Source: a plasmid | DNA: 64,000 nucleotides | Direction: 5' to 3' (one strand) | Sequence record: NZ_CP028352.1 | Part shown: one piece after another, positions 1 through 64,000 of the stretch | Numbering within the stretch: position 1 is the first letter of the stretch | Layout: each line of letters starts with the position of its first letter | Notes under the pieces: model-generated | What the model was told of the DNA's origin: nothing | The model's input: only the letters and a program-made list of their open reading frames with translations | The model's database searches: none | Program-made: the position numbers and the translations under genes

Positions 1-1786
1 ACGAAGCGGCCAGCTGAGTCGGACGTATACGAATATAATGCAGGGTTGACTGTGGGGATGAATGGCCGGACCACTGCATCAGCTCATGTAAAGACATCCC
101 CCCGGCAACACTGGCCAGTGCTGTAACGGCAGAAGCACGGCCGCGGTGGCTGGTAATGGGACCGCGTGAATCTTCCACAGACATACCCGCTCTGGCGCAG
201 AGAAGCGGAATGACAGTGAGATTTATTATGTTTCTTCCCACCGGTTTACCCCGGTTCTGAAACAGATAACGAACTTTTTCACCGGTGCGTTCATCCGTAA
301 ATGCTGCCTGCTCCTGAGGACGCTCACTGAGCCAGATATCGACATATTTTTTCACAACAGACGAGACTGGCTTAACAAAAGCTTTAGACGTTTTGCCGGC
401 TGGTACGCTGAGATAGCACAGAGTACCGGCCGGGACAGGGCTGCTGTTTTCCTGCAGAATGTCATCCACCTGTGGGGTAACGCAGTTCATTGTCAGGCGC
501 AACAGCTCGTTCTGTCGCAGCCCGGCATGCGTCCAGATAACCGCCATAGCCTGAAGCATAGACAGGGGATAATGAATTTCGCTCAGCAAATCTTCCTGAC
601 GCAGGTTCAGACTCGCCCAGACCAGTCTGAGCCAGACCGGATCATCAATAACGCGGGGGCTCACGCCCTGACGAAACAGCGGTGTATCAGGCGTGGACAG
701 ATGGCGGGCCGGACTGAACTTTAATCGCCCCCATCCCCAGCTTTCATAATCAAGCATAAAACGGCGAATGGCATAAACAAACCGGCTGCGGGAATGCGGC
801 ATCAGGGGTTCTCCTGAGCGTTTTGATTGTCTGCCCCCTTTCTTTGTATCCAGTGACAGCTCGTCTACTTTCAGTCTGCCGACCATTGCAATAAAGCTGG
901 CGCAGGTTTCCATTGTCCAGTCAGAGGGCTCGCATATTTCCGGCTTTTCCCGGGCAAGCCACAGGCCACAGCGGAGAATAAAACTGTACTGAGTTTCTCT
1001 GGAGCGGGGGCGGAGTACCGACGTTTCCCGCCACATCCGGCACCACCGCGCCCAGTCAGGTGCGATACCTTGTGTTGGCTTTTCATGCCATTCCTGATAG
1101 TTACGCATTCTCAGGGGGCTCTCTATAATTCCCATAGCAGCAAGCGCACAGGATATTTTCCCCGTAGCTCTTGCGATTCCCCGGTCGTGGCAGTTCTGCC
1201 CCCGCCACAGGAGGTCTGTCGTAAAAGTTCCAAGACGCGGGTCGTTGTTCATCAGCATCAGTACACCCAGCATACCGGACATATTGTGCTTCTGATTCTG
1301 CCCGGCATATCCCATTGAGATCAGAACGTCTGTCAGCCGGTTAATTTCATGACTGACAATACTCCGGCCATATATAGCACTGGCGTACAACGACGGTGCG
1401 CCATGCACTGGCAGGCTGAGCGGAGAAGAAAACGGACCGAGATGAAAGGCAAAAGCAGCAAGCAGGGGCCTGCCGGAACAGTGTTGCTCACAGAGCGTTA
1501 ACCATCTTTCCTGCGTCCACTGCCAGCAGGGCTGACCCGACCGGTGCGTTTCTGCAAGAACGGCAAGGAGGGTAATTCTGGCAAGTCTGACACTGATACT
1601 GCTTCGTGAGGCAATGTCCTGCAGAGGCAGCAGCAAATATGGCAGGGAATCTGGCCGATCGAGCGCAGCAGACCGCCGGTAGCCTGTACGTATCGCGTCT
1701 TTTTCCTCAGGACTCAGCGCATCGCTCAGCTGATAATCTGTGCGTTTGAAAGGTATATAAGTGACTGTGTTTTTTTTTCCACTCAT
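1..1786 (-). CDS. Large tyrosine recombinase (Tn554 TnpB-like); 3' end lies beyond the window start; at least 595 codons open
   Basis: The minus frame from the ATG at 1786-1784 is open to position 1; I scanned every in-frame triplet and found no stop. The translation carries tyrosine-recombinase motifs: HRGRASAVTALASV and LMQWSGHSSPQSTLHYIRIRPTQLA (H-x-x-R, then the catalytic Y). It is absent from the ORF track only because its stop lies outside the window. Confidence 0.7.
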   Translation of the reverse strand, partial: MSGKKNTVTYIPFKRTDYQLSDALSPEEKDAIRTGYRRSAALDRPDSLPYLLLPLQDIASRSSISVRLARITLLAVLAETHRSGQPCWQWTQERWLTLCEQHCSGRPLLAAFAFHLGPFSSPLSLPVHGAPSLYASAIYGRSIVSHEINRLTDVLISMGYAGQNQKHNMSGMLGVLMLMNNDPRLGTFTTDLLWRGQNCHDRGIARATGKISCALAAMGIIESPLRMRNYQEWHEKPTQGIAPDWARWCRMWRETSVLRPRSRETQYSFILRCGLWLAREKPEICEPSDWTMETCASFIAMVGRLKVDELSLDTKKGGRQSKRSGEPLMPHSRSRFVYAIRRFMLDYESWGWGRLKFSPARHLSTPDTPLFRQGVSPRVIDDPVWLRLVWASLNLRQEDLLSEIHYPLSMLQAMAVIWTHAGLRQNELLRLTMNCVTPQVDDILQENSSPVPAGTLCYLSVPAGKTSKAFVKPVSSVVKKYVDIWLSERPQEQAAFTDERTGEKVRYLFQNRGKPVGRNIINLTVIPLLCARAGMSVEDSRGPITSHRGRASAVTALASVAGGMSLHELMQWSGHSSPQSTLHYIRIRPTQLAAS

Positions 1787-2793
1787 CAGTAAGCCCCCGC
1801 CTGAAAAATAAGGCCAGCGATTTTCCTGTCGGTTTCAGCTACGGCTGCGGTTATCCGGCCAGACAGATCGGACCCTGACAGATGGATATAAATCTGTGTG
1901 GTGCGCGGATCTCTGTGTCCAGCATAAGTCGCCAGCTCATGCAGCTTCCAGCCGGCCCGAGCCAGATGGGTCAGGCGAAGATGGCGAAAGGTGTGGGTTG
2001 TAATCTGTGGAAGCCCCGTATCCAGAGCCCATCTGCGCACGGTTTTACTCCAGCTCCACACAGAAAGAAGAGTGCCGTAATTACGATCAGAAAATGAACG
2101 GAACAACGCCCCCTGTGTCCGGCCAGCCCGCTTCAGCTGCCGGAAAAGGTTTGCCAGTACCGGCGTAATGTCCGGACCATAGCACACAACCCTTTCACGC
2201 CGGCTTTTCGTTGTTTCCGGGCGGATACGGATCAGGCGATGAGCAGGGTCGATATCCTCAAGCGTCAGGGCTGTCACCTCTGCACGGCGGAGTGCACCAA
2301 AATAGGCCAGTGCGAGCATCAGCCGGTCCCGCAGGGAAGCAGCTGAAACATGTTTAAGAAATCTCAGCCATTGTTCATTGTCAGGTATTACAGGTAAGCG
2401 GGTGATACGCGGGACAAGCCCCCGCCCGGTATAAATGGCACCCGGTAAACCCGCGCGGGGTAGCGGATTGAGACTGCATATATCCTGATAAACAAGAAAG
2501 TCATACCAGAGACGGATAGCAGACAGGCGCAGCTGGAGCGTGGCACTGGCCGCAGGGTAAGGCATGCCAGGCAGCTGAGGGCGGATGTAGGCGGCGAGGT
2601 CTTCAAACCGGGCTTTTTCAGGTTCAATTCCGTTCTCGCTGCAGAACGAAAAGTAATGATGAAGGGCGCTACGGTAGGCGGTGAGTGTGCCCTGCGCCCG
2701 CCCGAGATCGGATAACAGTTTCAGCCAGCGCTCTGCCAGCAATAGGCTTTGTTCATTCGGTGGGATCAGCATCGTGTTCTCCTCTGACAGCAA
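1786..2793 (-). CDS. Tyrosine recombinase/integrase, 335 aa (XerD/TnpA-like)
   Basis: The C-terminal box HTFRHLRLTHLARAG...YAGHRDPRTTQIYIHL matches the R-H-R-Y catalytic residues. Its TGA stop overlaps the ATG of the downstream recombinase gene by one nt (ATGA). Confidence 0.8.
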   Translation of the reverse strand: MLSEENTMLIPPNEQSLLLAERWLKLLSDLGRAQGTLTAYRSALHHYFSFCSENGIEPEKARFEDLAAYIRPQLPGMPYPAASATLQLRLSAIRLWYDFLVYQDICSLNPLPRAGLPGAIYTGRGLVPRITRLPVIPDNEQWLRFLKHVSAASLRDRLMLALAYFGALRRAEVTALTLEDIDPAHRLIRIRPETTKSRRERVVCYGPDITPVLANLFRQLKRAGRTQGALFRSFSDRNYGTLLSVWSWSKTVRRWALDTGLPQITTHTFRHLRLTHLARAGWKLHELATYAGHRDPRTTQIYIHLSGSDLSGRITAAVAETDRKIAGLIFQAGAY

Positions 2794-2842
2794 TATCGCT
2801 GCTCAAAGTTTACTCACTCAATGTTGCATTCCACTTAACTTA

Positions 2843-3073
2843 CTACAGCTCGTAATTCGAACTGAATACATGCACGCCGTTCTGCCTGAAAAATCGCTCA
2901 TTCTGAAAAAGCGGCGCCGCCATTTTTATCCCCAGGCGCTTTGCTTCCGCCGATCGCGCAATCACGCAGCCGTCATTATTCGAAACGACAACAATTGGTT
3001 TGCCGCGCAGATCGGGCCTGAATACGGTTTCACATGAGGCATAAAAGTTGTTGGCATCGGCCAGCGCAAACAT
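2843..3073 (-). pseudogene. umuC: umuC (Y-family polymerase V catalytic subunit), 5' fragment of 76 codons; truncated by the insertion
   Basis: MFALADANNFYASCETVFRPDLRGKPIVVVSNNDGCVIARSAEAKRLGIKM...FSSNYEL aligns with the UmuC N-terminus and ends where UmuC would continue YADMSN. Confidence 0.8.
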
Positions 3074-3075
3074 TC

Positions 3076-3453
3076 CTATTCTCCTGCCGGTCCGTTGAAT
3101 CCCACTCCAGCTACATCGGTGAGGGCATAGGCAACTACTCCCCATACGGGAAGCATCTGGCTCACATCAAGCAGCGTTACAGTCTCGTCAGCATCCAGCG
3201 CCTGCAGGGCAGGAACCGGATTAAGCAGCAGGCGCCTTAATGTCAGCTCCCCGTCAAGTTCAGCCACGATAAGCTGACCGTGTGCGGGTATCAGCGCGCG
3301 ATCGATGGCCAGTACGGACCCTTTAACAATACCGGCGTCGGGAAAATTACTGTCGCTGCGCATCAGATAGGTCGAGTAAGGGGAAAGATGCACAAGATCA
3401 CCCAGATTAAGGCGCGTTTCAGTGTAGTTCTGGGCCGGACTCTGAAAGGCCAT
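3076..3453 (-). CDS. umuD: UmuD-like S24 peptidase-fold protein, 125 aa; begins at the UmuD' position
   Basis: Aligns with UmuD from residue 25 onward (SDS matches the GDSM serine); the UmuD K97 position is R (ELTLRRLL). It sits 2 nt upstream of the umuC stub. Confidence 0.75.
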   Translation of the reverse strand: MAFQSPAQNYTETRLNLGDLVHLSPYSTYLMRSDSNFPDAGIVKGSVLAIDRALIPAHGQLIVAELDGELTLRRLLLNPVPALQALDADETVTLLDVSQMLPVWGVVAYALTDVAGVGFNGPAGE

Positions 3454-3591
3454 GCAAATACTCCATTCTTTACAGCTTTTCAGCCTTGTAAGGTGAACCA
3501 GATAACGACCAGGTGTCCGTCGCGCGGGCGCATTTAATACTCCTGATATCAGTATACGTCGCTATCCTTACATCAACAGCAGGAGGTAACT

Positions 3592-4272
3592 ATGTGTGGA
3601 AGATTTGCGCAGTACAGCAGCCGCGATGATTATTTTGATGCACTCAGCCTGACACCGGACGAAATCACATTCGATCCGGAACCTCTCGGGCGCTTTAACG
3701 TAGCACCAGGCACTAAAGTACTCCTTCTGAACGAACAGGAAGATTCGCTGCGCCTCGATCCTGTGTACTGGGGCTACGGACCGGAATGGTGGGATAAGCA
3801 GCCACTTATCAACGCGCGCGGTGAGACGGCTGCGAGCGGCCGCATGTTTAAGCCTCTCTGGAATCATGGCCGCGCTATCGTGCCTGCTGACGGCTGGTTC
3901 GAATGGCAGAAAGAAAGTGGTGAGAAGCAGCCATTCTTCATTTTTCACAAAAAGAAGGAGCCTCTTTATTTTGCCGCAATCGGCAGGCAGCCGTACGGGC
4001 AGGATCACGGCAAAGAGGGCTTCGTGATTGTCACCTCAGCCAGCAATCAGGGCATGGTGGATATACATGACAGGCGGCCGCTGGTGATTACGCCTGATGC
4101 CGTTCGTGAGTGGCTCAGCAATGAAACGTCTCCAGCGCGTGCAGAAGAAATTGCTCATGACGCAGCCGTTCCGGAAAAAGCATTTACCTGGCATCCCGTC
4201 AGCAAAAAAGTAGGCAATATACATAACCAGGGAAAAGAACTGATTGAGGCTGTAGTGGACAGTGATGTTTAG
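3592..4272 (+). CDS. SOS-response-associated peptidase (SRAP/YedK/HMCES family, DUF159), 226 aa
   Basis: N-terminal MCGRF puts the Cys2 nucleophile in place; the family is typical in length; a strong SD (AGGAGG) lies 8 nt upstream; it is divergent from umuD. Confidence 0.85.
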   Translation: MCGRFAQYSSRDDYFDALSLTPDEITFDPEPLGRFNVAPGTKVLLLNEQEDSLRLDPVYWGYGPEWWDKQPLINARGETAASGRMFKPLWNHGRAIVPADGWFEWQKESGEKQPFFIFHKKKEPLYFAAIGRQPYGQDHGKEGFVIVTSASNQGMVDIHDRRPLVITPDAVREWLSNETSPARAEEIAHDAAVPEKAFTWHPVSKKVGNIHNQGKELIEAVVDSDV

Positions 4273-5168
4273 TCGAAATGGTTTTCTTCTATACAGTCGT
4301 TCATTGTCCCTTCCAGAACGCGGCCTAAATCCGGAAATCCAGCCTTTAACAGAACAGTCGCAGCCCGTTCAGCCTTAGGGTCGTGCCGGTCTAACCACAC
4401 CACATTCAGTCCTTTGTTTCCGCCCTGGTGATAGTGAAGGTTATCCGGCATTTCTGACAGTCCGAACGGACACCTGTCACGTTCCATTGCATCCATGAAT
4501 GTGGAATAAGCGGCAGAAAAGGGGATCAGAAAGAGGTGCCAGCGATGTCTGAGTAAAGTTACTCCGCGCTTACTGAGGATGTACCTGGACAGCCTGCCCT
4601 TAAGTGGCCAGTTAATTCCGAGCTGCAGTGCGATGTGACGTGCTGCGGACAAATGATGTGAGCCATCATCATTGTTCCAGTAAAGGCCTCTGCCAGTCCA
4701 GGAAAAAGCGCTGAATGTCATATCATCAAGTTTAACTGAGGGATAAGTTATCATTTCTCTCATTCTGGATTCAGTAACCGGCTTGATGTAATCAGGACAG
4801 AACATCTGAGCAAACGCCTCCATGTCTTTTGCGGAAGAAACGTTGTTACTCGATGAACTCATTCCGATCACGTCGGTGAGATTGCATCTGTGGTTTACAA
4901 GCGTTTCTTCCTGAACAAGGCTGCTAACCTCCGCAATAGCCAGCTGGACTTTTTCCATACTTTCGGAAGACTGAAAACGGAAATATTCAATGCAGCCAGT
5001 TTTACCGAAGTTGCTGATATCAAGCCATTCATCCCATCTGACCACTGACGTCAGGCAGGCTGAACGAGGGACGAGCACTAATGGCTGCGGAACAAGTTTT
5101 CCGTTCCAGATGGCCAGCTTTAGTGCGATGGGGCCGAAACCGATCCTCTTGATGATATTCCGTACCAA
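4269..5168 (-). CDS. Hypothetical protein, 299 aa, no recognisable domain
   Basis: Long ORF, convergent with the SRAP gene and overlapping it by 4 nt; its GC is somewhat lower than the neighbours. Confidence 0.45.
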   Translation of the reverse strand: MVRNIIKRIGFGPIALKLAIWNGKLVPQPLVLVPRSACLTSVVRWDEWLDISNFGKTGCIEYFRFQSSESMEKVQLAIAEVSSLVQEETLVNHRCNLTDVIGMSSSSNNVSSAKDMEAFAQMFCPDYIKPVTESRMREMITYPSVKLDDMTFSAFSWTGRGLYWNNDDGSHHLSAARHIALQLGINWPLKGRLSRYILSKRGVTLLRHRWHLFLIPFSAAYSTFMDAMERDRCPFGLSEMPDNLHYHQGGNKGLNVVWLDRHDPKAERAATVLLKAGFPDLGRVLEGTMNDCIEENHFD

Positions 5169-5879
5169 TTTGTAATCTCCGCACAGTTTTTAATGCGCGA
5201 CAGCGCATGAAGGCGCCAGCTGATGTCAGTCAGGGCGAAGTGGCCACATGGCGCCGGTAGCCCGGCGAAGCCGGTTCCGGTTTGATAGGTTCTGCCTAAC
5301 TATACCTTCGCCCTGCTAAGCCAAAACCGCTTTCAGTTGCACAGGAGCTATTTTGCGCTGTCGGAGTGGTCACGACAAGGCGTAGCCGTAGTCGGGGCGT
5401 ATCTCCGCGTTAGCGGGCCGTCAGGGCCGCTTACGTGCGTGTTCTCCTTTCTTACAGCAATACTGCTAACAGCAACTCCGATTCTAATTACAACATCCAT
5501 ACTAAAAGCGACTCCATCCCGGCCTTTGGCCGGGGCGGCGGCGCTTTTCAGGGTGGGTACCACTCGATACCGAGATAAGCACAGCGATTTTGCTTCCACC
5601 TGATTAGTTTGTTGTAACTACGGACAATGCCCGGCGCTTGCGACGGGAGCTATTTCTGACGCGAAGCGTCTTATCCGAACCGGCGCGGACGTTAGTCCGC
5701 AGCAAGGGCGGGCATTATTTATCTGTCCACAGGATGGATGCCGAATAGGTTTTATCTTTAAAGGTAAGTAATAACTGTTGTTTAAAAGAAAGGAGATCGG
5801 GTTTTTAAAAGGATCATCGCGGTTTGTAAAAAAGACGGATAGCGGTTAACACGCAGTCCGGTCAGAAGATAAATCACAT

Positions 5880-6164
5880 ACCCTCTCGCGGTTATTGTGG
5901 ATAACTCAGAATTGCGGATTACGGATCTGCCCGCTGGTAAATTGTGTGCGCTGGCTCTCGTTTCTGAATCAACAGTAAAGCACTGTTGTGATTAATATTT
6001 GTCCATCTGCCGTTGTGTAGGCGTGCTCGGGCCTCCGGCGCGAACCGGATAACGTGAAGGGTGGGCGGAAAGGCATAGGTGCCGGCATCTGAAGCCGGAT
6101 TGCGGGCAGGGGTCATCCGGCGCGGGTACGCCAGCAGTCTAAGAGGGAATGCGTCAGAGACGCA
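5880..6164. other. Putative replication origin (oriR) downstream of repA1; perfect DnaA box TGTGGATAA at 5896-5904
   Basis: A DnaA box (complement TTATCCACA) sits about 260 bp beyond the repA1 stop, as in IncFII oriR. Confidence 0.5.
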
Positions 6165-7031
6165 TCAGGTTGTGACCAGCAGGTCGTCACCGAGTCGCGT
6201 GTAGTGTCCGCGTGAAAGCTTCATGCGCTCCGTGACGCGGCGCTCTATCTCCGTGCGGACTGCATCAAGGCTGCCAAAAAAGTCGCCATTACGAATTTCT
6301 TTCTGCAGCTGCAGTCGTACCAGCTGCTCGATGTCCTTACGGGTGCGCGGTGCGTCTTTGCGTGCACGGTGGCGCTTCATGCCGTGCTCACGCCGTGACT
6401 TCTGATACTCACGGAAGCGCTCACGTACAAATGACCAGGCGGCGCCAATGAGCTCACCGGCGTCAGCGCGCGGTAAGCCCTTCTTTTCACGCTGGCGGTT
6501 TTCCCACTCGATGCGGCTGCGGCGTGCGGCCGCAACGGCTTCCTCGGAGACGTCCAGCACCTGCCACATCAGCGGCGTGAAGGTGATGTCCGTAGGGATA
6601 TTGCAGCCAATTTCTTTATCGTATTCGGTGTTATAGGTGAGGAGCTTCAGCTGGGCCATAAACTGCACGGCACCGGTGAAACGGGTGATCGAGAGGCGTT
6701 TCTTCTCGGTGGCCAGCCCGCAGCGAATACTCATAGTGGTGAGTGAGGCGCCTACGCGATTGGCCAGCGGATTGAAATAATGGCAGAGAGCCTGTAGCGA
6801 GGCTTCCAGTGCACGCATACGCAGTTCCGGAGGACGGCGCTTACGCTCCCCCCGGGCTATAGACATGGCAACCAGTGACTGGAACTCCATGCGCTGGGTG
6901 AAGCCTGCCGCTTTCTCACGGATTTTTTCGCAGAACGGCAGGGTTTTCTTTCCGTTCTCTGGAATAAATTCCGGATTAGGATTCTTTACCTGCCGGTAAA
7001 ATGAGGTGTTTTCAGTAAGTTGCTTATTCAC
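6165..7031 (-). CDS. repA: Replication initiator RepA1 (RepFIIA/RepZ family), GTG start
   Basis: YRQVKNPNP...FCEK..EKAAGFT...PLANRV...CGLATE...LSITR...TYNTEYDKEIGCNIPTDITFT...LDVSEEAVAAARRSR..WEN.QR...AWSFVRERF..YQ...ERRVTERMKLSR is strongly RepA1-like. Confidence 0.85.
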   Translation of the reverse strand: MNKQLTENTSFYRQVKNPNPEFIPENGKKTLPFCEKIREKAAGFTQRMEFQSLVAMSIARGERKRRPPELRMRALEASLQALCHYFNPLANRVGASLTTMSIRCGLATEKKRLSITRFTGAVQFMAQLKLLTYNTEYDKEIGCNIPTDITFTPLMWQVLDVSEEAVAAARRSRIEWENRQREKKGLPRADAGELIGAAWSFVRERFREYQKSRREHGMKRHRARKDAPRTRKDIEQLVRLQLQKEIRNGDFFGSLDAVRTEIERRVTERMKLSRGHYTRLGDDLLVTT

Positions 7032-7330
7032 GCCTTCCTGCGCTTATGTTGCACAGAAGGAGTAAGCACCGAGGGTATTGCAGTTTTTCGGGCATGAAAC
7101 TATACTCCCCGCATAGAGCAACAGCTTCTATGCAGATTCAGTGAGCCCCGTTAGTCTTCTCCGTGTCGCCAAACTCAGGAAGATTATCGGGGTTTTCTTT
7201 TTTCTGGCCTTCACTAATCAGTCAGCACCAGACTTCTGCCACCTTTCGGCGTGGCAAACCAGGAACTTAATTGCGAGCTAATGTATCACCACAGGTTTGC
7301 ACAATCAATTTCCGTGAATAGTCACCTTCA
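7032..7330. promoter_or_regulatory. repA1 control region: expected antisense copA/inc RNA, leader peptide and repA promoters
   Basis: A 300-bp untranslated gap between copB-like and repA1 contains short stem-loops (for example TGCCACC...GGCGTGGCA). The assignment rests on the IncFII/I-complex organisation, not on a mapped RNA. Confidence 0.4.
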
Positions 7331-7582
7331 TTAATCGCTACTTTTGTTGCCTTCAATTAATCGTTCAATCGCTTCAGCCTGCGTCAACCCGGACTCTCTG
7401 CAGATTTCATCAAGCTTCTGCTTGGTGCTGTTATGAATAAACACGTTCAATGGAGAATGTGTTTCGCGCTTACGCGCAACTGAACGCATTTTACGCTCTC
7501 TGGGGCTCAGAGGCGCTGGGCGGGAAGGTTTTACCTCAGATTGAGTAGGACTTTCAGTCTGCGGCATACGTGCCTCCAGCAT
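7331..7582 (-). CDS. copB: CopB/RepA2-like small repressor, 83 aa
   Basis: SVARKRETHSPLNVFIHNSTKQKLDEICRESGLTQAEAIERLI resembles R1/R100 CopB and sits immediately upstream of repA1. Confidence 0.65.
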   Translation of the reverse strand: MLEARMPQTESPTQSEVKPSRPAPLSPRERKMRSVARKRETHSPLNVFIHNSTKQKLDEICRESGLTQAEAIERLIEGNKSSD

Positions 7583-7706
7583 TTCTAAAACGAATTGGCT
7601 GAGAATACTACATATCCCCTAAATCAGCGACTTAACTTTAAAACGGCGGGAAGGCTGCGTTGGCGCGCAGCCAGTCGGGAACGGTGATGAATCGTGAGGG
7701 CGTGGA

Positions 7707-8240
7707 TCAGTATGAAGAGTGCCAGTCTGTTCCCCCTTCCCAGCGTGACTGCCAGTGCGCCAGATAAGTCTGCGCCAGTGCCGGAACTTCCCGCACGACC
7801 AGCGCATTCTCGGAATTTGATTCAGCTGCGCTGCGGGAATAGTTAAATGAGCCAAGCTCCACGTTCTGTCCGTCGGTGATGATCACTTTGTCGTGCATAA
7901 TCTTGTACTGACCATTAGTGCGCAGAGGAATGCCGGCGTTAACTACCACGTTCATTGCCGCCTGGCTGGCTTTGCTGCGGTTGCCTTTTTCGTCAACAAC
8001 AACCCTGACGTCCACGCCGCGGCGCTTTGCCGCAACGAGAGATTTCACCACTTCAGGGGAGGTAAAGCTGTAGCCCATCAGGCGGATGCTTTCACGGGCA
8101 TCGTCCAATGTACGCAGGACCAACTGCTGCGCACTGCCTTCGGGCGAAAATCCGGCGTCAACGGAGGGTGCAGCAACGGCCGCGCCGGTGGAAAAGGTCA
8201 GCCATAATGCGGTGGCCACGATTCGCGGGTTCAATTTCAT
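7707..8240 (-). CDS. Secreted phospholipase-D-family endonuclease (Nuc-like)
   Basis: Signal peptide MKLNPRIVATALWLTFSTGAAVAAP; HKD motif IMHDKVIITDG...GSFNYSRSA. Confidence 0.75.
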   Translation of the reverse strand: MKLNPRIVATALWLTFSTGAAVAAPSVDAGFSPEGSAQQLVLRTLDDARESIRLMGYSFTSPEVVKSLVAAKRRGVDVRVVVDEKGNRSKASQAAMNVVVNAGIPLRTNGQYKIMHDKVIITDGQNVELGSFNYSRSAAESNSENALVVREVPALAQTYLAHWQSRWEGGTDWHSSY

Positions 8241-8319
8241 TTCGGTTCCTTGGTTATTAATCCGGATTGACATCCAGGTGTGAAAGCCATGATTTAGTGA
8301 GTTATGAGGGGTGAAGCTG

Positions 8320-8967
8320 TCAGTTGGTCAGCCATGCGCTGACGCTGAGGTGAGTGGGGTTTTCTGACGTTTCGCCTATAAGCACATCGCCGTATCCGCC
8401 ATCAATTGAGACTGCATAACTGGCGACGTGTCTCGCTATATTCATTGCCGGCAGTATTGCCACCTGCCTGCCGGTGCTGAGCTCAGTAATCCTGAAGTGG
8501 CCATTTCCAGTAACCTTCTCCGGGACATAAACACATGCATCGATGGAGTCGCTCCGATGTGGTACGAGTTGATACCTGATACCCTCAAAGCAGATGCTGC
8601 CGGTGCAAATTTCGTCATCTTCTTCATCCTGCTGCTGCCAGGCACCTGACTCATAGTCCACGGCCCAGGTCCATTCACTCGCATCAATCTGCATGGCCAA
8701 CTGCTCAACGCTGGCTGCTAACATGCCGTAGCTGATCTGCAGTGCCGGACGGATGCTGTATCCTGCACGGACAAATTCAATGCCGATGAATGCTATTTCA
8801 TTACGTTCACTGTCTGTAAGATGGCCACGCACTCTCTGAGCCGCCGAAATAACCATCAGGCGCCCCTCCATGTCAGACAGCGCATGAATGTGTCGCCAGC
8901 CTCTTATGCGCGTAGCATTTTCATTTAATGCCCGACTTATATCGCCGGAACCGAGTTCAGTTGCCAT
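8320..8967 (-). CDS. Hypothetical protein (about 215 aa from MATELGSG)
   Basis: ORF only; acidic central stretch (QQQDEEDDE). Confidence 0.4.
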   Translation of the reverse strand: MATELGSGDISRALNENATRIRGWRHIHALSDMEGRLMVISAAQRVRGHLTDSERNEIAFIGIEFVRAGYSIRPALQISYGMLAASVEQLAMQIDASEWTWAVDYESGAWQQQDEEDDEICTGSICFEGIRYQLVPHRSDSIDACVYVPEKVTGNGHFRITELSTGRQVAILPAMNIARHVASYAVSIDGGYGDVLIGETSENPTHLSVSAWLTN

Positions 8968-9047
8968 TTTCTGTGCCTTACAGGATGGTGCGGCATGGAA
9001 TAAACGCGCGCAGGAGTATTGGGACAAACCCGAACATGAGGTTGTTC

Positions 9048-9081
9048 TGAGAGGGGAAAAAAGAGGGCCCCTAAGGGGCCC
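9048..9081 (-). terminator. Rho-independent terminator after trbC
   Basis: An 8-bp GC stem AGGGCCCC-TAA-GGGGCCCT is followed on the minus strand by a T run (the plus strand reads GAGGGGAAAAAAG). Confidence 0.6.
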
Positions 9082-9178
9082 TTCTAAAATATGCCGACTG
9101 ACATATTTTGTGGGTCGGTTCAGTAAGTACCTTAGCGACTATGTTTTCTGGCATCAGCATGCCCGATTATCTGGCTCT

Positions 9179-11365
9179 CTATGACGCCACCCTCACAGGT
9201 GCCAGGGTCACGTAGTTCTGTGCGGCTTTTTCAATCGCCTCACGACCCGCGCCCATTAGGCGAGGTTCACGCAGGCGCACCTTATAGCCTCTTCCGCGTA
9301 TAGGCAGGCTTTCATTGACCATCCGCCAGAGTACAGCAGAACGGACCGCCGCTGCAGGCGTACGCTTCCAGCTGTACTCACATTCAAGATCAAACTCACA
9401 GACTGCAGCCAGCGCCGGGTCGGTTAGTATCAGATGACAGGTATGCTGCGCGCCTGGTGGCGCGTCCAGTACCTGTAGGATGCGCTGCACCCGCTCGGCA
9501 CGCACGTAACTGCGACGCCAGCGGTAAGGCATGACTGCCAGCAGCCTGGCTTCAGAAGGTGGACTGACCTCCATAAAACGGTTGATGCGCACAGCCTCAT
9601 TCGTGAATTTGTCATTGTCAGAGATATAGAGCGAGCTGCCGCGGACCACCTGGCCCCTGAAAAGAGTAACGTTTTCGCCCTCCTGCAGCGCCTGAACCTC
9701 TTCCACATCGACCTTTTTCTTTTCGCTCACCTGCAAGCGCGGATCATCCCTCAAACCGCTACCGAGGATGCTGCCCTGCTGCACAATGGCGCTCATGTGC
9801 GCACGGTATTCCGTGCCGGCCATCAGCTGCAGGATTTCCAGAGTGTCCTTTGGATCCATAATTTTGCCGGTAATTCGCACACCCATGTTGGCGATCAGCG
9901 TCCATACTGCGTCGCCCGCCGCCGTTTTCAGGCGCTGCACCTCTTGCCCGGCCAGCAACAGGCAGTAGCCCAGCGAGCGGATTTGAGTAGCCAGCTCACC
10001 CACTTTTTCACTGTAGCCGGCGCCCACCTCGTCGATAATCCAGAGCAGCGGAAAGCGGTCCTTGAATTTCCGCACTTTCATATTGTCTTGTGGCCGCCCT
10101 TCGATCTTCTCACCGAGATCCTGACTTAAAATCATGGCCAGCTGAGACTGATAAAGACGGCCCAGAGTACTGCTCTCCGTAGCGGAAAGCTCCAGCGCCG
10201 GTACCAGCACAATCAGGATACGATCGTTATGCACCACGTCCCGGAGGTCGATGTCACCCGCGTCGCGAGCAAACACGTGACCATAGGTGTCGTTGAACAG
10301 GCTTAGCATGCGAGTGTACTGCTGCATCAGGTAGCCGTGCTGGCGGTTCGCCTCGGGATCCCATTCTGATGGCGTGGCCACTTTATCCAGGTCAAAGCCG
10401 GCAAGCGTACTGAGGTAGTTTTCGAGCGCCACACGGATTTCCTCGTGCCACTGTTCCTCAACCGCCTGAACGTAGAGCCCGGCAATTTTTCGCAGCGGCA
10501 GGTGTGCCTGTATCGTGCGCTGCGACATCACCGTGCCTTCACGTCGACTCTTGTAGACCAGCGCTGTCACCAGTGCCTGGTTCATGGAGCGCGCCTTCTC
10601 CTGCCAGTCGCCGCCGCTGCTGCCGGTTTTAGGCAGCATGGAGTCCATCAGGTTGATGGTGTAGGTTTCCTGTGCAATACCGAACACACTGGTGGTATTG
10701 GTCTGCGGTCGCCCCTTCGCGTCTTCAAGTAGCTCCTGCGCACGCGAGCGCCCGCCGGTAATGAAGTTCATCAAGCGCAGGTCGTCTTCACGCCCGAAAC
10801 GGCGGGCCATAGACATCATGGCGAGCGCCACGTCGTTTTGTGCCTTGTGATCAGAAAAAATAACGCCCTTGCCCCAGCACAGTGCGTTGAATACCCAGCC
10901 CAGCAGCGTCTCCGTTTTACCGGCCCCGGTGGTGCCGAACATCAGCACGTGACGCGTAAGGTCGTCCATGGAAAGCCACAGTTCGCGCCCGGCGTCCCTG
11001 CCTCGCAGGTAACCAGCGTACAGTATGCCCGCCGCGCGGCTCGTATGAATGCGCACTGTGGCCACAGGCAGAAAGCCCAGCACCTTCGCCGGCACCTTAC
11101 GATCGGTCGACGGGTCGTCACGGTTCATGTCGGTTGGCATGCGCATTGGCATCTTCCAGCGGCCGGCGGGCATCACGACCAGCGACCAGAACATCAGCAC
11201 CGGTAGGCTCAGCACCAGCGTGGCCGGCCAGATAAAGCCCGCTCCAACGGCAGCCAACATTCCCCAAGCTAGCGTCCCGGTCTCACTCAGCACATCGATA
11301 AGCCATGAGCGGCCTGCGTGCCGGTGGACGCGAGTGCTGTCGAGCACTGAGTTACTGTCCGTCAT
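9179..11365 (-). CDS. trbC: Type IV coupling protein, TrbC/DotL-like, 728 aa
   Basis: N-terminal TM segments, Walker A MFGTTGAGKTE, Walker B LWIIDEVG; size and position match R64 TrbC. Confidence 0.75.
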   Translation of the reverse strand: MTDSNSVLDSTRVHRHAGRSWLIDVLSETGTLAWGMLAAVGAGFIWPATLVLSLPVLMFWSLVVMPAGRWKMPMRMPTDMNRDDPSTDRKVPAKVLGFLPVATVRIHTSRAAGILYAGYLRGRDAGRELWLSMDDLTRHVLMFGTTGAGKTETLLGWVFNALCWGKGVIFSDHKAQNDVALAMMSMARRFGREDDLRLMNFITGGRSRAQELLEDAKGRPQTNTTSVFGIAQETYTINLMDSMLPKTGSSGGDWQEKARSMNQALVTALVYKSRREGTVMSQRTIQAHLPLRKIAGLYVQAVEEQWHEEIRVALENYLSTLAGFDLDKVATPSEWDPEANRQHGYLMQQYTRMLSLFNDTYGHVFARDAGDIDLRDVVHNDRILIVLVPALELSATESSTLGRLYQSQLAMILSQDLGEKIEGRPQDNMKVRKFKDRFPLLWIIDEVGAGYSEKVGELATQIRSLGYCLLLAGQEVQRLKTAAGDAVWTLIANMGVRITGKIMDPKDTLEILQLMAGTEYRAHMSAIVQQGSILGSGLRDDPRLQVSEKKKVDVEEVQALQEGENVTLFRGQVVRGSSLYISDNDKFTNEAVRINRFMEVSPPSEARLLAVMPYRWRRSYVRAERVQRILQVLDAPPGAQHTCHLILTDPALAAVCEFDLECEYSWKRTPAAAVRSAVLWRMVNESLPIRGRGYKVRLREPRLMGAGREAIEKAAQNYVTLAPVRVAS

Positions 11366-12482
11366 GGCTGCCTCCGTTCAAAAACTCAGTGAGCGCCGCC
11401 GGTGAGCTGAGCACGCTCTGCGGCACGTAACGCCCGTCGTCGGAAATCGTCCACGGGGTGCCCGGCAGTCGGTAGGCGTGATACGCAACCTCATTGACGC
11501 CAATAGCGCCGCGGGCAAGTTCAGCGACATTTTCAGCAGGCACGGATGCCGCAGGCGCCTTGCCTGGAACACTGACGCCTGCATCGGCGGAGAAAAGCCG
11601 TTTCCACGCATCGGCCCGCTGAACTTCAGGGAGTGCCATTACCGGCGTCAGCACCTGAAGTGACGATACCCCACCGCGGATGGTGACGGGGAAAATTACC
11701 ACGTTGACGACGTCTGAAGCCGCTTCAAGATGGCGCTCCATGCGCTGACACTCCGGGCAATTTGGGTCAGAAAACACATACACCGTACGTGCGTGACCAG
11801 CCGAAAGGGGGACGGTAAACAGACCGCGTGACGCAGCGTTTCTGAGCTTAGACGGCAGCTCAGCTCGCACATTCAGCGGCAGGTCCCAGCCGTCAGCTGG
11901 CGCAGCGGCTGCTGATTGTTGAGTTTGCTGTTGCGGCGCACCATGGTCGATGTGTTCACCCTTGTCTTGAAGCTGCATCATGGACGGGGCCGCGGGTTCA
12001 GCAGGCGTATTGCGGGCAGGCCCCACTTTTGAGAGGAATTCCTGTCGCGAGTCCACTGTAGTAAGCATTGGGGTGTCATGAGCTGAAAGGAATTTGAAGC
12101 CGGTGATCGGTATTGCAAGCAAAAATCCTGCTGCAATCAAGGCTGCCGCGATATAACTGTACTTCCGCTGCCGCAGGCTGCGCAGGCGCATACTCTCTAC
12201 AGTGGTCATCAGGTCATTAATACAGCGTAGAAGTAATGCTGCATCCTCACCTCGGTAAAGAGGTGTCAGCGCGTCGTGCGCGTTCTGTGCGTAGAGCCCG
12301 TCACTGTGCACCACAAACCACGGCATCTGACGGAGAGAACAAAAGAACAGCATACTAATGCCATTCCCTGTCAGCGATCCCGACTCCGGGCCCCATTTTT
12401 CTTCTGTCTGATAACGTTGGACACTCAGCAAGTCTCCGATAATTTTGGCCACAAACGGGCCTTCTCTGCGAGATAAGTTCAT
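11352..12482 (-). CDS. trbB: Thioredoxin-fold disulfide isomerase TrbB-like, 376 aa
   Basis: CPEC redox motif (VYVFSDPNCPECQRMERHL); position next to trbC as in R64. Confidence 0.65.
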   Translation of the reverse strand: MNLSRREGPFVAKIIGDLLSVQRYQTEEKWGPESGSLTGNGISMLFFCSLRQMPWFVVHSDGLYAQNAHDALTPLYRGEDAALLLRCINDLMTTVESMRLRSLRQRKYSYIAAALIAAGFLLAIPITGFKFLSAHDTPMLTTVDSRQEFLSKVGPARNTPAEPAAPSMMQLQDKGEHIDHGAPQQQTQQSAAAAPADGWDLPLNVRAELPSKLRNAASRGLFTVPLSAGHARTVYVFSDPNCPECQRMERHLEAASDVVNVVIFPVTIRGGVSSLQVLTPVMALPEVQRADAWKRLFSADAGVSVPGKAPAASVPAENVAELARGAIGVNEVAYHAYRLPGTPWTISDDGRYVPQSVLSSPAALTEFLNGGSHDGQ

Positions 12483-12496
12483 ATTGAGATCCTTGT

Positions 12497-13774
12497 TCAG
12501 CGCGCAACGGCGCTTTCAGAAAATTCGTCTTCGCCCGAGCCGGGAAGATAAAGTGCGTCAGGGAACGGAACGTCGCGCTGCGGTTTAGCGCGCTTAGCCC
12601 GCACGTCGCGTGGGTAAACGAGAGCCAGCGTCTCGAGCTCAAGCTGCAGCCCGTCCACGGCCTCGCCAGTCATCAGCGGCGGACGCGGAAGCTTCAGCCG
12701 CGCCGCCATCTGCTCCGCGCGCGCCTGCGCAACAATGCCCGCGCCTTCTACGAATACTTTTGCGGTGTCGGCAGTGTGTAGTCCGTACCACAGAGTGCGA
12801 TCACAGCCCTTAAGCCAGCGGAACCGGGCAGGCGGCAGGCGGAGGTCCCGGCCATAGAGTCCGGCCAGCGCGGATCGGACCGTACCGTGCGTCTCCAGCC
12901 ACTCACTAACGCCGGGGTTTGCCAGCACGCGCGCCACGTGCTTTTCAGCAACCTGCCAGTCGGGCACGCTCCGGAACTCAGGGGGCCGAAACAGACGGCG
13001 GGTCATACACGAACGGTTCAGGTCATCCAGCAGCGTGGTGGCAGCCTTACGGTCATCTGCAAACACTTGCAGGCCAAAGACGGCCAGTAGCGCACGTTCG
13101 TGCGACTGCCACTGATCGGGCATGGTCATCGCCGGGCCAGTCTGCGCATCGAATAAGGCTGTTGCCGCGTCGCGGTCGAGCACCCGGCGCTTAATCAGCC
13201 CGTGCTGCTCCGCAAACTCCTCGGGCTTTAGTGCCCAGGCATTCTCCGGCGTAGTGTCGTTCATCAGGCCATCACCGCGGTGCCCGGACAGAACAGGAAT
13301 AACTGACGGGGCAAAGGTGGCCATCACCCGGGGTAGCGAGTGAATGTCGATCGCGCGCCGGCTGCGAAAGCCCAGCGCAGGGTGACGCGCCAGCGCCCAG
13401 CTGGTCACGGCAACAAACGGCACCATGGGAATAAACAGGATGCCTGCTGTGTGGTTCATGACGTCACGCCATTCGCTGATACCTACTGACTCCGCCCCGT
13501 TACCGGTTGCGGCCAGCAGATTAATGCGTTCTGCGGCGTAACGATGAATGTGCGGGAAGTCAGCAAAGCGCCACATCCAGTAAAGGAACCAGCAGCTCCA
13601 TCGAACAAAGTCTGCAAAAAAGAGCCAGCAAAGCAGGAGCACCACACAACAGGTGACCATCACCATAGCCGGCTCATTACTGCCGGTGGCGTTCGGGTTA
13701 TAGGCTTGCATATGAAAGATTCCGGAAGAGGAGACAGGCTCAGACGACCCGCCAGACTGCAGATAAGAAAACAC
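12497..13774 (-). CDS. trbA: TrbA/DotM-like inner-membrane protein, 425 aa (the true start may be at MQAYNP)
   Basis: N-terminal TM helices; size and order match R64 trbA. Confidence 0.5.
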   Translation of the reverse strand: MFSYLQSGGSSEPVSSSGIFHMQAYNPNATGSNEPAMVMVTCCVVLLLCWLFFADFVRWSCWFLYWMWRFADFPHIHRYAAERINLLAATGNGAESVGISEWRDVMNHTAGILFIPMVPFVAVTSWALARHPALGFRSRRAIDIHSLPRVMATFAPSVIPVLSGHRGDGLMNDTTPENAWALKPEEFAEQHGLIKRRVLDRDAATALFDAQTGPAMTMPDQWQSHERALLAVFGLQVFADDRKAATTLLDDLNRSCMTRRLFRPPEFRSVPDWQVAEKHVARVLANPGVSEWLETHGTVRSALAGLYGRDLRLPPARFRWLKGCDRTLWYGLHTADTAKVFVEGAGIVAQARAEQMAARLKLPRPPLMTGEAVDGLQLELETLALVYPRDVRAKRAKPQRDVPFPDALYLPGSGEDEFSESAVAR

Positions 13775-13822
13775 CGGCGCGGGGCCGGTGTCAGAGGAAA
13801 AACTTCAGGATGTCAGGATGAA

Positions 13823-14506
13823 TCAGATAACCTGCGGGACCACCACGTTGTGTTCAAACTCAACAAAGCGGCTTTGAATGCCTACATGCAGTGGCCAGGG
13901 CTCTTTAGGAAACGATTCAACGTAGCTTTTATGGCTCATCGCACCCAGCGTACTGAACAGCTCTTTAGCCACGAGTGGATGAGCGTTGATGCTCAGCACA
14001 GGCACCTCAGGCTTCTTCGTATTAATGCGTAGCGTATTGCCTTCCAGCTCGCGCTCAGTCCAGTCGTTCATAGTGAGACCGATTACATCAACTAGACCTT
14101 TTTTCACCAGATGGATGTACAGAATATTGCCGGATTTTATATCGACACCCAAATACTGACCACGACCTGCATCCATTACCTGATGCTGCCTGAGCGGGCT
14201 GAAACGCTCGTTACTCGTGAGCAACTTAACCATTTTTTCAAGCTGGCGTCGGCGGGACACTTTCCCATAGCGACGAAAAGCTAAGGGAACGATAAGAGCA
14301 ATCCAGACTAAAATAAAAAAGCCAGCCATGGCGGGATCATCATGACCGCCCGGTTGTTTACCTAAATAGATCATCAGGCTCGCTGCCGTGAAAAAAAACA
14401 GACACGGTAGTGCCATAAAATAATAGACAAACCTCACAACAACCCAAAAACTTTCAGCTTTAGAATCATGTCTTTGCACTGATTTCATGGCAGCCTCCTG
14501 CGGCAA
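13823..14506 (-). CDS. Inner-membrane protein in the excA (entry exclusion) position, 227 aa
   Basis: Two N-terminal TM helices; lies between trbA and traY as excA does in R64. Confidence 0.4.
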   Translation of the reverse strand: MPQEAAMKSVQRHDSKAESFWVVVRFVYYFMALPCLFFFTAASLMIYLGKQPGGHDDPAMAGFFILVWIALIVPLAFRRYGKVSRRRQLEKMVKLLTSNERFSPLRQHQVMDAGRGQYLGVDIKSGNILYIHLVKKGLVDVIGLTMNDWTERELEGNTLRINTKKPEVPVLSINAHPLVAKELFSTLGAMSHKSYVESFPKEPWPLHVGIQSRFVEFEHNVVVPQVI

Positions 14507-14554
14507 TCCCTCTGATTAAATTATACGCACGGCTGTAAATAAAGCCAGGTGTAA

Positions 14555-16690
14555 TTACTTAATCCCATCTTCTTTTGGTGAACCGCTATTAGGTGATTTT
14601 TGCAGGCCTGGAACTCTGCGAGCGCCGCCACCTGCAGCCGCAAACATCCCCTTGACGTCATCAACCAGTCCGCCCATGATTCCTGCCATACCTGCACCGC
14701 CCAGGAAGGTAATCACATAATCCGCAAGCGTGGCCTGAAGGCCAAATACGCGCGTAACACCGAAAGTCGCTATACGTGCGTAAATCAGCAACCAGCCAAT
14801 CATTTTCACTAATCCCATAATTGAATCAGCATTAGCATTTGCTAATCCAGTTCCGAACAGCAGGTTCAGGAGTGTTCCTCCTGCCATCGCCGCTACAGAT
14901 GCAAAGAAGAACCCGAGTACCATTAGTGAGGGACGCAGCATCATGTCGATAAGAAAGATATAACCATATGCGCTGCGGCTTCCCTTATCTTCCTCGGCCC
15001 CTAAATGTGTAGCCGACCACATCGGCCCTGCAGCACAACCCACCATGACGCTGACAATCCAGTTAAAGACTCCGACCATCCAGTAAAGGAAAGGTACCGC
15101 AGGCAGGAAGACTGCAAGGGAAAACCCTACTGCAAAAAGAAGTAACATGACGAAGTAAAAAGGTGTCGAGAGTTCCGTCAGAACATCTTTAACAACAGCT
15201 CCCGGATTAACAAATAGTAACCCTCCAATTTTGCCTAACACTGAATTATCAGCAGTAGATGCCGCCGCAAGTGTCAATGTATAAGCAGCTAAGGCGGTCT
15301 CAGTGGCGCCCAGGGTAAAGTCACCGATAATTTGCATCTTGATTAGAGGATTAACCTGATGTGAGAAATCCGCATCAGTCCCAAATTCATTTGTAGCTAT
15401 TGCTGTTGTGATTTTCTGCATCGGACTTTTATAAAAGCTCACGAATACAGCGCTTGAGTCAGTTGCGTTTAGTGCAGCCCCATCATCTTTAGACGTCTGC
15501 GTACCCAGCGGAGCCGTATAAGTGCTGTTCTGCAACTGTGACCGATAGGCCGTAAACACCTGATGATATAGGTCACCGGTTCCAGTCTCTCCTTGCAGAC
15601 TCGCTCCAGAAGTTACCGGAGCTGCATTGGCCACTTCGTTCGTTTTGCTATTGGCCGTCGCAAACGTATTGTACCAGGCACCCAGCGAAATCCAGCCGTA
15701 GGTTTTGAGCTGCGTTGTCAGCTGACTCTGCAGCGAATCCTTGTAGTTCAGCTGGTTCAGCGCATTATTCACCGTAGTCTCATACGCAGCCGCTGCGTTC
15801 TGAATACTTGTTTCAGGGTCAGCCAGCGTTCCGCTGTCCTGGTCACGCCGGCTTAAATAACTGGTGACATAAGCTTGTGCGGCTGCATCGAGCGTGGACT
15901 GCATGGTATCCAGTGCCCCACGCGAAGCCGTAGTGACACTGGCTGTATTTACCGCTGATCCAAACAGGCTATCTATAACGCCGGTCGAAGGCTCCGGGAT
16001 GCGGGCGCTGCCGCATAGCGCACTGCCGTTGCCAGTGGTGTAGTCGCCGTTCCCGCCCTTAGTCTGCATGAGCGCCGTCCGCGCCTGACCGTCCTGATAG
16101 AGCGAGGACAGTTCACTGTTGGTTGCGTACTTGCACAGGTTCATCTCAAACACTGCGCGCGCCGCCGATCGCGTGGAGGGCGCCGTGGGCTGCACGACCA
16201 GCGACATGCCGCTGCTTATCAAGTCGGCCGCCTTATCTGTAAACAGATTAGCGCTGCCAATGCCCATGGTCGATGCCGCCCACAACATGACCAGCTGCGA
16301 CAATGACCAGCCCGAAGCGGTCGGAATGAGTGTAATAAAGCCAGCAAAACTCATCACCGGGTGCAGCATTGAGCGACCGGCGCTGAAAACTTTACCGTCC
16401 TGCCCACCTTTAAATAATGTTTTTAGCGTTACGATGAGGAACCATACCAGTGCCACCGCGCACAGCACGCCGTTCAGTAACGCAAACAGCGAGCCAATAA
16501 GTGTGGCCTGTCCGGGCTGAAACGGTGTGAGCACCACATCGCCGAAAATCATCACCAGCGCCTGACGGGAAAGGTCACCTGTCTTGCTGGCGGCATCGCT
16601 GATGGTCTGGTAGTCCACGCCGTCGGCTAACGCTGGGCAGGACGCGGCGCACAGCAAAGCCGCCGCCTGAATTTTAGTCAAGAGCTTCAT
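14555..16690 (-). CDS. traY: TraY/DotA-like polytopic membrane protein, 711 aa
   Basis: Signal peptide, many TM segments, size 745-like, position next to the exc gene. Confidence 0.6.
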   Translation of the reverse strand: MKLLTKIQAAALLCAASCPALADGVDYQTISDAASKTGDLSRQALVMIFGDVVLTPFQPGQATLIGSLFALLNGVLCAVALVWFLIVTLKTLFKGGQDGKVFSAGRSMLHPVMSFAGFITLIPTASGWSLSQLVMLWAASTMGIGSANLFTDKAADLISSGMSLVVQPTAPSTRSAARAVFEMNLCKYATNSELSSLYQDGQARTALMQTKGGNGDYTTGNGSALCGSARIPEPSTGVIDSLFGSAVNTASVTTASRGALDTMQSTLDAAAQAYVTSYLSRRDQDSGTLADPETSIQNAAAAYETTVNNALNQLNYKDSLQSQLTTQLKTYGWISLGAWYNTFATANSKTNEVANAAPVTSGASLQGETGTGDLYHQVFTAYRSQLQNSTYTAPLGTQTSKDDGAALNATDSSAVFVSFYKSPMQKITTAIATNEFGTDADFSHQVNPLIKMQIIGDFTLGATETALAAYTLTLAAASTADNSVLGKIGGLLFVNPGAVVKDVLTELSTPFYFVMLLLFAVGFSLAVFLPAVPFLYWMVGVFNWIVSVMVGCAAGPMWSATHLGAEEDKGSRSAYGYIFLIDMMLRPSLMVLGFFFASVAAMAGGTLLNLLFGTGLANANADSIMGLVKMIGWLLIYARIATFGVTRVFGLQATLADYVITFLGGAGMAGIMGGLVDDVKGMFAAAGGGARRVPGLQKSPNSGSPKEDGIK

Positions 16691-16764
16691 GATTTACCTG
16701 CGGGTCAGGTGCTGACCGGATAGGAAAGAGTGGATACCGCCTGAGCGGTCATATCAGGGGCGTA

Positions 16765-17058
16765 TCAGCGGCCGCAGGGGAGTGCAGCGACGTCTCGCAG
16801 GATAAGGTTCATATAGCGCTTAGATACGTCTGCCGTACTGCTAATCAGACAGATAACGATGACAACAACAGTCGCCGGAAGCACTAGCGCGCATGCTGTC
16901 CCAATAAAGCCCAGATAACCCAAGATAACCCATCCCGAAGGGGGCAAGTCTCCTGTAAAAGCAGCCTCCAAAAGGGGCTGTGCCTGCGACCTGCATAAGA
17001 ACATGACAAGCACTATAACGCCCACCCGGGCGATGAAGCTCAGTGCGTTTTTAAACAT
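16765..17058 (-). CDS. Small membrane protein, 97 aa
   Basis: Two hydrophobic helices; within the tra operon. Confidence 0.4.
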   Translation of the reverse strand: MFKNALSFIARVGVIVLVMFLCRSQAQPLLEAAFTGDLPPSGWVILGYLGFIGTACALVLPATVVVIVICLISSTADVSKRYMNLILRDVAALPCGR

Positions 17059-17115
17059 GATATGTGTTCCTGATTATGCCAGCTGATTACCGGCTGAGGA
17101 CGGCGTCAGAAAGGG

Positions 17116-17319
17116 TTACTTCACAAAATGCCACACGTGCTGCGGTACACGATCAAACAATTTACCCGTAGCGAGCTCCGCTTTACGGTGATCATATGCC
17201 TGTGTCATCACAAATATTTCGGCAGCATCTCCAGTGTAACTCACGTGTTCATAAACCTTTTCGAGCGTGTCCGAATTATGAATACGGCGGAATTTATACA
17301 ACCATTCAGTTCGGGTCAT
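17116..17319 (-). CDS. Hypothetical small protein, 67 aa
   Basis: ORF whose start overlaps the upstream gene's stop (ATGA). Confidence 0.35.
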   Translation of the reverse strand: MTRTEWLYKFRRIHNSDTLEKVYEHVSYTGDAAEIFVMTQAYDHRKAELATGKLFDRVPQHVWHFVK

Positions 17320-17738
17320 TAATCACCTCCGTTCGATACGCACCGCAGGGTGCAGATAAACCGGCTAACCGCAGCTGGCTCAAACAGCAGCTGCCCTTCA
17401 GACCTGACAGGAATAGGCAGCGTAATACCACGCAGCCGCTTACCACTACAGACAGCCTGCCAGAGAGCCAGCGGCGCGATGTCTGCCTGTTTTGCAAAAG
17501 CATCGAGCGTCATTAGCGGTGCTCCAGAGGAATCGGCGTTGTTATCCGGTTCCCGATCGTGCCATCGCGCTGCAAAATCCATGGCCTCGGTCTGATCGAA
17601 CATTACGGCTGCGCCGCGCACCTGTATGCGGACAGGCAGCCTCATGCCATCCAGCTCACCTGTCGTGCGTACAGCGTGAAGCAACTCTCCTGACCTTACT
17701 CTCAGCAGGTCGGCAAACACATCAAGTTGCATATACAT
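17319..17738 (-). CDS. Hypothetical protein, 139 aa
   Basis: ORF in the operon; no motif recognised. Confidence 0.4.
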   Translation of the reverse strand: MYMQLDVFADLLRVRSGELLHAVRTTGELDGMRLPVRIQVRGAAVMFDQTEAMDFAARWHDREPDNNADSSGAPLMTLDAFAKQADIAPLALWQAVCSGKRLRGITLPIPVRSEGQLLFEPAAVSRFICTLRCVSNGGD

Positions 17739-17753
17739 TGCTTTACTCCTTTT

Positions 17754-18161
17754 TCAAAATCCCGGCAGTTGACCAGTAGATCGTACGAAGGCGACAGCTA
17801 ATCCTGCAGCAAAGATCAGAAATAACAGCAAATACCGAAACTCCAGTGAACACACAATAAAATAAGCGTACGAGTCTGCATCGGCTTCGTCCTGCACAGG
17901 AAGCAACATGACAACCGCATTATCAAGCACAGTGATCTCCTGCTCATTTGCGCCAGAGACCCGTAGGCTGTGACGCGCTTTGCGCAACTGGCCAAGAGCC
18001 TCAGTAGTGTGCTGTTGGGCGGTAAAGACTTCCCGTTCCCGGATGGCGCGTCGCGCACTGTGTAACAGGTTTAAAATAGTTTCCTTTCGCTCACCCAGAC
18101 GGGCGTTATCCAGCAACGTTATCAACTGGATAAGAACCTGTTCACGCTTTTTACTTCTCAT
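17754..18161 (-). CDS. Hypothetical protein with C-terminal TM segment, 135 aa
   Basis: ORF in the operon. Confidence 0.4.
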   Translation of the reverse strand: MRSKKREQVLIQLITLLDNARLGERKETILNLLHSARRAIREREVFTAQQHTTEALGQLRKARHSLRVSGANEQEITVLDNAVVMLLPVQDEADADSYAYFIVCSLEFRYLLLFLIFAAGLAVAFVRSTGQLPGF

Positions 18162-18747
18162 AGATTTTTACTCCCGTAAGCAGGCCGCCGCTCAGCACCT
18201 GACGGCACCATCGCGTCTCCTGCAGGTAATCCTGAAAACTGCCTCTTTCTGACGTCGAAACCCGCCTCTCCGTGAGCTGCCACAGGCGATAGCTCACCGC
18301 CAGTGCCTGCACGAAGCCGGTCAGGGCGAGCAGCAGGAGCACGATCATCACGCACCCTACTCGCAGCCAGCCGGTGCCGCCGATGCTGCTGCCTGCGGCA
18401 ATCAGCATCATCAGGAAACCCATGACCGGCAGGCCGGTCAGCCACATCATCCCCCACCAGATCCAGCGGCTAACGCGCAGGTTACGTGCAAGACGCACTG
18501 GTGTGAGACCGCTGTCTTCAACCGCCTGTGACCAGTCTGCGGGGCGATAATCTCCAGCACCACGGCCAGCTGTAACTTCCCGGATGCGCTGCCACAGGCG
18601 CGACACATTGCGCCCTGCATGACGCGTCACGCTCGATACCTCCCACGCCGGCAGAAAAATATTCAGCGCTATCCAGCCGGCGCGCTTCGGGGTCACGCGG
18701 GCTTTTTTTACATTCTCCACAGGGTTTCCTGAATCAGACGGTTTCAC
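18151..18747 (-). CDS. Inner-membrane protein, 198 aa (TraX-size)
   Basis: Two or three TM helices; overlaps its neighbours. Confidence 0.45.
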   Translation of the reverse strand: MKPSDSGNPVENVKKARVTPKRAGWIALNIFLPAWEVSSVTRHAGRNVSRLWQRIREVTAGRGAGDYRPADWSQAVEDSGLTPVRLARNLRVSRWIWWGMMWLTGLPVMGFLMMLIAAGSSIGGTGWLRVGCVMIVLLLLALTGFVQALAVSYRLWQLTERRVSTSERGSFQDYLQETRWCRQVLSGGLLTGVKIYEK

Positions 18748-19504
18748 TGGCGCCTCCTTCTTCAGCCCTGACAGGCTCTGCGAGCGAGAACGTGACGTTA
18801 TGAAGCGACGCCATTGCCTGCAGCGCGCGCATCAGAAAGCCATACACCGACGTCAGCTCGTCGCTTTCCATGCAGCGGATGTCCGGCGTCAGGAAGATGA
18901 CCTGTCCCGGGCGCTGTCTCAGCGTGCTGAGGCGAAATCCGGGTGCGCCCGTGAACGTTTCTGCCACGTGCGGATGGTGAAAGATGGTCATGCGGTCAGA
19001 GATGGCCAGCACCGATTCGCTGGCCCCCTCAAGCGTTAGCAACCTGCGCGCTGACTGCAGTGAAGGATGATACGGATACTGGCGGCTCCATCGTGCAATA
19101 GCCCCCCAGAGGTCATCAGCCCAGAGCTGGCCAGCCAGTGCACCGAGTCCGGAAGACTGACCGTTAAAATGTCCCGTGTCTCCGGCAAAGGCCATGACGC
19201 AGGTCATGAGGTGGCGCGTCAGATCAGTGTGGGTCGCTGGCGGAAACAGCGCGGCAGCCAGCGCTGTGGCACCGTCCCCGGCGTGCACGTGTCGCAGCGC
19301 ACCCAGCGCGTCCCAGACGTCGCCTTCCTGAGTCTGACCGGGTGCCAGCCGCCAGGCCTGCCACACGTTTTTCCGGTGCGGCGCGTGCCAGAAAGCTTCC
19401 CATAATGCGCCGCAGGGGTCATTTACCAGCACCGGACCGGCGCCCGCGTCCAGCAGGGAAAAAAGTGCGTCGGCGTCCGGCGCAAAGGTCTTGATCGTTG
19501 TCAT
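18734..19504 (-). CDS. Hypothetical protein, 256 aa
   Basis: ORF in the operon. Confidence 0.4.
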   Translation of the reverse strand: MTTIKTFAPDADALFSLLDAGAGPVLVNDPCGALWEAFWHAPHRKNVWQAWRLAPGQTQEGDVWDALGALRHVHAGDGATALAAALFPPATHTDLTRHLMTCVMAFAGDTGHFNGQSSGLGALAGQLWADDLWGAIARWSRQYPYHPSLQSARRLLTLEGASESVLAISDRMTIFHHPHVAETFTGAPGFRLSTLRQRPGQVIFLTPDIRCMESDELTSVYGFLMRALQAMASLHNVTFSLAEPVRAEEGGASETV

Positions 19505-19520
19505 GTTCTCTCCGGAAGAA

Positions 19521-20744
19521 TTACTGTGCGCTGACGCCGGCGCTCATCTGCGTGGACAGGGCCTGCAGCTGCGGGGCGTACTCATTTTTTGCCGCCAGGG
19601 CCAGCTGCTGGCCACTTATGATGTTGGCTTGACGCAGCTCGTTTTTGATGCCGAGCGCCAGCCAGTTGGCCAGACTCTGCTGACGAGCCATTTCGCGTGC
19701 CAGGTTGTCGCCGTCCATAGCCTGCAGGTCAGTAACCCACGCGGTATTGGCATAGCGGCGCCCGACCTCGAACGCTTCAAACTCGCGCTCGCTCATGGTG
19801 CCTGTCTGTTTGGCCTGCGCGGATGCAGTCTGCTGAAAGTAACTTTCTGCTGACGGTGCCTGCCGCGCCTCGGTGAGTGCGGCCTGAGTGGCGTCCTGCG
19901 GCTGACTCGCCGCTACCATGTCGAGCTGCGGCTGCATCGCGGCACTCTGCATCGCCTTGTACTGCGTGAGCAGGCCCTGATACTCCTGACCGGTAGCGGT
20001 CTGGATTTCGCCCTTGCCCGGCGTGCGCCCCGCGTCAAGCTTCGCGGAGTTGCTTACATACGCCATTGCCGCGTCCGTCTGCGCCTGGGTAAAGGTTAGC
20101 TCCGGTGCTTTTCCCGCTTCGCCTGCGCCGTCATAGAGTGAGCGCGCCTCCGTATCGCCGCCCGGCAGGGCTGAGACACCCGGGCACAGGCCGGTGCCGC
20201 CGTAAAGCTTCGCTTCCTCCGCCGTACAGTAGGCAGCATGAATAAGCGCGCTACGGTAGCCGCCCTGCCGGGGTGCAACGGGCAGACTGGCCAGCGTTTC
20301 ACGCACGGCCCTGCTCGAAACCCCGCCGCCACCGGCCAGCCTTGATGCCGACGCCCGGGTTGCCTGACTCACCTGCGCAGCCGTACCGGAGGCCGACTCG
20401 CTGCAGATGGCGTCCGGCACCGAGTAGGCCGACCGCGCCTTCTCCAACCGGTCCACCTGGCGGTTAAAGTTGTCCGCCTCGCGCTGTGTACGCGCTGCTT
20501 CTGTAATGGCTGTGGTGGTTTTGTCTGAGGACTGCACCACTGCCGTACCGGTTTCCTTCTCAGCCGACAGGATTTCAGCCAGCGTTGCCTGCATAGTCTG
20601 CAGCGCCGGCACGACCAGCGTCTCAGTCGGGACGCTGCTCAATTCCTCAGTGGGATAGGCCAGTGCGCAAGGGGAAAGCGCCGCCAGCACGCAGGCGGCA
20701 AGCCACCTGCGCCCCGCAGGGCGCCAATGTGTGGATGATTGCAT
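19521..20744 (-). CDS. Secreted Ala/Gln-rich protein, 407 aa (TraW-size)
   Basis: Signal peptide with a Cys inside the h-region (not assessed as a lipobox); size similar to R64 TraW. Confidence 0.45.
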   Translation of the reverse strand: MQSSTHWRPAGRRWLAACVLAALSPCALAYPTEELSSVPTETLVVPALQTMQATLAEILSAEKETGTAVVQSSDKTTTAITEAARTQREADNFNRQVDRLEKARSAYSVPDAICSESASGTAAQVSQATRASASRLAGGGGVSSRAVRETLASLPVAPRQGGYRSALIHAAYCTAEEAKLYGGTGLCPGVSALPGGDTEARSLYDGAGEAGKAPELTFTQAQTDAAMAYVSNSAKLDAGRTPGKGEIQTATGQEYQGLLTQYKAMQSAAMQPQLDMVAASQPQDATQAALTEARQAPSAESYFQQTASAQAKQTGTMSEREFEAFEVGRRYANTAWVTDLQAMDGDNLAREMARQQSLANWLALGIKNELRQANIISGQQLALAAKNEYAPQLQALSTQMSAGVSAQ

Positions 20745-20762
20745 GTCAGAACTCCAGAAGGG

Positions 20763-23700
20763 TCAGAGGTCGTAGCCCTGTTGATCGATAAGCTCGGTGG
20801 CAAGCGCGCGGATAACGCTCTCTCCGCCCGTTTCGCCAGCAGTGCGGCGGCGGTGCTCTATGAATTTTTCAGCACTGCCATTAGGGAAGAAGCGCCCGAG
20901 AATGCGGCGGGATGTTTCGGCGCCAACATCTTTCTCAAGTGTGCGGCGCAGCGACATATCTACCGGCGTGGTACTGTGGCCCCACAGCTCCTCCGGGCCT
21001 ACTGTGTTTTTCATAATGTGGGCAATGGTGCTACCCCCTTTGATGCGGAAGATACCAAGGAATGGCACGCCGCTGCCGTCGGCTGCGGGACCGCTGCCAA
21101 TGCGCTCAAAGCGGTCCAGCGTCACGTTCGGCACTTTAAAGCGCTCCTGCAGTAGCTTGCGATCTTCCGGGTCAACACCAACCATATAGACGTTGTTCGC
21201 AGACTGGCGAAGCGCATCGGGCATGTCTCGGAAGTACTGCGAGGACAGCACGGTACGCACACCAAACTTTCTCTCCTCGCGGTTGTCGGTCTCAAGCATA
21301 GGGAAGATAAAGGGCACACCTTTGGCGTTATGCAGTTCGTCGTATTGTTTGGTTTTGACCTCTTCATCAAGCTGTTGAACGCGGGCGCGGTGTATCGCAT
21401 GCCAGCGTTCGTGCAACTCAGGGAAAAGCTCGTCCTGATACTGCGGCAGCACGAAGTCACCGCCAGCAATATGTCCGGCGAACAGATACATCATGCCAGT
21501 CTGCAGGTAACCCGCCGGAGACTTGTCGCCAGCGACATACTGAATGTCGACCGTGATGACTCGAGCCTTCGGGCTTATCATGAAGCGCGTGCGTCCGGCA
21601 AACATGCGGTACTGCGCGCAGGCGTCACGCAGGCATCGGGCGATATATTCAATTAGCGGCTCGTTGCTGCCGTCGCGCTGAATATTGCCGTACATACTCC
21701 TGTAATCTTCGCTGAGCAGCCGGGGTGCCATGTCGGCAAGCTCCGGCACTGCCTGGAACTGCGCACGCTGCGACGCAACCGTGTGGCCGGCGTCCTGCAG
21801 CAGGTCACGCACTTCATACCAGGAGGCGTTATCGCGGTATTCCGGATGCGCCTCCCATATACCGGCATCACTCAGCGCCGTATCAACCTCCGGCACAAGC
21901 CCTGGCTCGTAGCGCCGCGGATCCTCACGGCACGCCTTAAATGAATCGCTGACCAGACGACGCAGGATCATTGGCGAATCGCGACCGTTGGGTGGTATGC
22001 CGGTTCCGGGGTCAATACAGAGCGCCGACAAGGCGTTCAGCATAAATGTTGACTCGTAACTCAGCGGCGCAGTCAGGCCCAGCTGGATATCAAACAGGTT
22101 TCGACAGTGCGTTGCATCGTTGCGCAGGATAATGCTGAGCACCTCATCATGACGCTCCGGCGGTAGCCCTGCATGCAGTATTGACACCATGCCCACGGAG
22201 CTGAACCCTTTATCGATGCCAGCATAGAAGGGAAGCTGCTTCTGGGCGGACATTGCGAGAATAATTGACTGACGGTTGATCAGTACCGATTTTCCGCCGC
22301 CGGATTCGCCCGCCACGATAGTGGTTTTCTTGGTCTGATTAGACGCTGCGAGTGCCACTGGCATCAGCCTGCCGTCAGGCGAGATAAACATCGCGTTGCC
22401 TTCTTCACTCCATGCGGTAGTCGGACGGGTGAGTGGCATCAGGTTCAGAGCCTCGGACAGCGGCGGATACATCAGGCACGGTCCGCTTGCCGCAGATGAC
22501 GCTGTGAGTGTGGCCACCCATGCCTTTACCGGATCACCAAAGGTCTGGGTCACGCCACAGATCCCCCATGAAGTCAGCGCCTGCTGTAGCAGCGTGAGGT
22601 TGCGCGTCACGGTCTCCGGCGAATCTCCCCAGGTTGCAGCGGTGATGGTCATTACGCATACCGGCTCGTGCATCTCGCGCTCGGCCAGCAGAGAAATCGA
22701 CTGAAAAATCGGCTTCAGCCCCGGCACCCACTCAGTAAAGCTCAAGACTGCCTGTTTACCGCCCAGCCGGCGCATGCCGCCCGGCATCAGGTCCTGACGG
22801 ATACGGAACGGAACGCTGCGCGGAATAAGTTCGCGAAGCTTTGCAAAACTTTGCGGATTCTGCGGCCCAAGATTCACTGCCACCGTACCGTGCCATACAC
22901 CGTTAATTTTCAGCAGGTTATTGCGAATCTCGTCGACGTATGTACCCATCACCTGAAAGTTCAGCCAGGGTGCCAGTAGCGCTGTTGCATCTGCCCCCTG
23001 GCGCACCCCGCGGGGAATAATGCGGTCATCGGGAAGCAAAGGTTGCCAGGCAGCGCCAGTGCCCGGATCAATCTGCGTGCGCAGCACGCGACCTGCCTCA
23101 TGGGCATCGATGCGGCGCATCAGCACACCCTTACCACTGTCGCCCAGCGCGCGTTCCACCTGCGAAAGAAAAGCGTCATGACGGATTTTAAGTCCCGCCA
23201 GTTCGGTAATCAGCGGGTTCTGCCCGAATGCAGCGGTGGGGCTTGCCTTCAAAAGGTCACTAAGACGTGCGTTTTCATCACGCAGTTCGTGCCCAGCCAG
23301 CACGCCGCGCCCGGTGTAGCACACAAGCCAGGTGCGTTCGCGGTTCACCCATGGCTTGAGCTTTTGCACCTGTTCGTCGAGCAGATACTGCAGCTTCAGT
23401 CCGGTTCGCTTCAGAGACTGATACTGTGGCAGCAGCAGCCGCCTGACTTCGTCCGCGCCGCCGGCAGGATCGCACTCGTGCACGATGCTGATACGGTGTC
23501 CTATGTAGCGATAGTGAGCGGTCAGCGTCTCGGTCATACGCTGCAGGCGACCCTGCCACGAGTCATCATGCGAGGACGCCAGATTTTCGTCAGATTCACG
23601 GTAGCTGCCTGATATTTCAAACACCGAGAGGTAGTCGCCTTTGTGCGTAACCATGATGTACGGCGCGCTCAGCTCCGGGTGGCGGATGCGGTCGTCTTCG

Positions 23701-23813
23701 GTCAGGCGCACCACAGTTTCGAGGTCACCGTAATCAGGCAGATCGCGCGACACGGCAAAGCGCGTTGCAGCGGTGATGATTTCTTCAGTCCAGCGGATGA
23801 GGCGGTTTGGCAT
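20763..23813 (-). CDS. traU: TraU/DotO(IcmB)-like T4BSS ATPase, about 1016 aa (start taken at MPNRLIRW)
   Basis: Walker A IVAGESGGGKSVLI; about 1000 aa; the N-terminus is comparable to IcmB. Confidence 0.8.
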   Translation of the reverse strand: MPNRLIRWTEEIITAATRFAVSRDLPDYGDLETVVRLTEDDRIRHPELSAPYIMVTHKGDYLSVFEISGSYRESDENLASSHDDSWQGRLQRMTETLTAHYRYIGHRISIVHECDPAGGADEVRRLLLPQYQSLKRTGLKLQYLLDEQVQKLKPWVNRERTWLVCYTGRGVLAGHELRDENARLSDLLKASPTAAFGQNPLITELAGLKIRHDAFLSQVERALGDSGKGVLMRRIDAHEAGRVLRTQIDPGTGAAWQPLLPDDRIIPRGVRQGADATALLAPWLNFQVMGTYVDEIRNNLLKINGVWHGTVAVNLGPQNPQSFAKLRELIPRSVPFRIRQDLMPGGMRRLGGKQAVLSFTEWVPGLKPIFQSISLLAEREMHEPVCVMTITAATWGDSPETVTRNLTLLQQALTSWGICGVTQTFGDPVKAWVATLTASSAASGPCLMYPPLSEALNLMPLTRPTTAWSEEGNAMFISPDGRLMPVALAASNQTKKTTIVAGESGGGKSVLINRQSIILAMSAQKQLPFYAGIDKGFSSVGMVSILHAGLPPERHDEVLSIILRNDATHCRNLFDIQLGLTAPLSYESTFMLNALSALCIDPGTGIPPNGRDSPMILRRLVSDSFKACREDPRRYEPGLVPEVDTALSDAGIWEAHPEYRDNASWYEVRDLLQDAGHTVASQRAQFQAVPELADMAPRLLSEDYRSMYGNIQRDGSNEPLIEYIARCLRDACAQYRMFAGRTRFMISPKARVITVDIQYVAGDKSPAGYLQTGMMYLFAGHIAGGDFVLPQYQDELFPELHERWHAIHRARVQQLDEEVKTKQYDELHNAKGVPFIFPMLETDNREERKFGVRTVLSSQYFRDMPDALRQSANNVYMVGVDPEDRKLLQERFKVPNVTLDRFERIGSGPAADGSGVPFLGIFRIKGGSTIAHIMKNTVGPEELWGHSTTPVDMSLRRTLEKDVGAETSRRILGRFFPNGSAEKFIEHRRRTAGETGGESVIRALATELIDQQGYDL

Positions 23814-24408
23814 ACAGGTCGCTCCGGGTATAGGTATTCCAGGCCGGGGTATGCACGGCGCTTTCAGCGGTGCGCCCCATCGGCAGCAGCAGGGTAATGT
23901 CGCTGAATACGTCAGCGGGCAATATAAGCACGCAGCCTTCAAGCCGCTGCTGCATGAGTTTTCGCTTCAGAGGGGGCAGCCGTGCAAAGGCTGCGGCAAA
24001 CTCCGGCGCGCGGGATGTACCCCACTCGTTCTCTACCTCGCGTGCGTGGCGGGCGAGCCAGTTCCAGACCTTCCGTGACTCTTTACGTACGGCTTTAATT
24101 TCGCTGCATAGTCCGATAAGTGCACGGCGCTGCAGGTTAATGAGGTCGGCCGGTTGCGCGTCGGGCAGCCAGGCAAGGTGTCCGTGTGCTGCTGTCGGGC
24201 TGTCCAAATTCAGGGTCAGCCAGCAGAGCGTGCAGAGCGGCTGCGCATCCGGTCCCTGCCAGAGACGCTGCGCGCGAGTTCCGCAACAGCGGCAGGAAGA
24301 GCCGGCGTTTGCAGGTATTGGCCTCGGTGGAGTTTCTTCGCCGCTGACGTCCGGAATGAGCGGCAGCAGTGAACCCGCCGCCGGGACCGGGGCGTGATTA
24401 GGATTCAT
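23785..24408 (-). CDS. Cys-rich protein, 207 aa (TraT/DotN position)
   Basis: CRCCGTRAQRLW...CTLC suggests a zinc-binding cluster. Confidence 0.45.
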   Translation of the reverse strand: MNPNHAPVPAAGSLLPLIPDVSGEETPPRPIPANAGSSCRCCGTRAQRLWQGPDAQPLCTLCWLTLNLDSPTAAHGHLAWLPDAQPADLINLQRRALIGLCSEIKAVRKESRKVWNWLARHAREVENEWGTSRAPEFAAAFARLPPLKRKLMQQRLEGCVLILPADVFSDITLLLPMGRTAESAVHTPAWNTYTRSDLYAKPPHPLD

Positions 24409-24520
24409 AGTGATACCCTGTCGGAAATGAAAAATTAGAGGGGGATAATGTCAGTCAGAAGAAATGGGTACTGGTCAGCTAATCCACATCAATGCTGCCG
24501 CAGAAACCAGTGTAGTGTGC

Positions 24521-24859
24521 TTAACGGCGAAATGGACGGGAAAGAGCCGCCATACTCTCCCACTGTGGCCAGCCCGTTTTGGGCTGCACACTACAGTAGG
24601 ACTCACTGCCGCCCACCATTGCCTCCGCTCCCTGACTGTAGGCTTTCCCCTCCAGCCAGCAGGTACCGGTTCCGGCGCTCTGGTTCAGCTTCTCCAGTAC
24701 CTGCTGCAGGTGGCTGTCGATAACCTGCGCAGTGATGTTCAATTGGTCGAGCTTCCTGCTGACGTTAGCATCGCTCACCGGCTGACTGGCAAATGCACTG
24801 GCACACAGCCCGGCAGTTAAAGCGAAGACTACGCCCCTGCGGAATAATCTTTTCATCAA
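24521..24859 (-). CDS. Small secreted protein, 112 aa
   Basis: Signal peptide MMKRLFRRGVVFALTAGLCASAFA. Confidence 0.4.
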   Translation of the reverse strand: MMKRLFRRGVVFALTAGLCASAFASQPVSDANVSRKLDQLNITAQVIDSHLQQVLEKLNQSAGTGTCWLEGKAYSQGAEAMVGGSESYCSVQPKTGWPQWESMAALSRPFRR

Positions 24860-24923
24860 GGAACTCCGGAATGAATGAGAAGAGAAAAAGTGAAAGAGCC
24901 GCCCTGTGGGGCGGCCGGGGGAA

Positions 24924-25310
24924 TTAACTGACCGAAACTGGCGTAAGGCCCATCTGCGTCATGCCGCGTTTAATAATCTCAGTGATGCCAATAGCCAGTA
25001 ACCCGCCACCGATGGCGAGTACGATCATCCAGGGCTTAATTTGCGGGTTGTTCTTCATGGCCTTAATGGAGAGAAGACCGCCAGCCACAGCAAAGAACCC
25101 TACGACCTGAATAATGGTGATCCCGCTGGTCTGAATTGACTTCGCACCTTCAGCTCCGCTTTTGGCCATATCCGCCAGATCTCCGTCGGCCATGGCCACA
25201 GGTGAGATTAGCGCGGCCCAGGCGTAAACGCCTCGCAAAGCGAGCTGACGCAGGCTTTCAGACAGCATAAGTGCGCGGGTAAAGGCCGCGCGGTAAAGGC
25301 GAGTAAGCAT
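24924..25310 (-). CDS. Small membrane protein, about 128 aa (start at MLTRLYR)
   Basis: Two TM helices (traR/traQ region). Confidence 0.4.
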   Translation of the reverse strand: MLTRLYRAAFTRALMLSESLRQLALRGVYAWAALISPVAMADGDLADMAKSGAEGAKSIQTSGITIIQVVGFFAVAGGLLSIKAMKNNPQIKPWMIVLAIGGGLLAIGITEIIKRGMTQMGLTPVSVS

Positions 25311-25383
25311 GGTATTTTCCTTTAAATGATGGCCGGATGGCCAGTTGAGTTCGTCCGTGTGGACGTAAGACTGAACGGCTGCG

Positions 25384-25923
25384 TCAGAGCAGGCCGAGTG
25401 TTTTCTGTAAGGCGTCAAGCAGGTAGGGGTTACACACAAACATCACGCCGATAATAAATTTGACTGTGCCGCTACTGACGTCGTTGCCCGCAGTCAGGCC
25501 GGAATGGCCGTCTTTTCGGGAACGACGCCACATCAGAACGCCGGAGAGGACGAACCATACACCTACCATTCGCAGCAGGCTCAGCAGGGCGTTGGCGGCG
25601 ACTGCCCCCTGACCGAAGGTGCCCTGGTCAACATAACTGATGGCGTCAAATGAAACTTGCCACCCCACCTGACGCGCCCCCGCGCCAATAAGTTGATCAA
25701 GTCCTACCAGGCAGCCGCACAGCAGTATCCAGGCCACCACTGCGCCGCCGCTCGCCGACTGCCCGGGTGCTTTGCGGGCAAGCCAGGACTGACGGGCAAG
25801 AAACCCGCCTGCTCCCAGTACCCCGAACAACGATCCCAGCGTCAGGGCCAGGGAGATGAAAGTGCTCTGCAGCCCGGAGGCAAGGTTAGAAAGCATCTGG
25901 ATGCCATCAAGAGAACTGCCCAT
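25384..25923 (-). CDS. Membrane protein, 179 aa
   Basis: Four or five TM helices. Confidence 0.45.
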   Translation of the reverse strand: MGSSLDGIQMLSNLASGLQSTFISLALTLGSLFGVLGAGGFLARQSWLARKAPGQSASGGAVVAWILLCGCLVGLDQLIGAGARQVGWQVSFDAISYVDQGTFGQGAVAANALLSLLRMVGVWFVLSGVLMWRRSRKDGHSGLTAGNDVSSGTVKFIIGVMFVCNPYLLDALQKTLGLL

Positions 25924-25932
25924 GACGCCTCC

Positions 25933-26673
25933 TTAGCGAAGCACGCCAGCGCTGGTCATAACGCTGCGCTCCGCCGAGCTGATATCGCGCACTGTCACAC
26001 CTCCCAGGCTGTCTCCCGGCTGCACGGCATAGGTTCTGCCCTGCCAGCTCACCCATGCCATGCCTTCCTGAAGACTTTCCAGCCGCATGCCGGCAAGCGC
26101 TGAGCGTGTTACTTTATGCCCTGTGGCAGGCCGGGAGGCATCTGCAGCAGGACGGACTGCCAGTACGGTGACAAGATTGCCCAGCCGCACGTTCTCCTGC
26201 GCCACTCCATCAAGCTGCTGCTGCAGCGCGGACAGTGCCTTAGTCTGTGCCCGCACTGTGTCAGACAGGCGTGTAATAGCTTCACGATTGGCCGCCTCAA
26301 ACTCCCGCCCCTCACGAATAATTGAGACAAGGTCATCCGGCACGCTGCCGGCAGCAGGTGCCGTATTCACAGTCGCGGGAACGCTGAGCCCGCCGGTCTG
26401 CAGCGGTACCGGTGCAGAGGCTGCAGGTGCCTGGACAGCTTCCAGCCCGGCGTCCTGACCAAACGCACGCTGGCTGGCCTCCTGTGAGGAAGAAGCGGGC
26501 CAGAACAGGTACCATGCCGTGCCGCCCAGCCCCAGAAAGATAACGATTATCCAGGGCAGCGAGTAGCCCAGAAGCACTGGGCGCGTCAGCAGACTCTGTT
26601 TTTTTGCAGCGAGCGGTGACGCGGCTGGAGCCACAGGTGCAGTTTCTGCCGGCTGCGGATCAAATTCATTCAC
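25933..26673 (-). CDS. Bitopic periplasmic protein, 246 aa (TraP position)
   Basis: One TM helix, Ala/Pro-rich linker, C-terminal domain. Confidence 0.45.
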   Translation of the reverse strand: MNEFDPQPAETAPVAPAASPLAAKKQSLLTRPVLLGYSLPWIIVIFLGLGGTAWYLFWPASSSQEASQRAFGQDAGLEAVQAPAASAPVPLQTGGLSVPATVNTAPAAGSVPDDLVSIIREGREFEAANREAITRLSDTVRAQTKALSALQQQLDGVAQENVRLGNLVTVLAVRPAADASRPATGHKVTRSALAGMRLESLQEGMAWVSWQGRTYAVQPGDSLGGVTVRDISSAERSVMTSAGVLR

Positions 26674-27973
26674 GGGCGTTTCCTCTCTGTTCAGCGGCGC
26701 GGATGCGCGCCTGCGTTTCCGCGCGAAGGTCTGCGGCGGTAGGTGTCGGATTGCTGCTTAATGAGTCAGACGTTCTGAAGCTGCCAGATGAGGACATGAC
26801 TCCCTGCGGTGATTCAGCATCGGTGCTGTACACGCCTCGCATAAACTGGATGGCCACCACTTCGCCATTTTTCACCGTTACGGTACGATCCGGCAGTCGC
26901 GCGGCATCGCTGGCCAGCACCTGTGCCGCCTGCTCCGCTGTACCACCTGCAATGACCCCGGCGACTGCTGTTCCATCCGGCGTGGAGGGACGTGTAGTAA
27001 CGGTATTAAAGCCATTGCTCAGCAGCTGCGTATTGGCCTGCGCGTAAAGCTGACCTGTTGCGCCAATTCCCTTAAAGATTGCAGGCAGCACAATGCGTCG
27101 GACATAGTGATGCTCAACGTCAGTCGCGATGTTGGCTACGAGGGTGTCATCCTGCAGCGCGTAAGCATCTACTTTGTAGTTCTGTCCGTTCAGCGCCATT
27201 GTGGTGAAGTGAATAATCACGCCATCGCCGGACAGCTTCGCCCCCTCGGGTGCCTGCAGCACCGCGCCAGCGTACTGACCTGTGGTGATCCGGCCCAGCA
27301 CCGGCGTGGTGCCGTTGTCAGAGTTAACCGCTGTGTAAATCTCACCCGGCCCGCGCCAGTATGGTGCCACTACAACAGAGGCCGGCGGTGTGTTCTCGAT
27401 GGCATGACGGCTGCGCGCGGCGGCCTGCTGTGTATAGCTGCCAGGCTGCGAATCACGCCAGCTTGCCCAGCTACTCTCTTTTTCTCCCAGCAGCTGAGCC
27501 GTCGGCAGCTCATCTGTTTTCGGCTCCATCTGCATCTTTGCAAGCAAAGCATTCAGCGACTTTGTACGAGTCTCAGCCAGCGATTTTTCCTGCTCCGGTG
27601 TTCGGCCGCCGGCCTGCTGTCGCGGTGGAGGCGTAGACGTCGCAGCAGGAGCCACAACTACAGCAGATTTAGGAGTCACCACATCCTGCTGCGCCGGAAT
27701 GCTGGCAATGAAGCTCGTGTTCCGGGCAGCGGCGGCCTGCGCGCCCAGTGCGTTGCTTTCACGCAGCCGGTCCCGATAGTCAGGCTGCTCCTGTGCGCCC
27801 ACCTGCGCGGTACTTGCAAGGCGGGTCAGATTGACATTTGAGGGCTCGATCGCCGGTGCGGCAAAGTAGCTCCACAGCCAGTAGCCGCCGCCTGCGAATA
27901 TCACAATGCCACCCGCTATCAGACTTATCATCAGGCGGATGTTGCTGCCGCCGGTATTCTGTTGATCGCTCAT
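26666..27973 (-). CDS. traO: TraO/DotG-like (VirB10-like) bitopic protein, 435 aa
   Basis: N-terminal TM helix, Pro/Ala-rich region, conserved C-terminal domain; size 429-like. Confidence 0.55.
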   Translation of the reverse strand: MSDQQNTGGSNIRLMISLIAGGIVIFAGGGYWLWSYFAAPAIEPSNVNLTRLASTAQVGAQEQPDYRDRLRESNALGAQAAAARNTSFIASIPAQQDVVTPKSAVVVAPAATSTPPPRQQAGGRTPEQEKSLAETRTKSLNALLAKMQMEPKTDELPTAQLLGEKESSWASWRDSQPGSYTQQAAARSRHAIENTPPASVVVAPYWRGPGEIYTAVNSDNGTTPVLGRITTGQYAGAVLQAPEGAKLSGDGVIIHFTTMALNGQNYKVDAYALQDDTLVANIATDVEHHYVRRIVLPAIFKGIGATGQLYAQANTQLLSNGFNTVTTRPSTPDGTAVAGVIAGGTAEQAAQVLASDAARLPDRTVTVKNGEVVAIQFMRGVYSTDAESPQGVMSSSGSFRTSDSLSSNPTPTAADLRAETQARIRAAEQRGNARE

Positions 27974-27975
27974 GA

Positions 27976-28983
27976 TTACTCCAGGGCAATACTGAGGGCT
28001 TCGGTACGCCCATCAACGGAGAAGGCCACACGCGGCGTCAGCGGAAGCTTCCACAAATGCGTGCCGTCGGCGGAGGATAGCGTGGTGTCAAACTCGTCGC
28101 GGATGTCCGCGCGCGAACGAATGTAGAGATCGTCGCCCTGCTGCCACACCGCGGTGTCGGGCACGCTGCCGGTCACCTTCAGGCGCTTTGCGCCCGATGG
28201 CGGCACGCCGTCCAGAAACGCCTGCAGCACGTCGTCGTGCAGCCCGATACGTGACGGTCCCGGCGCGTCTGGAGCTGCACCTGGACCGCGGCGAGGGATC
28301 CGCAAGTCAAGGCGCGCATCCACCGTCCAGGTTTTTTTGGCGGTGTCAGCCTCGCCGCTCATCACGCTTATCTGAATCGGCACCGGCAAGCCTTCCAGTC
28401 CTACAGTCACCAGCGTGTTCACGAAATCGCGCTTTGCAGTGATGACCATAAAGGACATACCCGGTATCCACTTCACTTCAATCTCAGCGGAGCCAGAGAC
28501 CGGTTCACCTAAGATTTTCCAGGGCGCGCCCGTACTGTCAATAAAGCTCACCGTGGCGGGCCAGTTTACGGCGGTACGCACCAGCGGTAGGCTCGCGCCC
28601 GGCTGCAGACTCACAGTCTGTGCGCTGATGCGTGGCACCGCTGTGATACCCGGCGTAGCCAGCGCCCGGTTCTGTTCGGTCTGCTGCGCGCGCAGTTGGC
28701 GGATTTCATCCGGCGTCAGAGGAGATATGGTCGCCTGCGCCTGGTCGTACGCGGCCGATGTAGGCGGCGGCAGCGCCTGTCCGGGCAGCGGCCCAGACTG
28801 CAGGGCCGAGGCGCCCACCGCCTGCCCTGATGCAGTCTGACTGGCGGTCGGCGCGGCGCCGGGCGTTGCGGTGGTGCGCCAGTTGCCGTCGCTCCCGGCA
28901 GCCGGGGGGGTTCCCGCTGAGGTGGCGGCGCCCGCGCTACCGCACAGCGCCAGCCACAGGGCCAGCATGCGAAAGTTGCTCAT
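27976..28983 (-). CDS. traN: TraN/DotH-like secreted protein (start at MSNFRM)
   Basis: Signal peptide; size and order. Confidence 0.5.
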   Translation of the reverse strand: MSNFRMLALWLALCGSAGAATSAGTPPAAGSDGNWRTTATPGAAPTASQTASGQAVGASALQSGPLPGQALPPPTSAAYDQAQATISPLTPDEIRQLRAQQTEQNRALATPGITAVPRISAQTVSLQPGASLPLVRTAVNWPATVSFIDSTGAPWKILGEPVSGSAEIEVKWIPGMSFMVITAKRDFVNTLVTVGLEGLPVPIQISVMSGEADTAKKTWTVDARLDLRIPRRGPGAAPDAPGPSRIGLHDDVLQAFLDGVPPSGAKRLKVTGSVPDTAVWQQGDDLYIRSRADIRDEFDTTLSSADGTHLWKLPLTPRVAFSVDGRTEALSIALE

Positions 28984-28987
28984 AGCA

Positions 28988-29680
28988 TTATCCTGCGTTG
29001 TTAGTAATGGTCTGCGTAACCTCAAGACCGCGTTTTTTAAGGCGCGTGTCAGCCTGCTGGATGCGGAGCGTGAAGATGTAGCGCAGCGGCGGAGTACTGC
29101 TGTTCTGGCCCTGCAGTCGCATGGTCACGGGGTACTGGAACTCCCACGTGTAGCGGCCGCTGATAACTCCACGGCGCGTAATGACGCCGGGTTCTACGGA
29201 GTTGGTCAGGTTCATACGCTTATCCCGGACCAGCGCCAGAATGTTTGATCCGGTGGTCAGCGCCTGGTTGTAACCAACAAAACCTTCCTCGGAGAAATTC
29301 GGCGACACAGCGGTCATCTGGTCACGGTAGTGCACGAAGTCCAGCGTGAACGCCTGACTGATGGTGTCAGCGCCGAACTGGCGCACGTCGCTTTCACTCC
29401 AGACTGGCTTGTCCGTCGCGTAGACGGTCGTGATACGTCCGCCCTCAGTGGCGATGTACTCCCGCGGCACGTTGATATACATGAAGATCAGAACGCCGAT
29501 GCTAATGGCCTGTAAGACGTTGAGGATAAGGCTCCAGCCAAGCTTCTTCAGGCAGTTACGTGCAAAGTCTGCGCCCAGAGACCGCTCATGCTGTGCCTGC
29601 ACCGCGTGTTCGTAGGCATTAGCATCTGTTATAGCCACGACCGCCGCCTCTGGTGGCGCGGCGGGTTGAGGGTTTTGCAT
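28988..29680 (-). CDS. traM: TraM/DotI(IcmL)-like membrane protein, 230 aa
   Basis: One TM helix; size matches R64 TraM. Confidence 0.5.
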   Translation of the reverse strand: MQNPQPAAPPEAAVVAITDANAYEHAVQAQHERSLGADFARNCLKKLGWSLILNVLQAISIGVLIFMYINVPREYIATEGGRITTVYATDKPVWSESDVRQFGADTISQAFTLDFVHYRDQMTAVSPNFSEEGFVGYNQALTTGSNILALVRDKRMNLTNSVEPGVITRRGVISGRYTWEFQYPVTMRLQGQNSSTPPLRYIFTLRIQQADTRLKKRGLEVTQTITNNAG

Positions 29681-29690
29681 GGGGGGCTCC

Positions 29691-30041
29691 TTACAGGCCG
29701 TATGACTGCCATGGGTCGATGCTGGTCGGCAGATTGCTGTTGATTTTGTCCGTCAGCGCCCCGCAGACCTTCTCTGACGCCTGGTTCATGATGTCCTGCA
29801 GACTTGGCAGATTAGGCAAGCTGATGGAGATATTGCGGATACCGGATAGACAGTTCTGCAACTGATCCGAGGTCTGGCTCTCACGTGCAGACCATGCATC
29901 ATTCGCCTTTTTCGCGGCGTTGTATCCTGCTTCACTGCCGGCCTGCGCGGCAGTTCCGGCACGGCAGGTCGCGGCATCAGCACCAAAAATTGTGCAGCAT
30001 AAAAAGACCGCCACGAGGGCGGTCGATGTGTTCAGTTTCAT
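29691..30041 (-). CDS. Small secreted protein, 116 aa (TraL position)
   Basis: Signal peptide MKLNTSTALVAVFLCCTIFGADA. Confidence 0.4.
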   Translation of the reverse strand: MKLNTSTALVAVFLCCTIFGADAATCRAGTAAQAGSEAGYNAAKKANDAWSARESQTSDQLQNCLSGIRNISISLPNLPSLQDIMNQASEKVCGALTDKINSNLPTSIDPWQSYGL

Positions 30042-30063
30042 GTGAAATCTCCGGTTGGATCGA

Positions 30064-33000
30064 TTACTGGGCCGGCCGCGGCGGCGTAGCCGGTACTGCC
30101 TGTGGTGCTGCTGCCGGCTGCTCCTTTACCCAGCCGGACTCTGCCTTATAGCGTTCGTCATAGCCGAGGCGGGCGTGGAGCGCGGCGGGCACATCCGCTG
30201 GCGAATCCAGCTTTGCGATGCGCTGCTGCGTGTCGCCGGTGAACCTTACTACCACGTGCTCACGCGGAACCGGCTGACCGTTTGAACGGTTAATACCATT
30301 GCCGCTGCCGATAGGCTGTGCCCCTTCCGGCGTTAGCAGATTCACCACCATCGGCGGAGCCTCCGTGCTACCTGGAAGACTGACCAGCACGTGCTGATAG
30401 GTGCCGTTCTGCCGCACCACCCCCTGTAAGTAATCACCGTCTCCCTGCACCAGAAGCAGATCCGGGCGGCCGTCTTCACCCCATGAGGACATGACTGGTA
30501 CACCAGCACGGTCGTTATGGGCAGGACGTGGTGCCGACAGTGGATCACCGGGCTGACTGCTCCCCTGTCCGTCCGGCCGGAACCAGTACAGCCCATCTGC
30601 GGGCTTTGGTGGCGCATCAATATTGATGTCGAGACGACTTACCAGCGTATGCTGGATCTGTGTGTACCGATTTACATCTACGGCTGCCAGCGGCACTAAA
30701 TCATCAGCACCGGTCTGAACGCGTGAGCCGCCAGCTGGCGACAGAGACCACCGATTTCGGTGAGTGTTCTCGTTTTCATAATGGGTGACGACACCCTCTT
30801 CATTTTTCCTGGGTACCTTAATGGTGACTGGTTGCTTACCCTGCCACTGGAGCGTGACCATACGGCCGGTCTTCAGATTTGTCTCGCGCAGCAGGCCAGC
30901 AAGCTCTTTGCCCCAGAACGTTTGCGGGCCCTCTTTTGTGCGCAGGGTGATAAAGGTACTTTCGCTGGCATCAGGTTCAAAGCGGAACGGAGCCTGTCCG
31001 AAGGCAGTAACTTTACCGGTGACCGGCTCGCGGGCTTTTTCCGCAGGGGTGTGAACCGCCGGTGAGATTTTCGGCGCAGCAGGCTCAGAGGCGGGTACAG
31101 AATTCTGCTGCTGTGAGCCTGTCATGGGCGCGGAGTTTTTCACAGGCACATCGGCATGCGCCGCCGGACCATGCTGAGTGATCGGCGGTGCCTCATAAGT
31201 GCGTGGTACCTGTTGGTCGCCGCGTACCGCATCTGCCGGAGCGGCAGGACTCACGGGCTGACCCGCTGCACGTCGTGCTGCATCCAGTTCTGCCTGCTGA
31301 CTGGCATTCTTCATGCTCACGTCCAGCTTGTTGGCCACGATGACGTCGATCGCAAATGCTTTGAACTCGTCGCTGCCAGTGAGCTCTATGCGACCGTGGT
31401 ATTGGTGCGCAGCTGTAAGAAGCGCGGCCAGCACTTTTTCCTCATGCGAACTGGTGCCTTCGGCCATCACCAGGCGATTGCCGTGGTCGATAAACGCGGG
31501 CTCGCCATCCAGCTTGTACAGGACGCTTTTGCCGTCCGGGTGTTTCTCGTGAGTGACGCGGCTCAGCAGCTTATCGGCATCGATACGTGCCGACTTCGAC
31601 CCGGAAGAGGCGGGCGCATCTTCATCCTGAGCCGCCACGCGAGGCGCGCCGACCAGGATGGCATTTTCTGCGCCAAAACCGGAGGTTAGTGGGTTGCCCG
31701 GCGAGGCGTCAGGCTGCGGAGCATCCTCTGCAGCCGCCTGCGCCACTTCTTCATGTGCAAGTTCTGGCGTGCGGGCGGCGCGTTCAGGTCTGGCATCAGC
31801 CTCTGCCGTTTGAGAAGAGACGTCCGATACAGCAGAAGCAACAGGGGCTGAAACCGATGGAGCTTGTGTCGCCTGCTCAGATGCTATGGCGGATACCACT
31901 GGCATTTCGGATGCCGTTGCAGCTATCGCTGCATTAGGCTGCGGGTCCGTCACATTTGCTTTTATCATCGATGTCACCGGCTCAGTCCCGATGGCCATGG
32001 ATGGTGTGACGACGGCGGACGGGGCCGGCACTGCCTCAGGCTCCGGAGATAGCGCGTCAGAGGATGTGACCGTTACTGAAAGCGGTGCCGGTGAGGCCGC
32101 GTCGGATGGGGCTGGTAGTGCGCCCAGGTTCGCAAAGGCCCCCTCTGCTGCAGATAGTGCAGCCGGAGTGACTTTGCCGATCTCTGACAGCCGCACTACC
32201 TCATTGCGCAGCACCACCAGGTTGTCCTCAAACTGTGCGCGTGAGACATCACCGCGAACGAGAAGGCTGAGCTGCGCCTCAATGCGTGCTGGGACGGTAG
32301 CAACATCGAGCGAGGCGGCCCCGGGATTGCGGGTTAAATAGTCTCCACGGGGAACCGGTGCGTCCGGCGAGGGCATACCCGCGAGTCCGTCCTGCGTTAC
32401 GCGATCAAACGCACCCTGTACTTCTTCAAGGTGGCTGCTGGCATAGACGCCCTGCGCCTTTGCATCATCGAGCTGTGCCTGAAGCCGCGCCACGTTTTCC
32501 GTCAGAGCCGGCGCCGCCGTTTCACCGCGTGCCAGCGACACAAACTCATCACGCAGGGCCATCTGGATACGAACAAGCGCTGTAGCGTTCGGGTCAGCAG
32601 CAGACGCTGGCGGCAGCTGCGCCGCTATAACCGCCGCGGTTGCCGAATACTGAGCGGCACGCTCAGGGCTCTCCAGTGAAGCCATGCGCTCAAAGACCGC
32701 GCGTGTTTCCTCCTGACGGCCCGGCTTAAAGCGTTGCGGGTCGGCGCGGGTAAACTCGCCGTAAAGCATCCGCACCTCACGATCAAATTGCGCACGTGTC
32801 ACGTCCCCTCGCGCCAGTAGCGCATACTGCTGAGCTACCCTGTCTGGCACGGTGTTAACGTCAAGCGTGCCCCCGGTCGGGTGAAGTGAGCTCCAGGTGT
32901 CGCGCTGGCCAAGAAGGCCACGCAGGCGGCTTAAACCGCCCGTTTCCATGACGTTAGCACCTGCCATTCCACCCTGCGTCACGCGGTCAAAGATCTGCTG

Positions 33001-34845
33001 CATTTCCTTTACGTGTTCACGGGTGTACACGCCGGCTATCAACGCGCTCTCCACGCGTGAACGCAGCGTGCTGATGTCCTGTAGCAGCGTCGCCGGTGAG
33101 ATCTGACCGCTGGCCAGCGCGGCCAGCCTGTCACGTAGCTCGGCGCCAGTGCCGTAGAGACCAGTGAATCCGTTATAAGCGGCGGCGGACGGTGGCGGCA
33201 TCACCGGTGATGCAGGTGATGTCAAAACCTCCGCCTGCGTAACAGCCGGGGCTAACGCTGAAGGTGCAGCCACCGTTGCAGTGACAGGTTGAGCTTCGGC
33301 AGTCGATGCCATGCCAGTCGCAGGCGCCGGGATGTCAGAGTCGCTGACGTTGACGCCAGGCGCCTCTGCAGCCGCAGACGTCTCTGCCGGAGTGGCCGGT
33401 TCGCTCACATTGGAAGCAGGTATGGTGCTGTCCGTTGCTGGCGCATCTGTCTGCTGCGCTTTCAGAATGCGGTACACGCTGGTCTGCCCGATGCCAAGCT
33501 GTTCAGCAATCTGTGCGGGCTTCAGGCCTTGATCGCGCAGCTTAAGAATCTCATCCGTTTTTTCCTTTGCCGCGCCGGGGCGGCGGGCGGGCATGACTTC
33601 TGGTGCGTCCGGGGACACAGCGGGATGATTATCCGGCGCAGGTTGTGCGTCATCAGGTGTGGCCATTGGGGCATCCTTATAATTGAGCTGCTCAAGAGCC
33701 TGAGCAATATCGGGAAGCAGCGTTTCGCGCAGGCGCTCAGCGCCACGGAAAAGGTGCAAATCGTTGAAGTCTGTAAAGCCGCGTTCGATTTCGGCGGCCG
33801 TCAGGTCTGGCAGCAGAACCACGCCTCCGGTGGCGGCTGCAGCTCGGTTTGCCGACAGTACGCCTTTGTTTTTTTCTTTTGCATGATCAACATCGGCCAT
33901 AAACAGGTGAGGGCTGTCGGGATACCGAACTTTAAGCACGTTGGCCACTGCCTCCATGTTCCCGGCATCGATAGTCATCACAACTGGCCGGCCGGTAACC
34001 ATATAAAGGCTGCGCGCTGTGGCGTAACCTTCGGCGTACAGAATGGGTTCACCGTTGCGCAGTTCGCCGCCCTCCACGCGAAAATGTCCGGCTTTGGGTG
34101 CGTCCTTAAACAGATATTTTTCGCCGTCAGGCGGAATGTACTGCAGCGTCCGGAAAGTACCGTCAGCATCATGGAATGGCACAACCAGTGCCCCATTGCG
34201 TGTCTGCCTGACGTCGTCAGCAACCGTAATGCCTTTGCGTACCAGATAACTGTGCGCCGGGTCGGCTGCAGGTAGCCTGTCATACAGCGATTGCGCTTTT
34301 GCGGTCTGTTGCGCATATAGCGCAGCCTGCTCGCGAGCAAAATCATCTTGTGACTGGCGCATCACCGCACGGATGTGCACGCGCGCCAGAGGATCGGCTT
34401 CGCCCGTGCTGCCACTGGCCTTCCAGCGAGTAATATCCTTATCGTTATCAGCGCGCTGGTAATTGATGTACCAACCGCCAGGTTTGATGCCATCAAGGAA
34501 GCCCCGGTAAACGCCATCGCGATTGCCTTTTTTTCCGTCTACAACCGGCACCCGGTGGCGCTGTCCATCCATCACCGGCAGGCCATCCAGCACCAGACCA
34601 GCGCTGGTCAGCGCATCGAAAAATTCTGAATGAGGATCACCGCCGCCGCTGCTCCGGATGCTACGGTCTGGCAGCCATTTCTGAAGCCGGTCCAGGTCGG
34701 CACCCGGGCGGGCATACCAGAGCTGCGCCTCCTTATTCCAGGCAATAGCGCTGCGCCCGTCCGGGTGCGTACCTGCATCGGCGCGCGCGGCGTCGCGCTG
34801 ATCCGGTAAAACGGCAAGCCATACCGCATAGTCCGCTGTTTTCAT
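30064..34845 (-). CDS. sog: Sog-like conjugative DNA primase, 1593 aa
   Basis: N-terminal TOPRIM/primase region (AEGYATARSL...FMADVDH); HTH (LRDQGLKPAQIAEQLGIGQTSVYRILK); long Ala/Pro/Ser-rich low-complexity core with an internal duplicated segment (...FDRVTQGGMAG... and ...FDRVTQDGLAG...). Confidence 0.75.
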   Translation of the reverse strand: MKTADYAVWLAVLPDQRDAARADAGTHPDGRSAIAWNKEAQLWYARPGADLDRLQKWLPDRSIRSSGGGDPHSEFFDALTSAGLVLDGLPVMDGQRHRVPVVDGKKGNRDGVYRGFLDGIKPGGWYINYQRADNDKDITRWKASGSTGEADPLARVHIRAVMRQSQDDFAREQAALYAQQTAKAQSLYDRLPAADPAHSYLVRKGITVADDVRQTRNGALVVPFHDADGTFRTLQYIPPDGEKYLFKDAPKAGHFRVEGGELRNGEPILYAEGYATARSLYMVTGRPVVMTIDAGNMEAVANVLKVRYPDSPHLFMADVDHAKEKNKGVLSANRAAAATGGVVLLPDLTAAEIERGFTDFNDLHLFRGAERLRETLLPDIAQALEQLNYKDAPMATPDDAQPAPDNHPAVSPDAPEVMPARRPGAAKEKTDEILKLRDQGLKPAQIAEQLGIGQTSVYRILKAQQTDAPATDSTIPASNVSEPATPAETSAAAEAPGVNVSDSDIPAPATGMASTAEAQPVTATVAAPSALAPAVTQAEVLTSPASPVMPPPSAAAYNGFTGLYGTGAELRDRLAALASGQISPATLLQDISTLRSRVESALIAGVYTREHVKEMQQIFDRVTQGGMAGANVMETGGLSRLRGLLGQRDTWSSLHPTGGTLDVNTVPDRVAQQYALLARGDVTRAQFDREVRMLYGEFTRADPQRFKPGRQEETRAVFERMASLESPERAAQYSATAAVIAAQLPPASAADPNATALVRIQMALRDEFVSLARGETAAPALTENVARLQAQLDDAKAQGVYASSHLEEVQGAFDRVTQDGLAGMPSPDAPVPRGDYLTRNPGAASLDVATVPARIEAQLSLLVRGDVSRAQFEDNLVVLRNEVVRLSEIGKVTPAALSAAEGAFANLGALPAPSDAASPAPLSVTVTSSDALSPEPEAVPAPSAVVTPSMAIGTEPVTSMIKANVTDPQPNAAIAATASEMPVVSAIASEQATQAPSVSAPVASAVSDVSSQTAEADARPERAARTPELAHEEVAQAAAEDAPQPDASPGNPLTSGFGAENAILVGAPRVAAQDEDAPASSGSKSARIDADKLLSRVTHEKHPDGKSVLYKLDGEPAFIDHGNRLVMAEGTSSHEEKVLAALLTAAHQYHGRIELTGSDEFKAFAIDVIVANKLDVSMKNASQQAELDAARRAAGQPVSPAAPADAVRGDQQVPRTYEAPPITQHGPAAHADVPVKNSAPMTGSQQQNSVPASEPAAPKISPAVHTPAEKAREPVTGKVTAFGQAPFRFEPDASESTFITLRTKEGPQTFWGKELAGLLRETNLKTGRMVTLQWQGKQPVTIKVPRKNEEGVVTHYENENTHRNRWSLSPAGGSRVQTGADDLVPLAAVDVNRYTQIQHTLVSRLDINIDAPPKPADGLYWFRPDGQGSSQPGDPLSAPRPAHNDRAGVPVMSSWGEDGRPDLLLVQGDGDYLQGVVRQNGTYQHVLVSLPGSTEAPPMVVNLLTPEGAQPIGSGNGINRSNGQPVPREHVVVRFTGDTQQRIAKLDSPADVPAALHARLGYDERYKAESGWVKEQPAAAPQAVPATPPRPAQ

Positions 34846-34875
34846 AAAACCTCCTGTGACGCTGTGTCAGGACGG

Positions 34876-35166
34876 CTATTCACCGTCGGTGAACCGGCGA
34901 TACCACCACGGCCGGCCGCTCAGACTTTTGCCACGCGCAAGGCGAGCCAGGCGCGTAAGCAGTTCGGTGACGCCCCAGCCAAACATCTTCAGCACGCGGA
35001 ATACGGCGATGATGCCGCTCACGATGTAGAGGGTGTTCATGCACGGAAAGCGGAACCAGAAGAGATAAAGCAGAAACAACCAGGCGGGAATACCAACGAA
35101 GTCCAGAGCGCTGCCGGCGCGTCGCCAGAAACCTGGCGGATAGTCCTCTTTTCTGAACGCACTCAT
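34876..35166 (-). CDS. traK: TraK/IcmT-like small membrane protein, 96 aa
   Basis: Two TM helices; ATGA overlap with traJ. Confidence 0.5.
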   Translation of the reverse strand: MSAFRKEDYPPGFWRRAGSALDFVGIPAWLFLLYLFWFRFPCMNTLYIVSGIIAVFRVLKMFGWGVTELLTRLARLARGKSLSGRPWWYRRFTDGE

Positions 35167-36329
35167 GCGGTGCCCTCCTCAAACTCACGGCGCTGGCGCG
35201 GCGACATCACTACGGCCAGTTCGGATTCCGAGATACGACGCTCTCGGTACAGCTGCCAGGCTTGATCAACGATGCGGCGCTTCTCCAGTCGGATAATCTT
35301 GTTAATGTGCTGCCCCCACTGCGACCAGGGCATTTCAGCGAGCTTTTCACGAAGGTAATAGTCAATCAGGATGTACTCACGCACCGCTACACGCTTACCG
35401 TCGGTGGTGCGCAGTAGTGTTTGCACCACCACGTACTGCAGCACGCCCAGCAGTGACCATGCCATGGCGTCGCGGCTCTCGTGCGGGAACTCATTGATGA
35501 GGCGCGGAAACGCCTCACCCGGCGAATCAATGTGCGTAGTGGATAGCATAAGATGACCGAGCTGGCCGGCGCGGATGCCAGCATCAATGGTCTCGCGGTC
35601 GCGCATTTCGCCTACACCGATGACCGACGGTGCTCGTCGCAGATCTGCGCGGATACCGGTGGCAAAATCGGGAATGTCTTTACCCACTTGCGACTGCAGT
35701 GGCGGCAGCACGTCGTCCGGACGCCCCAGAATGAACTCAATCGGGTCCTCCTTGGTGGTGACCTTACGATCAGGATCCGTATCCAGGCAGTAGCGGTAGG
35801 TTGAGGCCAGCGACGTACTCTTGCCCGAACCCGTAATGCCACCCCATAGCCCCACGCCCTTAGCCGGCAGGAGGTTTGTCATCAGTTCCCGCTCCAGCCC
35901 AAGACTTTCCAGCGGCGGAATGTCTGAGGGGATAACACGCAGCGTCCAGGCAATGGTACTGTCCTGGCGCCCCGCCGTGCCCTGTAGCAGGTTCACACGA
36001 AAGCGGACGCGCTCGCCGCGCTTCAGCCCCCAACGCCCGTTCATGTCGCCGTCGAGTTGCATGGCGCGGTCGACTGGTACCCCGCCCCGCACCTGCGGCC
36101 GCAGCTCCGGAGAAAATACCTCGTCCATGAGCTTGGCCATGGTGTCGTCCGCAACGAGGAAGGGACTTGCCTTAAGCAGGCGGCCGTAACGGCCGACTAC
36201 AAAGTGGTTATCGCCCTGAAGATGGATGTCACTCACACCGTTATGCGCGCACCACACCATAAAGCCACGCAGCGTGTCGGCATTGAGTCCGCCGCTGAAG
36301 TCGTAAAGTTTCAAATCCGAATCAGACAT
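35163..36329 (-). CDS. traJ: TraJ/DotB-like PilT-family ATPase, 388 aa
   Basis: Walker A GITGSGKSTS; size 382-like. Confidence 0.8.
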   Translation of the reverse strand: MSDSDLKLYDFSGGLNADTLRGFMVWCAHNGVSDIHLQGDNHFVVGRYGRLLKASPFLVADDTMAKLMDEVFSPELRPQVRGGVPVDRAMQLDGDMNGRWGLKRGERVRFRVNLLQGTAGRQDSTIAWTLRVIPSDIPPLESLGLERELMTNLLPAKGVGLWGGITGSGKSTSLASTYRYCLDTDPDRKVTTKEDPIEFILGRPDDVLPPLQSQVGKDIPDFATGIRADLRRAPSVIGVGEMRDRETIDAGIRAGQLGHLMLSTTHIDSPGEAFPRLINEFPHESRDAMAWSLLGVLQYVVVQTLLRTTDGKRVAVREYILIDYYLREKLAEMPWSQWGQHINKIIRLEKRRIVDQAWQLYRERRISESELAVVMSPRQRREFEEGTA

Positions 36330-37153
36330 CAGCGCTTCTCCGTATTAATGACCGGTTTCCACTTCGCCTTATCAGTGACAAAGCCCGCTCGGGATTCCAG
36401 ACGGCGCTCGCGATCGCCGGTCGTAAGTTTGTTGCTGTCACCAGTGACCGTTTGCTGACGCTCAGTCACGACCGGCGCACTGATAAGATTTTGTCGACGC
36501 AGCAGCACATACTGCAGCATGCCGTTGTAGTCACGCGTCAGGCGGTTAACGTTGGCCTCCAGCGTCTCGTCTGCGCTCTGCCGTCCTTCAGTCCACCCTT
36601 CGTTAACTGCTGCCTGCCAGATATCGCGCTGTACGCCGTTCTCCGGAACAAGTCCGCCCTCCGGTTCGTCCGGCGGTACGGTGCTGAGTCCGGCCATCAG
36701 CCAGCCGCGCCACGTCGGCGGATTGCTGACGAAGCGCTCGGGCTGGATGATTTCGTACACGTGGCTTGCAGTACGTATCTGGTCGGGGGTGACGTGTGCC
36801 ACGTCCACCGCCTCTGTGATGACCGGTGGCAACCAGCCGCGGGCACTGATTAGCGGACGAAAGTCATAGGTGGCGTCCAGCTGCTTTGCGCGTGCCTCCA
36901 GGTCACGGCGTAGCTCCCACGCGCGCTGTGCCTTGCCCCCGCGAAACCCGGTTGTACGCCCGCCCTCTGTCAGCATCTGCCGGCGGTTATCGGAGACATC
37001 AGACGTGTCGCGCTTCTGCGGCGACAGGTAGGCTTCCGGCCCCGGAGGCGGTGCGCCGTCTGGCCCGGATGCGGGTACAGTCTTTGTGAAGTGAAATCCC
37101 GCGCAGCCTGCCAGCAGCGCGGGCAACAGCAGGACGCAGAGTCGGGCTTTCAT
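36329..37153 (-). CDS. traI: TraI/DotC-like lipoprotein, 274 aa
   Basis: Lipobox LLAGC. Confidence 0.55.
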   Translation of the reverse strand: MKARLCVLLLPALLAGCAGFHFTKTVPASGPDGAPPPGPEAYLSPQKRDTSDVSDNRRQMLTEGGRTTGFRGGKAQRAWELRRDLEARAKQLDATYDFRPLISARGWLPPVITEAVDVAHVTPDQIRTASHVYEIIQPERFVSNPPTWRGWLMAGLSTVPPDEPEGGLVPENGVQRDIWQAAVNEGWTEGRQSADETLEANVNRLTRDYNGMLQYVLLRRQNLISAPVVTERQQTVTGDSNKLTTGDRERRLESRAGFVTDKAKWKPVINTEKR

Positions 37154-37647
37154 CGGCAGCCCCCCTTTTTATGGCGTACCGGCTCAGCTGGCAGCGAAGA
37201 CATGAACTGCAGCACCATCTGTCCGGGATACGTCACGAGCGTTGCGCGCCAGGCGGTCTGCATTTCAATCATGCGCAGCACATTCGCGTAGGTAACATCC
37301 TGTACTTCAATGTCTACAGGCAGAGGCAGCCGCACGCCGATATAACTGAAAGCCTGTCCCCGCGCACGAGCCAGACTACTCAGCAGCTCTACAGCATCAC
37401 CGTTCCAGCTGAGCGTCACGCGATCGCTATCAGCTCGGATGGCTGCAACCGGAAATGGCGAGGCCTCTGACATATCGCCTTCCAACCAGAGGCGCTGCAG
37501 CTGAAGATCAACCCGGGGTTTTGCATAGGGAGCAGGGCGGGATTGTTCCGCTTGCTTAACATCTCTGCCGTCATGGTTACCGATAGCGGACTGACAGCCA
37601 GACAGCAGAAAAGCGCCCAGGCAGGCTGAGTAAATTGATAATTTCAT
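37150..37647 (-). CDS. traH: TraH/DotD-like lipoprotein, 165 aa
   Basis: Lipobox FLLSGC. Confidence 0.5.
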   Translation of the reverse strand: MKLSIYSACLGAFLLSGCQSAIGNHDGRDVKQAEQSRPAPYAKPRVDLQLQRLWLEGDMSEASPFPVAAIRADSDRVTLSWNGDAVELLSSLARARGQAFSYIGVRLPLPVDIEVQDVTYANVLRMIEMQTAWRATLVTYPGQMVLQFMSSLPAEPVRHKKGGCR

Positions 37648-37760
37648 ATTGATTCCGGAGAGGTTAGATTTGCGCGAAGCGCATTCGCCGTTATGGAACT
37701 CAGCGGCAGTGCGGGAAGTGCATTAGATTAGTGTCTGGAACGACACATCAGTTGGCCGGT

Positions 37761-39155
37761 TTACTCACAAATGGCATAGCTTGTTGAGCGGATCATCTGC
37801 TCTTTTGTTGAGTCACAATATGCAAACCAGGACGCGTCACCTGAAGGTATTGATGTTACAAGCCATACGGTTCCCTGATTGGTAATACTCTCGCAATTCC
37901 CGCCGCCACCCACAACTTTCTTTGGTGCCGGACATGTTGCTGTTGCCGCCGAAAATCGTTTGGTTATGGTTGACGCTGAAACAATATCTTTTGAGGTAAC
38001 GGAGCTCTGCCAGACACCCGACTGACAGGCCAGAAGGGCACCCGTTGCATCATGACTTATTGCCCCCAACTGGCCACAACCCGCACCCACTGTGTTCACC
38101 TGATCCTGACTAAGGACACCACCTGCAGAAACATCGCCGTCGGAGCGCAGACTGCCTGCCTTCATCTGTCCGCCGGTATAAATATTTTTGTTATTTACCG
38201 ACCTTACCCAATCATTGTCAGACATATAAAACCCGCCGCCGTGGGATTCGTTAAGCCAGCCTTTATCTCCACGAGTAATTATCCAGCCGTTGTTGCTACG
38301 GATATCGTTATTGGCGGTGATACCGTTGTTCGCATTAACGTTATTTCCGGCATTAACATCGCCGTTAGCAGTGACATTTCCATTGGCGGTTACTGAACCG
38401 CCAGCGGTAACGTTGCTGCCGGCAGAAACCTGCCCGGTAAAAGTACCCGTTGCTGCGTTGACTGTGCCGCCGCTGTTAATGTTGTTGCCGTTCATGTCGA
38501 TAGCAGTGTGCATGCGGTTCAGGTCTGGCCGTCCATTAACTTGATAACGATACAGCCTGTCGCTTTCATCTGCGTCGGTACCCAATGCATCAGCGGAAAG
38601 GAAAGCTGCAAGATGTCCCTGCTGCCCGCTCAGCCCGTAGTCACTTAGTCTTGCCTGCCACCCGCCATCGACACCCACGACTGTGTTAGCTGGCCACACG
38701 TATCCGCCCATTCCACCAGTGTCCGCTGCTATCTGACGCAGACCTTTGAAAGGAATTTCGCTGCCGCCAGTCGTCAATACGAACGCGACCAGCTGACCTG
38801 ATTGTCCCGGGTCTCTGGCCACCGATAATTGATAAGTCTGATTGCTATCGTTAGTCAGCGAGAAGCCTGCCGGAAGATAGCCCTGCGAGCGCAGGGTGGC
38901 GCCAGTAACGATGACCGGGCCGCCCGCGACTTGCGTCAGCAGCTTGTCACGGTTATCGCGCACGTATCGCTTACCAGCCTGCGCCACGAAGCTCAGGTGA
39001 GAGGCCGTCCCGGTCCAGACTTTTTCCTGTTGCATGCCGGCGTAGCGGTCTATCGCACCCGGTGTGATAAAAAGAACGATGGCCATCACGATGCCGAGTT
39101 GAAGCAGCATGTTGCCGCGGTGTACCGCACGCGGCTTACGTTTCAGTAATTTCAT
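37761..39155 (-). CDS. pilV: PilV-like type IV (thin) pilus tip adhesin/minor pilin, about 464 aa
   Basis: Prepilin leader MKLLKRKPRAVHRGNMLLQLGIVMAIVLFI; Gly/Asn-rich repeats of the form GNVTANG; start overlaps the pilU stop (ATGA). Confidence 0.7.
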   Translation of the reverse strand: MKLLKRKPRAVHRGNMLLQLGIVMAIVLFITPGAIDRYAGMQQEKVWTGTASHLSFVAQAGKRYVRDNRDKLLTQVAGGPVIVTGATLRSQGYLPAGFSLTNDSNQTYQLSVARDPGQSGQLVAFVLTTGGSEIPFKGLRQIAADTGGMGGYVWPANTVVGVDGGWQARLSDYGLSGQQGHLAAFLSADALGTDADESDRLYRYQVNGRPDLNRMHTAIDMNGNNINSGGTVNAATGTFTGQVSAGSNVTAGGSVTANGNVTANGDVNAGNNVNANNGITANNDIRSNNGWIITRGDKGWLNESHGGGFYMSDNDWVRSVNNKNIYTGGQMKAGSLRSDGDVSAGGVLSQDQVNTVGAGCGQLGAISHDATGALLACQSGVWQSSVTSKDIVSASTITKRFSAATATCPAPKKVVGGGGNCESITNQGTVWLVTSIPSGDASWFAYCDSTKEQMIRSTSYAICE

Positions 39156-39808
39156 CAGAGCACTCCCGCCAGTTGCTGGGGAAAGAAAAGGCATATGCCG
39201 CACAGGTAACCAAACAGCGCCGGTGCAAATGGTTTTGATGTCTGGCGCGTCAGCACAGCACACAAACAACACAGCAGTAGTCCACCGGCGGCGGCGTAAC
39301 ACGCGCTCCGCCAGGGCAGCCAGGCACAAAGACCGGCCATCAGGTAAACATCACCCAGCCCCATAAATTCCTTCCCCTGACGATAGTTGGCCAGCCAGCG
39401 CACCACGCCTGAGAGCGTGAACACTGTCAGACTGGCCAGCAGTGCCTCCGTAAACGGCAGCACTGCACCGGGCAGCACTGCAGACGTCAGCCCGCCGAGC
39501 CAGAACATCACCGTGTAGCGCATCGGCAGCCACTGACAGCGCAGGTCGGTCAGCGTGAGTGGCACCGCCAACACCAGCAGTGCAACGCTGCGCAGTGACG
39601 CACTGAGTGGTACAGCAGGAGGAAGCGTCAGCAGCCAGCCGGCGGTGAGCAGGTAAATCAGGGCAACCGGCGTCAGAAGTGACCAGGTTAAGGGCGGACC
39701 ATCATGCGTACGCAGAAAGCGGCTTGCCTGATAGGCCTGCAGTGCAAACATCGCAGCGTAACAGGCAAGCCACATAGAGATAGCCGGCCCGTCAGTATAT
39801 GAAGTCAT
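39155..39808 (-). CDS. pilU: Prepilin peptidase (A24 family), PilU-like, 217 aa
   Basis: Polytopic membrane protein with GLGDVYLMAGL. Confidence 0.7.
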   Translation of the reverse strand: MTSYTDGPAISMWLACYAAMFALQAYQASRFLRTHDGPPLTWSLLTPVALIYLLTAGWLLTLPPAVPLSASLRSVALLVLAVPLTLTDLRCQWLPMRYTVMFWLGGLTSAVLPGAVLPFTEALLASLTVFTLSGVVRWLANYRQGKEFMGLGDVYLMAGLCAWLPWRSACYAAAGGLLLCCLCAVLTRQTSKPFAPALFGYLCGICLFFPQQLAGVL

Positions 39809-39828
39809 GAATTATTCCGTTTAGGAGG

Positions 39829-40293
39829 TCAGCGGCGGGCCATGTAGTCGGCATAAACCTTTCGCGCATAGATCATGCGGCGGGCAGTATTGTCGTCGGC
39901 AAAGCCAGCGTTATAGCTGCCGAGACACTCCCAGGTCACACCACAGACCTGAAGGTGCCTGGCCAGAATCCAGGCGCCAACCATAACGTTCAGGCAGGGT
40001 TTGGTTAGCAGATCCTGTTCGCTCTGCAGCACGCCCATGGCACGCAGCTGCGGTACGTGCGTGGAATTAATCTGCATCAGGCCAAAATCCCGACTGGTAA
40101 CCAGCCCTTTTTTATTGCGGTTATAGCCGATAGCTACAGGATTGAAGCCGCTTTCCACCTTACTGATAGAGCGCAGTAGTTGTGGATCTACGTGATAACG
40201 AGCGCCCGCTTCGTTATAGCAGAATGCCTGCGCGGAGCGGGAAGCGCACAGCATCAATCCGCTGGCCAGCAGCAGGGTGAAAAGTTTCTTCAT
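39829..40293 (-). CDS. pilT: Lytic transglycosylase (SLT domain), PilT-like, 154 aa
   Basis: Signal peptide; ESGFNP...GLMQIN. Confidence 0.75.
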   Translation of the reverse strand: MKKLFTLLLASGLMLCASRSAQAFCYNEAGARYHVDPQLLRSISKVESGFNPVAIGYNRNKKGLVTSRDFGLMQINSTHVPQLRAMGVLQSEQDLLTKPCLNVMVGAWILARHLQVCGVTWECLGSYNAGFADDNTARRMIYARKVYADYMARR

Positions 40294-40359
40294 TATGTGT
40301 ACCGGGGAAAGAACAGAAATCAGAACTCGGTGCAGGCCGGGGTGCCCCCGGCCTTCCCG

Positions 40360-40953
40360 TCAGGTGTTACTGGTAAAGACCAGTGTGTTTGTTCCGGTAG
40401 AACCGCTGTCTGCCGCACACTGAGACGAAGCGACGGATGCACTGACTGTGCCACTGGTTGTACTGCCGTTAATGCTGGTTGATGCGACGTTGTTAGCGCC
40501 ACTCAACTTCTGTGACATTTGCGTGCATGCCTCCATCGGCACTTTTGTGTATGTCAGTGAGAATGAAGTCTTCGAACCGCCACCAGTGCTGACCGGCGCG
40601 ACGGTAATAGTGCCATTCCAGCGGTTAGTCATCGTGGCACTACCGGCTGACTTATCTCCTGTTATAGCGATTGTGCTGGGTACGCCGCCAAACTTAATCA
40701 GCGCGCCGGTCATATCAGATGATGAACTGAACTGATATGACCCGGCTGTTTTCAGGAGCCCGCGGGTATTTGTCATCATGTCACTAGCGTTCGTAATTTC
40801 CTCCGTATAATCAGAACGGCCAAACAGGCTGTTACCGCTGGAGATGTAGTAGATAATTGCCAGAAGGACCAGAACCCCGACGATAGCAGCCTCAGTCAGG
40901 TTAAAAGCGCCGCGATGAACAGCAGAGATAGTTTTTTTCTTCAGAGTGGACAT
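40360..40953 (-). CDS. pilS: Type IVb prepilin PilS-like, about 197 aa (start at MSTLKKK)
   Basis: Leader followed by the hydrophobic helix AIVGVLVLLAIIYYI. Confidence 0.65.
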   Translation of the reverse strand: MSTLKKKTISAVHRGAFNLTEAAIVGVLVLLAIIYYISSGNSLFGRSDYTEEITNASDMMTNTRGLLKTAGSYQFSSSSDMTGALIKFGGVPSTIAITGDKSAGSATMTNRWNGTITVAPVSTGGGSKTSFSLTYTKVPMEACTQMSQKLSGANNVASTSINGSTTSGTVSASVASSQCAADSGSTGTNTLVFTSNT

Positions 40954-40973
40954 ATGAGCCTCAGAGATGATGG

Positions 40974-42095
40974 TCAGTGGTTGCCGATTAAGTCGCCCAG
41001 GTTCTGTGTGGCAATGAACGTGAGCAGCAGATAGCCAGCGGTGGTGAGCATTCCGGCTACCTGAAGTATCCGGGTCGTTCGTTTTATGCGGTTGATGGTT
41101 TTGCTGAGCCACATACGGGCAAAGTTTTCGATATTGTCTTCTCCCCCGGGACTTGCTGTCAGGAGACTCAGACGATCGATGGCATCACGTGAAGGGAATA
41201 AATAGCCACTATCTGCCAGTGCGAGTCCAAGATGTTTCCCACGAGCAACCTGACGCCTGGCCGCCGTCAGGCGCTCATACAGCCACGGCGTGGCATTGCG
41301 GCTGAGCATATCAAGTGCCTCTTCCGTGCGGACGTTTGCACGTAAAAGCGCGCTCAGGTTCAGAAGAAATGACACTCCCTGCATCTCACGGTAGAGACTC
41401 CAGGGAAAAAGATGGTCAAGAACACGTTTACGCACAGGACCGGTTAATCGGGGTAAAGACCAGATCACCCATGCACTGAATGCTGCCAGCACGCAGGCCA
41501 GCAAATACCGGTTATCGATAAAGAAATGCGTGACGCTTCCAAGCCACCACAGTGCACCTGTCCAGCTTTCGACTGGCACCATCCGTTCCAGCTGCGGAAG
41601 AAAACGCTCATACACCATTTTCATCATGTAGAACGTGCTCCCCATCAGTAGTGCGGGATAGCTGAGGTTTGAGATAGTGGTCGATTTCATCTCGCCCATA
41701 CCCCTGACTACAAAAATTGCCCTGTGCAACGCGCCCTGTAAATCTTTCGCCGCGCGTCCTGCCCGCAAAATGGTTGTCTCCTGAGGTGGAACCCAGCCAG
41801 TCAGCCCGGCTTCTATTCCTCGTCCGCGTGTCAGTGCTCGCCTGACGTCGCTGAGGCACAGAAGCATCGGATCATTCTTTCGCCGGCGGCTGCGTTGCAT
41901 GCCCGCGATAGCGTCCTCTGTCTTCTGATTGTTCTCCAGCAGGAAAGCCAGGTCTTCATACAACGTCATGCGATCAGTGGTGCTGAAGGTTTTCTGTCCA
42001 ATCCATCGGCCCAGCCCTTCTGAACGAGCACTGCCTTTTGTAAAGGCTCCCTGAAGACGTGTACGCCACTGGCGAAGGAAGTCATTCATGACCAC
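40974..42095 (-). CDS. pilR: PilR (GspF-family platform protein), 373 aa
   Basis: Polytopic; T2SS F-type architecture. Confidence 0.7.
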   Translation of the reverse strand: MVMNDFLRQWRTRLQGAFTKGSARSEGLGRWIGQKTFSTTDRMTLYEDLAFLLENNQKTEDAIAGMQRSRRRKNDPMLLCLSDVRRALTRGRGIEAGLTGWVPPQETTILRAGRAAKDLQGALHRAIFVVRGMGEMKSTTISNLSYPALLMGSTFYMMKMVYERFLPQLERMVPVESWTGALWWLGSVTHFFIDNRYLLACVLAAFSAWVIWSLPRLTGPVRKRVLDHLFPWSLYREMQGVSFLLNLSALLRANVRTEEALDMLSRNATPWLYERLTAARRQVARGKHLGLALADSGYLFPSRDAIDRLSLLTASPGGEDNIENFARMWLSKTINRIKRTTRILQVAGMLTTAGYLLLTFIATQNLGDLIGNH

Positions 42096-43605
42096 CTCCG
42101 GTCAGATAAAGGGCAACCGTCTCAGGAGGTAGCAGGTTAAGGGTGTCTTCATCAAGCGGACTGAGCTTATCTGCATCAATCGGATCTGCCTCACCGGCCG
42201 CGATATAACGCTTGAGATGTGCTCCGCGCGTAATACCGCCCATGTGATGCACCCAATAGCTGCGCGCTGCGAGCTTGCCATGATCGCGGTAGAGCTGCAT
42301 AAAACGAGCGTCAGGACGAATCACCTCCGCGATGACCTTGCGCCCGATGATTCCGCGCCAGCAACCTGGTGTGCTGCAGCCTTCGTGATTACGAAACGCT
42401 ACGGTTGAAATATCGCAGTGGCTCTCAATCAGTTCGCGATCGTCTTCGGAAAGTTCCTCCCTGACGTCTTTCCATCGTTTTTTGCAGTTTGGACAAAGCC
42501 TCTGCACCAGGCGCTGCGCAACGAGGCCAATCACCACCTGTGGATCCAGCACCATCCCGGGCGCAATGCCCAGCGTATCGGTCAGGCGGTCGATAATGCC
42601 GGTGCCGTCATTAGCGTGTGTCGTTGTCTTAACCAGCGTGCCACTTTTTGCTTCGCTGAAACTGGCATTGGCAGACCAGGTATCGCGTATCTCTCCTATT
42701 ACCGCGGCGTTGTAATCCAGACGCTTTAGAGCAGAAAGACGGCGTTGCCATGCACGGGTAACAGATTCCGGGTCGTTTCGGTCGGCTATAATCGTGGTCT
42801 GTACTGCTCCCGGCACCTTGCCTTCAACCGGATCCTCCACAGTTATCAGCCTGCGTTTACCCTCAGTCATTTCAACGTACATCTGGCAAAAGGTTCGCAT
42901 TGTGGTGCTTTTGCCTGAGCCGGTTGGCCCCGCCGTAATAATGATGCCCTCCGGACGCTTGAGCATGCGACGGATCAGCTTCTGCTGTTCTGGCAGGTAA
43001 CCCAGCGTATCCAGTGAGGGAATGTCCTGGCTTTCATCAAGAATGACACGCAGCACGACGTAAAGACCGGACTCTGTGGGTACTGCCGAGTAACGCGCAG
43101 CATAAAGATCCAGTTCCGATACGAACTCGTTACGCAGGCGTCCGTCCTGCTCATCAGTTTCACTGAAAGCCTGAGGCGCAACGTCGCACATCGACATGAC
43201 GATGGTTGAGGCAAGGCTCATCCCCTCCTCTACGTCCAGTTCGGCCTGCAGCTCTAGATCACCATGAATACGGAACACTACGGCCGTAATGTTATCCATC
43301 CCGATAAGGATGTGAATGTCAGACGCGTGTGATTCCGCTGCGCGGCGCATAAAATTCACAACCTGGTTCTGTTCCTGCGACCAGGAGCCTGTCGAGATGG
43401 CCCCAGCCCGGCCAGTTTGCAGCCGGCGCAGCTCGCTCAGGTGTACGGTATGAATATCAAGACCGGGAAGCTGGCGCCGGGCGCGGGCGATTTCTGACTG
43501 GACTGCCGGACTGGCAAGGTGTTCATTTGATACATACAGCCGACGTTGTTCCGGGTTACTTTTGTCCAGATGAAGCAGATTCAGAGTCTGTTCGCTGAAT
43601 TCCAT
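42082..43605 (-). CDS. pilQ: PilQ (GspE-family assembly ATPase), 507 aa
   Basis: Walker A ITAGPTGSGKSTTMRT and a CxxC tetrad. Confidence 0.8.
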   Translation of the reverse strand: MEFSEQTLNLLHLDKSNPEQRRLYVSNEHLASPAVQSEIARARRQLPGLDIHTVHLSELRRLQTGRAGAISTGSWSQEQNQVVNFMRRAAESHASDIHILIGMDNITAVVFRIHGDLELQAELDVEEGMSLASTIVMSMCDVAPQAFSETDEQDGRLRNEFVSELDLYAARYSAVPTESGLYVVLRVILDESQDIPSLDTLGYLPEQQKLIRRMLKRPEGIIITAGPTGSGKSTTMRTFCQMYVEMTEGKRRLITVEDPVEGKVPGAVQTTIIADRNDPESVTRAWQRRLSALKRLDYNAAVIGEIRDTWSANASFSEAKSGTLVKTTTHANDGTGIIDRLTDTLGIAPGMVLDPQVVIGLVAQRLVQRLCPNCKKRWKDVREELSEDDRELIESHCDISTVAFRNHEGCSTPGCWRGIIGRKVIAEVIRPDARFMQLYRDHGKLAARSYWVHHMGGITRGAHLKRYIAAGEADPIDADKLSPLDEDTLNLLPPETVALYLTGGGHE

Positions 43606-43609
43606 ATGC

Positions 43610-44188
43610 TTACCCCGCGAAGGCCAGTGAAATGAGGCCTTTGTCCGGGCTGCTGACCGTCACCTCACCGAATGTGATTTTGGCTACCGTCCAGGCAGTG
43701 CCAGGAATGCGGCTGCCTGCCTGCACACGGACCTGATTGCCGCCGTCAAGCTGCAGTGTGGCGGAAAGCTGCTGCCCGCCGGATATTTCTACAATAAGCG
43801 GAAGTGCACGGCTTTCCTCAGCCGGTTTAGCGGCAGTGCTTTCTTTAGCCGTCGCTGCTGGCTGCGGATTAAAAGGGCCGCCCAGCACCGCGTCATAGCC
43901 ATTTTTCTGCAGCTCGTTAAGCGCCTTTGCCTGTGCAAGCTGGAACTCATACAACACCGTTTTGGTTTGAATATCCTCAAGACGTCCAAAGCTGTTGTCC
44001 TGTGTAACAGGATCTGCTGGCCTTACAGCATCGGGAGGTGAAACAGGAATGCCGGCACCAGTCAGGGCATTGTCCTTTTTAACCTCACTCTGCGGTGTCA
44101 GCGTATCTGACGCTGGCTGACTGGCAGTAGCCAGCTGGCTGATGACAAGCACGGGCAGCAGCAGGTGACGCCACTTATTTGTCTGCAT
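43610..44188 (-). CDS. pilP: PilP-like secreted protein, 192 aa
   Basis: Signal peptide; order. Confidence 0.45.
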   Translation of the reverse strand: MQTNKWRHLLLPVLVISQLATASQPASDTLTPQSEVKKDNALTGAGIPVSPPDAVRPADPVTQDNSFGRLEDIQTKTVLYEFQLAQAKALNELQKNGYDAVLGGPFNPQPAATAKESTAAKPAEESRALPLIVEISGGQQLSATLQLDGGNQVRVQAGSRIPGTAWTVAKITFGEVTVSSPDKGLISLAFAG

Positions 44189-45479
44189 AGAGCATTCCTT
44201 CCAGGGTATAGGTCAGCCGGCTGCTATGTAGCTCGGCCTTTACGGAACTCAGCCGCAGCCCGTTGCCCGGGAAACGCGAGGCGTCAAATAGCCGGTCCGG
44301 CGGGATGTCGGTAATGAACGTAAAGCTGTAACGCTTCCAGGGCAGCGGGATCTGATCCTGCCCGACGGTCTGAGCCAGTAAAACGGGCTCACTGAAGCGC
44401 AGATTAGCCCGCAGGCGTTGCGCATAACTGGTCATGCGCCGCAACTGCTCATCACCGGGTAACAGCGTCTCAGGTAAGGCTGAAGTGAAATGCACAGACT
44501 CACTGAATGAGGCATCATCAGACGGCCCGGGCATGTTGAAAACAGCCTTAATGCCCGGTCCGTAGAGCTGTGGCAGCCGGGCGGCAAAATCGCCGACCGT
44601 GCCGCCATCCGGCAGGGCATAGTGAAGCGTCAGCTGTCCCGATGACTCGCAAGTAACCTGGCTGAACACCCAGCCAGCAATCGAAAGCGGCGCCTGTCGC
44701 CATTGCTTCACACACGCGCTGAGCATGCCTGAAAAGTCTGGCTGGCCACCCCAAGGTTTAGCCAGAGTGGCAGGCTTGAGTGCTGCCGCCTCACGGGCCC
44801 GGGTCAGCTCAGCCTGGACCCACGCCTCATGCTGAGCCGTCTTTCTGGCTTCCAGCATGTGATTGCCATACCAGGCGGCAACCACGCACACACCTCCCAG
44901 CAGCAGTAAGCGGGACGTTGTACGGCTGTCAGTTTTGTTCAACAGTGCGCGCGGCGGCACGGTAGCAGGAATCAGATCTGCAAGCTGTTCACGGCGAGCA
45001 TCAGGCATATTCAGCATTGAATCCGGATCGAACACTACCCAGCCCGCAGAAGGTGCTGGCGACGTGTCCCGAAACAGTTCAGCTGCCCGGAGAACGGCGG
45101 CAGCATTGCCGGTCACATCGCCATAGGGTGAGGGATGGCCGCCGGTAACGGCCATAAACCAGTAATTCCCCCCAGGAAGCAAAAAAATGCCCCAGCAGTC
45201 GGCGGGAATGCTCCCGACCACTGCCGCGGCAAGTGAGGCCGGGCGCTTACCTTTCGGTATGGGCGCAGCATCATCGGCAAGTGCACCGAGCCAGGTTGCC
45301 GGCTCATCAGCTGTGCCTGCAGGCAAAGCCAGCCAGTAGCTTGCCTGTTGATCCCGCGCCTCAATTTTGAGGCGTCGGCGACCACGTGCAGCCACCCACT
45401 GCCAGTGCAGCCCCGCAATCAGCGCATATTTCCCGGACGGGACCACGCTGATTGCTGGCTGCGTCAGTTCAGAAGTCAT
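44175..45479 (-). CDS. pilO: PilO-like protein, 434 aa
   Basis: Size and order. Confidence 0.45.
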   Translation of the reverse strand: MTSELTQPAISVVPSGKYALIAGLHWQWVAARGRRRLKIEARDQQASYWLALPAGTADEPATWLGALADDAAPIPKGKRPASLAAAVVGSIPADCWGIFLLPGGNYWFMAVTGGHPSPYGDVTGNAAAVLRAAELFRDTSPAPSAGWVVFDPDSMLNMPDARREQLADLIPATVPPRALLNKTDSRTTSRLLLLGGVCVVAAWYGNHMLEARKTAQHEAWVQAELTRAREAAALKPATLAKPWGGQPDFSGMLSACVKQWRQAPLSIAGWVFSQVTCESSGQLTLHYALPDGGTVGDFAARLPQLYGPGIKAVFNMPGPSDDASFSESVHFTSALPETLLPGDEQLRRMTSYAQRLRANLRFSEPVLLAQTVGQDQIPLPWKRYSFTFITDIPPDRLFDASRFPGNGLRLSSVKAELHSSRLTYTLEGMLYADK

Positions 45480-45488
45480 AGCGTCTCC

Positions 45489-47120
45489 TTATCCCAGCAC
45501 TACAGGCGTCACGAGAATGATGAACATACGTCGCCCGTCGTCGCCCCGGGCGCCGCCGCCCAGGCCAAAGAAGCTGTAGCTGCCCGTTCCCTGCCGGTTT
45601 GCAGAATCGCTCAGCTGCTCATAGCCGCTCAGAACCAGAGTCTGGCCGGACTGCATGATCACGCGCTGGACGATAGTTTTAGGTGTTGTCCTGGACAGCT
45701 GCGATGTCTGGCCGCCGGAGGTAAAATCTTTGAATACCGGGTCATCTGACATGCTGATGGAGAATTCCAGCTGCATTTTCGGTGAGTTAGGGAACAACAA
45801 CGGCAACGCGGTCATGTTAAAACCGGTGGTGATCGTTGCTGTGGTAATAGAGGTACTGGTTCCGACGTTCGCTGTCTGGCTTGTGCTGATATTCGGTACG
45901 TAATCCTGTTGAATGGCGTTCTGTACCGGCACGGCAGACAGATTTGTTGTCAGCGCCGAGGCAGAGGTAACCACGCTGAGCTTTGCCTGCTCGTCAAGGG
46001 CCTTAAGGAACGTCTGCGTGCCCTGCCCCTTGCCGTCCAGAATGGCCACACCGCCGCTCAGCGCATCCGCTGCTGCACCCGTAAACGGGCTGGTCAGCGA
46101 CATTCCAACACTGCCGGTGTTTAGTACCGCATTCCAGTCAATACCCAGCTGGTTCTGATGACGATTCTCGATGCTGAAGACCTTCACTGAAATCATCACC
46201 TGGCGGTTAAGCTCGCGGTTGCGATCGTCAATGTAGCGGCTAATGGCATCGAGAACGCGCGGCGTATCGGTAACAGTAAGGACGCCGGCTGACAGGTTGT
46301 AACGCCCGGACCCCGGCGTTAGCATCGACTTCACCGTATTCTCCACATCTTTAAAGATGTTGGATTTAATGGTCGCCGTAGTGGTCTGACTGGTGCTGTT
46401 GTCCCCGGTACTACCGCCGCCGCCGCCGCTTGTGCCCGTTGACGTTGTGGTGCCGCTCACCGTTTTCGACACAAAGCTCGCATCGCTGTCCATGAAGTTG
46501 ATGGCGAAGTTTCGGGTATCGAGCCAGAAGATAGCGATATGTCCGTACTCATATTTGGAGGACAACCCGCTGCGCGCGTTGACGTAATCCAGAAAGCCTC
46601 CGAGCTCACCGTTCCATGTGACGCCGTGTAGCACACCCGCACCCTGTTGAACAACTGCCGGCTGGTTTCCAGCCTGGCCCATTGCAGCAAGAGGTACCAT
46701 CCCGCTGGGGTCTGGAGGCGGCAAAGAACCGCTCATCTTTTGAGTTATGCCGCCCCCTCCGCTGCTCCCGGCCAGCATGGCCTGAGCATCTGGAGTGATG
46801 ATCACGGGGATCCGACACTGGTCGGTGATAAATGCACTGATATAAGCGAGTGATACGTTGCCGGGACGGTTAATTTTTATCGTGCAGGGAGGTAGCGCCG
46901 GACGCTCACCGGCTACGCCGTTAATCGGTACCGGATTAATCCACTGTGATGTCAGGTCGCGCACAACCTGCCCGCTTTCAAGCGCGCGTTTATGGGCATC
47001 GGCCTGCGCCTCGGCCGCGGCCGCCCGTTTTTCGGTGGCATCAACGCGATCAAGCGTGCTGCAACCGCTAGCAAGCAGGCAAAGCGCCGCCGCCGCGGTC
47101 AGCCGGTGAGGTAATTTCAT
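45489..47120 (-). CDS. pilN: PilN-like secretin lipoprotein, 543 aa
   Basis: Lipobox LLASGC; Gly/Ser/Thr-rich; secretin-like C-terminus. Confidence 0.6.
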   Translation of the reverse strand: MKLPHRLTAAAALCLLASGCSTLDRVDATEKRAAAAEAQADAHKRALESGQVVRDLTSQWINPVPINGVAGERPALPPCTIKINRPGNVSLAYISAFITDQCRIPVIITPDAQAMLAGSSGGGGITQKMSGSLPPPDPSGMVPLAAMGQAGNQPAVVQQGAGVLHGVTWNGELGGFLDYVNARSGLSSKYEYGHIAIFWLDTRNFAINFMDSDASFVSKTVSGTTTSTGTSGGGGGSTGDNSTSQTTTATIKSNIFKDVENTVKSMLTPGSGRYNLSAGVLTVTDTPRVLDAISRYIDDRNRELNRQVMISVKVFSIENRHQNQLGIDWNAVLNTGSVGMSLTSPFTGAAADALSGGVAILDGKGQGTQTFLKALDEQAKLSVVTSASALTTNLSAVPVQNAIQQDYVPNISTSQTANVGTSTSITTATITTGFNMTALPLLFPNSPKMQLEFSISMSDDPVFKDFTSGGQTSQLSRTTPKTIVQRVIMQSGQTLVLSGYEQLSDSANRQGTGSYSFFGLGGGARGDDGRRMFIILVTPVVLG

Positions 47121-47146
47121 TGCTGTGTCCTGTAAGAAAGGGAAAG

Positions 47147-47584
47147 TCAGTTAACCCACACCACGCTGCCGTCGGGGATGACGGCGGGGACTGTGAGCTG
47201 CATGTCGGTGCCGCTATTGTCGAGCAGCCGACGGGAAACCACGTGCCCGGCCAGCGCAGACTGACGAGTTTGCGTCAACAGCGCCGCCATCAGCCCGGGT
47301 TCTGCGGATCGCCAAACATATGTTCTGCCGCTGGCGATCACATTGCTGAGTCCCGGGACGCTTTTCCAGCCACTGAGCTGCTCATCACTGACGCTGACGT
47401 TATCCGCTGCGGGATTCAGGTACCGCCAGTCGTTGATGCGGTTCATATAGCGCACCATTTGCGTGGCGCGCTGGCTCTGTGTCTGGTCCTGCAGCTGCCC
47501 CGCCTCATGCACGGCCCGCTGGTCAGTGGAAAGTCCGTCCAGCAGGAATCCAGCAAAGATAACCAGCAGCCAGTACATGAACAT
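47147..47584 (-). CDS. pilM: PilM-like membrane protein, 145 aa
   Basis: N-terminal TM helix; size. Confidence 0.45.
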   Translation of the reverse strand: MFMYWLLVIFAGFLLDGLSTDQRAVHEAGQLQDQTQSQRATQMVRYMNRINDWRYLNPAADNVSVSDEQLSGWKSVPGLSNVIASGRTYVWRSAEPGLMAALLTQTRQSALAGHVVSRRLLDNSGTDMQLTVPAVIPDGSVVWVN

Positions 47585-48666
47585 TACTGCACCTCCTTAT
47601 CGTCCACCGACACTACGCACTGTGCGGCACGTACGCCGGCATAGAGAGGCACCTTCGCCGTACCGTAGAGGGTGAAAAGTCGGTTCAGCATTTCACGGAA
47701 ACTGCCGTCAAAGGTGAGCGGTGCATCAACCCGGTAGTTGGTCGGCGTCAGCCAGGCTACGGTCCAGTTTTTAATGCCGGGCACGGTACACGTTTCGGTA
47801 GCGGCCTGGCTGTAAAGCCAGTCCTTCACCGTGCTGCCCGTTTCAATGCGCCAGTGTCGCACCTGAATAACTTTCGGGGGGATGACCGGCACGACGAGGG
47901 CCTTAGTTGCGGCAGGTGAAACCGGCACGATCGCAGCGCCGGCCGCTTTTGCTGTGGCATCGCCGAGGAACGGGTTACGCCCGGTTCCGGTTTGGGTAAC
48001 TGTTTTTAATGGCACCGACGAGGCCGGTTTATCGGGCGCAGCTGCCGGCACTGGCTTAATAGGCCCCGCAGCTGGCACGGGCGATGACGTTCCCTTATTT
48101 GGTACGCGAGTTGTCTGCGCGCGCTGCGCAGGCTCAACGGTAACCGTGCCCGTTTTCTCGTTAACGGTCGCTTTCATGCCGCGCGTGGCCAGCAGCTTAT
48201 CGATGACGAACGGCCAGCGATCGTTACCTGTCCACTGCCATAGCTCCGGCGCGTCTGCAGAAACGGCCTTATCAAACACGACGGTATGCCCGGGCGGGAC
48301 AATTTTGTGCAGGGCAGCGCGCAGCGTTGGTGCCACGCCACTCTGCCGCACGAAGCCGTCTGCAGGCCCCGCGCCAGCAGTTGCCGATGGCAAGGGGGGC
48401 CCCGATGGTTTCAGGAGTGAAGCTGGGGCGACAGTCGGACGTGATAACAGCGGCACCGATGATTTCACGCTCGCTGAGGACACGGGGCGCTGAGCTGAGG
48501 AGCTGCTCTGGTGTATGCGGTACTGCATGGCGCTGATGTCGGCCGCGCTGCGCGAGAGCATGCCGTCCACCACGCTGCCCGATGGTGGCCCGGTAATGAC
48601 TGCCTGCTGAGCACAGCCGGTCAGAAACAGAGCCGGAAACAGCCCTGCCCGTTCAATAATTGACAT
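47584..48666 (-). CDS. pilL: PilL-like lipoprotein, 360 aa
   Basis: Lipobox FLTGC; Pro/Ala-rich. Confidence 0.5.
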   Translation of the reverse strand: MSIIERAGLFPALFLTGCAQQAVITGPPSGSVVDGMLSRSAADISAMQYRIHQSSSSAQRPVSSASVKSSVPLLSRPTVAPASLLKPSGPPLPSATAGAGPADGFVRQSGVAPTLRAALHKIVPPGHTVVFDKAVSADAPELWQWTGNDRWPFVIDKLLATRGMKATVNEKTGTVTVEPAQRAQTTRVPNKGTSSPVPAAGPIKPVPAAAPDKPASSVPLKTVTQTGTGRNPFLGDATAKAAGAAIVPVSPAATKALVVPVIPPKVIQVRHWRIETGSTVKDWLYSQAATETCTVPGIKNWTVAWLTPTNYRVDAPLTFDGSFREMLNRLFTLYGTAKVPLYAGVRAAQCVVSVDDKEVQ

Positions 48667-48913
48667 AGAGAAGACTCCGGATAGCTCATGGCCGGCACTG
48701 TCCGCCCGGTGGCCTCAGGCTGCCCGGCATTGACTGTGCAAAAAGCGGGATACCCGCCATTCAGAAGGGATGTTGCAGCGCCGGGTGCCTCCCGGTGCTC
48801 TGGTCAGACTGACAGACGCCAGAGCGGCGTTATTAGACTCTACGCATCGTATTAAAAAAATTTAAGCCGACGTCAGTCTGACCGCGTGCGCTGGCCGCAG
48901 GTCCGCCGCAACG

Positions 48914-48949
48914 AAAAGCGCACTGGCCGATCAGGGCAAGTGCGCTTTT
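48914..48949 (-). terminator. 11-bp perfect hairpin (AAAAGCGCACT...AGTGCGCTTTT) between the lipoprotein gene and pilL
   Basis: Inverted repeat with a 14-nt loop and T residues after it on the minus strand. Confidence 0.5.
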
Positions 48950-49007
48950 CAATGAGGCGTCATGTTTAAAAAATACAATGCCGGTTGTGGGCCCGGCATC
49001 ATCAGGT

Positions 49008-49598
49008 TCATTTACCGGACTGTATAAGCCAGATAATGCTTCCCCCGGTGTTGTGCTGTACAACCAGTAACGCCCCGCCTGAAGGCAATCTAACCCGCCC
49101 CGGGTTAAACGACTTATCATCAAGCGATCCACTTTTAGGCAGGAGCACAGCGGAACTCAGCTCATAACTGACCATACGAGGGCCATTTTCTTCGAACTGA
49201 GGATAAGGGGTAACCACAGCATTTAATTTTTCGGAAGCATTATTAACGCTTACCGGCAGTGGTTGCATATCTTCAGTCCATGCGATTGACGTTGTGATGA
49301 ATTCAGCCCATTTATTGAGTAGCATCCTGGTTGCATCTACTTGGCTGGGCATGATGACGCGCAATGATCCAGAATTCAGTGATGGAATGACAGAATCTGA
49401 GGGTATTTTCAGTAATTCTTCAGCCTGTGATGACGTGAAACGCCATGCACTCACACTAATGTTGACGCCGCTGCCACATTGTTTACTGCAGGAAGACTTC
49501 TCTGACAGTGACGCATATTTCTGAACGCATGAGGTTAAAACTAAAGGAGAAATAAGCGCGAGAAGAATGCAGGTGCGCTGAATAGAATTCATAACCAT
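49008..49598 (-). CDS. Low-GC lipoprotein, 196 aa
   Basis: Lipobox VLTSC; about 42% GC against about 60% in the neighbours. Confidence 0.45.
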   Translation of the reverse strand: MVMNSIQRTCILLALISPLVLTSCVQKYASLSEKSSCSKQCGSGVNISVSAWRFTSSQAEELLKIPSDSVIPSLNSGSLRVIMPSQVDATRMLLNKWAEFITTSIAWTEDMQPLPVSVNNASEKLNAVVTPYPQFEENGPRMVSYELSSAVLLPKSGSLDDKSFNPGRVRLPSGGALLVVQHNTGGSIIWLIQSGK

Positions 49599-49629
49599 AT
49601 TTATACCAGATTAAAGTAAAACGCTGAGG

Positions 49630-50013
49630 TTAGACCTGCGGGCTGTTAAGGAAGGCTGAGGCTGTATATGAACGCGCAGACGTGGCTTGTGCCCTCTGCT
49701 GACGTTCAAACCAGAACTGCACAGGCTCTTTAACCTTACAGACCAGGCCAAAGCGCAGAGCCGTCCGAAAATTAATACTGCTACGCTGCGCCCGTTCAAC
49801 CTGCTCTGCAAGGATGGCTCTGAAAGCCTCAGGTGTTGCATTGCCTTTGGCAACACGGCAGTCCCTGCAAACTGCCGCAAGCCCGCCGCTGATATATTTC
49901 TCGCCAATAAGTTCTGCATGCCAGCCCCGATCAGGTAACTGCTCACCGCAATAAGCGCAGCAGCCACCAAACTGGTTTTTCAGAGCTTCACGTTTGTTTT
50001 TTGATAGATGCAC
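49630..50013 (-). CDS. Small HNH-like zinc-finger protein, 127 aa
   Basis: CAYCG...WHAELIGEKYISGG...CRDCRVAK fits the HNH ββα-metal pattern. Confidence 0.45.
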   Translation of the reverse strand: MHLSKNKREALKNQFGGCCAYCGEQLPDRGWHAELIGEKYISGGLAAVCRDCRVAKGNATPEAFRAILAEQVERAQRSSINFRTALRFGLVCKVKEPVQFWFERQQRAQATSARSYTASAFLNSPQV

Positions 50014-50050
50014 AATTCACCCCAAATATCAGCCCTATGTCGGGCATCTG

Positions 50051-50560
50051 CTACAAAAGGAAATTAAGTCTTTCCGGGCTGGCCCATTCATTGGAATGGA
50101 CCAGCACAGACTGCTCAGTGTCACTGTGCGCTATGTGGATTGAAACCGTCAGGGATGCCCGTTCACGACCACGCGAAAGCGCAGTGCTAATCTTCTCCAG
50201 CGGCAGGTAAAGCCCGACGGAACGCCCCGGGGCCTGCATGGATACATCGAATTTGTACGTAGGGGTATAACGGTAACGCACCACAATTCCGACTTTGCAC
50301 TGTCCCGGCCAGTGAAGTGAGTCAAACAGTTGCTCCTTTCGCTGTCCCGCCTCCCGGCAGGTTCCCCTGATGTGTTGCAGGCCATGACGTAGCCTCCGGA
50401 CATCTTCCGCGCACCGATATTGCGTGCCGGCAAGAGAGGACCTTGAGATCAGGGTAATAACGGGCACGTTGTTAAAGAGCTGGACCCCGAAAAAAGATAA
50501 TGGGATGCCCTGCGCGATTGCGCATAATTGACAAAATAAGAGAGCCGGTATTAAAGACAC
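50051..50560 (-). CDS. Hypothetical protein (start uncertain)
   Basis: ORF only. Confidence 0.3.
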   Translation of the reverse strand: MSLIPALLFCQLCAIAQGIPLSFFGVQLFNNVPVITLISRSSLAGTQYRCAEDVRRLRHGLQHIRGTCREAGQRKEQLFDSLHWPGQCKVGIVVRYRYTPTYKFDVSMQAPGRSVGLYLPLEKISTALSRGRERASLTVSIHIAHSDTEQSVLVHSNEWASPERLNFLL

Positions 50561-50576
50561 CGGCAGGATTACTTAT

Positions 50577-50783
50577 TTAATCTTTGCCGTTATCTTCAGC
50601 AGTAAAACGTTGCCCTGGTGAGGCGAGTGAATCATAAAGCTTCAGATGATCTTCCAGCCGAAATAGTGCTTCTGTTGTTTTTGCTCGACCTGACCTTTTA
50701 GCAGAGGCTGTCAGAAGATCATTAAGTTCAGACGGCATGTACAGCATCATAGCGACGCCTTTCTGAGATTTGCTTGCCGCCAT
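50577..50783 (-). CDS. Arc/MetJ-type ribbon-helix-helix DNA-binding protein, 68 aa
   Basis: MMLYMPSELNDLLTASAKRSGRAKTTEALFRLEDHL looks like an Arc-like RHH. Confidence 0.5.
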   Translation of the reverse strand: MAASKSQKGVAMMLYMPSELNDLLTASAKRSGRAKTTEALFRLEDHLKLYDSLASPGQRFTAEDNGKD

Positions 50784-50940
50784 ATGTACTCCGAGTTCGA
50801 ATTTTGTAAGGATTAAGTAAGTGATGCGTATTAGATAAGATTGGTCCTAAAATTCAAACTACCTAAAAAGATACTGGATAAATAAACAGTAGCGTTGAGG
50901 ATAGTCAAAAATAATAAAAAACAATTATTATCAGACAGTT

Positions 50941-50974
50941 AATAACAAAAAAGGCGCAAAAAATAATTTGCGCC
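50941..50974 (-). terminator. Rho-independent terminator after the LuxR-like gene
   Basis: GGCGCAAA-AAATAA-TTTGCGCC followed by a T run on the minus strand. Confidence 0.65.
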
Positions 50975-51013
50975 ATGATTTAAAAAACCTTACAGAAGCT
51001 TAACTGTCCTTAA

Positions 51014-51541
51014 CTAACACAAATCCAGAATAAACCGACTTGTAATTAACACCCTGAGCAGGATCTCGGATGCAACCCCCATAGCTGTCATTGCTTCAGC
51101 AAGAAGTTGTTCAATCTGAGCAACAGAGAAACGACCTTTGACAGCTATCTCAGCTGCAGGAAACCCCACTGAGTAGAGAATCGCACCCAGCATTTGGTTT
51201 TTGTTAAGCTCGGGGAAAAAAGGTTTAAGAGAGATAAGGGCTTCGGTACGTAATGAAGTAAATAGTTCATCACAATTAATACTGTACTTTGCGCAGATCT
51301 GACGGAAAGTGAAGCCAGCCCAAAACACAGTTTTGAGCTCAGGAAGGGAATCAGTATTGAAATGCTTCTGTACAGACTCCAGTGACTTTTTGACTGTGAC
51401 AGGAGCGATTTCAAGAAGGCTTGAGATGTCCTGATTATTTGCCCCTATAGAATAGAAACAAACGTTTGTAGCCTGCTTTGGGGTTAACGCAGGAAAATAC
51501 TTGCACAATTGTGCATATACAATAGGATCCACGGCAGCCAT
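51014..51541 (-). CDS. LuxR/GerE-type HTH regulator-like protein, 175 aa
   Basis: LTPKQATNVCFYSIGANNQDISSLLEIAPVTVKKSL looks like an HTH. Confidence 0.4.
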   Translation of the reverse strand: MAAVDPIVYAQLCKYFPALTPKQATNVCFYSIGANNQDISSLLEIAPVTVKKSLESVQKHFNTDSLPELKTVFWAGFTFRQICAKYSINCDELFTSLRTEALISLKPFFPELNKNQMLGAILYSVGFPAAEIAVKGRFSVAQIEQLLAEAMTAMGVASEILLRVLITSRFILDLC

Positions 51542-51650
51542 AGCAGCCTCCTAGTCAGGTTGATGTGGTTAGCTGGTTGTACAGGGGTCCAGCCTGTGCA
51601 ATCAGCGACATAGAACTTTAATTTGAGTTATGTCTTCGTTTTTAATCTCC

Positions 51651-53609
51651 TTACGGTCGTGGTAAATCTATATTCACAGGGCGCAATTCATCATCGCTGC
51701 TGAACTGAACCTGTTTCTGCTCCGGCTGCACTCCAGATTGGCTTAAGCTCATTTCGGTAGAGCGCACGCTGGCCATCTGTTCTGGATCGCTGACTTGGAA
51801 GATTTTCCCGTCTCGCTTATTCAGGTTCCTTACGACACCTGAATACAACACACGATTTACAGCCTTCTGCTCACCGCTAAGCGTTGTACTATCACCGCTG
51901 CGCCATGCGGTAAGCTCTGCGGCTAAATCATTATTGTAACGATCTGATTTACTATCAGGCGCTGCATAGACTTCTACTCTGTCACCAAAATCGGTCACAG
52001 CAGGTTTACCGTCTCGCAGATAGCTTACAGTGCCGTTACGCAGCAGACGCGTCTCATGCTCGCTTGATTTAAATGTCGGCACATTGTCACCCGGGCCAAA
52101 ATGAATAATGGCATTCGGTTCTGGCCACGCTCCTTTTTGTTCACGCGCAGCCCGCTTCTCACGATAGGCCCAGCCGCGCATCTGACTAAGTGCTGCTGCG
52201 TCTCCTTTAAGCGCTTCGCGTTCAACCCATGACTTCCAGCTCAGAGGTCGGTTAGCACCGGTTTTACTCAGGGCTTGACGTTCCTCGCGCAGCTGTAACC
52301 TTAGTTCAGCCATTGCTTTCATCTTTTCAAACTCAGCCACACGAAACATCAGCTTGCGCATCAACGGATCTCTGACCGTGTCACGAACGTGCGCTTTAAC
52401 CACAACACAATGTGATGCTATCTGCCGGAAGCGTTCACTGACACGCAGGTCAGGTTTCTCCCAGCTGCTGCGATAGGCATCATAGCGTGCGCGAAGGATG
52501 TCGCGGGCAATCGCACGAGCTTCGCGACGCTCTCTCCGCGCTTCCTGATCACGTACGTGCAGCTGCGGCATGTAGCAAGTGTCCATCCCGAGTATCCCGT
52601 CTTCTGGGCGGTCTGGATTGCCAACTGGCGGAGCAGGCTGATACTCACCATAACGACGATTCATCTCCGGTAGACTGATGGCCGGGTGAACGTCAGAGGC
52701 TTTAACGCTTACACCCTCAGGATTAAAGAGATCGTAAATCGCCAGACCGCCGCTCTGCTCGCGCACACCGAGGCCCTTCGTGTAAAGCACATTATGGAGC
52801 ATATCCCAGCTCAGAATCTCTCGCTCTGCAACCGTTGTGATCTTCTGACGTATCTCGCGAACGGCATAGCCGTGCAGGCTTTCCTTGTCAGAAAAGATTT
52901 CACGCTTCGCTGCACCCTGAGGCGCCGCTGGCATGTCCCGCTTAGTGCGATGAAGGTCGCCATACTCGTCCATTTGCCAGCTGCCGTTATCGACTTTAAA
53001 ACCGAGATCACGCTCAAGTATTCTGCAGCACTTCTGAAGCGTGTCGGCATCGTTCCAAATATTCTGCGCGCGGAAGGTTGCCGGATGAACGCGGTTAGCT
53101 GATACATGGCAATGCACATTGTCTGTATCGAGGTGAATGGCGGCCACGTACTGATGGTCCTCCATACCCAGCTGCTTCAGACTATGGCGTACAGATTTAA
53201 AAATCGCGTCAGGCGAAGGCTTCTCTTCGCTCTGCCAGGAAAGGATAAAGTGATAAACCGCATCTTTACACTTACGGTTTTGTGCCGCCGTCATGTTCAT
53301 CTCTGCCGCTGCGGTTTCGAGCGAAAAGCAGTTGGTTTCGCAAAGCACCTCACCAGAGAGCACGCGCTGAATGCCCTCTGGTGAAACACTGACGATCTCA
53401 CTATCTGATGCCGATTTTTTTCGGCCTACATAGTCAACCAGCTGGCCGAACCCGGGAGTGGAAACATACTCAGCGGACGTATCGAGAACTGGCTTATTCG
53501 GCTCAACTGCATCCGTATTTTTTTTCCCCTCACGCTTGCTGACGTATTCAACCAGCGTTTTAAAGCTGGTCTTCTTGTCACGACGCTTTAGAGGAATAAT
53601 CACGTTCAT
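51651..53609 (-). CDS. nikB: MOBP-family relaxase (NikB-like), 652 aa
   Basis: His-triad motif AAIHLDTDNVHCHVSANRVHP; HFILSW. Confidence 0.85.
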   Translation of the reverse strand: MNVIIPLKRRDKKTSFKTLVEYVSKREGKKNTDAVEPNKPVLDTSAEYVSTPGFGQLVDYVGRKKSASDSEIVSVSPEGIQRVLSGEVLCETNCFSLETAAAEMNMTAAQNRKCKDAVYHFILSWQSEEKPSPDAIFKSVRHSLKQLGMEDHQYVAAIHLDTDNVHCHVSANRVHPATFRAQNIWNDADTLQKCCRILERDLGFKVDNGSWQMDEYGDLHRTKRDMPAAPQGAAKREIFSDKESLHGYAVREIRQKITTVAEREILSWDMLHNVLYTKGLGVREQSGGLAIYDLFNPEGVSVKASDVHPAISLPEMNRRYGEYQPAPPVGNPDRPEDGILGMDTCYMPQLHVRDQEARRERREARAIARDILRARYDAYRSSWEKPDLRVSERFRQIASHCVVVKAHVRDTVRDPLMRKLMFRVAEFEKMKAMAELRLQLREERQALSKTGANRPLSWKSWVEREALKGDAAALSQMRGWAYREKRAAREQKGAWPEPNAIIHFGPGDNVPTFKSSEHETRLLRNGTVSYLRDGKPAVTDFGDRVEVYAAPDSKSDRYNNDLAAELTAWRSGDSTTLSGEQKAVNRVLYSGVVRNLNKRDGKIFQVSDPEQMASVRSTEMSLSQSGVQPEQKQVQFSSDDELRPVNIDLPRP

Positions 53610-53950
53610 TAGTCTTCTAATTCCTTTGCTTCTACTGGCGTCATGTCCAGTGCATTGATTGCTGTTACGATCCCTGAAAGGACCTCCGAGAACTGACGAC
53701 TTAGTTCCGTAGTCATCTGTTCCTGCATTTGCGTATACAGGTGTTTCTGTAAACCCCCCAGACGTTTCAGCTCATTCATCATGCGAATGTCTGTACGCAC
53801 CTGAATACGTCGGTTCAGCGCGGTACGCCTGAGATATTCTGAAGTCGTCAGTCCGGCCACTATGGCTTTTTTAGTAATGGCTTCATAGTCATCTTCCGAA
53901 CAACGAAACTTGATCCATTTGTCCTTCTGACCGGACTTACTATTCGACAT
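53609..53950 (-). CDS. nikA: Relaxosome accessory RHH protein (NikA/MobC-like), 113 aa
   Basis: Small basic protein that overlaps the relaxase start. Confidence 0.6.
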   Translation of the reverse strand: MSNSKSGQKDKWIKFRCSEDDYEAITKKAIVAGLTTSEYLRRTALNRRIQVRTDIRMMNELKRLGGLQKHLYTQMQEQMTTELSRQFSEVLSGIVTAINALDMTPVEAKELED

Positions 53951-53959
53951 AATTCAACC

Positions 53960-54160
53960 TTAACTCGGGACCGGGGTGTCGGGGCGAAGCCCTGACCAGG
54001 CGTTTTGGGAATCACAGTCAGCGTGCTGATTGTGGTCACAAAACATTTCCTGTCCCGTTATTTAATTAACTTTCGTTATTTTGCCATTTAGCTGTTTAGA
54101 AGTAAACCGACGTCATGTAGGGATGGGTATGGAAATTGCCACTGAAATCGAGCAAAATCA
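53960..54160. other. Candidate oriT
   Basis: Intergenic region upstream of nikA with the inverted repeat GTCGGGGCGAAGCCCTGAC (53978-53996) and an AT-rich segment. Confidence 0.5.
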
Positions 54161-54181
54161 TGCTTTCACCAATATGAGAGA

Positions 54182-54511
54182 ATGAATGACATGGCGACAG
54201 GTAATTTTTTTACACAAGAGCAACTTGATGAGGCTCGCAGGAAGCTTGAAAATCTTCCAGATTTGACACCTCAGCGCATTACACGAGATGGTGCACTGGA
54301 AAATCTGAAAGATACCATTCTTGTACTGGCAAAAGAGAAGGGTTACACAGTGGCGGATATTAAATCGGCATTGGATGCGATGGAGTTCCGATTCAGTGAG
54401 AAAGCGATCTCCGGTGTGATAAACGAAGGTGGTGGTAAGAAAAGGCGACAACCTCGCAAGGCAGAACCGGCCCAGATTAAAACTAGTTCGCATGACAGCC
54501 AGAGAGCATAA
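54182..54511 (+). CDS. Hypothetical protein, 109 aa, with a basic C-terminal tail
   Basis: ORF divergent from nikA across the putative oriT. Confidence 0.4.
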   Translation: MNDMATGNFFTQEQLDEARRKLENLPDLTPQRITRDGALENLKDTILVLAKEKGYTVADIKSALDAMEFRFSEKAISGVINEGGGKKRRQPRKAEPAQIKTSSHDSQRA

Positions 54512-54597
54512 AGAAAATATCCGGCAGGAATTATATTTCCTTGCCGGATAGTTTTATATCAGTAAGTAGGCCGGTGTTTATTCATCCTATCAAAGTG

Positions 54598-55170
54598 TCA
54601 GTCGAAGACCTTTCGGTTATAAACAACTTTAAAATCGCTGTACTCCGGTCCATCACGCAGCGGTTCCAGCCGCACAACATTTTCCGCAATGCCGTTCATG
54701 GTCAGAACGCGTTCGATTCCTGTATGCCAGTCTTCTGCATCGTTCAGGGGAAACCAGAGGTTATTGTTGATCCCGCTCAATAGTGGGTCACAACAGATAT
54801 GAATGCCGCGCCCGTGGCGGGCATTACCGCTGCATGTAACAATCAGTTCACCACGAACTTCGCGCGTTAGTGACGAGTTAACTAACTTTTCTACCACGTC
54901 ATCCCAGTTCCAGTCCTCATCATCCGGCACCGGAAGTTCGACGAATCGCAATGATTTACACCCCGCGCGCGCCATGCTCTGCGCGAGTTCGAAAACTGAA
55001 GGTTCACCACACGAAGCATCTGCGCTGGTGATCCAGTTGCCGTGATGGAAAAACGCTTCATCGCCATTATCCAGACGAATAAACGTGTACTCTCCCAGCA
55101 CACGAATGATGTCATTCTGGGTCACGCGTGACGGTGTGACGGAAAAGTTCAGAGGGGTTGTACTACTCAT
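54598..55170 (-). CDS. Hypothetical leading-region protein, 190 aa
   Basis: ORF only. Confidence 0.45.
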   Translation of the reverse strand: MSSTTPLNFSVTPSRVTQNDIIRVLGEYTFIRLDNGDEAFFHHGNWITSADASCGEPSVFELAQSMARAGCKSLRFVELPVPDDEDWNWDDVVEKLVNSSLTREVRGELIVTCSGNARHGRGIHICCDPLLSGINNNLWFPLNDAEDWHTGIERVLTMNGIAENVVRLEPLRDGPEYSDFKVVYNRKVFD

Positions 55171-55316
55171 GCATTTTTCTCCATAGCAGCATTAACGGTC
55201 GTGATAAATTGCTGCCACATAGCAAACGGCATCGCCGGAACGTGGGCCATCTGACCTGAGCGTAAAGCATTTACAAACAGCATCGCATGTGCGACGATTT
55301 GCGGGTCAAAAATCAT
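55167..55316 (-). CDS. Small ORF, 49 aa, translationally coupled (ATGA) to the 190-aa gene
   Basis: MIFDPQIVAHAMLFVNALRSGQMAHVPAMPFAMWQQFITTVNAAMEKNA; below the 60-aa cutoff of the ORF track. Confidence 0.3.
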   Translation of the reverse strand: MIFDPQIVAHAMLFVNALRSGQMAHVPAMPFAMWQQFITTVNAAMEKNA

Positions 55317-55400
55317 ATAACTCTCCTGAGAGCCTGGTTTTGATAAGGCAACCAGGTAGGACTGGTTGCCGTGGAATAAGCAGGGGTAACCCTGCTTTTT

Positions 55401-55940
55401 TTACGCCTGTATATTGCCGCTCTGCTCCAGTTCTGAGGTCAGCCATTGACTGGCGCTGAACCATGCTTTTTCACCCTTAAGCCCGAAATGTGCCAGCGCG
55501 ATACGTCCTGCTTCTGCCCAGACTTCTGACTCATCAGCCGGAAGCACAACCGAATTTTCAGGAACTCGCTGCACGACCGCACTGGCTAAGTCATTCAGGA
55601 TTTGAGCCATTAAATCCCGGCGCTGTTTAAGCGTCATCGTAACTTCATTGATATCCGTCAGTGCCTTTAGCTGCTGATTTAGCGGCTGGAGAACGCCACG
55701 GCTATTGATGTACTTACGCAGCCAGTAGCCCGCATCATGTTCAAAGCTGAATGCACGCCAGATAAGTGCACCGGACGACTCACGCACGGCCAGACGGAAG
55801 TGACTGCCCTGATCGTCTTCAATGAAAACGTTGCTGAAAGCAGCCGTAATTTTTACAGCCTGCTCGCGTGTAAACGCGTCGTCGCCCAGCGCTGCTACGC
55901 AGCGCATGTCGGTGGTGGTGCCCGTCTGGGTCGAAGTCAT
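55401..55940 (-). CDS. Hypothetical leading-region protein, 179 aa (start at MTSTQTG)
   Basis: ORF immediately downstream of ssi-like repeat copy 1. Confidence 0.5.
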
Positions 55941-55989
55941 GATGTGCTCCTGTCTGAAATTAATGATCCGGCTGACCGCCGCGCGGTGC

Positions 55990-56437
55990 CCGAAAAGCCC
56001 TTCTCTGACGCGGTCTTTTTCTTTCCGGTCTGGCCTTTCGCGGCAAGGGCAAAGGAGCAACGACGAAGTGAAGGCATAAAGGGGCGACGACAAAAAGTTT
56101 TTGAGGCCTTTCGCAAAAAGTTTTTTTCGGCGTGCACTTCACCCCTTTTTGACTGAACCGGCGGTGCTACGACCAGCCCTCCAGCGCAAGGGCTGGCCGG
56201 AAGGCAGGGAGCGTCAGAAGGGATGTTTCAGACCGCCCGGCGGGCTGCCCTTAAAGTCCCGGCGGGGTTTGCCGGGACGGTGAAAGCGTCGGCGCAGCCG
56301 GCAGCAGCTTTTGACCCTGGACATCAGACCGAAACCGCTTGCGGCCGAAACCCGCAGGGGTTCGGTGGCGCTTGCCGGCTTGCCGGTTAGCGACATAGGG
56401 CTCGACGACCCGGCTTGCCGGGGAGCCGAAGGGGGCC
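55990..56437. repeat. ssi/Frpo-like leading-region repeat, copy 1 (about 450 bp)
   Basis: Shares long colinear blocks with 60359-60818 (listed in the findings). Confidence 0.7.
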
Positions 56438-56440
56438 CAA

Positions 56441-56470
56441 GCTGTTGCTGTTGCTGTTGCTGTTGCTGTT
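56441..56470. repeat. Hexanucleotide tandem repeat (GCTGTT)x5
   Basis: Direct reading of the sequence. Confidence 0.9.
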
Positions 56471-56644
56471 AATGCGACTTTATCGACGACGGGAAGAAAC
56501 AGCGGGTCTGAGAATTACTAGAGCAGATTGAGTCGAACGTTTGAAGGACATAAGCAGCTTAACGGGAACGGCCGGTGCGGCAGCACCGGCTATTCTATGC
56601 CCGCAGGGCGGCGGTGTTGCCGTTCCAATGCCGGCATACAATGC

Positions 56645-56671
56645 ATAAAAAACCGCGCCATAAGGCGCGGT
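56645..56671 (-). terminator. Rho-independent terminator after higA
   Basis: ACCGCGCC-ATAA-GGCGCGGT followed by a T run on the minus strand. Confidence 0.65.
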
Positions 56672-56692
56672 CTATGAGTTGCGTTGCGGTGT

Positions 56693-57010
56693 TTACTTGC
56701 CCGGCCGTTCTTCTGCAGAAGCGGCCAGCACACCCGGATGCAGATGCACCCCGGAAACGTCCGTATTTTCACGCGCTTTGTGCAGATCGCAGGCGGCCTG
56801 CATGGATAACCAGAGCCGCGCTGAAATACCCAGCCCCGCCTCCAGTCTCACCGCCATTTCCGGGCTGACCGACGCCTTACCGCTGGCGACCTTGCTGAGC
56901 GCCGAAGCTGATACGCCCAGCTCTTTCGCCAGTACGCGCAGGCCAATATTGTTATCTTCAATGTACTCGGTGATCAGGCCGCCCGGATGCGGGGGATTAA
57001 ACATGGCCAT
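56693..57010 (-). CDS. higA: HigA-family antitoxin (XRE HTH), 105 aa
   Basis: ITEYIEDNNIGLRVLAKELGVSASALSKVASGKASVSPEMAVRLEAGLGISARLWL. Confidence 0.8.
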   Translation of the reverse strand: MAMFNPPHPGGLITEYIEDNNIGLRVLAKELGVSASALSKVASGKASVSPEMAVRLEAGLGISARLWLSMQAACDLHKARENTDVSGVHLHPGVLAASAEERPGK

Positions 57011-57291
57011 CAGTGATAGTCCTCCAAGTTGAGAATGTAAGCATCACCGTCTGTAAATTCGAACGTAATGCGCCAGTTGGCTCTTACCGTAATTGAATAA
57101 AGATTTTTCCTGTCCCCTTTCAGGGGATGGAAGCGAAAGCCCGGATAGTTTTTAAATTCATCCGTCGATACCGCTTCATTAATCACCAGCAGGCGAAGCC
57201 TGATGCGTTCAGCATCTTTCGACTGTACACCGCTCACATCACCTTTCTCAAAAAGTTTCTGTAAACCCTTATGCTTCCAGCTCTTTATCAC
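57010..57291 (-). CDS. higB: HigB-family toxin (RelE/ParE superfamily), 93 aa with GTG start
   Basis: (M)IKSWKHKGLQKLFEKG...WRITFEFTDGDAYILNLEDYH; ATGA overlap with higA. Confidence 0.75.
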   Translation of the reverse strand: MIKSWKHKGLQKLFEKGDVSGVQSKDAERIRLRLLVINEAVSTDEFKNYPGFRFHPLKGDRKNLYSITVRANWRITFEFTDGDAYILNLEDYH

Positions 57292-58094
57292 GATAGTGCT
57301 CCGTGTTTCGTCTTGAGAAACATTATAGCATGCGTTTCGCATGGAGAAACAGTTTTATCTTTATTTTTCACGCTTGGTTGCTGTAATTTGTTCGGTATAA
57401 GCCATCGATTCATCTCGCGCTGCATGGTGTCGATATGCGGCACGCGCTGTTGAATCTCCCAGGCTACGTCACAAGCTGCATCTGAAGAGTACAACTGAAG
57501 GGTTTCAAGTCCGGCCAGCGACGGAAACCGGCACGACCAGACCCTGATCATATTTTTCAGATCGTGTTCCGGCACGAAGCCGCACCAGGCAGTAAACCAG
57601 CTGCGTAGAGTATCAGGCGTTCGGAAAGCCAGTTCTATTTCTGCCTGGCAGATGCGATTTTCCAGCTGGCGCGCCCGGTAGTCCTCCGCCTGCCTTTCAC
57701 GCCGCACTATACGGCTCACGCTTTTTTGTGCTGCATGTTCAGCACGTTCTGAGCGACGGAAAGCGGCTTCAGGAAACAATATCGTCGCAAGTTCTCCCGG
57801 CAGCGGCAGCGGACACACATCACCTGCCGTTCTAAGAAACGTATCCAGGGCGCTTTCCCATTCCGGCAGCGGCGCACGCTTCTCGCGCGGCCGCAGATAA
57901 ATTCCTCTGATACGGTTCAGCGCCCGGACGCTGATGCGACTCGCGCCACTCAGCTGCTTCATAAAAGCGGCCGCGTAGGGATGGCGGGCAAGTCGTGTCC
58001 CCCGCTGCTGGGCGTGCTCTACGATTGCGATTGCCTGAAGTGCGGCCTGTCGTTCTGGCAACAGCGGCATCAGTGCCAGTGAGGATGGGATCAT
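57288..58094 (-). CDS. Hypothetical protein, 268 aa
   Basis: Arg-rich ORF whose stop overlaps the higB GTG. Confidence 0.45.
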   Translation of the reverse strand: MIPSSLALMPLLPERQAALQAIAIVEHAQQRGTRLARHPYAAAFMKQLSGASRISVRALNRIRGIYLRPREKRAPLPEWESALDTFLRTAGDVCPLPLPGELATILFPEAAFRRSERAEHAAQKSVSRIVRRERQAEDYRARQLENRICQAEIELAFRTPDTLRSWFTAWCGFVPEHDLKNMIRVWSCRFPSLAGLETLQLYSSDAACDVAWEIQQRVPHIDTMQREMNRWLIPNKLQQPSVKNKDKTVSPCETHAIMFLKTKHGALS

Positions 58095-58537
58095 GCGGCG
58101 TGTCCTCCCATCTTCATCGCGGCAACAAGCTCCCCAGCGCCGGTAAAGCCGGCCCGCGTGTACTCAGCAATTACCGACAGTTTTTCCTGTAGTGCCATCG
58201 GATCAAGCTGGTTGCTGACGTACAGGCGCAGACGGCTGCGGGTGCGACTGTCTGCCACTACCGCACACCATGCGGGCCAGCAGGCAGACGGGCTTACCAG
58301 CTCAACGGCGATCTCTTCCATTTCTGGCTGCGACAGTCGCAGATGTATGGGATAAGCCCCGCCCCATTCACCGCGCATCTCGCAATCCATGCGCCAGCTG
58401 TCTGGCAGCTTCAGCGCACTGTGTACCAGGCCGCACATGCGAAGGCGCGCAGCTTCTCCGTGTTCGCTCAGTTCTTCAAGATCGCAGCCTGAAAACGTCT
58501 GCAATGCATTTAGGGTAAATTGTTCGTCTCGGATCAT
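58091..58537 (-). CDS. Hypothetical protein, 148 aa
   Basis: ORF with ATGA overlap to the downstream gene. Confidence 0.45.
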   Translation of the reverse strand: MIRDEQFTLNALQTFSGCDLEELSEHGEAARLRMCGLVHSALKLPDSWRMDCEMRGEWGGAYPIHLRLSQPEMEEIAVELVSPSACWPAWCAVVADSRTRSRLRLYVSNQLDPMALQEKLSVIAEYTRAGFTGAGELVAAMKMGGHAA

Positions 58538-58633
58538 TATGTTTTGCTCTGTTTCGCGGTTCGTGGCTCCGGCCCGGTTATCGAGCCGGAGAGGTTTCCG
58601 GCAGGGGTCAACCCTGCCAGCCTGGCTGGATGG

Positions 58634-60310
58634 TTATTCCGGCTTGTACGCCATCAGGCGAACCACACGAACCCCGGTTCCCGCAAACATGCCCTCAATC
58701 GGCGCAGACCAGTTGCAGTCCCAGCCTGGCAGCAGGTCTTTGCGGTCACTGCCTGCGGGCAGAATGGCCGCCAAGCGCCCGCCGTCCTTCACCAGTGCCG
58801 CCGCTGCGTTAAGGTGCGCTACTGCCCGACCTTCGCTGTATGGCGGATTCATCACTACTACGTCAAAACGTTGCGGCGTCATCTGCGACCATTGCAGGAA
58901 ATCGGCTTCGATCACGTTGTGTCCTTTTGCCTCCAGTACGCGGCAGTGCAGCGGCGAAATCTCTACGCAGGTGGTTTGCATTTTCGGCATCAGGTCGGCA
59001 AGTCCGCCCATACCCGCGCTCGGCTCCAGGCAGGTTTCCCCCTCGCGGATATCCGCCTCGTTAAGCAGCTGCGCGGCGAGTTCGCCCGTGGTCGGGTAAA
59101 ACTGGTGTGTTTTCTGGTCCGGCAGCGCGCCGGAAAGCTGGACATCTTCAAGCGCCGTTGTCGGGTCGTAATCAAACTCGAACCAGGTAAAAGCATTGAT
59201 ATTCATTTTTACGCCGCCCAGGCTCATAAGCACTTTTTCTGCTTCTGCGCGTGCGGCCTTGTTCTCATCCGAATAACCTTTTAAACGGCGGTTAAAGGGG
59301 TTCGTAGTGACAGGCGGGCGCGGTTCTTCCCAGCGGTTGCGCTTTAAGGGTTCGGTGCGCTCTGTCTCCAGATCACTGAGTACGCTCAGGACAGAAAAAG
59401 GCAGCAGATTCGAATGCAGATCAAAACTTTTTACCTTTGTGCGCGGCTTCTGACGGTGCTCCGCAGGGATAGCCGCCGGATGCAAGAAGGCCAGAATGTC
59501 ATTAAGGCGCCAAGCCATGTCCGGATGAATTTCAAGGTGAATAGTGCCTTTCATAAAGGCTTTTACGCGCAGTGCTCCGCCGTCGATAGCAACCCACTCA
59601 CCCGAACGGGCGCGCGCGATGTTCAGAATTTTATTAGTCGTGTTCAGGCCGGTAGCATCACGGCCCATGAACTTCGCAATCACTTTGCGCAGGTCATCTA
59701 CGTAGCCGGTGCGCTCGTAATTGCACATTCCCCACTGATCGAACATGCATTCGATAATCATGCGTTTGCTGAAGCCTTCCGGGCGGTTGGTCACGTGGCT
59801 GCGTGACAGGCTGCGGAAAATACCGTCAACGCGCTCGGAGAAAAATTTCTGACGTGAGAAAAGCAGCTCGGAAAGCGTCGCGCGCACGGCATTTTCCTCA
59901 AAATCCGGTGCTTTCATCTCATGGATCTGATTGTTCCACTCGTTGCGGCGATCGTTGGGCATATACTCGTAAACGTCAGTCAGGTTTAGCGCCTGTTGCC
60001 AGAAATCAGCGTTAAGGGAAGCTATCGCGCCAGGCAAGTCAAACACCACGCGCACAGGCGGCATGTGCAGCCGGGAATTACGTACATTGCCACGCATGAA
60101 ATACTCAACCGCATCGGCATTCTCACCTTCGCGTAAAGTGGCCGAAATATTTTTTAATTTTGCGTACATCAAGCCATAGCGGCCTAACAGGCCGTCAATA
60201 ACGTCTGTTTCAACGGGTGCAAAAAAGGTATCTGAAATGACTTCCCCGGCGTTGATTGGGCCGCGGTCGGTTGTCGCATCAGGGGTGACGTTTACGAGTG
60301 TGTTTTGCAT
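58634..60310 (-). CDS. Orphan N6-adenine DNA methyltransferase with a long N-terminal extension, about 558 aa
   Basis: C-terminal motif I LEPSAGMGGL and motif IV VMNPPY; start MQNTLVNV lies immediately downstream of repeat copy 2. Confidence 0.7.
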   Translation of the reverse strand: MQNTLVNVTPDATTDRGPINAGEVISDTFFAPVETDVIDGLLGRYGLMYAKLKNISATLREGENADAVEYFMRGNVRNSRLHMPPVRVVFDLPGAIASLNADFWQQALNLTDVYEYMPNDRRNEWNNQIHEMKAPDFEENAVRATLSELLFSRQKFFSERVDGIFRSLSRSHVTNRPEGFSKRMIIECMFDQWGMCNYERTGYVDDLRKVIAKFMGRDATGLNTTNKILNIARARSGEWVAIDGGALRVKAFMKGTIHLEIHPDMAWRLNDILAFLHPAAIPAEHRQKPRTKVKSFDLHSNLLPFSVLSVLSDLETERTEPLKRNRWEEPRPPVTTNPFNRRLKGYSDENKAARAEAEKVLMSLGGVKMNINAFTWFEFDYDPTTALEDVQLSGALPDQKTHQFYPTTGELAAQLLNEADIREGETCLEPSAGMGGLADLMPKMQTTCVEISPLHCRVLEAKGHNVIEADFLQWSQMTPQRFDVVVMNPPYSEGRAVAHLNAAAALVKDGGRLAAILPAGSDRKDLLPGWDCNWSAPIEGMFAGTGVRVVRLMAYKPE

Positions 60311-60358
60311 GGCATAGCTCCTTAAATCCGGCTGAGTGGGTGCAGCACGCGCTGCGGA

Positions 60359-60818
60359 CCCGAAAAAGACCTTCTCTGACGCGGGTTTTATCTTTCCGGT
60401 CTGGCCTTTCGCGGCGAAGGGCAAAGGAGCAACGGCAGACGACCGGAGTATGGGCGTCACCGGAGGCCGCAGCGCAAGCGAGCCGGGTTTATGGCGAGTG
60501 CGAACGGGCGAGGAACGGCGAAGCGAACCTATACGGCAGGGCGGATGACGGTGCTACGAAAAGCCCTCCGCGAAAGACTGGGCCGGAAGGCAGTAAAAGC
60601 CGTCAGGGACCGCCCGGCGGTCCTCCCTGGAGCCGCGGCGGCCCCTCTGCCGGGGCGGTGAAGGCACCGGCGCTAGCCGGTTGCAGGGGTTGACCTTAGC
60701 CATCAGACTCTAGCCGGCAGGCCCGAAACCGCTTGCGGGTTCGGCGGAGCTTACCGGCTTTGCCGGTTAGCGGAGTGAGGCTAGACGAGCCGGCGAAGCC
60801 GGGGAGCCGGAGGGGGCC
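60359..60818. repeat. ssi/Frpo-like leading-region repeat, copy 2
   Basis: Colinear with 55990-56437. Confidence 0.7.
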
Positions 60819-61552
60819 ACTTCAGGAATTAGCTGGATATTTAATTTGGTAATTTTTTTACCTTCCATAGCATCCGTCTTAAAAATATAATATCCATTAC
60901 TAAGCTGATGATTTTTTATTTTTTTAGCAAGGATATTATCTGCCGAATAATTCACTATCGCAAAGTAATCATTTTCAATAAAAACATCATACTCTACTTT
61001 ATTATGGCAATTGATATAAGACGTCAAAAATGCACCAGGAAAAACAACTATAAATAAAAAAACCAACAAAAATACCCTGCAACGATTAATAACGTTGATA
61101 ATGCCCACTTCGCTCTCATCTTGATAATGCCATGATTTACCATTAAAAACATTTGCAAGATGCTCCTTGTTCCTTAAGATTACACCAATTTCAATACATA
61201 TAACAACTGCTGCAAAAATTAACGCATAAATCTGGTTAAAACCTTTAGTAGAATAATAAGCAACAGCAGGGAAATAAATAAAAATAAAAACCATCATAAG
61301 CCTTACATAGATACGACTCTTCTTTTTTCTAAACAAAAAATAATAGAATGAAAAACCAAGAATTACAAAAAAAACCATTATAAAATACAAGGATGTATAT
61401 GCAATCCTCATAACATCTAAGCTCATTAACTCAAGAGGTATTTTATAAAAAAACGCCTGCGCAAGTATTCCCATGAATGCCTGTAAGTATAAGGTTCCAG
61501 TTATGGCAGCCAGTATGTAACTATCTTTATTGAGTATTTTCATTTTAATCAC
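60767..61552 (-). CDS. AT-rich polytopic membrane protein, 261 aa (about 28% GC); the C-terminal 20 codons read into the GC-rich repeat
   Basis: Five predicted TM helices; an abrupt composition change at about 60825 and 61612. Confidence 0.5.
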   Translation of the reverse strand: MIKMKILNKDSYILAAITGTLYLQAFMGILAQAFFYKIPLELMSLDVMRIAYTSLYFIMVFFVILGFSFYYFLFRKKKSRIYVRLMMVFIFIYFPAVAYYSTKGFNQIYALIFAAVVICIEIGVILRNKEHLANVFNGKSWHYQDESEVGIINVINRCRVFLLVFLFIVVFPGAFLTSYINCHNKVEYDVFIENDYFAIVNYSADNILAKKIKNHQLSNGYYIFKTDAMEGKKITKLNIQLIPEVAPSGSPASPARLASLR

Positions 61553-61620
61553 TTTAAACGTATAAGTATTTTTATTTTACATGACTGGAATCAAAGTCGC
61601 AGACTTTGACTATAGTTTAG

Positions 61621-61636
61621 CCGCCGCAGGCGGCGG
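61621..61636. promoter_or_regulatory. GC hairpin CCGCCG-CAGG-CGGCGG
   Basis: Perfect 6-bp inverted repeat. Confidence 0.4.
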
Positions 61637-61670
61637 GTGTTTCGCGCGGCAAAACGCATTTCCGGGCGTC

Positions 61671-61695
61671 CCTGCCCTGCCCTGCCCTGCCCTGC
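61671..61695. repeat. Pentanucleotide tandem repeat (CCTGC)x5
   Basis: Direct reading; lies upstream (on the minus strand) of the AT-rich membrane gene. Confidence 0.9.
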
Positions 61696-61705
61696 TCTCC
61701 TTTCT

Positions 61706-62101
61706 TTATTCGTTTATAGCGAGGTGTATGCGCATTAGTGCTTCCCGGACTGCGCTCGCTTCCCCTTCAGGACCTGCCTCTGGCAATCTTTCCGCTGCCT
61801 GCAACAATATTTCCACATCGCAGGCTGAAAGAGTCACCAGCCGGTTATGCCGTTCGGCGGCATAGCAAATGTTATCAGCAAGAACGCGGAGGGTTTCAGC
61901 CCCCACGCCCGCCTCGTGCTGCGCATCCCTGTCCCACGTGGCGAGGTCGCAGATGATTTCGGTGGCGGTTTCCCCGGTTACATGCTCCTCGCCCATTACC
62001 CTCATCACGTCTTCTTTACGCCAGATAATCAGCGTGATTTTCTGGTCGCCCTCAAACTGCGCTTTCAGGCGGTTACACAGCTGGCTTACGGTTCCGTACA
62101 T
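61706..62101 (-). CDS. Leading-region protein of unknown function, 131 aa, paralog A
   Basis: N-terminus MYGTVSQLCNRL...TLIIWRKEDV is shared with the adjacent gene. Confidence 0.55.
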   Translation of the reverse strand: MYGTVSQLCNRLKAQFEGDQKITLIIWRKEDVMRVMGEEHVTGETATEIICDLATWDRDAQHEAGVGAETLRVLADNICYAAERHNRLVTLSACDVEILLQAAERLPEAGPEGEASAVREALMRIHLAINE

Positions 62102-62115
62102 GGTTTTCTCCTTAC

Positions 62116-62136
62116 CGGGGCGGCGCTGCCGCCCCG
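62116..62136 (-). promoter_or_regulatory. 9-bp GC hairpin (CGGGGCGGC-GCT-GCCGCCCCG) 3 nt upstream of the SD of paralog A
   Basis: Perfect stem; identical in context to 62592-62612. Confidence 0.5.
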
Positions 62137-62148
62137 TCCTGTCAGATT

Positions 62149-62577
62149 TTATTTTTTACCGCCGCTCTGCTCTCTCAGCAGCGCGCTGATCCGGCAAAGT
62201 GCCGCCGTTTCCGCCGGGAACCGGCGGGCAAATGCCCCTTCCCCGTTCTGCGCATCCTCAAGGCGCATAAAGTCCCATGCCACCCTGATCGCCGTCTCAA
62301 GCGCAGCTGCGGGCACGGTTGCTTCCCGCACCTGCTCAGCCTCATCCAGCAGACTTTGCGCCAGGCTCTGCAACTCATCGAGTCCCACGCCTGTATCATG
62401 CTGATCATCCTGCCATTCAATTCGTCTTAAAATTTCTTCGGCGGCTTCATCTGTGATTCTGGAATCATCCAGGACAGCCAGCACGTCTTCTTTTGTCCAG
62501 ATAATCAGCGTCATAAGTTCGTCAGATTTGAAGTGCTGCATCAACCGGGCGCAGAGTGCGTTAACGGTTCCGTACAT
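62149..62577 (-). CDS. Leading-region protein of unknown function, 142 aa, paralog B
   Basis: MYGTVNALCARL...TLIIWTKEDV. Confidence 0.55.
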   Translation of the reverse strand: MYGTVNALCARLMQHFKSDELMTLIIWTKEDVLAVLDDSRITDEAAEEILRRIEWQDDQHDTGVGLDELQSLAQSLLDEAEQVREATVPAAALETAIRVAWDFMRLEDAQNGEGAFARRFPAETAALCRISALLREQSGGKK

Positions 62578-62591
62578 GGTTTTCTCCTTAC

Positions 62592-62612
62592 CGGGGCGGC
62601 CCTGCCGCCCCG
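62592..62612 (-). promoter_or_regulatory. 9-bp GC hairpin (CGGGGCGGC-CCT-GCCGCCCCG) between klcA and paralog B
   Basis: Same stem as 62116-62136. Confidence 0.5.
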
Positions 62613-62619
62613 TGATTTA

Positions 62620-63057
62620 TCAGTTCAGGGCGCAGAAAATGGCGGCCGCTTCGGGATGGGTTTTCACACATTCCATCAGCTGGCGGTGGCGCTGGCAGAA
62701 ATGCGCACTCAGTTCTTCGTCGTCGTGGCGGTCGTAGAGCCAGCTGCGATGGTTAAGAACCAGCGCCGTGATGATGATCCCCGCCGCGTCGGCGCTGATT
62801 TCCAGTTCCGTCCAGTGATACGGGTTCGAATACATGTAGCGTTCTTCGCCTTCCGGTTTCATGTACCCGCCGCCGCCAGGCAGCTGTACAAAGTCCCAGA
62901 CCGTTCCGTCATAGTTCGCCAGGTAGCGGCTGGCGTAGAGGTACACGTTGTTTTCGGCCTGCACGTAATCGTGACCAAACAGGGAAGGCAGAAAACGCAG
63001 ACTGACAAAATCGGCCAGAACGGATGCCGTCGGGAAAACGTGGGGTTGTGTGTTCAT
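62620..63057 (-). CDS. klcA: KlcA/ArdB-family anti-restriction protein, 145 aa
   Basis: MNTQP...LADFVSLRFLPSLFG...YDGTVWDFVQLPGGGGYMKP...ELEISADAAGIIITALVL...HPEAAAIFCALN matches KlcA throughout. Confidence 0.75.
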   Translation of the reverse strand: MNTQPHVFPTASVLADFVSLRFLPSLFGHDYVQAENNVYLYASRYLANYDGTVWDFVQLPGGGGYMKPEGEERYMYSNPYHWTELEISADAAGIIITALVLNHRSWLYDRHDDEELSAHFCQRHRQLMECVKTHPEAAAIFCALN

Positions 63058-63135
63058 CAGATATCTCCGCAGTCAAAGGGGTTACAGTTCCGGCCTGTGC
63101 CGTGACTGAATGACAGCCCGGCGGAAAGCGGAGTG

Positions 63136-63300
63136 TTCAGGAGCGACACCGCAGGCCGCAGCGCAAGCGAGCGGGAGACGGGATTACGCACGGCGCTGGC
63201 GCGAATTTCTGAGCGGCAGCGCGACGGAAGTAAGCGCGGCGGAGCGAGTGCGAACGGGCGAGGATGGCGAGCGGAGCGATCTCTTGAACACGCAGCGGCC
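63136..63300. repeat. Divergent third copy of part of the ssi/Frpo-like repeat, upstream of klcA
   Basis: Shares GAGGCCGCAGCGCAAGCGAGC and GAGTGCGAACGGGCGAGGA with copy 2. Confidence 0.55.
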
Positions 63301-63520
63301 GGGCTAAAGTGAAGTCACGGCACCGGCCGCAGACCGCACGGACCAGGTTTTCTGCCCTGTCCCGCCGCATGGCGGAATATAGCGGCGCGCAGCAACTTCC
63401 TTATTCCATTCTGTCCACAGCCCGGGTGCATAGCCTGGCTATAACCCTGTGGACAAAAGCGCAACGGCGGCAGTATCCGCGCACAGACAGCAGGCGATCA
63501 TAAAATGACCGCCCCGTCCG

Positions 63521-63751
63521 TTATTTCAGGTGGCCGCGCATCTCGGCCGCCCGCCGGTACAGCGCCACCAGTTCGGTATCAATCTGCTCGATCAGCATCC
63601 CGGCCATTTTCTGCGCCGGCGCCGCGCCACGGAAAAGATGGCGTTTTGTCATATCCCGTAACCGCAGGTGAAACTCGTAAAGCGACTCTTCCAGGTCGTT
63701 AATGTCGTCGGTAAGCTGCGTGTTTTCGGTTGTCAGTATCTGGTCTGTCAT
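63521..63751 (-). CDS. Hypothetical small protein, 76 aa
   Basis: ORF only. Confidence 0.35.
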   Translation of the reverse strand: MTDQILTTENTQLTDDINDLEESLYEFHLRLRDMTKRHLFRGAAPAQKMAGMLIEQIDTELVALYRRAAEMRGHLK

Positions 63752-63786
63752 GGTGCTGTCCTTATGGTCTGGTTACGGAAAATACG

Positions 63787-64000
63787 TTATGCGGCATGAG
63801 CGGCACGGGCGGCGCGCAGTTCTCCCAGGCGGCGCAGGCCGGCGGTGTGGTACTGCTCCAGCAGTTCGATACCGATCCAGCGGCGGCCGCACTGGTCCGC
63901 GGCGACGCAGGTCGAGCCGGAGCCTGCAAACGGGTCTAAAACCAGATCACCGGGCTTCGTGAAGGTTTCGATAAGCGGCTGCAACACGCTTACCGGCTTT
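63787..64000 (-). CDS. DNA methyltransferase (beta-class N6/N4), C-terminal part; the 5' end lies beyond the window
   Basis: Motif [12 protein letters not shown] at the C-terminus. Confidence 0.6.

Follow-up and report, generated by a model that had tools for sequence, protein, structure and literature searches.

The umuC locus and its two recombinase genes

The left edge of the window, by which we mean the whole 64-kb stretch of plasmid DNA that was analysed, holds two tyrosine recombinase genes of unequal size, the beginning of a umuC gene, and a umuD-like gene, all of them co-directional (Table 1).

Table 1. Features at the left edge of the window, listed in order of position.
Feature	Coordinates	Strand	Basis or remark
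Large tyrosine recombinase, TnpB-like, codons 1-595 of 705	1..1786	minus	Open to window edge; Phage_integrase match
Small tyrosine recombinase, XerC/D- and TnpA-like	1786..2772	minus	328 aa from ATG 2772
Untranslated leader from arm to recombinase start, with GAGGAG ribosome-binding site	2773..2827	minus	Sequence
Left terminal 11-bp arm TTAAGTGGAAT (gene strand)	2828..2838	minus	Pattern match at 2828
Element-borne hexamer AGTAAG, presumed 6-bp overlap (crossover) region	2839..2844	minus	Constancy across insertions; joined ends in contig L116
umuC 5' fragment, codons 1-76, ending ...FSSNYEL	2846..3073	minus	NCBIfam UmuC, tblastn, reconstruction, empty site
umuD-like S24 peptidase, first gene of the interrupted operon	3076..3453	minus	Pfam S24

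An initial sequence-only reading had described the small recombinase as a 335-aa protein encoded at 2793-1786, which is indeed the length of the ORF when counted from a TTG at 2793. While the ORF and its Phage_integrase match (Pfam, E=9.8e-26, with SAM_1 at E=1.7e-7) hold, translation more likely begins at the ATG at 2772, since a GAGGAG Shine-Dalgarno sequence precedes it and relatives are annotated from the same start. The leader between this ATG and the arm is conserved among enterobacterial copies, and a promoter scan of positions 1700-3700 returned no sigma-70-like promoter. The TGA of the small gene (1788..1786) and the ATG of the large gene (1786..1784) have a single A in common, i.e., a 1-nt overlap, as the same reading had it. 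It was also right that the second recombinase ORF is open for 595 codons to the window edge (reaching base 2), and Phage_integrase is matched here too, at aa 402-588 (E=3.2e-10), so that the profile searches it proposed found this family in each protein. Its size estimate of about 600 aa, however, has to be raised to 705 aa, as the visible protein is identical at 594/595 positions to the complete 705-aa protein WP_110412210.

The H-x-x-R...Y boxes reported for both proteins turned out to be part of full catalytic sets, namely ALRRAE...HTFRH...GH...IYIH in the small recombinase and R424, K465, H547-x-x-R550, H575, and Y584 in the large one, and the catalytic residues of both are invariant in 15-22 homologues. 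Homologues of the window recombinases include proteins of Pantoea, Erwinia, and P. coronafaciens. For the large protein, AlphaFold gave a mediocre model (pLDDT 69.7, pTM 0.41), whose best PDB match, an integron integrase, reached only E=0.13. The C-terminal Cys/His domain of the large recombinase falls beyond the window.

The umuC fragment runs from its ATG (3073..3071) to codon 76 at 2846, followed by a TAG at 2845..2843, and corresponds to positions 1-76 of the 422-position NCBIfam UmuC model (E=4e-36) and to positions 2-70 of Pfam IMS. The 100-aa frame given for this region in the ORF list (3145..2843) is longer only because an in-frame ATG lies upstream. The umuD-like gene has NCBIfam matches of the HumD/UmuD type, both under their cut-offs.

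A precise insertion in codon 77 of umuC

We placed the junction at 2845|2844 because similarity to a Kosakonia plasmid, in which this element occupies an unrelated umuC, ends at 2844-2851; base A2844 itself is ambiguous. This puts the break within the Tyr77 codon (TAY) of umuC, as T | AY, and the element's first bases together with host T2845 form an in-frame TAG TAA that ends umuC'. The sequence-only reading, which had the element end at about 2845 and umuC cut after codon 76, was thus accurate. The comparison of both junctions with an uninterrupted umuC that it recommended could be made through full copies of the island in other plasmids (10,984-10,994 bp) and through an empty site, and defined the ends and the hexamer. 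When the element is cut out in silico from AGTAAGTTA... to ...TTCCACATAA, an uninterrupted umuC of 420 or 424 aa is restored, and target bases are neither duplicated nor lost. The empty site is present in a P. vagans plasmid with the same neighbourhood of SRAP, S24-peptidase, and umuC genes (90% nt identity).

The part of the element inside the window differs from the P. agglomerans ZJU23 copy (L001) and from a further copy (L099) by 2 mismatches in 2,844 bp (99.93% identical), while the adjoining flank is 88% identical to the former, about 70% to the latter, and unrelated in Kosakonia. Similarly, the full copy of ZJU23 shares 99.88% identity across 10,994 bp with that of Kosakonia cowanii (L100+L003), and the umuC flanks of the two are only 68-78% identical or unalignable. 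A near-identical element next to flanks that are 12-30% divergent or unrelated points to recent and independent insertions, which agrees with the recent site-specific event first suggested; homologous exchange of whole umuDC segments as the source of the near-identical copies is disfavoured by the divergent flanks. Neither the 3' part of umuC nor the right end was found at any place in the 64 kb of the window, which puts the cargo and the opposite end beyond its left edge, again as had been proposed. We infer both for the window's own copy from copies that are 99.6-99.9% identical over the visible 2,844 bp. The closest full copies have a cargo run of DHHA2 pyrophosphatase-USP-eno-gpmA-crcB with a fluoride riboswitch before it, the riboswitch having been found in the cargo of the ZJU23 copy.

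Inverted 11-bp arms delimit the island: TTAAGTGGAAT on the recombinase side, which is conserved in 51 loci, and ATTCCACATAA on the opposite side. The arm on the recombinase side lies within an imperfect terminal inverted repeat of 15 bp (2824-2838), and the ends of the ZJU23 copy pair as a 15-nt inverted repeat with 93% complementarity. The left hexamer reads A(G/T)TAAG at every insertion, non-umuC sites included, whereas the right hexamer is that of the local umuC allele (ATGGCG, ACGCGA, ATCACA, and others) or of the local non-umuC target. A metagenome contig (L116) contains the joined ends, ATTCCACATAA-AGTAAG-TTAAGTGGAAT, beside a recombinase pair that is 74-77% identical. An attL of the same form is found in the window, in pEB102, in pDC3000A, and in 51 other loci, and attL and attR consensus sequences are conserved across related loci. 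The positions of the cleavage sites and of the 6-bp overlap, and the roles proposed below for the two proteins, are deduced from the junction sequences.

Bases 1-2844 thus very probably represent the left end, with the recombinase genes, of a non-conjugative island of roughly 11 kb that inserted precisely in codon 77 of umuC. Comparative evidence predicts that the island is mobile, and the plasmid's umuC, a gene for an error-prone polymerase, is inactivated.

Related islands at the same codon

A umuC fragment ending at codon 76/77 lies just before the small recombinase gene in 51/58 related loci from several phyla, where the 58 are those with at least 400 nt upstream of that gene. Klebsiella, P. 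aeruginosa, pDC3000A, and pEB102 carry the same recombinase pair at this codon. What follows the large recombinase gene varies, being a VOC gene in the ZJU23 copy, L003, and pEB102, an MFS transporter gene in Klebsiella, and a type III effector gene in pDC3000A. Minimal related elements of 3.4-4.2 kb have two genes only, and one of the smallest (L066, 3.4 kb) extends about 160 nt beyond the large gene.

Members of this family have been described before. [quoted passage not shown] 2015, PMC4458695). Like the island in the window, it targets a umuC beside umuD and leaves a small 5' fragment, its genes for 'XerC and XerD' adjoin that fragment, its size is about 11 kb, and its cargo (TDT/Mae1 transporter, DHHA2 pyrophosphatase (PpaC), UspA, Eno, and GpmA) is that of the window's closest full copies. 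De Maayer et al. read the cargo as energy metabolism and left the ends, the core site, and the Tn554 relationship undefined (PMC4458695). In pEB102 the element measures 10,946 bp and shares the arms and the gene order umuD-umuC'-recombinases with the window. Its recombinase module is only 70-74% identical to the window's at the nucleotide level, yet its CrcB cargo protein is identical; on the former ground we regard the window island as a different variant.

The second precedent is the T3SE 'integron-like elements' in rulB of Pseudomonas syringae, e.g., in pDC3000A (Jackson et al. 2011, cited by Rhodes et al. 2014, PMC4542609). The pDC3000A locus consists of rulA, an 82-aa rulB', 336-aa and 713-aa recombinases, one effector gene, and the 3' part of rulB, with the same arms and hexamer AGTAAG as in the window. 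We found a distance of 60 bp from rulB' to the integrase gene, in agreement with the published description (PMC4542609). It differs from the window island in its proteins (about 55% identical, about 65% at the nucleotide level), in its length of 4.2 kb, and in having a single effector as cargo. The published pairs comprise proteins of about 330 aa and about 705-720 aa, to which the window pair (328 and 705 aa) is homologous. The window island is therefore the 'umuDC island' of De Maayer et al. and the rulB element of pDC3000A is a member of its family; previous reports place the family in Pantoea, Erwinia, and Pseudomonas, and the window holds a new copy of a known kind.

Comparison with other recombinase systems

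The sequence-only reading had recognised the arrangement of tnpA and tnpB of Tn554, and this resemblance is real. The small protein aligns over its full length with the genuine Tn554 TnpA (24.7% identity over 357 aa, E=3e-21 by BLASTP), a resemblance no better than that to generic XerC/XerD models. The large protein matches TnpB by BLASTP (E=5e-7 over 288 aa) and hhalign (probability 48%, E=1.8e-4), and both have the motif C-x7/8-C-P/Q-H-x2-A-C-x2-C after the catalytic tyrosine. Like Tn554 of Staphylococcus and Enterococcus, which inserts site- and orientation-specifically into a DNA-repair-related gene without target duplication, the island has a small-then-large recombinase order with a stop/start overlap, and its insertion into a repair-related gene is likewise specific in site and orientation and free of duplication. 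A true Tn554-family transposon, with tnpC further left and 6 bp carried to the next site, is nevertheless very improbable. TnpC is needed for Tn554 transposition (Bastos and Murphy 1988, as cited in PMC10214605), and the tnpC-like third gene that had been anticipated has no equivalent in any relative: the DUF6262 model matches real TnpC alone, cargo directly follows the large recombinase in every full copy, no conserved third gene was seen in the full copies examined by annotation or sequence, and the 3.4-4.2 kb elements make do with two genes. Nor is a Tn554-type 6-bp donor footprint visible across the compared insertions, since the hexamer on the left stays constant and that on the right is always target-like, the Kosakonia allele and non-umuC sites included. 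Further differences are the 75 or so extra residues at the N-terminus of the large protein, the target (umuC codon 77), and the occurrence of the family in Proteobacteria and other Gram-negative phyla. With neither tnpC nor a 6-bp carry-over, 'Tn554-like arrangement' holds and 'Tn554-family member' does not.

[quoted passage not shown] These, too, are non-conjugative islands driven by recombinases; they favour a small number of targets, their terminal inverted repeats are short and imperfect, and their large proteins likewise end in Cys-rich motifs. ILE_FH1 and its relatives interrupt umuC/rulB beside umuD, with USP and SulP among their stress cargo (PMC4542609), and tmexCD-toprJ elements, later classed as SEs, were reported in umuC (PMC8547460; bioRxiv 10.1101/2022.09.22.508988). 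However, the island has two core genes rather than four, with no tfp-like or srap-like gene, and the 6-bp fingerprint and footprint that are the hallmark of SEs are not seen in the window family. The pGRT1 element, a near-identical counterpart of ILE_FH1 (PMC4542609), has ORFs of 385, 525, and 138 aa and a third recombinase gene that an IS has split (the ILE_FH1 version encodes 535 aa); its proteins have no significant BLASTP match to either window recombinase, the best being E=0.012 over 31 aa around the catalytic tyrosine. The sites differ as well: ILE_FH1 inserts at the GAT of S-N-S-D-G-C (S-N-x-D-G-C), codon 42 of pWW0 rulB, to which pWW0 position 6488 maps, as opposed to codon 77. The literature lumps the T3SE ILEs with such unrelated three-integrase ILEs under 'integron-like', despite T3SE ILEs having nothing integron-like (attC, IntI).

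The pair could alternatively be a plasmid multimer resolution system of the XerC/XerD type, or a decayed remnant of one, beside a umuC cut by an unrelated deletion. XerC and XerD are the top NCBIfam matches of the small protein (E about 1e-27), and, as at dif and related sites (cer, psi, pdif, IMEX elements), two different recombinases, the small one Xer-like, go with an 11-6-11 core layout. The E. coli dif site is GGTGCGCATAA-TGTATA-TTATGTTAAAT, and the island arms agree with its half-sites at 7/11 and 9/11 positions. The genes were also labelled 'XerC and XerD' in the earlier description (PMC4458695). Against this, the scores fall far under the family cut-offs (96.5 bits vs 335 for XerC, 92.9 bits vs 330 for XerD), and umuC is split rather than deleted, being restored exactly on removal of the 11-kb segment, near-identical versions of which sit in unrelated umuC alleles. 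Both ORFs are open with all catalytic residues intact, the recombinases are element-encoded, one of them a 705-aa TnpB-like protein, and insertion is into a coding sequence rather than dif. We consider this very unlikely.

A recombinase in trio (RIT), set aside already in the sequence-only reading, needs three adjacent recombinases of similar size (315-410 aa) as opposed to two of 328 and 705 aa, and an integron is discounted by the score with the integron integrase model TIGR02249 (55.8 bits, cut-off 265).

A possible mechanism and its context

For the island in codon 77, we envisage a dif-like core site of 28 bp, made when the ends are joined and composed of 11-bp arm, 6-bp overlap, and 11-bp arm. 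The two recombinases, the small one Xer/TnpA-like and the large one TnpB-like, would act on it as a hetero-oligomer in which each exchanges one strand pair, like XerC/XerD. This core site would recombine with ...GCTNT|AYGGCG|AYATGAGC in umuC. As the 6-bp overlap of the target (AYGGCG) differs from that of the element (AGTAAG), the reaction would have to tolerate heterology.

More tentatively, and with slightly more doubt than confidence, we suggest that the pair defines a distinct and widespread class of two-gene integrative elements, TnpA/TnpB-like and TnpC-independent, which would be the first Tn554 relatives outside Firmicutes. Such elements would encode their own heteromeric recombinase for a dif-like 11-6-11 core (overlap AGTAAG vs target AYGGCG), be strictly directed to one umuC codon, which would let a transfer-deficient island ride conjugative plasmids and ICEs (integrative conjugative elements), and enlarge through tandem accretion at their own termini. 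The literature searched names individual members ('umuDC island', 'T3SE ILE'); such a class, its core site, and a Tn554 link were not found in it.

The recombinase genes are always oriented as umuD-umuC' and begin 50-70 nt past the element-supplied stop codons, which, together with the lack of a recognisable promoter of their own, makes read-through from the umuDC promoter the probable source of their transcripts. SOS-driven read-through is unsupported in the window, given that no LexA box (CTG-N10-CAG) was found between umuD and the divergent SRAP gene and that the umuD-like gene scores under the NCBIfam cut-offs.

Since umuDC operons are common on plasmids and ICEs, targeting a conserved codon in them would give an island of this kind, itself transfer-deficient, access to conjugative vehicles. 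The backbone in the window has an IncFII RepA, a CopA RNA, and MPF_I transfer genes, and from its gene content the host plasmid of the island is classed as a conjugative plasmid of the Pantoea IncFII-RepA type.

The interrupted umuC and its recombinase genes

The leftmost 2844 bases of the window are the recombinase-bearing end of an island from a known umuC-targeting family. The sequence-only reading had described two tyrosine recombinase genes and a umuC reading frame cut after codon 76; open reading frames, Pfam and NCBIfam all confirm this, and the finding is real and was read essentially correctly. Pfam recognises a phage-integrase catalytic domain in both recombinases; in the umuC fragment its Y-family polymerase (IMS) domain is matched at positions 2-70 only, and the NCBIfam UmuC model is matched at positions 1-76. 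The gene order of that reading also stands, with the ATG of the large gene and the TGA of the small gene having one base in common, but the sizes had to be revised: the small protein, given as 335 aa, is probably 328 aa long, and the large one, described as open for at least 595 codons, is 705 aa in full (594 of the 595 visible residues are identical to WP_110412210). The host is a Pantoea-type IncFII-RepA/MPF_I conjugative plasmid, and the IncFII-type RepA gene and CopA-like RNA together (6165-7201) confirm that the window is plasmid DNA.

Features around the interrupted umuC (window positions)
Feature	Position	Strand	Remarks
CopA-like antisense RNA	7113-7201		RF00042, 69 bits
IncFII-type RepA gene	7031..6165	minus	
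SRAP (YedK-like) gene	3592-4272		divergent from umuD-like gene
umuD-like S24 peptidase gene	3453..3076	minus	
umuC 5' fragment (...FSSNYEL)	ATG 3073 to 2846	minus	exactly 76 codons, then TAG TAA
Element hexamer AGTAAG	2844..2839	umuC strand	
Element left arm TTAAGTGGAAT	2838..2828	umuC strand	
Leader between umuC' stops and small recombinase gene		minus	71 nt
Small tyrosine recombinase gene	TTG 2793 to TGA 1788..1786	minus	open from TTG 2793; likely start ATG 2772 behind GAGGAG
Second (large) recombinase gene	ATG 1786..1784 to window edge	minus	open 595 codons

Full copies, an empty site and a recent insertion

A megablast search of plasmids with window bases 1-6000 returned plasmids of Pantoea and Kosakonia that carry this DNA. 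In the copies of P. agglomerans ZJU23 (L001), P. vagans pPant4 (L099) and Kosakonia cowanii Pa82 (L100 and L003), nine more genes lie beyond the recombinase pair, in the order VOC, crcB, gpmA, eno, universal stress protein, DHHA2 pyrophosphatase, UDG-family protein, TDT transporter and YncE, and after them stands the 3' part of umuC. The Kosakonia (10,994 bp) and ZJU23 (10,984 bp) elements are 99.88% identical to each other, and their flanking umuC sequences share 68-78% identity or cannot be aligned. When these elements are removed in silico, from AGTAAGTTA... to ...TTCCACATAA, an uninterrupted umuC of 424 or 420 aa is restored. An empty site, ..AACTACGAGCTAT^ACGGCGACATA.. (^ marks the junction here and below), is found in another P. 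vagans plasmid (L101), which has the same SRAP/S24-peptidase/umuC neighbourhood, 90% identical to the window flank, with umuC intact.

Window bases 1-2844 differ from the ZJU23 and pPant4 copies at 2 positions and match the Kosakonia copy with 99.58% identity, whereas identity to ZJU23 drops to 88% in the flank (2845-4272). The window's umuC fragment shares about 70% identity with the pPant4 one and is unrelated to the Kosakonia one. An old, inherited insertion might be read from the 96% identity over 1-4232, but this figure splits into 99.93% for the element and 88% for the flank, and we rejected that reading. We likewise rejected the idea that the P. agglomerans CFBP8774 plasmid (L096), which is the closest backbone plasmid (96.5% identical over window 6000-30000, flank 92% identical), carries the same element, as its family member is a different one, 75.8% identical and with redox cargo. 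The presence of one near-identical element in at least four umuC alleles, together with a related flank that is empty and another that holds a different relative, points to recent, repeated, site-specific insertion. For this plasmid, the difference in identity between element and flank and the empty site bear out the earlier proposal, and on these sequence comparisons we regard its insertion into umuC as recent and site-specific.

The CFBP8774 member (L096 5643-15494) lies in a related umuC allele and carries redox/thiol-stress genes (OsmC, glutathione reductase, thioredoxins, DsbA, CMD, TetR); its right arm was not found within 16 kb beyond the recombinase genes. Window segment 3730-4841 is missing from CFBP8774. 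Adjoining the SRAP gene is a gene for a DUF6685 protein (299 aa, E=5.9e-39, window 4269-5168, minus strand).

Element ends and likely core site

On the umuC strand the window reads ..AAT TAC GAG CTG T ^ AGTAAG TTAAGTGGAAT GCAACAT.. (junction between 2845 and 2844), and the other end, seen in the full copies, reads ..TTGC ATTCCACATAA ^ AT GGC GAT ATG AGC.. In this plasmid the right end, expected to lie left of the window, would read ...TTGCATTCCACATAA; AYGGCGAYATGAGC and roughly 340 umuC codons would come after it. Insertion falls between the T and the AY of the Tyr77 codon, with one base ambiguous and no target bases duplicated or lost, and the first bases of the element change TAY to TAG, followed by TAA, so that the truncated protein ends at once. 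The two element ends form a 15-nt imperfect inverted repeat. Chance pairs reach that length in 11 kb too, and what gives the repeat weight is that it is terminal and conserved.

If joined, the ends would read ATTCCACATAA-AGTAAG-TTAAGTGGAAT, a dif-like 11-6-11 layout. E. coli dif is GGTGCGCATAA-TGTATA-TTATGTTAAAT, and the arms match its half-sites at 7/11 and 9/11 positions. In the umuC target, ..GCTNT-AYGGCG-AYATGAGC.., the right half (half-site ATATGAGC) resembles the arm at 6/11 positions, and the 6-bp centre has only its first and last base in common with AGTAAG.

Scanning metagenome contigs for two arms separated by 6 nt returned 30 matches, seven of them beside small-plus-large recombinase pairs; many of the 30 have no recombinase genes nearby, and some (L103, L118) look like DnaA-box-like repeat clusters. 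One match (L116 8096-8123, in the 121-kb contig Ga0265780_10000131) reads exactly ..CGTCC ATTCCACATAA AGTAAG TTAAGTGGAAT GCAACAT.., i.e., the right end and the left end of family elements joined through AGTAAG, which confirms the hexamer as part of the element's core. The recombinases after this junction are 77% and 74% identical to the window's pair; amino-acid metabolism genes lie on one side, and the recombinase pair with P-type ATPase, MerR and ArsR genes on the other. The simplest reading of this arrangement is two elements in tandem, an array probably formed by accretion, and it suggests that such arrays grow when one element integrates at the end of another, where the overlap is identical.

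By analogy with XerC/XerD, the two proteins would act as a hetero-oligomer in which the large one gives target recognition. Since the target centre is unlike AGTAAG, the reaction would either tolerate heterology or exchange one strand pair and then rely on replication. An AlphaFold2 model of the large recombinase (22 homologues; mean pLDDT 69.7, pTM 0.41) has a confident all-alpha N-terminal domain (approximately aa 10-220); its catalytic part is modelled poorly. A Foldseek search with this model retrieved no PDB structure below E=0.1, the best being the VchIntIA integron integrase (E=0.13).

Probable expression from the umuDC side

In all copies the recombinase genes are co-directional with umuD-umuC', the element provides the stop codons, these are followed by a short leader, and a promoter scan of window 1700-3700 was negative. 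Together these points agree with the proposal of earlier authors that the genes are expressed by read-through from the promoter of umuDC. No canonical LexA box (CTG-N10-CAG) is present in 3454-3591, before the umuD-like gene, so SOS control is unsupported in this window; we infer read-through from an SOS promoter from what has been published for other copies. Between the umuD-like and SRAP genes, the 138-bp spacer contains a 10-bp palindrome, CTGATATCAG (3543-3552), which may be an operator for another regulator.

Relationship to Tn554 and other recombinase elements

The review section of PMC10214605 sets out five groups: ICE/IME, SE (intA-tfp-intB-srap), GInt (ginABCD), RIT (recombinase in trio, three similar recombinases) and Tn554 (tnpA, tnpB, tnpC). 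For comparison, genuine Tn554 was taken from an Enterococcus plasmid, in which a TnpA query sequence matched at 99.7%. The small protein aligns end to end with Tn554 TnpA (24.7% identity, E=3e-21), and the large protein matches TnpB along 288 residues (E=5e-7; E=1.8e-4 and 48% probability in a profile comparison). The TnpB alignment extends beyond the catalytic tyrosine into a common C-terminal motif, C-x8-C-P-H-x2-A-C-x2-C in Tn554 TnpB and C-x7-C-Q-H-x2-A-C-x2-C in this copy; most homologues have P where this copy has Q, and most motif residues are invariant in 22 homologues.

Nevertheless, no tnpC was found: the next gene is always cargo, minimal elements leave no room for it, and DUF6262 was matched only in real TnpC. 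In contrast to Tn554 relatives and SEs, for which a 6-bp carry-over is reported, no carry-over of 6 bp from donor to new site is visible in the island family; the left-arm hexamer is constant, and the right-arm hexamer is always that of the local umuC allele (ATGGCG, ACGCGA, ATCACA...) or of the local non-umuC target. The Tn554 tnpA/tnpB-like label of the sequence-only reading therefore holds for homology and layout and fails for family membership, and these comparisons argue for a Tn554-like element that is not a member of the Tn554 family. The link to TnpA/TnpB without TnpC bears on how the Tn554, SE and GInt groups relate. A tblastn search of the plasmid collection with Tn554 TnpA (E<=1e-20) matched 404 plasmids (among them Bacillus 110, Rhodococcus 39, Streptomyces 25, Mycobacterium 15 and Providencia 13), far past Staphylococcus and Enterococcus, so the host range of TnpA-like proteins is much wider than published for Tn554.

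SE/GInt membership was rejected because of the lack of BLASTP similarity and a different umuC site. ILE_FH1/pGRT1, with ORFs of 385, 525, 535 and 138 aa, has no BLASTP similarity to the window's pair, and the ILE_FH1 site, the GAT of S-N-S-D-G-C, maps to codon 42 of pWW0 rulB (L009). Record NC_015855 was used in place of HM626202. The three-integrase ILEs (pGRT1; L097 10706-22567) are experimentally mobile and insert at codon 42, in contrast to codon 77 here. The gene umuC/rulB thus has at least two separate hot spots, at codons 42 and 77, for unrelated recombinase elements. The insertion "after position 37" in ICEPanBD442 (PMC4458695) may be of the codon-42 type.

Breadth of the family

Full-length homologues of the large protein (45-91% identity) occur in Pantoea, Erwinia, Salmonella, Serratia, Providencia, Klebsiella, P. 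aeruginosa, the P. syringae group, Methylomonas and a Falsirhodobacter. A scan of one genome per species gave 80 loci and added Sphingomonas, Novosphingobium, Acidobacteria, Gemmatimonadetes, Phycisphaerae and Rhodothermales. Upstream sequence was long enough at 58 loci, and at 51 of these the small recombinase gene is immediately preceded by a umuC fragment that stops at codon 76/77. The consensus is ..AAY TAY NNN CTN T ^ A(G/T)TAAG TTAnnTGGAAT.. at the left junction and ..ATTCCACATAA ^ AY GGC GAY ATG.. at the right. Elements range from 3.4 to 12.5 kb (median 4.9 kb), the smallest consisting of the two recombinase genes only. The few exceptions that lie elsewhere than in umuC keep the junction form (T ^ AGTAAG-arm ... 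arm ^ A, then local sequence). For instance, a 4,655-bp member in Pseudomonas coronafaciens (L010-L012, approximately 8905-13559) interrupts a prophage portal gene; its arms and hexamer are unchanged, and its cargo is a YopJ/HopZ-family (PF03421) effector gene.

In Methylomonas, Methylobacter and related loci (L068, L070, L071, L073, L087, L088), a complete umuC follows the large recombinase gene within the element; the island there seems to bring a replacement for the interrupted gene.

Published islands and cargo

Islands of this umuC-targeting kind are already known in the literature. De Maayer et al. (PMC4458695) describe one, nearly identical across genera, in which "XerC and XerD" adjoin a small 5' umuC fragment and the cargo comprises a Mae1-type transporter, GpmA, Eno, PpaC and UspA. 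The pEB102 copy (10,946 bp) has the gene order and arms of the umuC island, a CrcB protein identical to that of ZJU23, and recombinase module DNA 70-74% identical to the window's. Plasmid pDC3000A carries rulA, an 82-aa rulB', 336-aa and 713-aa recombinases, a single type III effector gene and the 3' part of rulB, and its arms and hexamer are those of the window. Its 60-bp spacing agrees with the value that Rhodes et al. 2014 (PMC4542609), citing Jackson et al. 2011, report for "complete T3SE integron-like elements".

Our literature searches retrieved no paper defining the two-gene family as such, and no description of its ends, core site, breadth or Tn554 relationship. An island in umuC is unsurprising to a mobile-element specialist, which makes the case of modest interest; the under-described two-gene class behind the island is the part that deserves follow-up. 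Exact ends, an insertion point and a likely core site are now given for an island family that is frequent on the plasmids and ICEs of Proteobacteria, both plant-associated and clinical (including Pantoea, Erwinia, Klebsiella IncFIB/HI1B plasmids, P. aeruginosa, P. syringae effector carriers), and such defined ends make these islands easy to annotate and their mobility directly testable.

A fluoride riboswitch (RF01734, 50.2 bits, E=1.3e-11) was detected within the cargo of the ZJU23 full copy, outside the window (L001 7063-7132, plus strand), directly upstream of the DHHA2 pyrophosphatase-USP-enolase-phosphoglycerate mutase-crcB run. Given this position, the island's main cargo looks like a fluoride-resistance operon rather than the published "energy metabolism". 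For this plasmid, the outcome is just an inactivated umuC and the probable gain of a stress or fluoride-resistance island.

A large clinical Klebsiella pneumoniae IncFIB/IncHI1B plasmid (NZ_CP154605; L004 801-11585) has a family member in its umuC, with recombinases 76.9% identical at the nucleotide level; on the cargo side, the pair is accompanied by MFS, USP, SulP and arsenic-resistance genes.

Follow-up and report, generated by a model that had tools for sequence, protein, structure and literature searches.

Hairpin elements in the leading region of a Pantoea-type plasmid as probable single-stranded-DNA promoters of two known classes and one mosaic

Three GC-rich non-coding elements located just beyond oriT of a conjugative, Pantoea-type plasmid are, with a probability of roughly 0.78, single-stranded-DNA promoters of the leading region, each presented as a hairpin on the transferred strand. 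Such promoters are a known device for turning on anti-SOS and anti-restriction genes at entry. The observations made here on homology, on strand and position, on folding and covariation, and on conserved motifs in the 3' arm support an earlier note on this DNA, which had proposed Frpo/ssi-like hairpin promoters before the leading operons; promoter activity is predicted from homology and structure, as are recognition by RNA polymerase, the start sites, the early timing and the switch-off. Rather than one repeat in triplicate, the elements are two known classes and one mosaic. Features of the 64,000-nucleotide stretch that was analysed (the window) are collected in Table 1.

The + strand is probably the transferred strand: its 5' end would lie at the putative nick and entry would proceed toward higher coordinates, as suggested by gene order, gene orientation and a presumed likeness to R64 oriT. 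The nick-region sequence is one that we take to be R64-nick-like, and 438 plasmids match the oriT-like stretch, 3-kb mobilizable ones among them. A NikA-like gene and a MOBP relaxase gene (51651-53950, - strand) diverge from it. Every leading-region gene identified between 54.6 and 64 kb lies on the - strand and so has the + strand as its template. This layout agrees with a published rule by which the relaxase is the last to enter and anti-defence genes are on the T-strand (PMC11541004). The elements have a local GC of 0.60-0.68 with a positive GC skew. As had been noted earlier, each lies directly 5' of a gene or operon, 30-66 nt from the - strand start codons at 55940, 60310 and 63057.

Table 1. 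Coordinates of the elements, candidate promoter motifs and neighbouring genes in the window.
Feature	Position	Strand	Basis
Putative oriT nick region, CATTTCCTG/TCCCGTT (slash, nick)	54044..54059	+	Read from sequence
DUF905 protein, 179 aa, first gene after copy 1	55401..55940	-	Pfam PF06006, E 8e-26
Copy 1, 280-nt imperfect hairpin	55970..56249	+	ssDNA fold, homology
Copy 1 class-1 apex	56091..56145	+	Hairpin drawing
Candidate extended -10 of copy 1, TG-C-TACGAC	56165..56173	+	Motif, pairing state
Spacer hairpins and module D1 (core 56300-56437), next to copy 1	56250..56437	+	Fold, alignment
Terminator-like hairpin and T-run after higA, ACCGCGCC-TTAT-GGCGCGGT-TTTTTT	56646..56680	-	Read from sequence
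Operon after copy 2	56693..60310	-	Pfam matches
higA	56693..57010	-	Pfam
higB	57010..57291	-	Pfam
psiA	57288..58094	-	Pfam
psiB	58091..58537	-	Pfam
DUF4942/methyltransferase	58634..60310	-	Pfam
Copy 2, 231-nt hairpin	60376..60606	+	ssDNA fold, homology
Copy 2 class-2-like apex, GGGCGTCACCGGAGGCCGCAGCGCAAGCGAGCC ... GGCGAGTGCGAACGGGCGAGGAACGGCGAAGCGAACC	60434..60548	+	Blocks shared with copy 3, MAFFT alignment
Candidate extended -10 of copy 2, TG-C-TACGAA	60552..60560	+	Motif, alignment, fold
Module D2, next to copy 2, same three-hairpin module as D1	60680..60818	+	
Genes after copy 3	61706..63057	-	Pfam PF03230, PF07128
DUF1380 gene	61706..62101	-	
DUF1380 gene	62149..62577	-	
klcA/ardB-type antirestriction gene	62620..63057	-	
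Copy 3, 239-nt hairpin	63091..63329	+	ssDNA fold, alignment
Candidate copy 3 boxes, 3' arm: TTGAAC (63284-63289), 15-nt spacer, TAAAGT (63305-63310)	63284..63310	+	

Copies 1 and 2 do contain the long colinear blocks reported earlier. Their global identity is 69.2% over approximately 460 nt against 52.0±0.8% for shuffles (BLAST: 92% over 76 nt and 72% over 282 nt), with colinear blocks D3 (67 nt, 85%), D7, D8, D11, D13 and D14. The likeness is segmental: 89% in the 5' base arm, 66% in the 3' base arm and 74.5% in the 3' flank (module D), around an unrelated centre of about 100 nt (46%, the noise level). Copy 3 had been described as a divergent partial copy at 63136-63300; however, its likeness to copy 2 is confined to two short blocks at the centre of the latter (33 nt at 91% and 21 nt at 100%), it has no block in common with copy 1, and its hairpin is wider than that span. 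No further copies of the elements were found elsewhere in the 64-kb window.

The earlier note had suggested folding the + strand as ssDNA for comparison with F Frpo and ColIb, along with a BLAST search of plasmid leading regions. In a 300-nt sliding fold from 53 to 64 kb, the top three + strand peaks were the three elements (-78, -74.5 and -71 kcal/mol), and the complement was weaker by 9-20 kcal/mol at the same peaks. For the exact hairpins, the + strand was favored over the complement by 10-16 kcal/mol (copy 1, -77.6 against -61.1; copy 2, -53.3 against -38.8; copy 3, -68.6 against -58.6), in MFE predictions that leave SSB out of account. The abundance of inverted repeats noted earlier is reflected in z-scores of -5.9, -2.9 and -4.9 for copies 1, 2 and 3, that of copy 2 being modest as one of 200 shuffles folds equally well. 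In 14 other plasmids, homologues lie in the same orientation and upstream of leading operons (klcA, ardA, methylase, ParB-psiB, DUF932, DUF905).

An alignment of 12 class-2 sequences, F ssp2 included, had 94.5% of its cells paired. Compensatory changes were present at 20 of 41 pairs, a count reached by none of 500 shuffles and compared with 1-7 in slid controls. There were 20 G.T cells versus four A.C cells, and a G.T pair at the first T of the -35 is kept in 11 of the 12 sequences. For class 1, the projected fold was 78.5% paired versus 39-55% in slid controls, a percentage inflated by counting a structure derived from the window sequence itself, with 17 compensatory pairs. The inner base module is invariant and hence offers no covariation evidence.

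Copy 1 appears to be a divergent class-1 (Frpo/ssi/ssp1) single-strand promoter. When compared with the Frpo sequences of Suppl. Table 2 of PMC11541004, it showed 82% identity over 148 nt to Frpo*5 of Samuel et al., 75% identity over 71 nt to ColIb-P9 Frpo1, and a colinear alignment with F Frpo1/2 and ColIb Frpo1-3. Samuel et al. treat its nearest relatives, Frpo*5-7, as candidates of low certainty whose -35/-10 elements differ (PMC11541004). The apex consists of an A/T palindrome, CAAAAAGTTTTTG (56091-56103) / CAAAAAGTTTTT (56114-56125), and a 3' arm with a 9-nt bulge TGCACTTCA (56133-56141) followed by CCCC (56142-56145), features also seen in F ssiD, ColIb Frpo1 and Frpo*5. In the predicted fold, the candidate -10 has a paired T(-12) and an unpaired A(-11), after which comes an internal loop. 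No convincing -35 was identified, with TTGACT just 13 nt from the -10.

Copy 3 belongs to class 2 and is a probable ssp2-type single-strand promoter. It matches Frpo*1 and Frpo'4 (sequences from PMC11541004) and the stretch upstream of the F antirestriction gene, which is the ssp2 promoter found by RNA-seq and 5' RACE (PMC12672017; PMC13478746; bioRxiv 10.64898/2026.01.09.698686). Upstream of klcA/ardB, promoters of this class have been validated in both F and pESBL (PMC12672017). Copy 3 is matched in 3588 plasmids, nearly at full length in 3311. In its fold, T63305 is paired and nucleotides 63306-63312 are unpaired, facing 63108-63114.

Copy 2 is best modeled as a natural mosaic of a class-1-type base and a class-2-type apex, a combination of the two known classes that was previously undescribed. 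The base module is common to copy 1, and the apex aligns with 12 class-2 apices. It is proposed that the base contributes the stem, the extended -10 TGCTAC (in a bubble), the start site and the leader, and that the apex is the part bearing the -35 helix. The hexamer at the -35-equivalent position of copy 2, ATACGG (60531-60536), is not TTG-like; three relatives (L006, L009 and L010) have TTGCGG 18 nt upstream. The mosaic family is present in about 60 plasmids, and in the eight loci fetched the matched core begins about 50 nt before the start codon of a leading operon. The adjoining module D is widespread in plasmids and contains three conserved hairpins joined by single-stranded linkers that hardly vary. 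A total of 1971 plasmid matches are mostly due to the module D2 segment; the inner core of copy 2 alone matches 60.

The suggestion of Frpo-like boxes within the stem stood for the -10, a like motif being located at the duplex/bubble junction of the 3' arm, but less well for the -35 of copies 1 and 2, where this box is either weak or lacking. Every hairpin presents a candidate -10 (TAnnnT or TGnTAC) at this junction with T(-12) paired and A(-11) unpaired. The pattern TTGnnn-15-TAnnnT occurs in 11 of the 12 aligned class-2 homologues, and TGCTAC in 22 of 22 base-module elements, for which the selection pattern itself contained GCTAC. The same pairing state was predicted for 12 of 13 individually folded class-2 copies, F ssp2 among them, and for 12 of 21 base-module folds, with the remainder opening 1-2 nt later. 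Compared with the consensus, the boxes diverge strongly (TACGAC and TACGAA are without T(-7), and the class-2 spacer is 15 nt on the non-template arm), and a consensus promoter scanner found them in none of the three hairpins.

From these features, a mechanism may be proposed. The relaxase would nick at oriT (~54052/54053) and the + strand would enter the recipient 5' first, upon which each GC-rich segment would snap into an imperfect hairpin of 230-280 nt. In the resulting sigma-70 promoter, the 3' arm would be the non-template strand and the 5' arm the template, continuous with the genes 5' of the hairpin. Since the duplex stem would end at T(-12), leaving the -10 from A(-11) onward inside a built-in bubble, the hairpin would mimic a fork-junction or open-complex promoter. 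RNA polymerase is predicted to start in the 5' arm, at template positions of about 56046 (from spacing, with a leader of about 106 nt), 60418 and 63103, and to transcribe toward oriT the gene sets DUF905, methyltransferase-psiB-psiA-higBA and klcA-DUF1380, respectively. Complementary-strand synthesis would abolish the hairpin and, as the -10 arm would then face away from the genes, switch the promoter off.

It is unlikely that the elements are chiefly signals for complementary-strand synthesis, either as ssi priming sites (with a primer RNA made by RNA polymerase, or with assembly of a primosome) or as replication roadblocks, instead of mRNA promoters. In favor of such a role, neither module D nor the spacer hairpins have promoter-like features, and the conserved class-2 internal loop contains AAGCGG, a hexamer that we take to be that of factor-Y/PriA sites; however, this hexamer shows no enrichment in the window (48 found, 47 expected). 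The original definition of F Frpo was that of an ssi signal, and its transcripts prime DNA synthesis (PMC7690428); the F homologue of copy 3, ssp2, reportedly holds up complementary-strand synthesis until UvrD acts (bioRxiv 10.64898/2026.01.09.698686). Priming is nevertheless compatible with promoter function, and the same elements in F and pESBL drive early mRNAs with mapped start sites (PMC12672017). Moreover, a pure priming site would not need the 30-66 nt spacing and correct orientation that are present at every element.

Conventional double-stranded regulation, in which a promoter, operator or structured 5' leader RNA would produce the ssDNA hairpin as a by-product, is very unlikely. In its favor, transcription would include a portion of each 5' arm, as a leader of about 46-108 nt, no block is better kept between copies 1 and 2 than the 5' base arm, and leading genes also need repression in established cells. 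Yet a consensus scan of both strands located no canonical double-stranded sigma-70 promoter in the three intergenic regions, the - strand included. In addition, the mRNA-sense strand is the weaker folding one, the G.T pairs would become C.A mismatches in the transcript sense, a leader from the predicted start holds one arm only and cannot form the hairpin, and the stems are far beyond operator length. That the elements are left over from mobile or repetitive DNA (IS ends, MITEs or REP-like elements) and have no function of their own, the reading that the earlier note had named as refuting its own, is highly improbable. They are repeated, GC-rich and palindromic, and lie at boundaries where the cargo of sister plasmids differs. 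Against this, there is no transposase, terminal-repeat or target-duplication pattern, the orientation to oriT and to the downstream gene is fixed in all loci examined, compensatory changes maintain the fold across genera, and the matches are plasmid records in a leading-region context.

The cargo of the three putative promoters, which the earlier note had considered different from the usual, is classical. The unknown 179-aa protein belongs to DUF905, whose gene follows ssb in F. The supposed methyltransferase-higBA operon also contains psiB-psiA, and its gene order is likewise annotated in NZ_CP143409 and E. amylovora LA637P2. For class 2, klcA is typical cargo (PMC12672017). The terminator-like hairpin after higA is absent from the consensus scan listing. 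Cargo at an element boundary varies between sister plasmids, with an AT-rich ORF here and an SduA-domain gene in NZ_CP143409.

We folded ssDNA between 53 and 64 kb in sliding stretches of 300 nt, as was done for pESBL in PMC12672017. The three strongest plus-strand minima are exactly the three elements examined here (−78, −74.5 and −71 kcal/mol), and the complementary strand is 9–20 kcal/mol weaker at each of them. All three are local GC peaks (0.60–0.68) with positive GC skew. An Rfam scan of 50–64 kb (E ≤ 1) identified nothing at the elements and produced only two weak, unrelated matches at 55304–55400 and 51534–51607. In the three intergenic regions, a scan for consensus promoters detected none, whichever strand was read. 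The earlier note had read the elements as Frpo/ssi-like single-strand promoters, and it was right in kind: homology, position, strand-specific folding and covariation all place them in the single-strand promoter families, and from these same four lines of evidence they probably function as promoters. This is largely already-known biology, with single-strand promoters of classes 1 and 2 found here in a new plasmid. Two modest novelties are a mosaic promoter type, which shows the classes to be modular, and an uncharacterized companion unit, module D. The wider reading, to which a probability of roughly 0.35 may be assigned, is that single-strand promoters consist of a base and an apex that recombine freely, that copy 2 and its approximately 60 relatives form an undescribed mosaic class, and that module D is possibly a second functional part.

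Coordinates and properties of the principal features of the transfer-origin and leading region.
Feature	Position	Strand	Remarks
MOBP relaxase	51651–53609	minus	
NikA-like gene	53609–53950	minus	
oriT-like region, upstream of nikA	53973–54059		inverted repeat GGGGTGTCGGGGCGAAGCCCTGACC and nick-like motif
Nick-like motif	54044–54059		CATTTCCTG|TCCCGTT, read from sequence
Copy 1 hairpin	55970–56249	plus	MFE −77.6 kcal/mol, z −5.9
Module D1	56300–56437		3' part of copy 1 as first delimited
Copy 2 hairpin	60376–60606	plus	MFE −53.3 kcal/mol, z −2.9
Module D2	60680–60818		3' part of copy 2 as first delimited
261-aa ORF in AT-rich island	60767–61552	minus	3' end runs into module D2
klcA/ardB-type antirestriction gene	62620–63057	minus	downstream of copy 3; PF03230 Antirestrict, E 8e-20
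Copy 3 hairpin	63091–63329	plus	MFE −68.6 kcal/mol, z −4.9
Copy 3 candidate −35	63284–63289	plus	TTGAAC
Copy 3 candidate −10	63305–63310	plus	TAAAGT

The right end of the window comprises the transfer origin and leading region of a conjugative plasmid and is approximately 95–99% identical, over the stretches compared, to the Pantoea agglomerans plasmid NZ_CP143409, which has an IncFII replicon, a MOBP relaxase and MPF_I. A 160-nt oriT-like stretch matches 438 plasmids, 3-kb mobilizable ones among them, and its nick motif is presumably R64-like. From 54.6 kb to the end of the window, the minus strand carries every identified gene, namely DUF905, higA, higB, psiA, psiB, a 558-aa DUF4942/methyltransferase, two DUF1380 genes, a klcA/ardB-type antirestriction gene and an N6_N4 methylase. 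The cargo, once thought unusual, is instead classical: DUF905, psiB-psiA with the large methyltransferase and higBA, and klcA with DUF1380. In the F plasmid, a DUF905 gene follows ssb. By a published rule, the relaxase gene enters the recipient last and the transferred strand (T-strand) is the template of the leading-region anti-defence genes (PMC11541004). When this rule is applied to the gene order, the plus strand would be the T-strand, entering 5' end first from approximately 54053. Elements of the type described here are, in turn, reliable annotation markers of the leading region and the transferred strand.

Frpo (Masai and Arai) and the ssi repeats of ColIb-P9 are hairpin promoters that work on the entering single strand, and Samuel et al. 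(2024) have listed known and candidate Frpo sequences (PMC11541004). Wen et al. distinguished three classes, with start sites obtained by 5' RACE: class 1 contains ssi1–3 and Frpo, class 2 lies upstream of klcA and ardA, and class 3 lies upstream of M.EcoGIX (PMC12672017). Fraikin et al. named the three classes ssp1–3 and reported that the ssp2 preceding yfgB (ArdB) in F also halts synthesis of the complementary strand until UvrD intervenes (bioRxiv 10.64898/2026.01.09.698686). The start site and roadblock activity of ssp2 are established for the F and pESBL versions only (PMC12672017; bioRxiv 10.64898/2026.01.09.698686).

The earlier note had also treated the elements as three copies of one repeat. 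Copies 1 and 2 do share colinear blocks, with 69% identity overall versus 52 ± 0.8% for shuffles; copy 3 is a separate hairpin. The identity of the first two is segmental, at 89% in the 5' arm, 46% over a central stretch of approximately 100 nt that is unrelated, 66% in the 3' arm and 74.5% in the 3' flank. Copy 3 has only two short blocks, of 33 and 21 nt, in common with the centre of copy 2. Its extent had been drawn too narrowly, the arms detected as an inverted repeat delimiting a hairpin of 239 nt.

From its alignments and fold, copy 3 is a putative class-2 (ssp2) ssDNA promoter. A BLAST search matched it to F, in the stretch ahead of the antirestriction gene, and it also matches Frpo*1 and Frpo'4, two candidates of Samuel et al. 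It aligns end to end with F ssp2 and with the insect-metagenome elements Frpo*1, Frpo*3 and Frpo'4, the last of which is reportedly 86% identical to F ssp2 (PMC13478746). Nearly full-length homologues are found in 3311 plasmids, mostly of Klebsiella, at approximately 71% identity. In the loci fetched, the gene downstream of them is of the klcA type or encodes ArdA or a methylase, and one leading region often has several such hairpins. In plasmids of Klebsiella, Serratia, Enterobacter and Erwinia, they are followed by antirestriction or ArdA genes. Copy 3 resembles the class-2 promoters of pESBL (klcA/ardA) and F (yfgB/ardB) in its klcA/ardB-type cargo, its hairpin and a −10 element placed in a bubble. 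It differs from the Klebsiella and F versions in its apical insert and is only approximately 70–72% identical to them. Judged from its position, it would drive the klcA/ardB-type antirestriction operon.

The class-2 fold was evaluated with an alignment of 12 sequences (the window, Klebsiella, two each from Serratia, Enterobacter and Erwinia, F ssp2 and three insect-metagenome candidates). The consensus hairpin has 41 pairs, with 94.5% of cells paired versus 32–38% in slid controls; 20 of the 41 pairs are compensatory versus 1–7 in slid controls, a result reached by none of 500 shuffles. Conserved in the 3' arm are TTGnnn, a 15-nt spacer and TAnnnT. The −35 lies in duplex, its first T forming a G.T pair in 11 of the 12 sequences. 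Within the spacer is an asymmetric internal loop with its longer side on the template arm, and the −10 is within a 7x7 internal loop. Of 13 members folded individually, 12, F ssp2 among them, have a paired T(−12) and an unpaired A(−11). The excess of G.T over A.C cells (20 versus 4, the cells not being independent) points to selection on the plus strand.

Other features accompany class-2 hairpins. The hexamer AAGCGG (63126–63131; alignment columns 31–36) occupies a conserved asymmetric internal loop and is nearly invariant among the 12 homologues. We take it to be the hexamer of factor-Y/PriA effector sites; as a marker of priming sites it was set aside, the hexamer not being enriched in the window (48 found versus 47 expected). 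A second motif, AGCGG(A/C)GC..GC(G/A)AC(A/T)TCCTTA, lies 3' of class-2 hairpins, at approximately 63372–63400 in the window (AGCGGCGCGCAGCAACTTCCTTA), and is also present in the F, Klebsiella, Serratia and insect-metagenome homologues. Class-2-type hairpins occur two to three times per leading region in Enterobacter p11A17010_B_KPC (locus L005), Erwinia sp. QL-Z3 (L006) and Serratia (L004), where they are upstream of methylase and hypothetical genes besides klcA and ardA. The element ahead of the methylase in these plasmids is therefore class-2-like rather than a distinct class 3.

Copy 1 appears to be a divergent class-1 promoter of distant homology, class 1 being taken as a long, stable, imperfect stem-loop of about 200–330 nt. 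Its 280-nt hairpin, whose base at 55970 is separated by 30 nt from the start codon of DUF905 (55940, minus strand), is 16 kcal/mol better than its complement. The core is 82% identical to Frpo*5 over 148 nt, the apex has 75% identity with ColIb Frpo1 across 71 nt (E 3e-6), and a single 34-nt stretch is the only match to F. Copy 1 is nonetheless colinear over approximately 155 nt with F Frpo1/Frpo2 (ssiD; ssp1a/b) and ColIb-P9 ssi1–3 (Frpo1–3). An apical A/T palindrome (CAAAAAGTTTTT), a 9-nt 3'-arm bulge (TGCAYTTCA), a GGGG/CCCC helix and, further down the stem, an internal loop at the distal box are all found in F ssiD and ColIb Frpo1 as well. Like the F and ColIb class-1 elements, copy 1 and the base of copy 2 are long imperfect hairpins on the T-strand of a leading region, upstream of psiB-type operons. 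In contrast, the outer stem of copy 1 has another sequence, the distal box is TGCTACGAC rather than the GGCTGTCTT of F, and CCCC is followed by TTTTTG/TTGACT instead of the hexamer TGGACN of F and ColIb. Furthermore, copy 1 is followed by module D, which has no BLAST match in the F leading region. The closest published sequences are Frpo*5–7, listed as 'low-certainty' candidates from a Salmonella enterica island (Samuel et al. 2024). They have the base module and class-1 apex in common with copy 1, with an outer stem that is F-like (CCATCTCTCGGTGAGTTC) where that of copy 1 is of the Pantoea/Erwinia type.

The fold of copy 1 was projected onto an alignment with F Frpo1/2, ColIb Frpo1–3, a Serratia Frpo and the relatives of copy 1. 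With the window sequence itself thus the source of the structure, paired cells make up 78.5% versus 39–55% in slid controls, and 17 pairs have compensatory changes, which none of 500 shuffles reached. A candidate extended −10, TG-C-TACGAC, is located at the duplex/bubble junction; no TTGACA-like hexamer was present at the correct spacing, and the consensus scan was negative. In plasmids of Erwinia and Pantoea, the relatives of copy 1 are found ahead of leading operons, those of DUF905 and of the DUF932 type among them.

Copy 2 is best described as a mosaic in which a class-1 base would carry a class-2 apex, as judged by sequence comparison. Its 5' base arm is the part most similar to copy 1. 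In the fetched loci, 22 elements were selected by the base-module motifs GGC(A/G)AAGGGCAAAGGAGCAACG ... CGGTGCTACGA..GCCCTCC; nine have a class-1 apex and 13 a class-2-like apex. Twelve apices of the copy-2 type align block for block with 12 class-2 apices, the class-2 −35 helix included, through GGGCG.CACCG.AGGCCGCAGCGCAA ... GCGAACGGG.GAGGA ... GCG.ACC(CTTGC). Outer stems are of two kinds, a Pantoea/Erwinia MOBP type and an F-like type, and each kind is found with either apex type; the parts have therefore been reshuffled. When RNAalifold was applied to the base module with a linker in place of the apex, the inner base was invariant and so gave no covariation information. The outer stems are too divergent to align. 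The copy-2-type core is present in approximately 60 plasmids. The eight loci fetched all have the first gene of a leading operon approximately 50 nt downstream of the start of the matched core, and in two F-like plasmids the element is next to a lytic transglycosylase, the slot of Frpo1 in F.

The base TGCTAC reads as an extended −10 (TGn-TACnnn), and in most folds the T is paired and the A unpaired, followed by a loop. Some copy-2-type members retain the TTG of a −35 equivalent, TTGCGG, 18 nt upstream. In copy 2 it is lost, the hexamer being ATACGG, so that activity would have to rest on the extended −10. The base module may provide the fork-junction −10, start site and leader, and the apex module the −35 helix or an UP-like palindrome. 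Such module exchange would mean that the recently proposed promoter classes are not discrete, and the natural mosaics amount to 'swap' constructs with which the contribution of the apex can be told apart from that of the −10 bubble.

Two other explanations were considered. Copy 2 has a methyltransferase gene downstream, as class 3 (ssp3) does. That gene encodes a protein of 558 aa with DUF4942, while class-3 cargo is a small N6_N4 methylase of the M.EcoGIX type, and copy 2 has no BLAST match in F 48–68 kb, which includes the stretch upstream of the F methylase; assignment to class 3 was rejected. The M.EcoGIX-type methylase of the window itself has its start at 63787, with the region upstream of it falling outside the window. 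A reading of the elements as IS, MITE or REP elements was rejected as well. Their orientation and position are fixed with respect to the downstream genes in all loci, there is no transposase nearby in the leading region, and no further copies were found elsewhere within the 64-kb window.

Module D is a separate conserved unit of approximately 140 nt with three hairpins. From plasmid to plasmid, entire stems are replaced, and the single-stranded linkers, e.g., GCCATCAGAC and GGAGCCGAAGGGGGCC, are almost invariant. In the 15 copies compared, it is 3' of a class-1-base hairpin on the T-strand, and the plus strand is the more stable in all 15. RNAalifold recovered the middle hairpin only, as MAFFT mis-aligned the variable stems; per-sequence folds were used instead. 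The module is widespread in Klebsiella and other plasmids, and it accounts for most of the 1971 plasmid matches to the copy 2 region, the core of copy 2 itself being found in only 60. It has no match in Rfam and is not described in the papers on single-strand promoters that were consulted. As a guess, module D could be a roadblock or priming site controlling how long the promoter stays single-stranded; it goes with class-1-type promoters and might belong to a timing mechanism. Directly after module D1, there is a perfect intergenic microsatellite, (GCTGTT)x5, at 56441–56470.

The best-supported mechanism for the three elements is the one published for these promoter families. The hairpin would present a duplex −35 and spacer together with a pre-opened −10, with the 3' arm acting as the non-template strand. 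Polymerase would then follow the 5' arm from loop to base and continue into the genes. Upon duplex conversion, the −10-bearing arm would be parted from the genes and left facing in the opposite direction. A switch-off of this kind agrees with two observations: the consensus scan found no double-stranded sigma-70 promoter in the orientation of the genes, and the sense-strand copy lacks the boxes because of the bubbles and the G.T pair. Transcription starts are predicted at approximately 56046, 60418 and 63103, extrapolated from spacing only. Single-strand promoters decide which plasmid genes, of the anti-SOS, anti-restriction and methylase kinds, are switched on during the first minutes after entry and therefore affect plasmid establishment in a new host. 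The window brings all of this known logic together in a single plasmid of the Pantoea/Erwinia type (MOBP/MPF_I), which is plant-associated and lies outside the E. coli models.

The genes downstream of the elements provide some further observations. Two tandem DUF1380 paralogues (61706–62613) contain a direct repeat, 62003–62137 and 62479–62613 (76%), and a 21-nt GC palindrome, CGGGGCGGC.CTGCCGCCCCG, precedes each start codon (62116–62136 and 62592–62612) and may be an intercistronic stem-loop. A textbook-looking intrinsic terminator at 56646–56680 (minus strand; 8-bp GC stem, TTAT loop, T6), which the consensus scan missed, directly follows higA and closes the copy 2 operon. An AT-rich island at 60830–61560 has a GC content of approximately 0.28 versus 0.55 around it. 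Pfam and PADLOC gave no match for its 261-aa ORF, or for ORFs of 190 and 76 aa. In NZ_CP143409, the slot of the island holds a Shedu SduA-domain gene and a hypothetical gene and is therefore a variable cargo slot bounded by promoter units. Upstream of the AT-rich ORF is another perfect intergenic microsatellite, (CCCTG)x5.2, at 61670–61695. Finally, a 49-aa ORF flanked by the DUF905 gene and the 190-aa ORF (approximately 55170–55320, minus strand; 11228–11377 in the fetched plasmid locus L001) is annotated as 'succinate dehydrogenase flavoprotein subunit' in RefSeq relatives, almost certainly a mis-annotation of a small leading-region gene.
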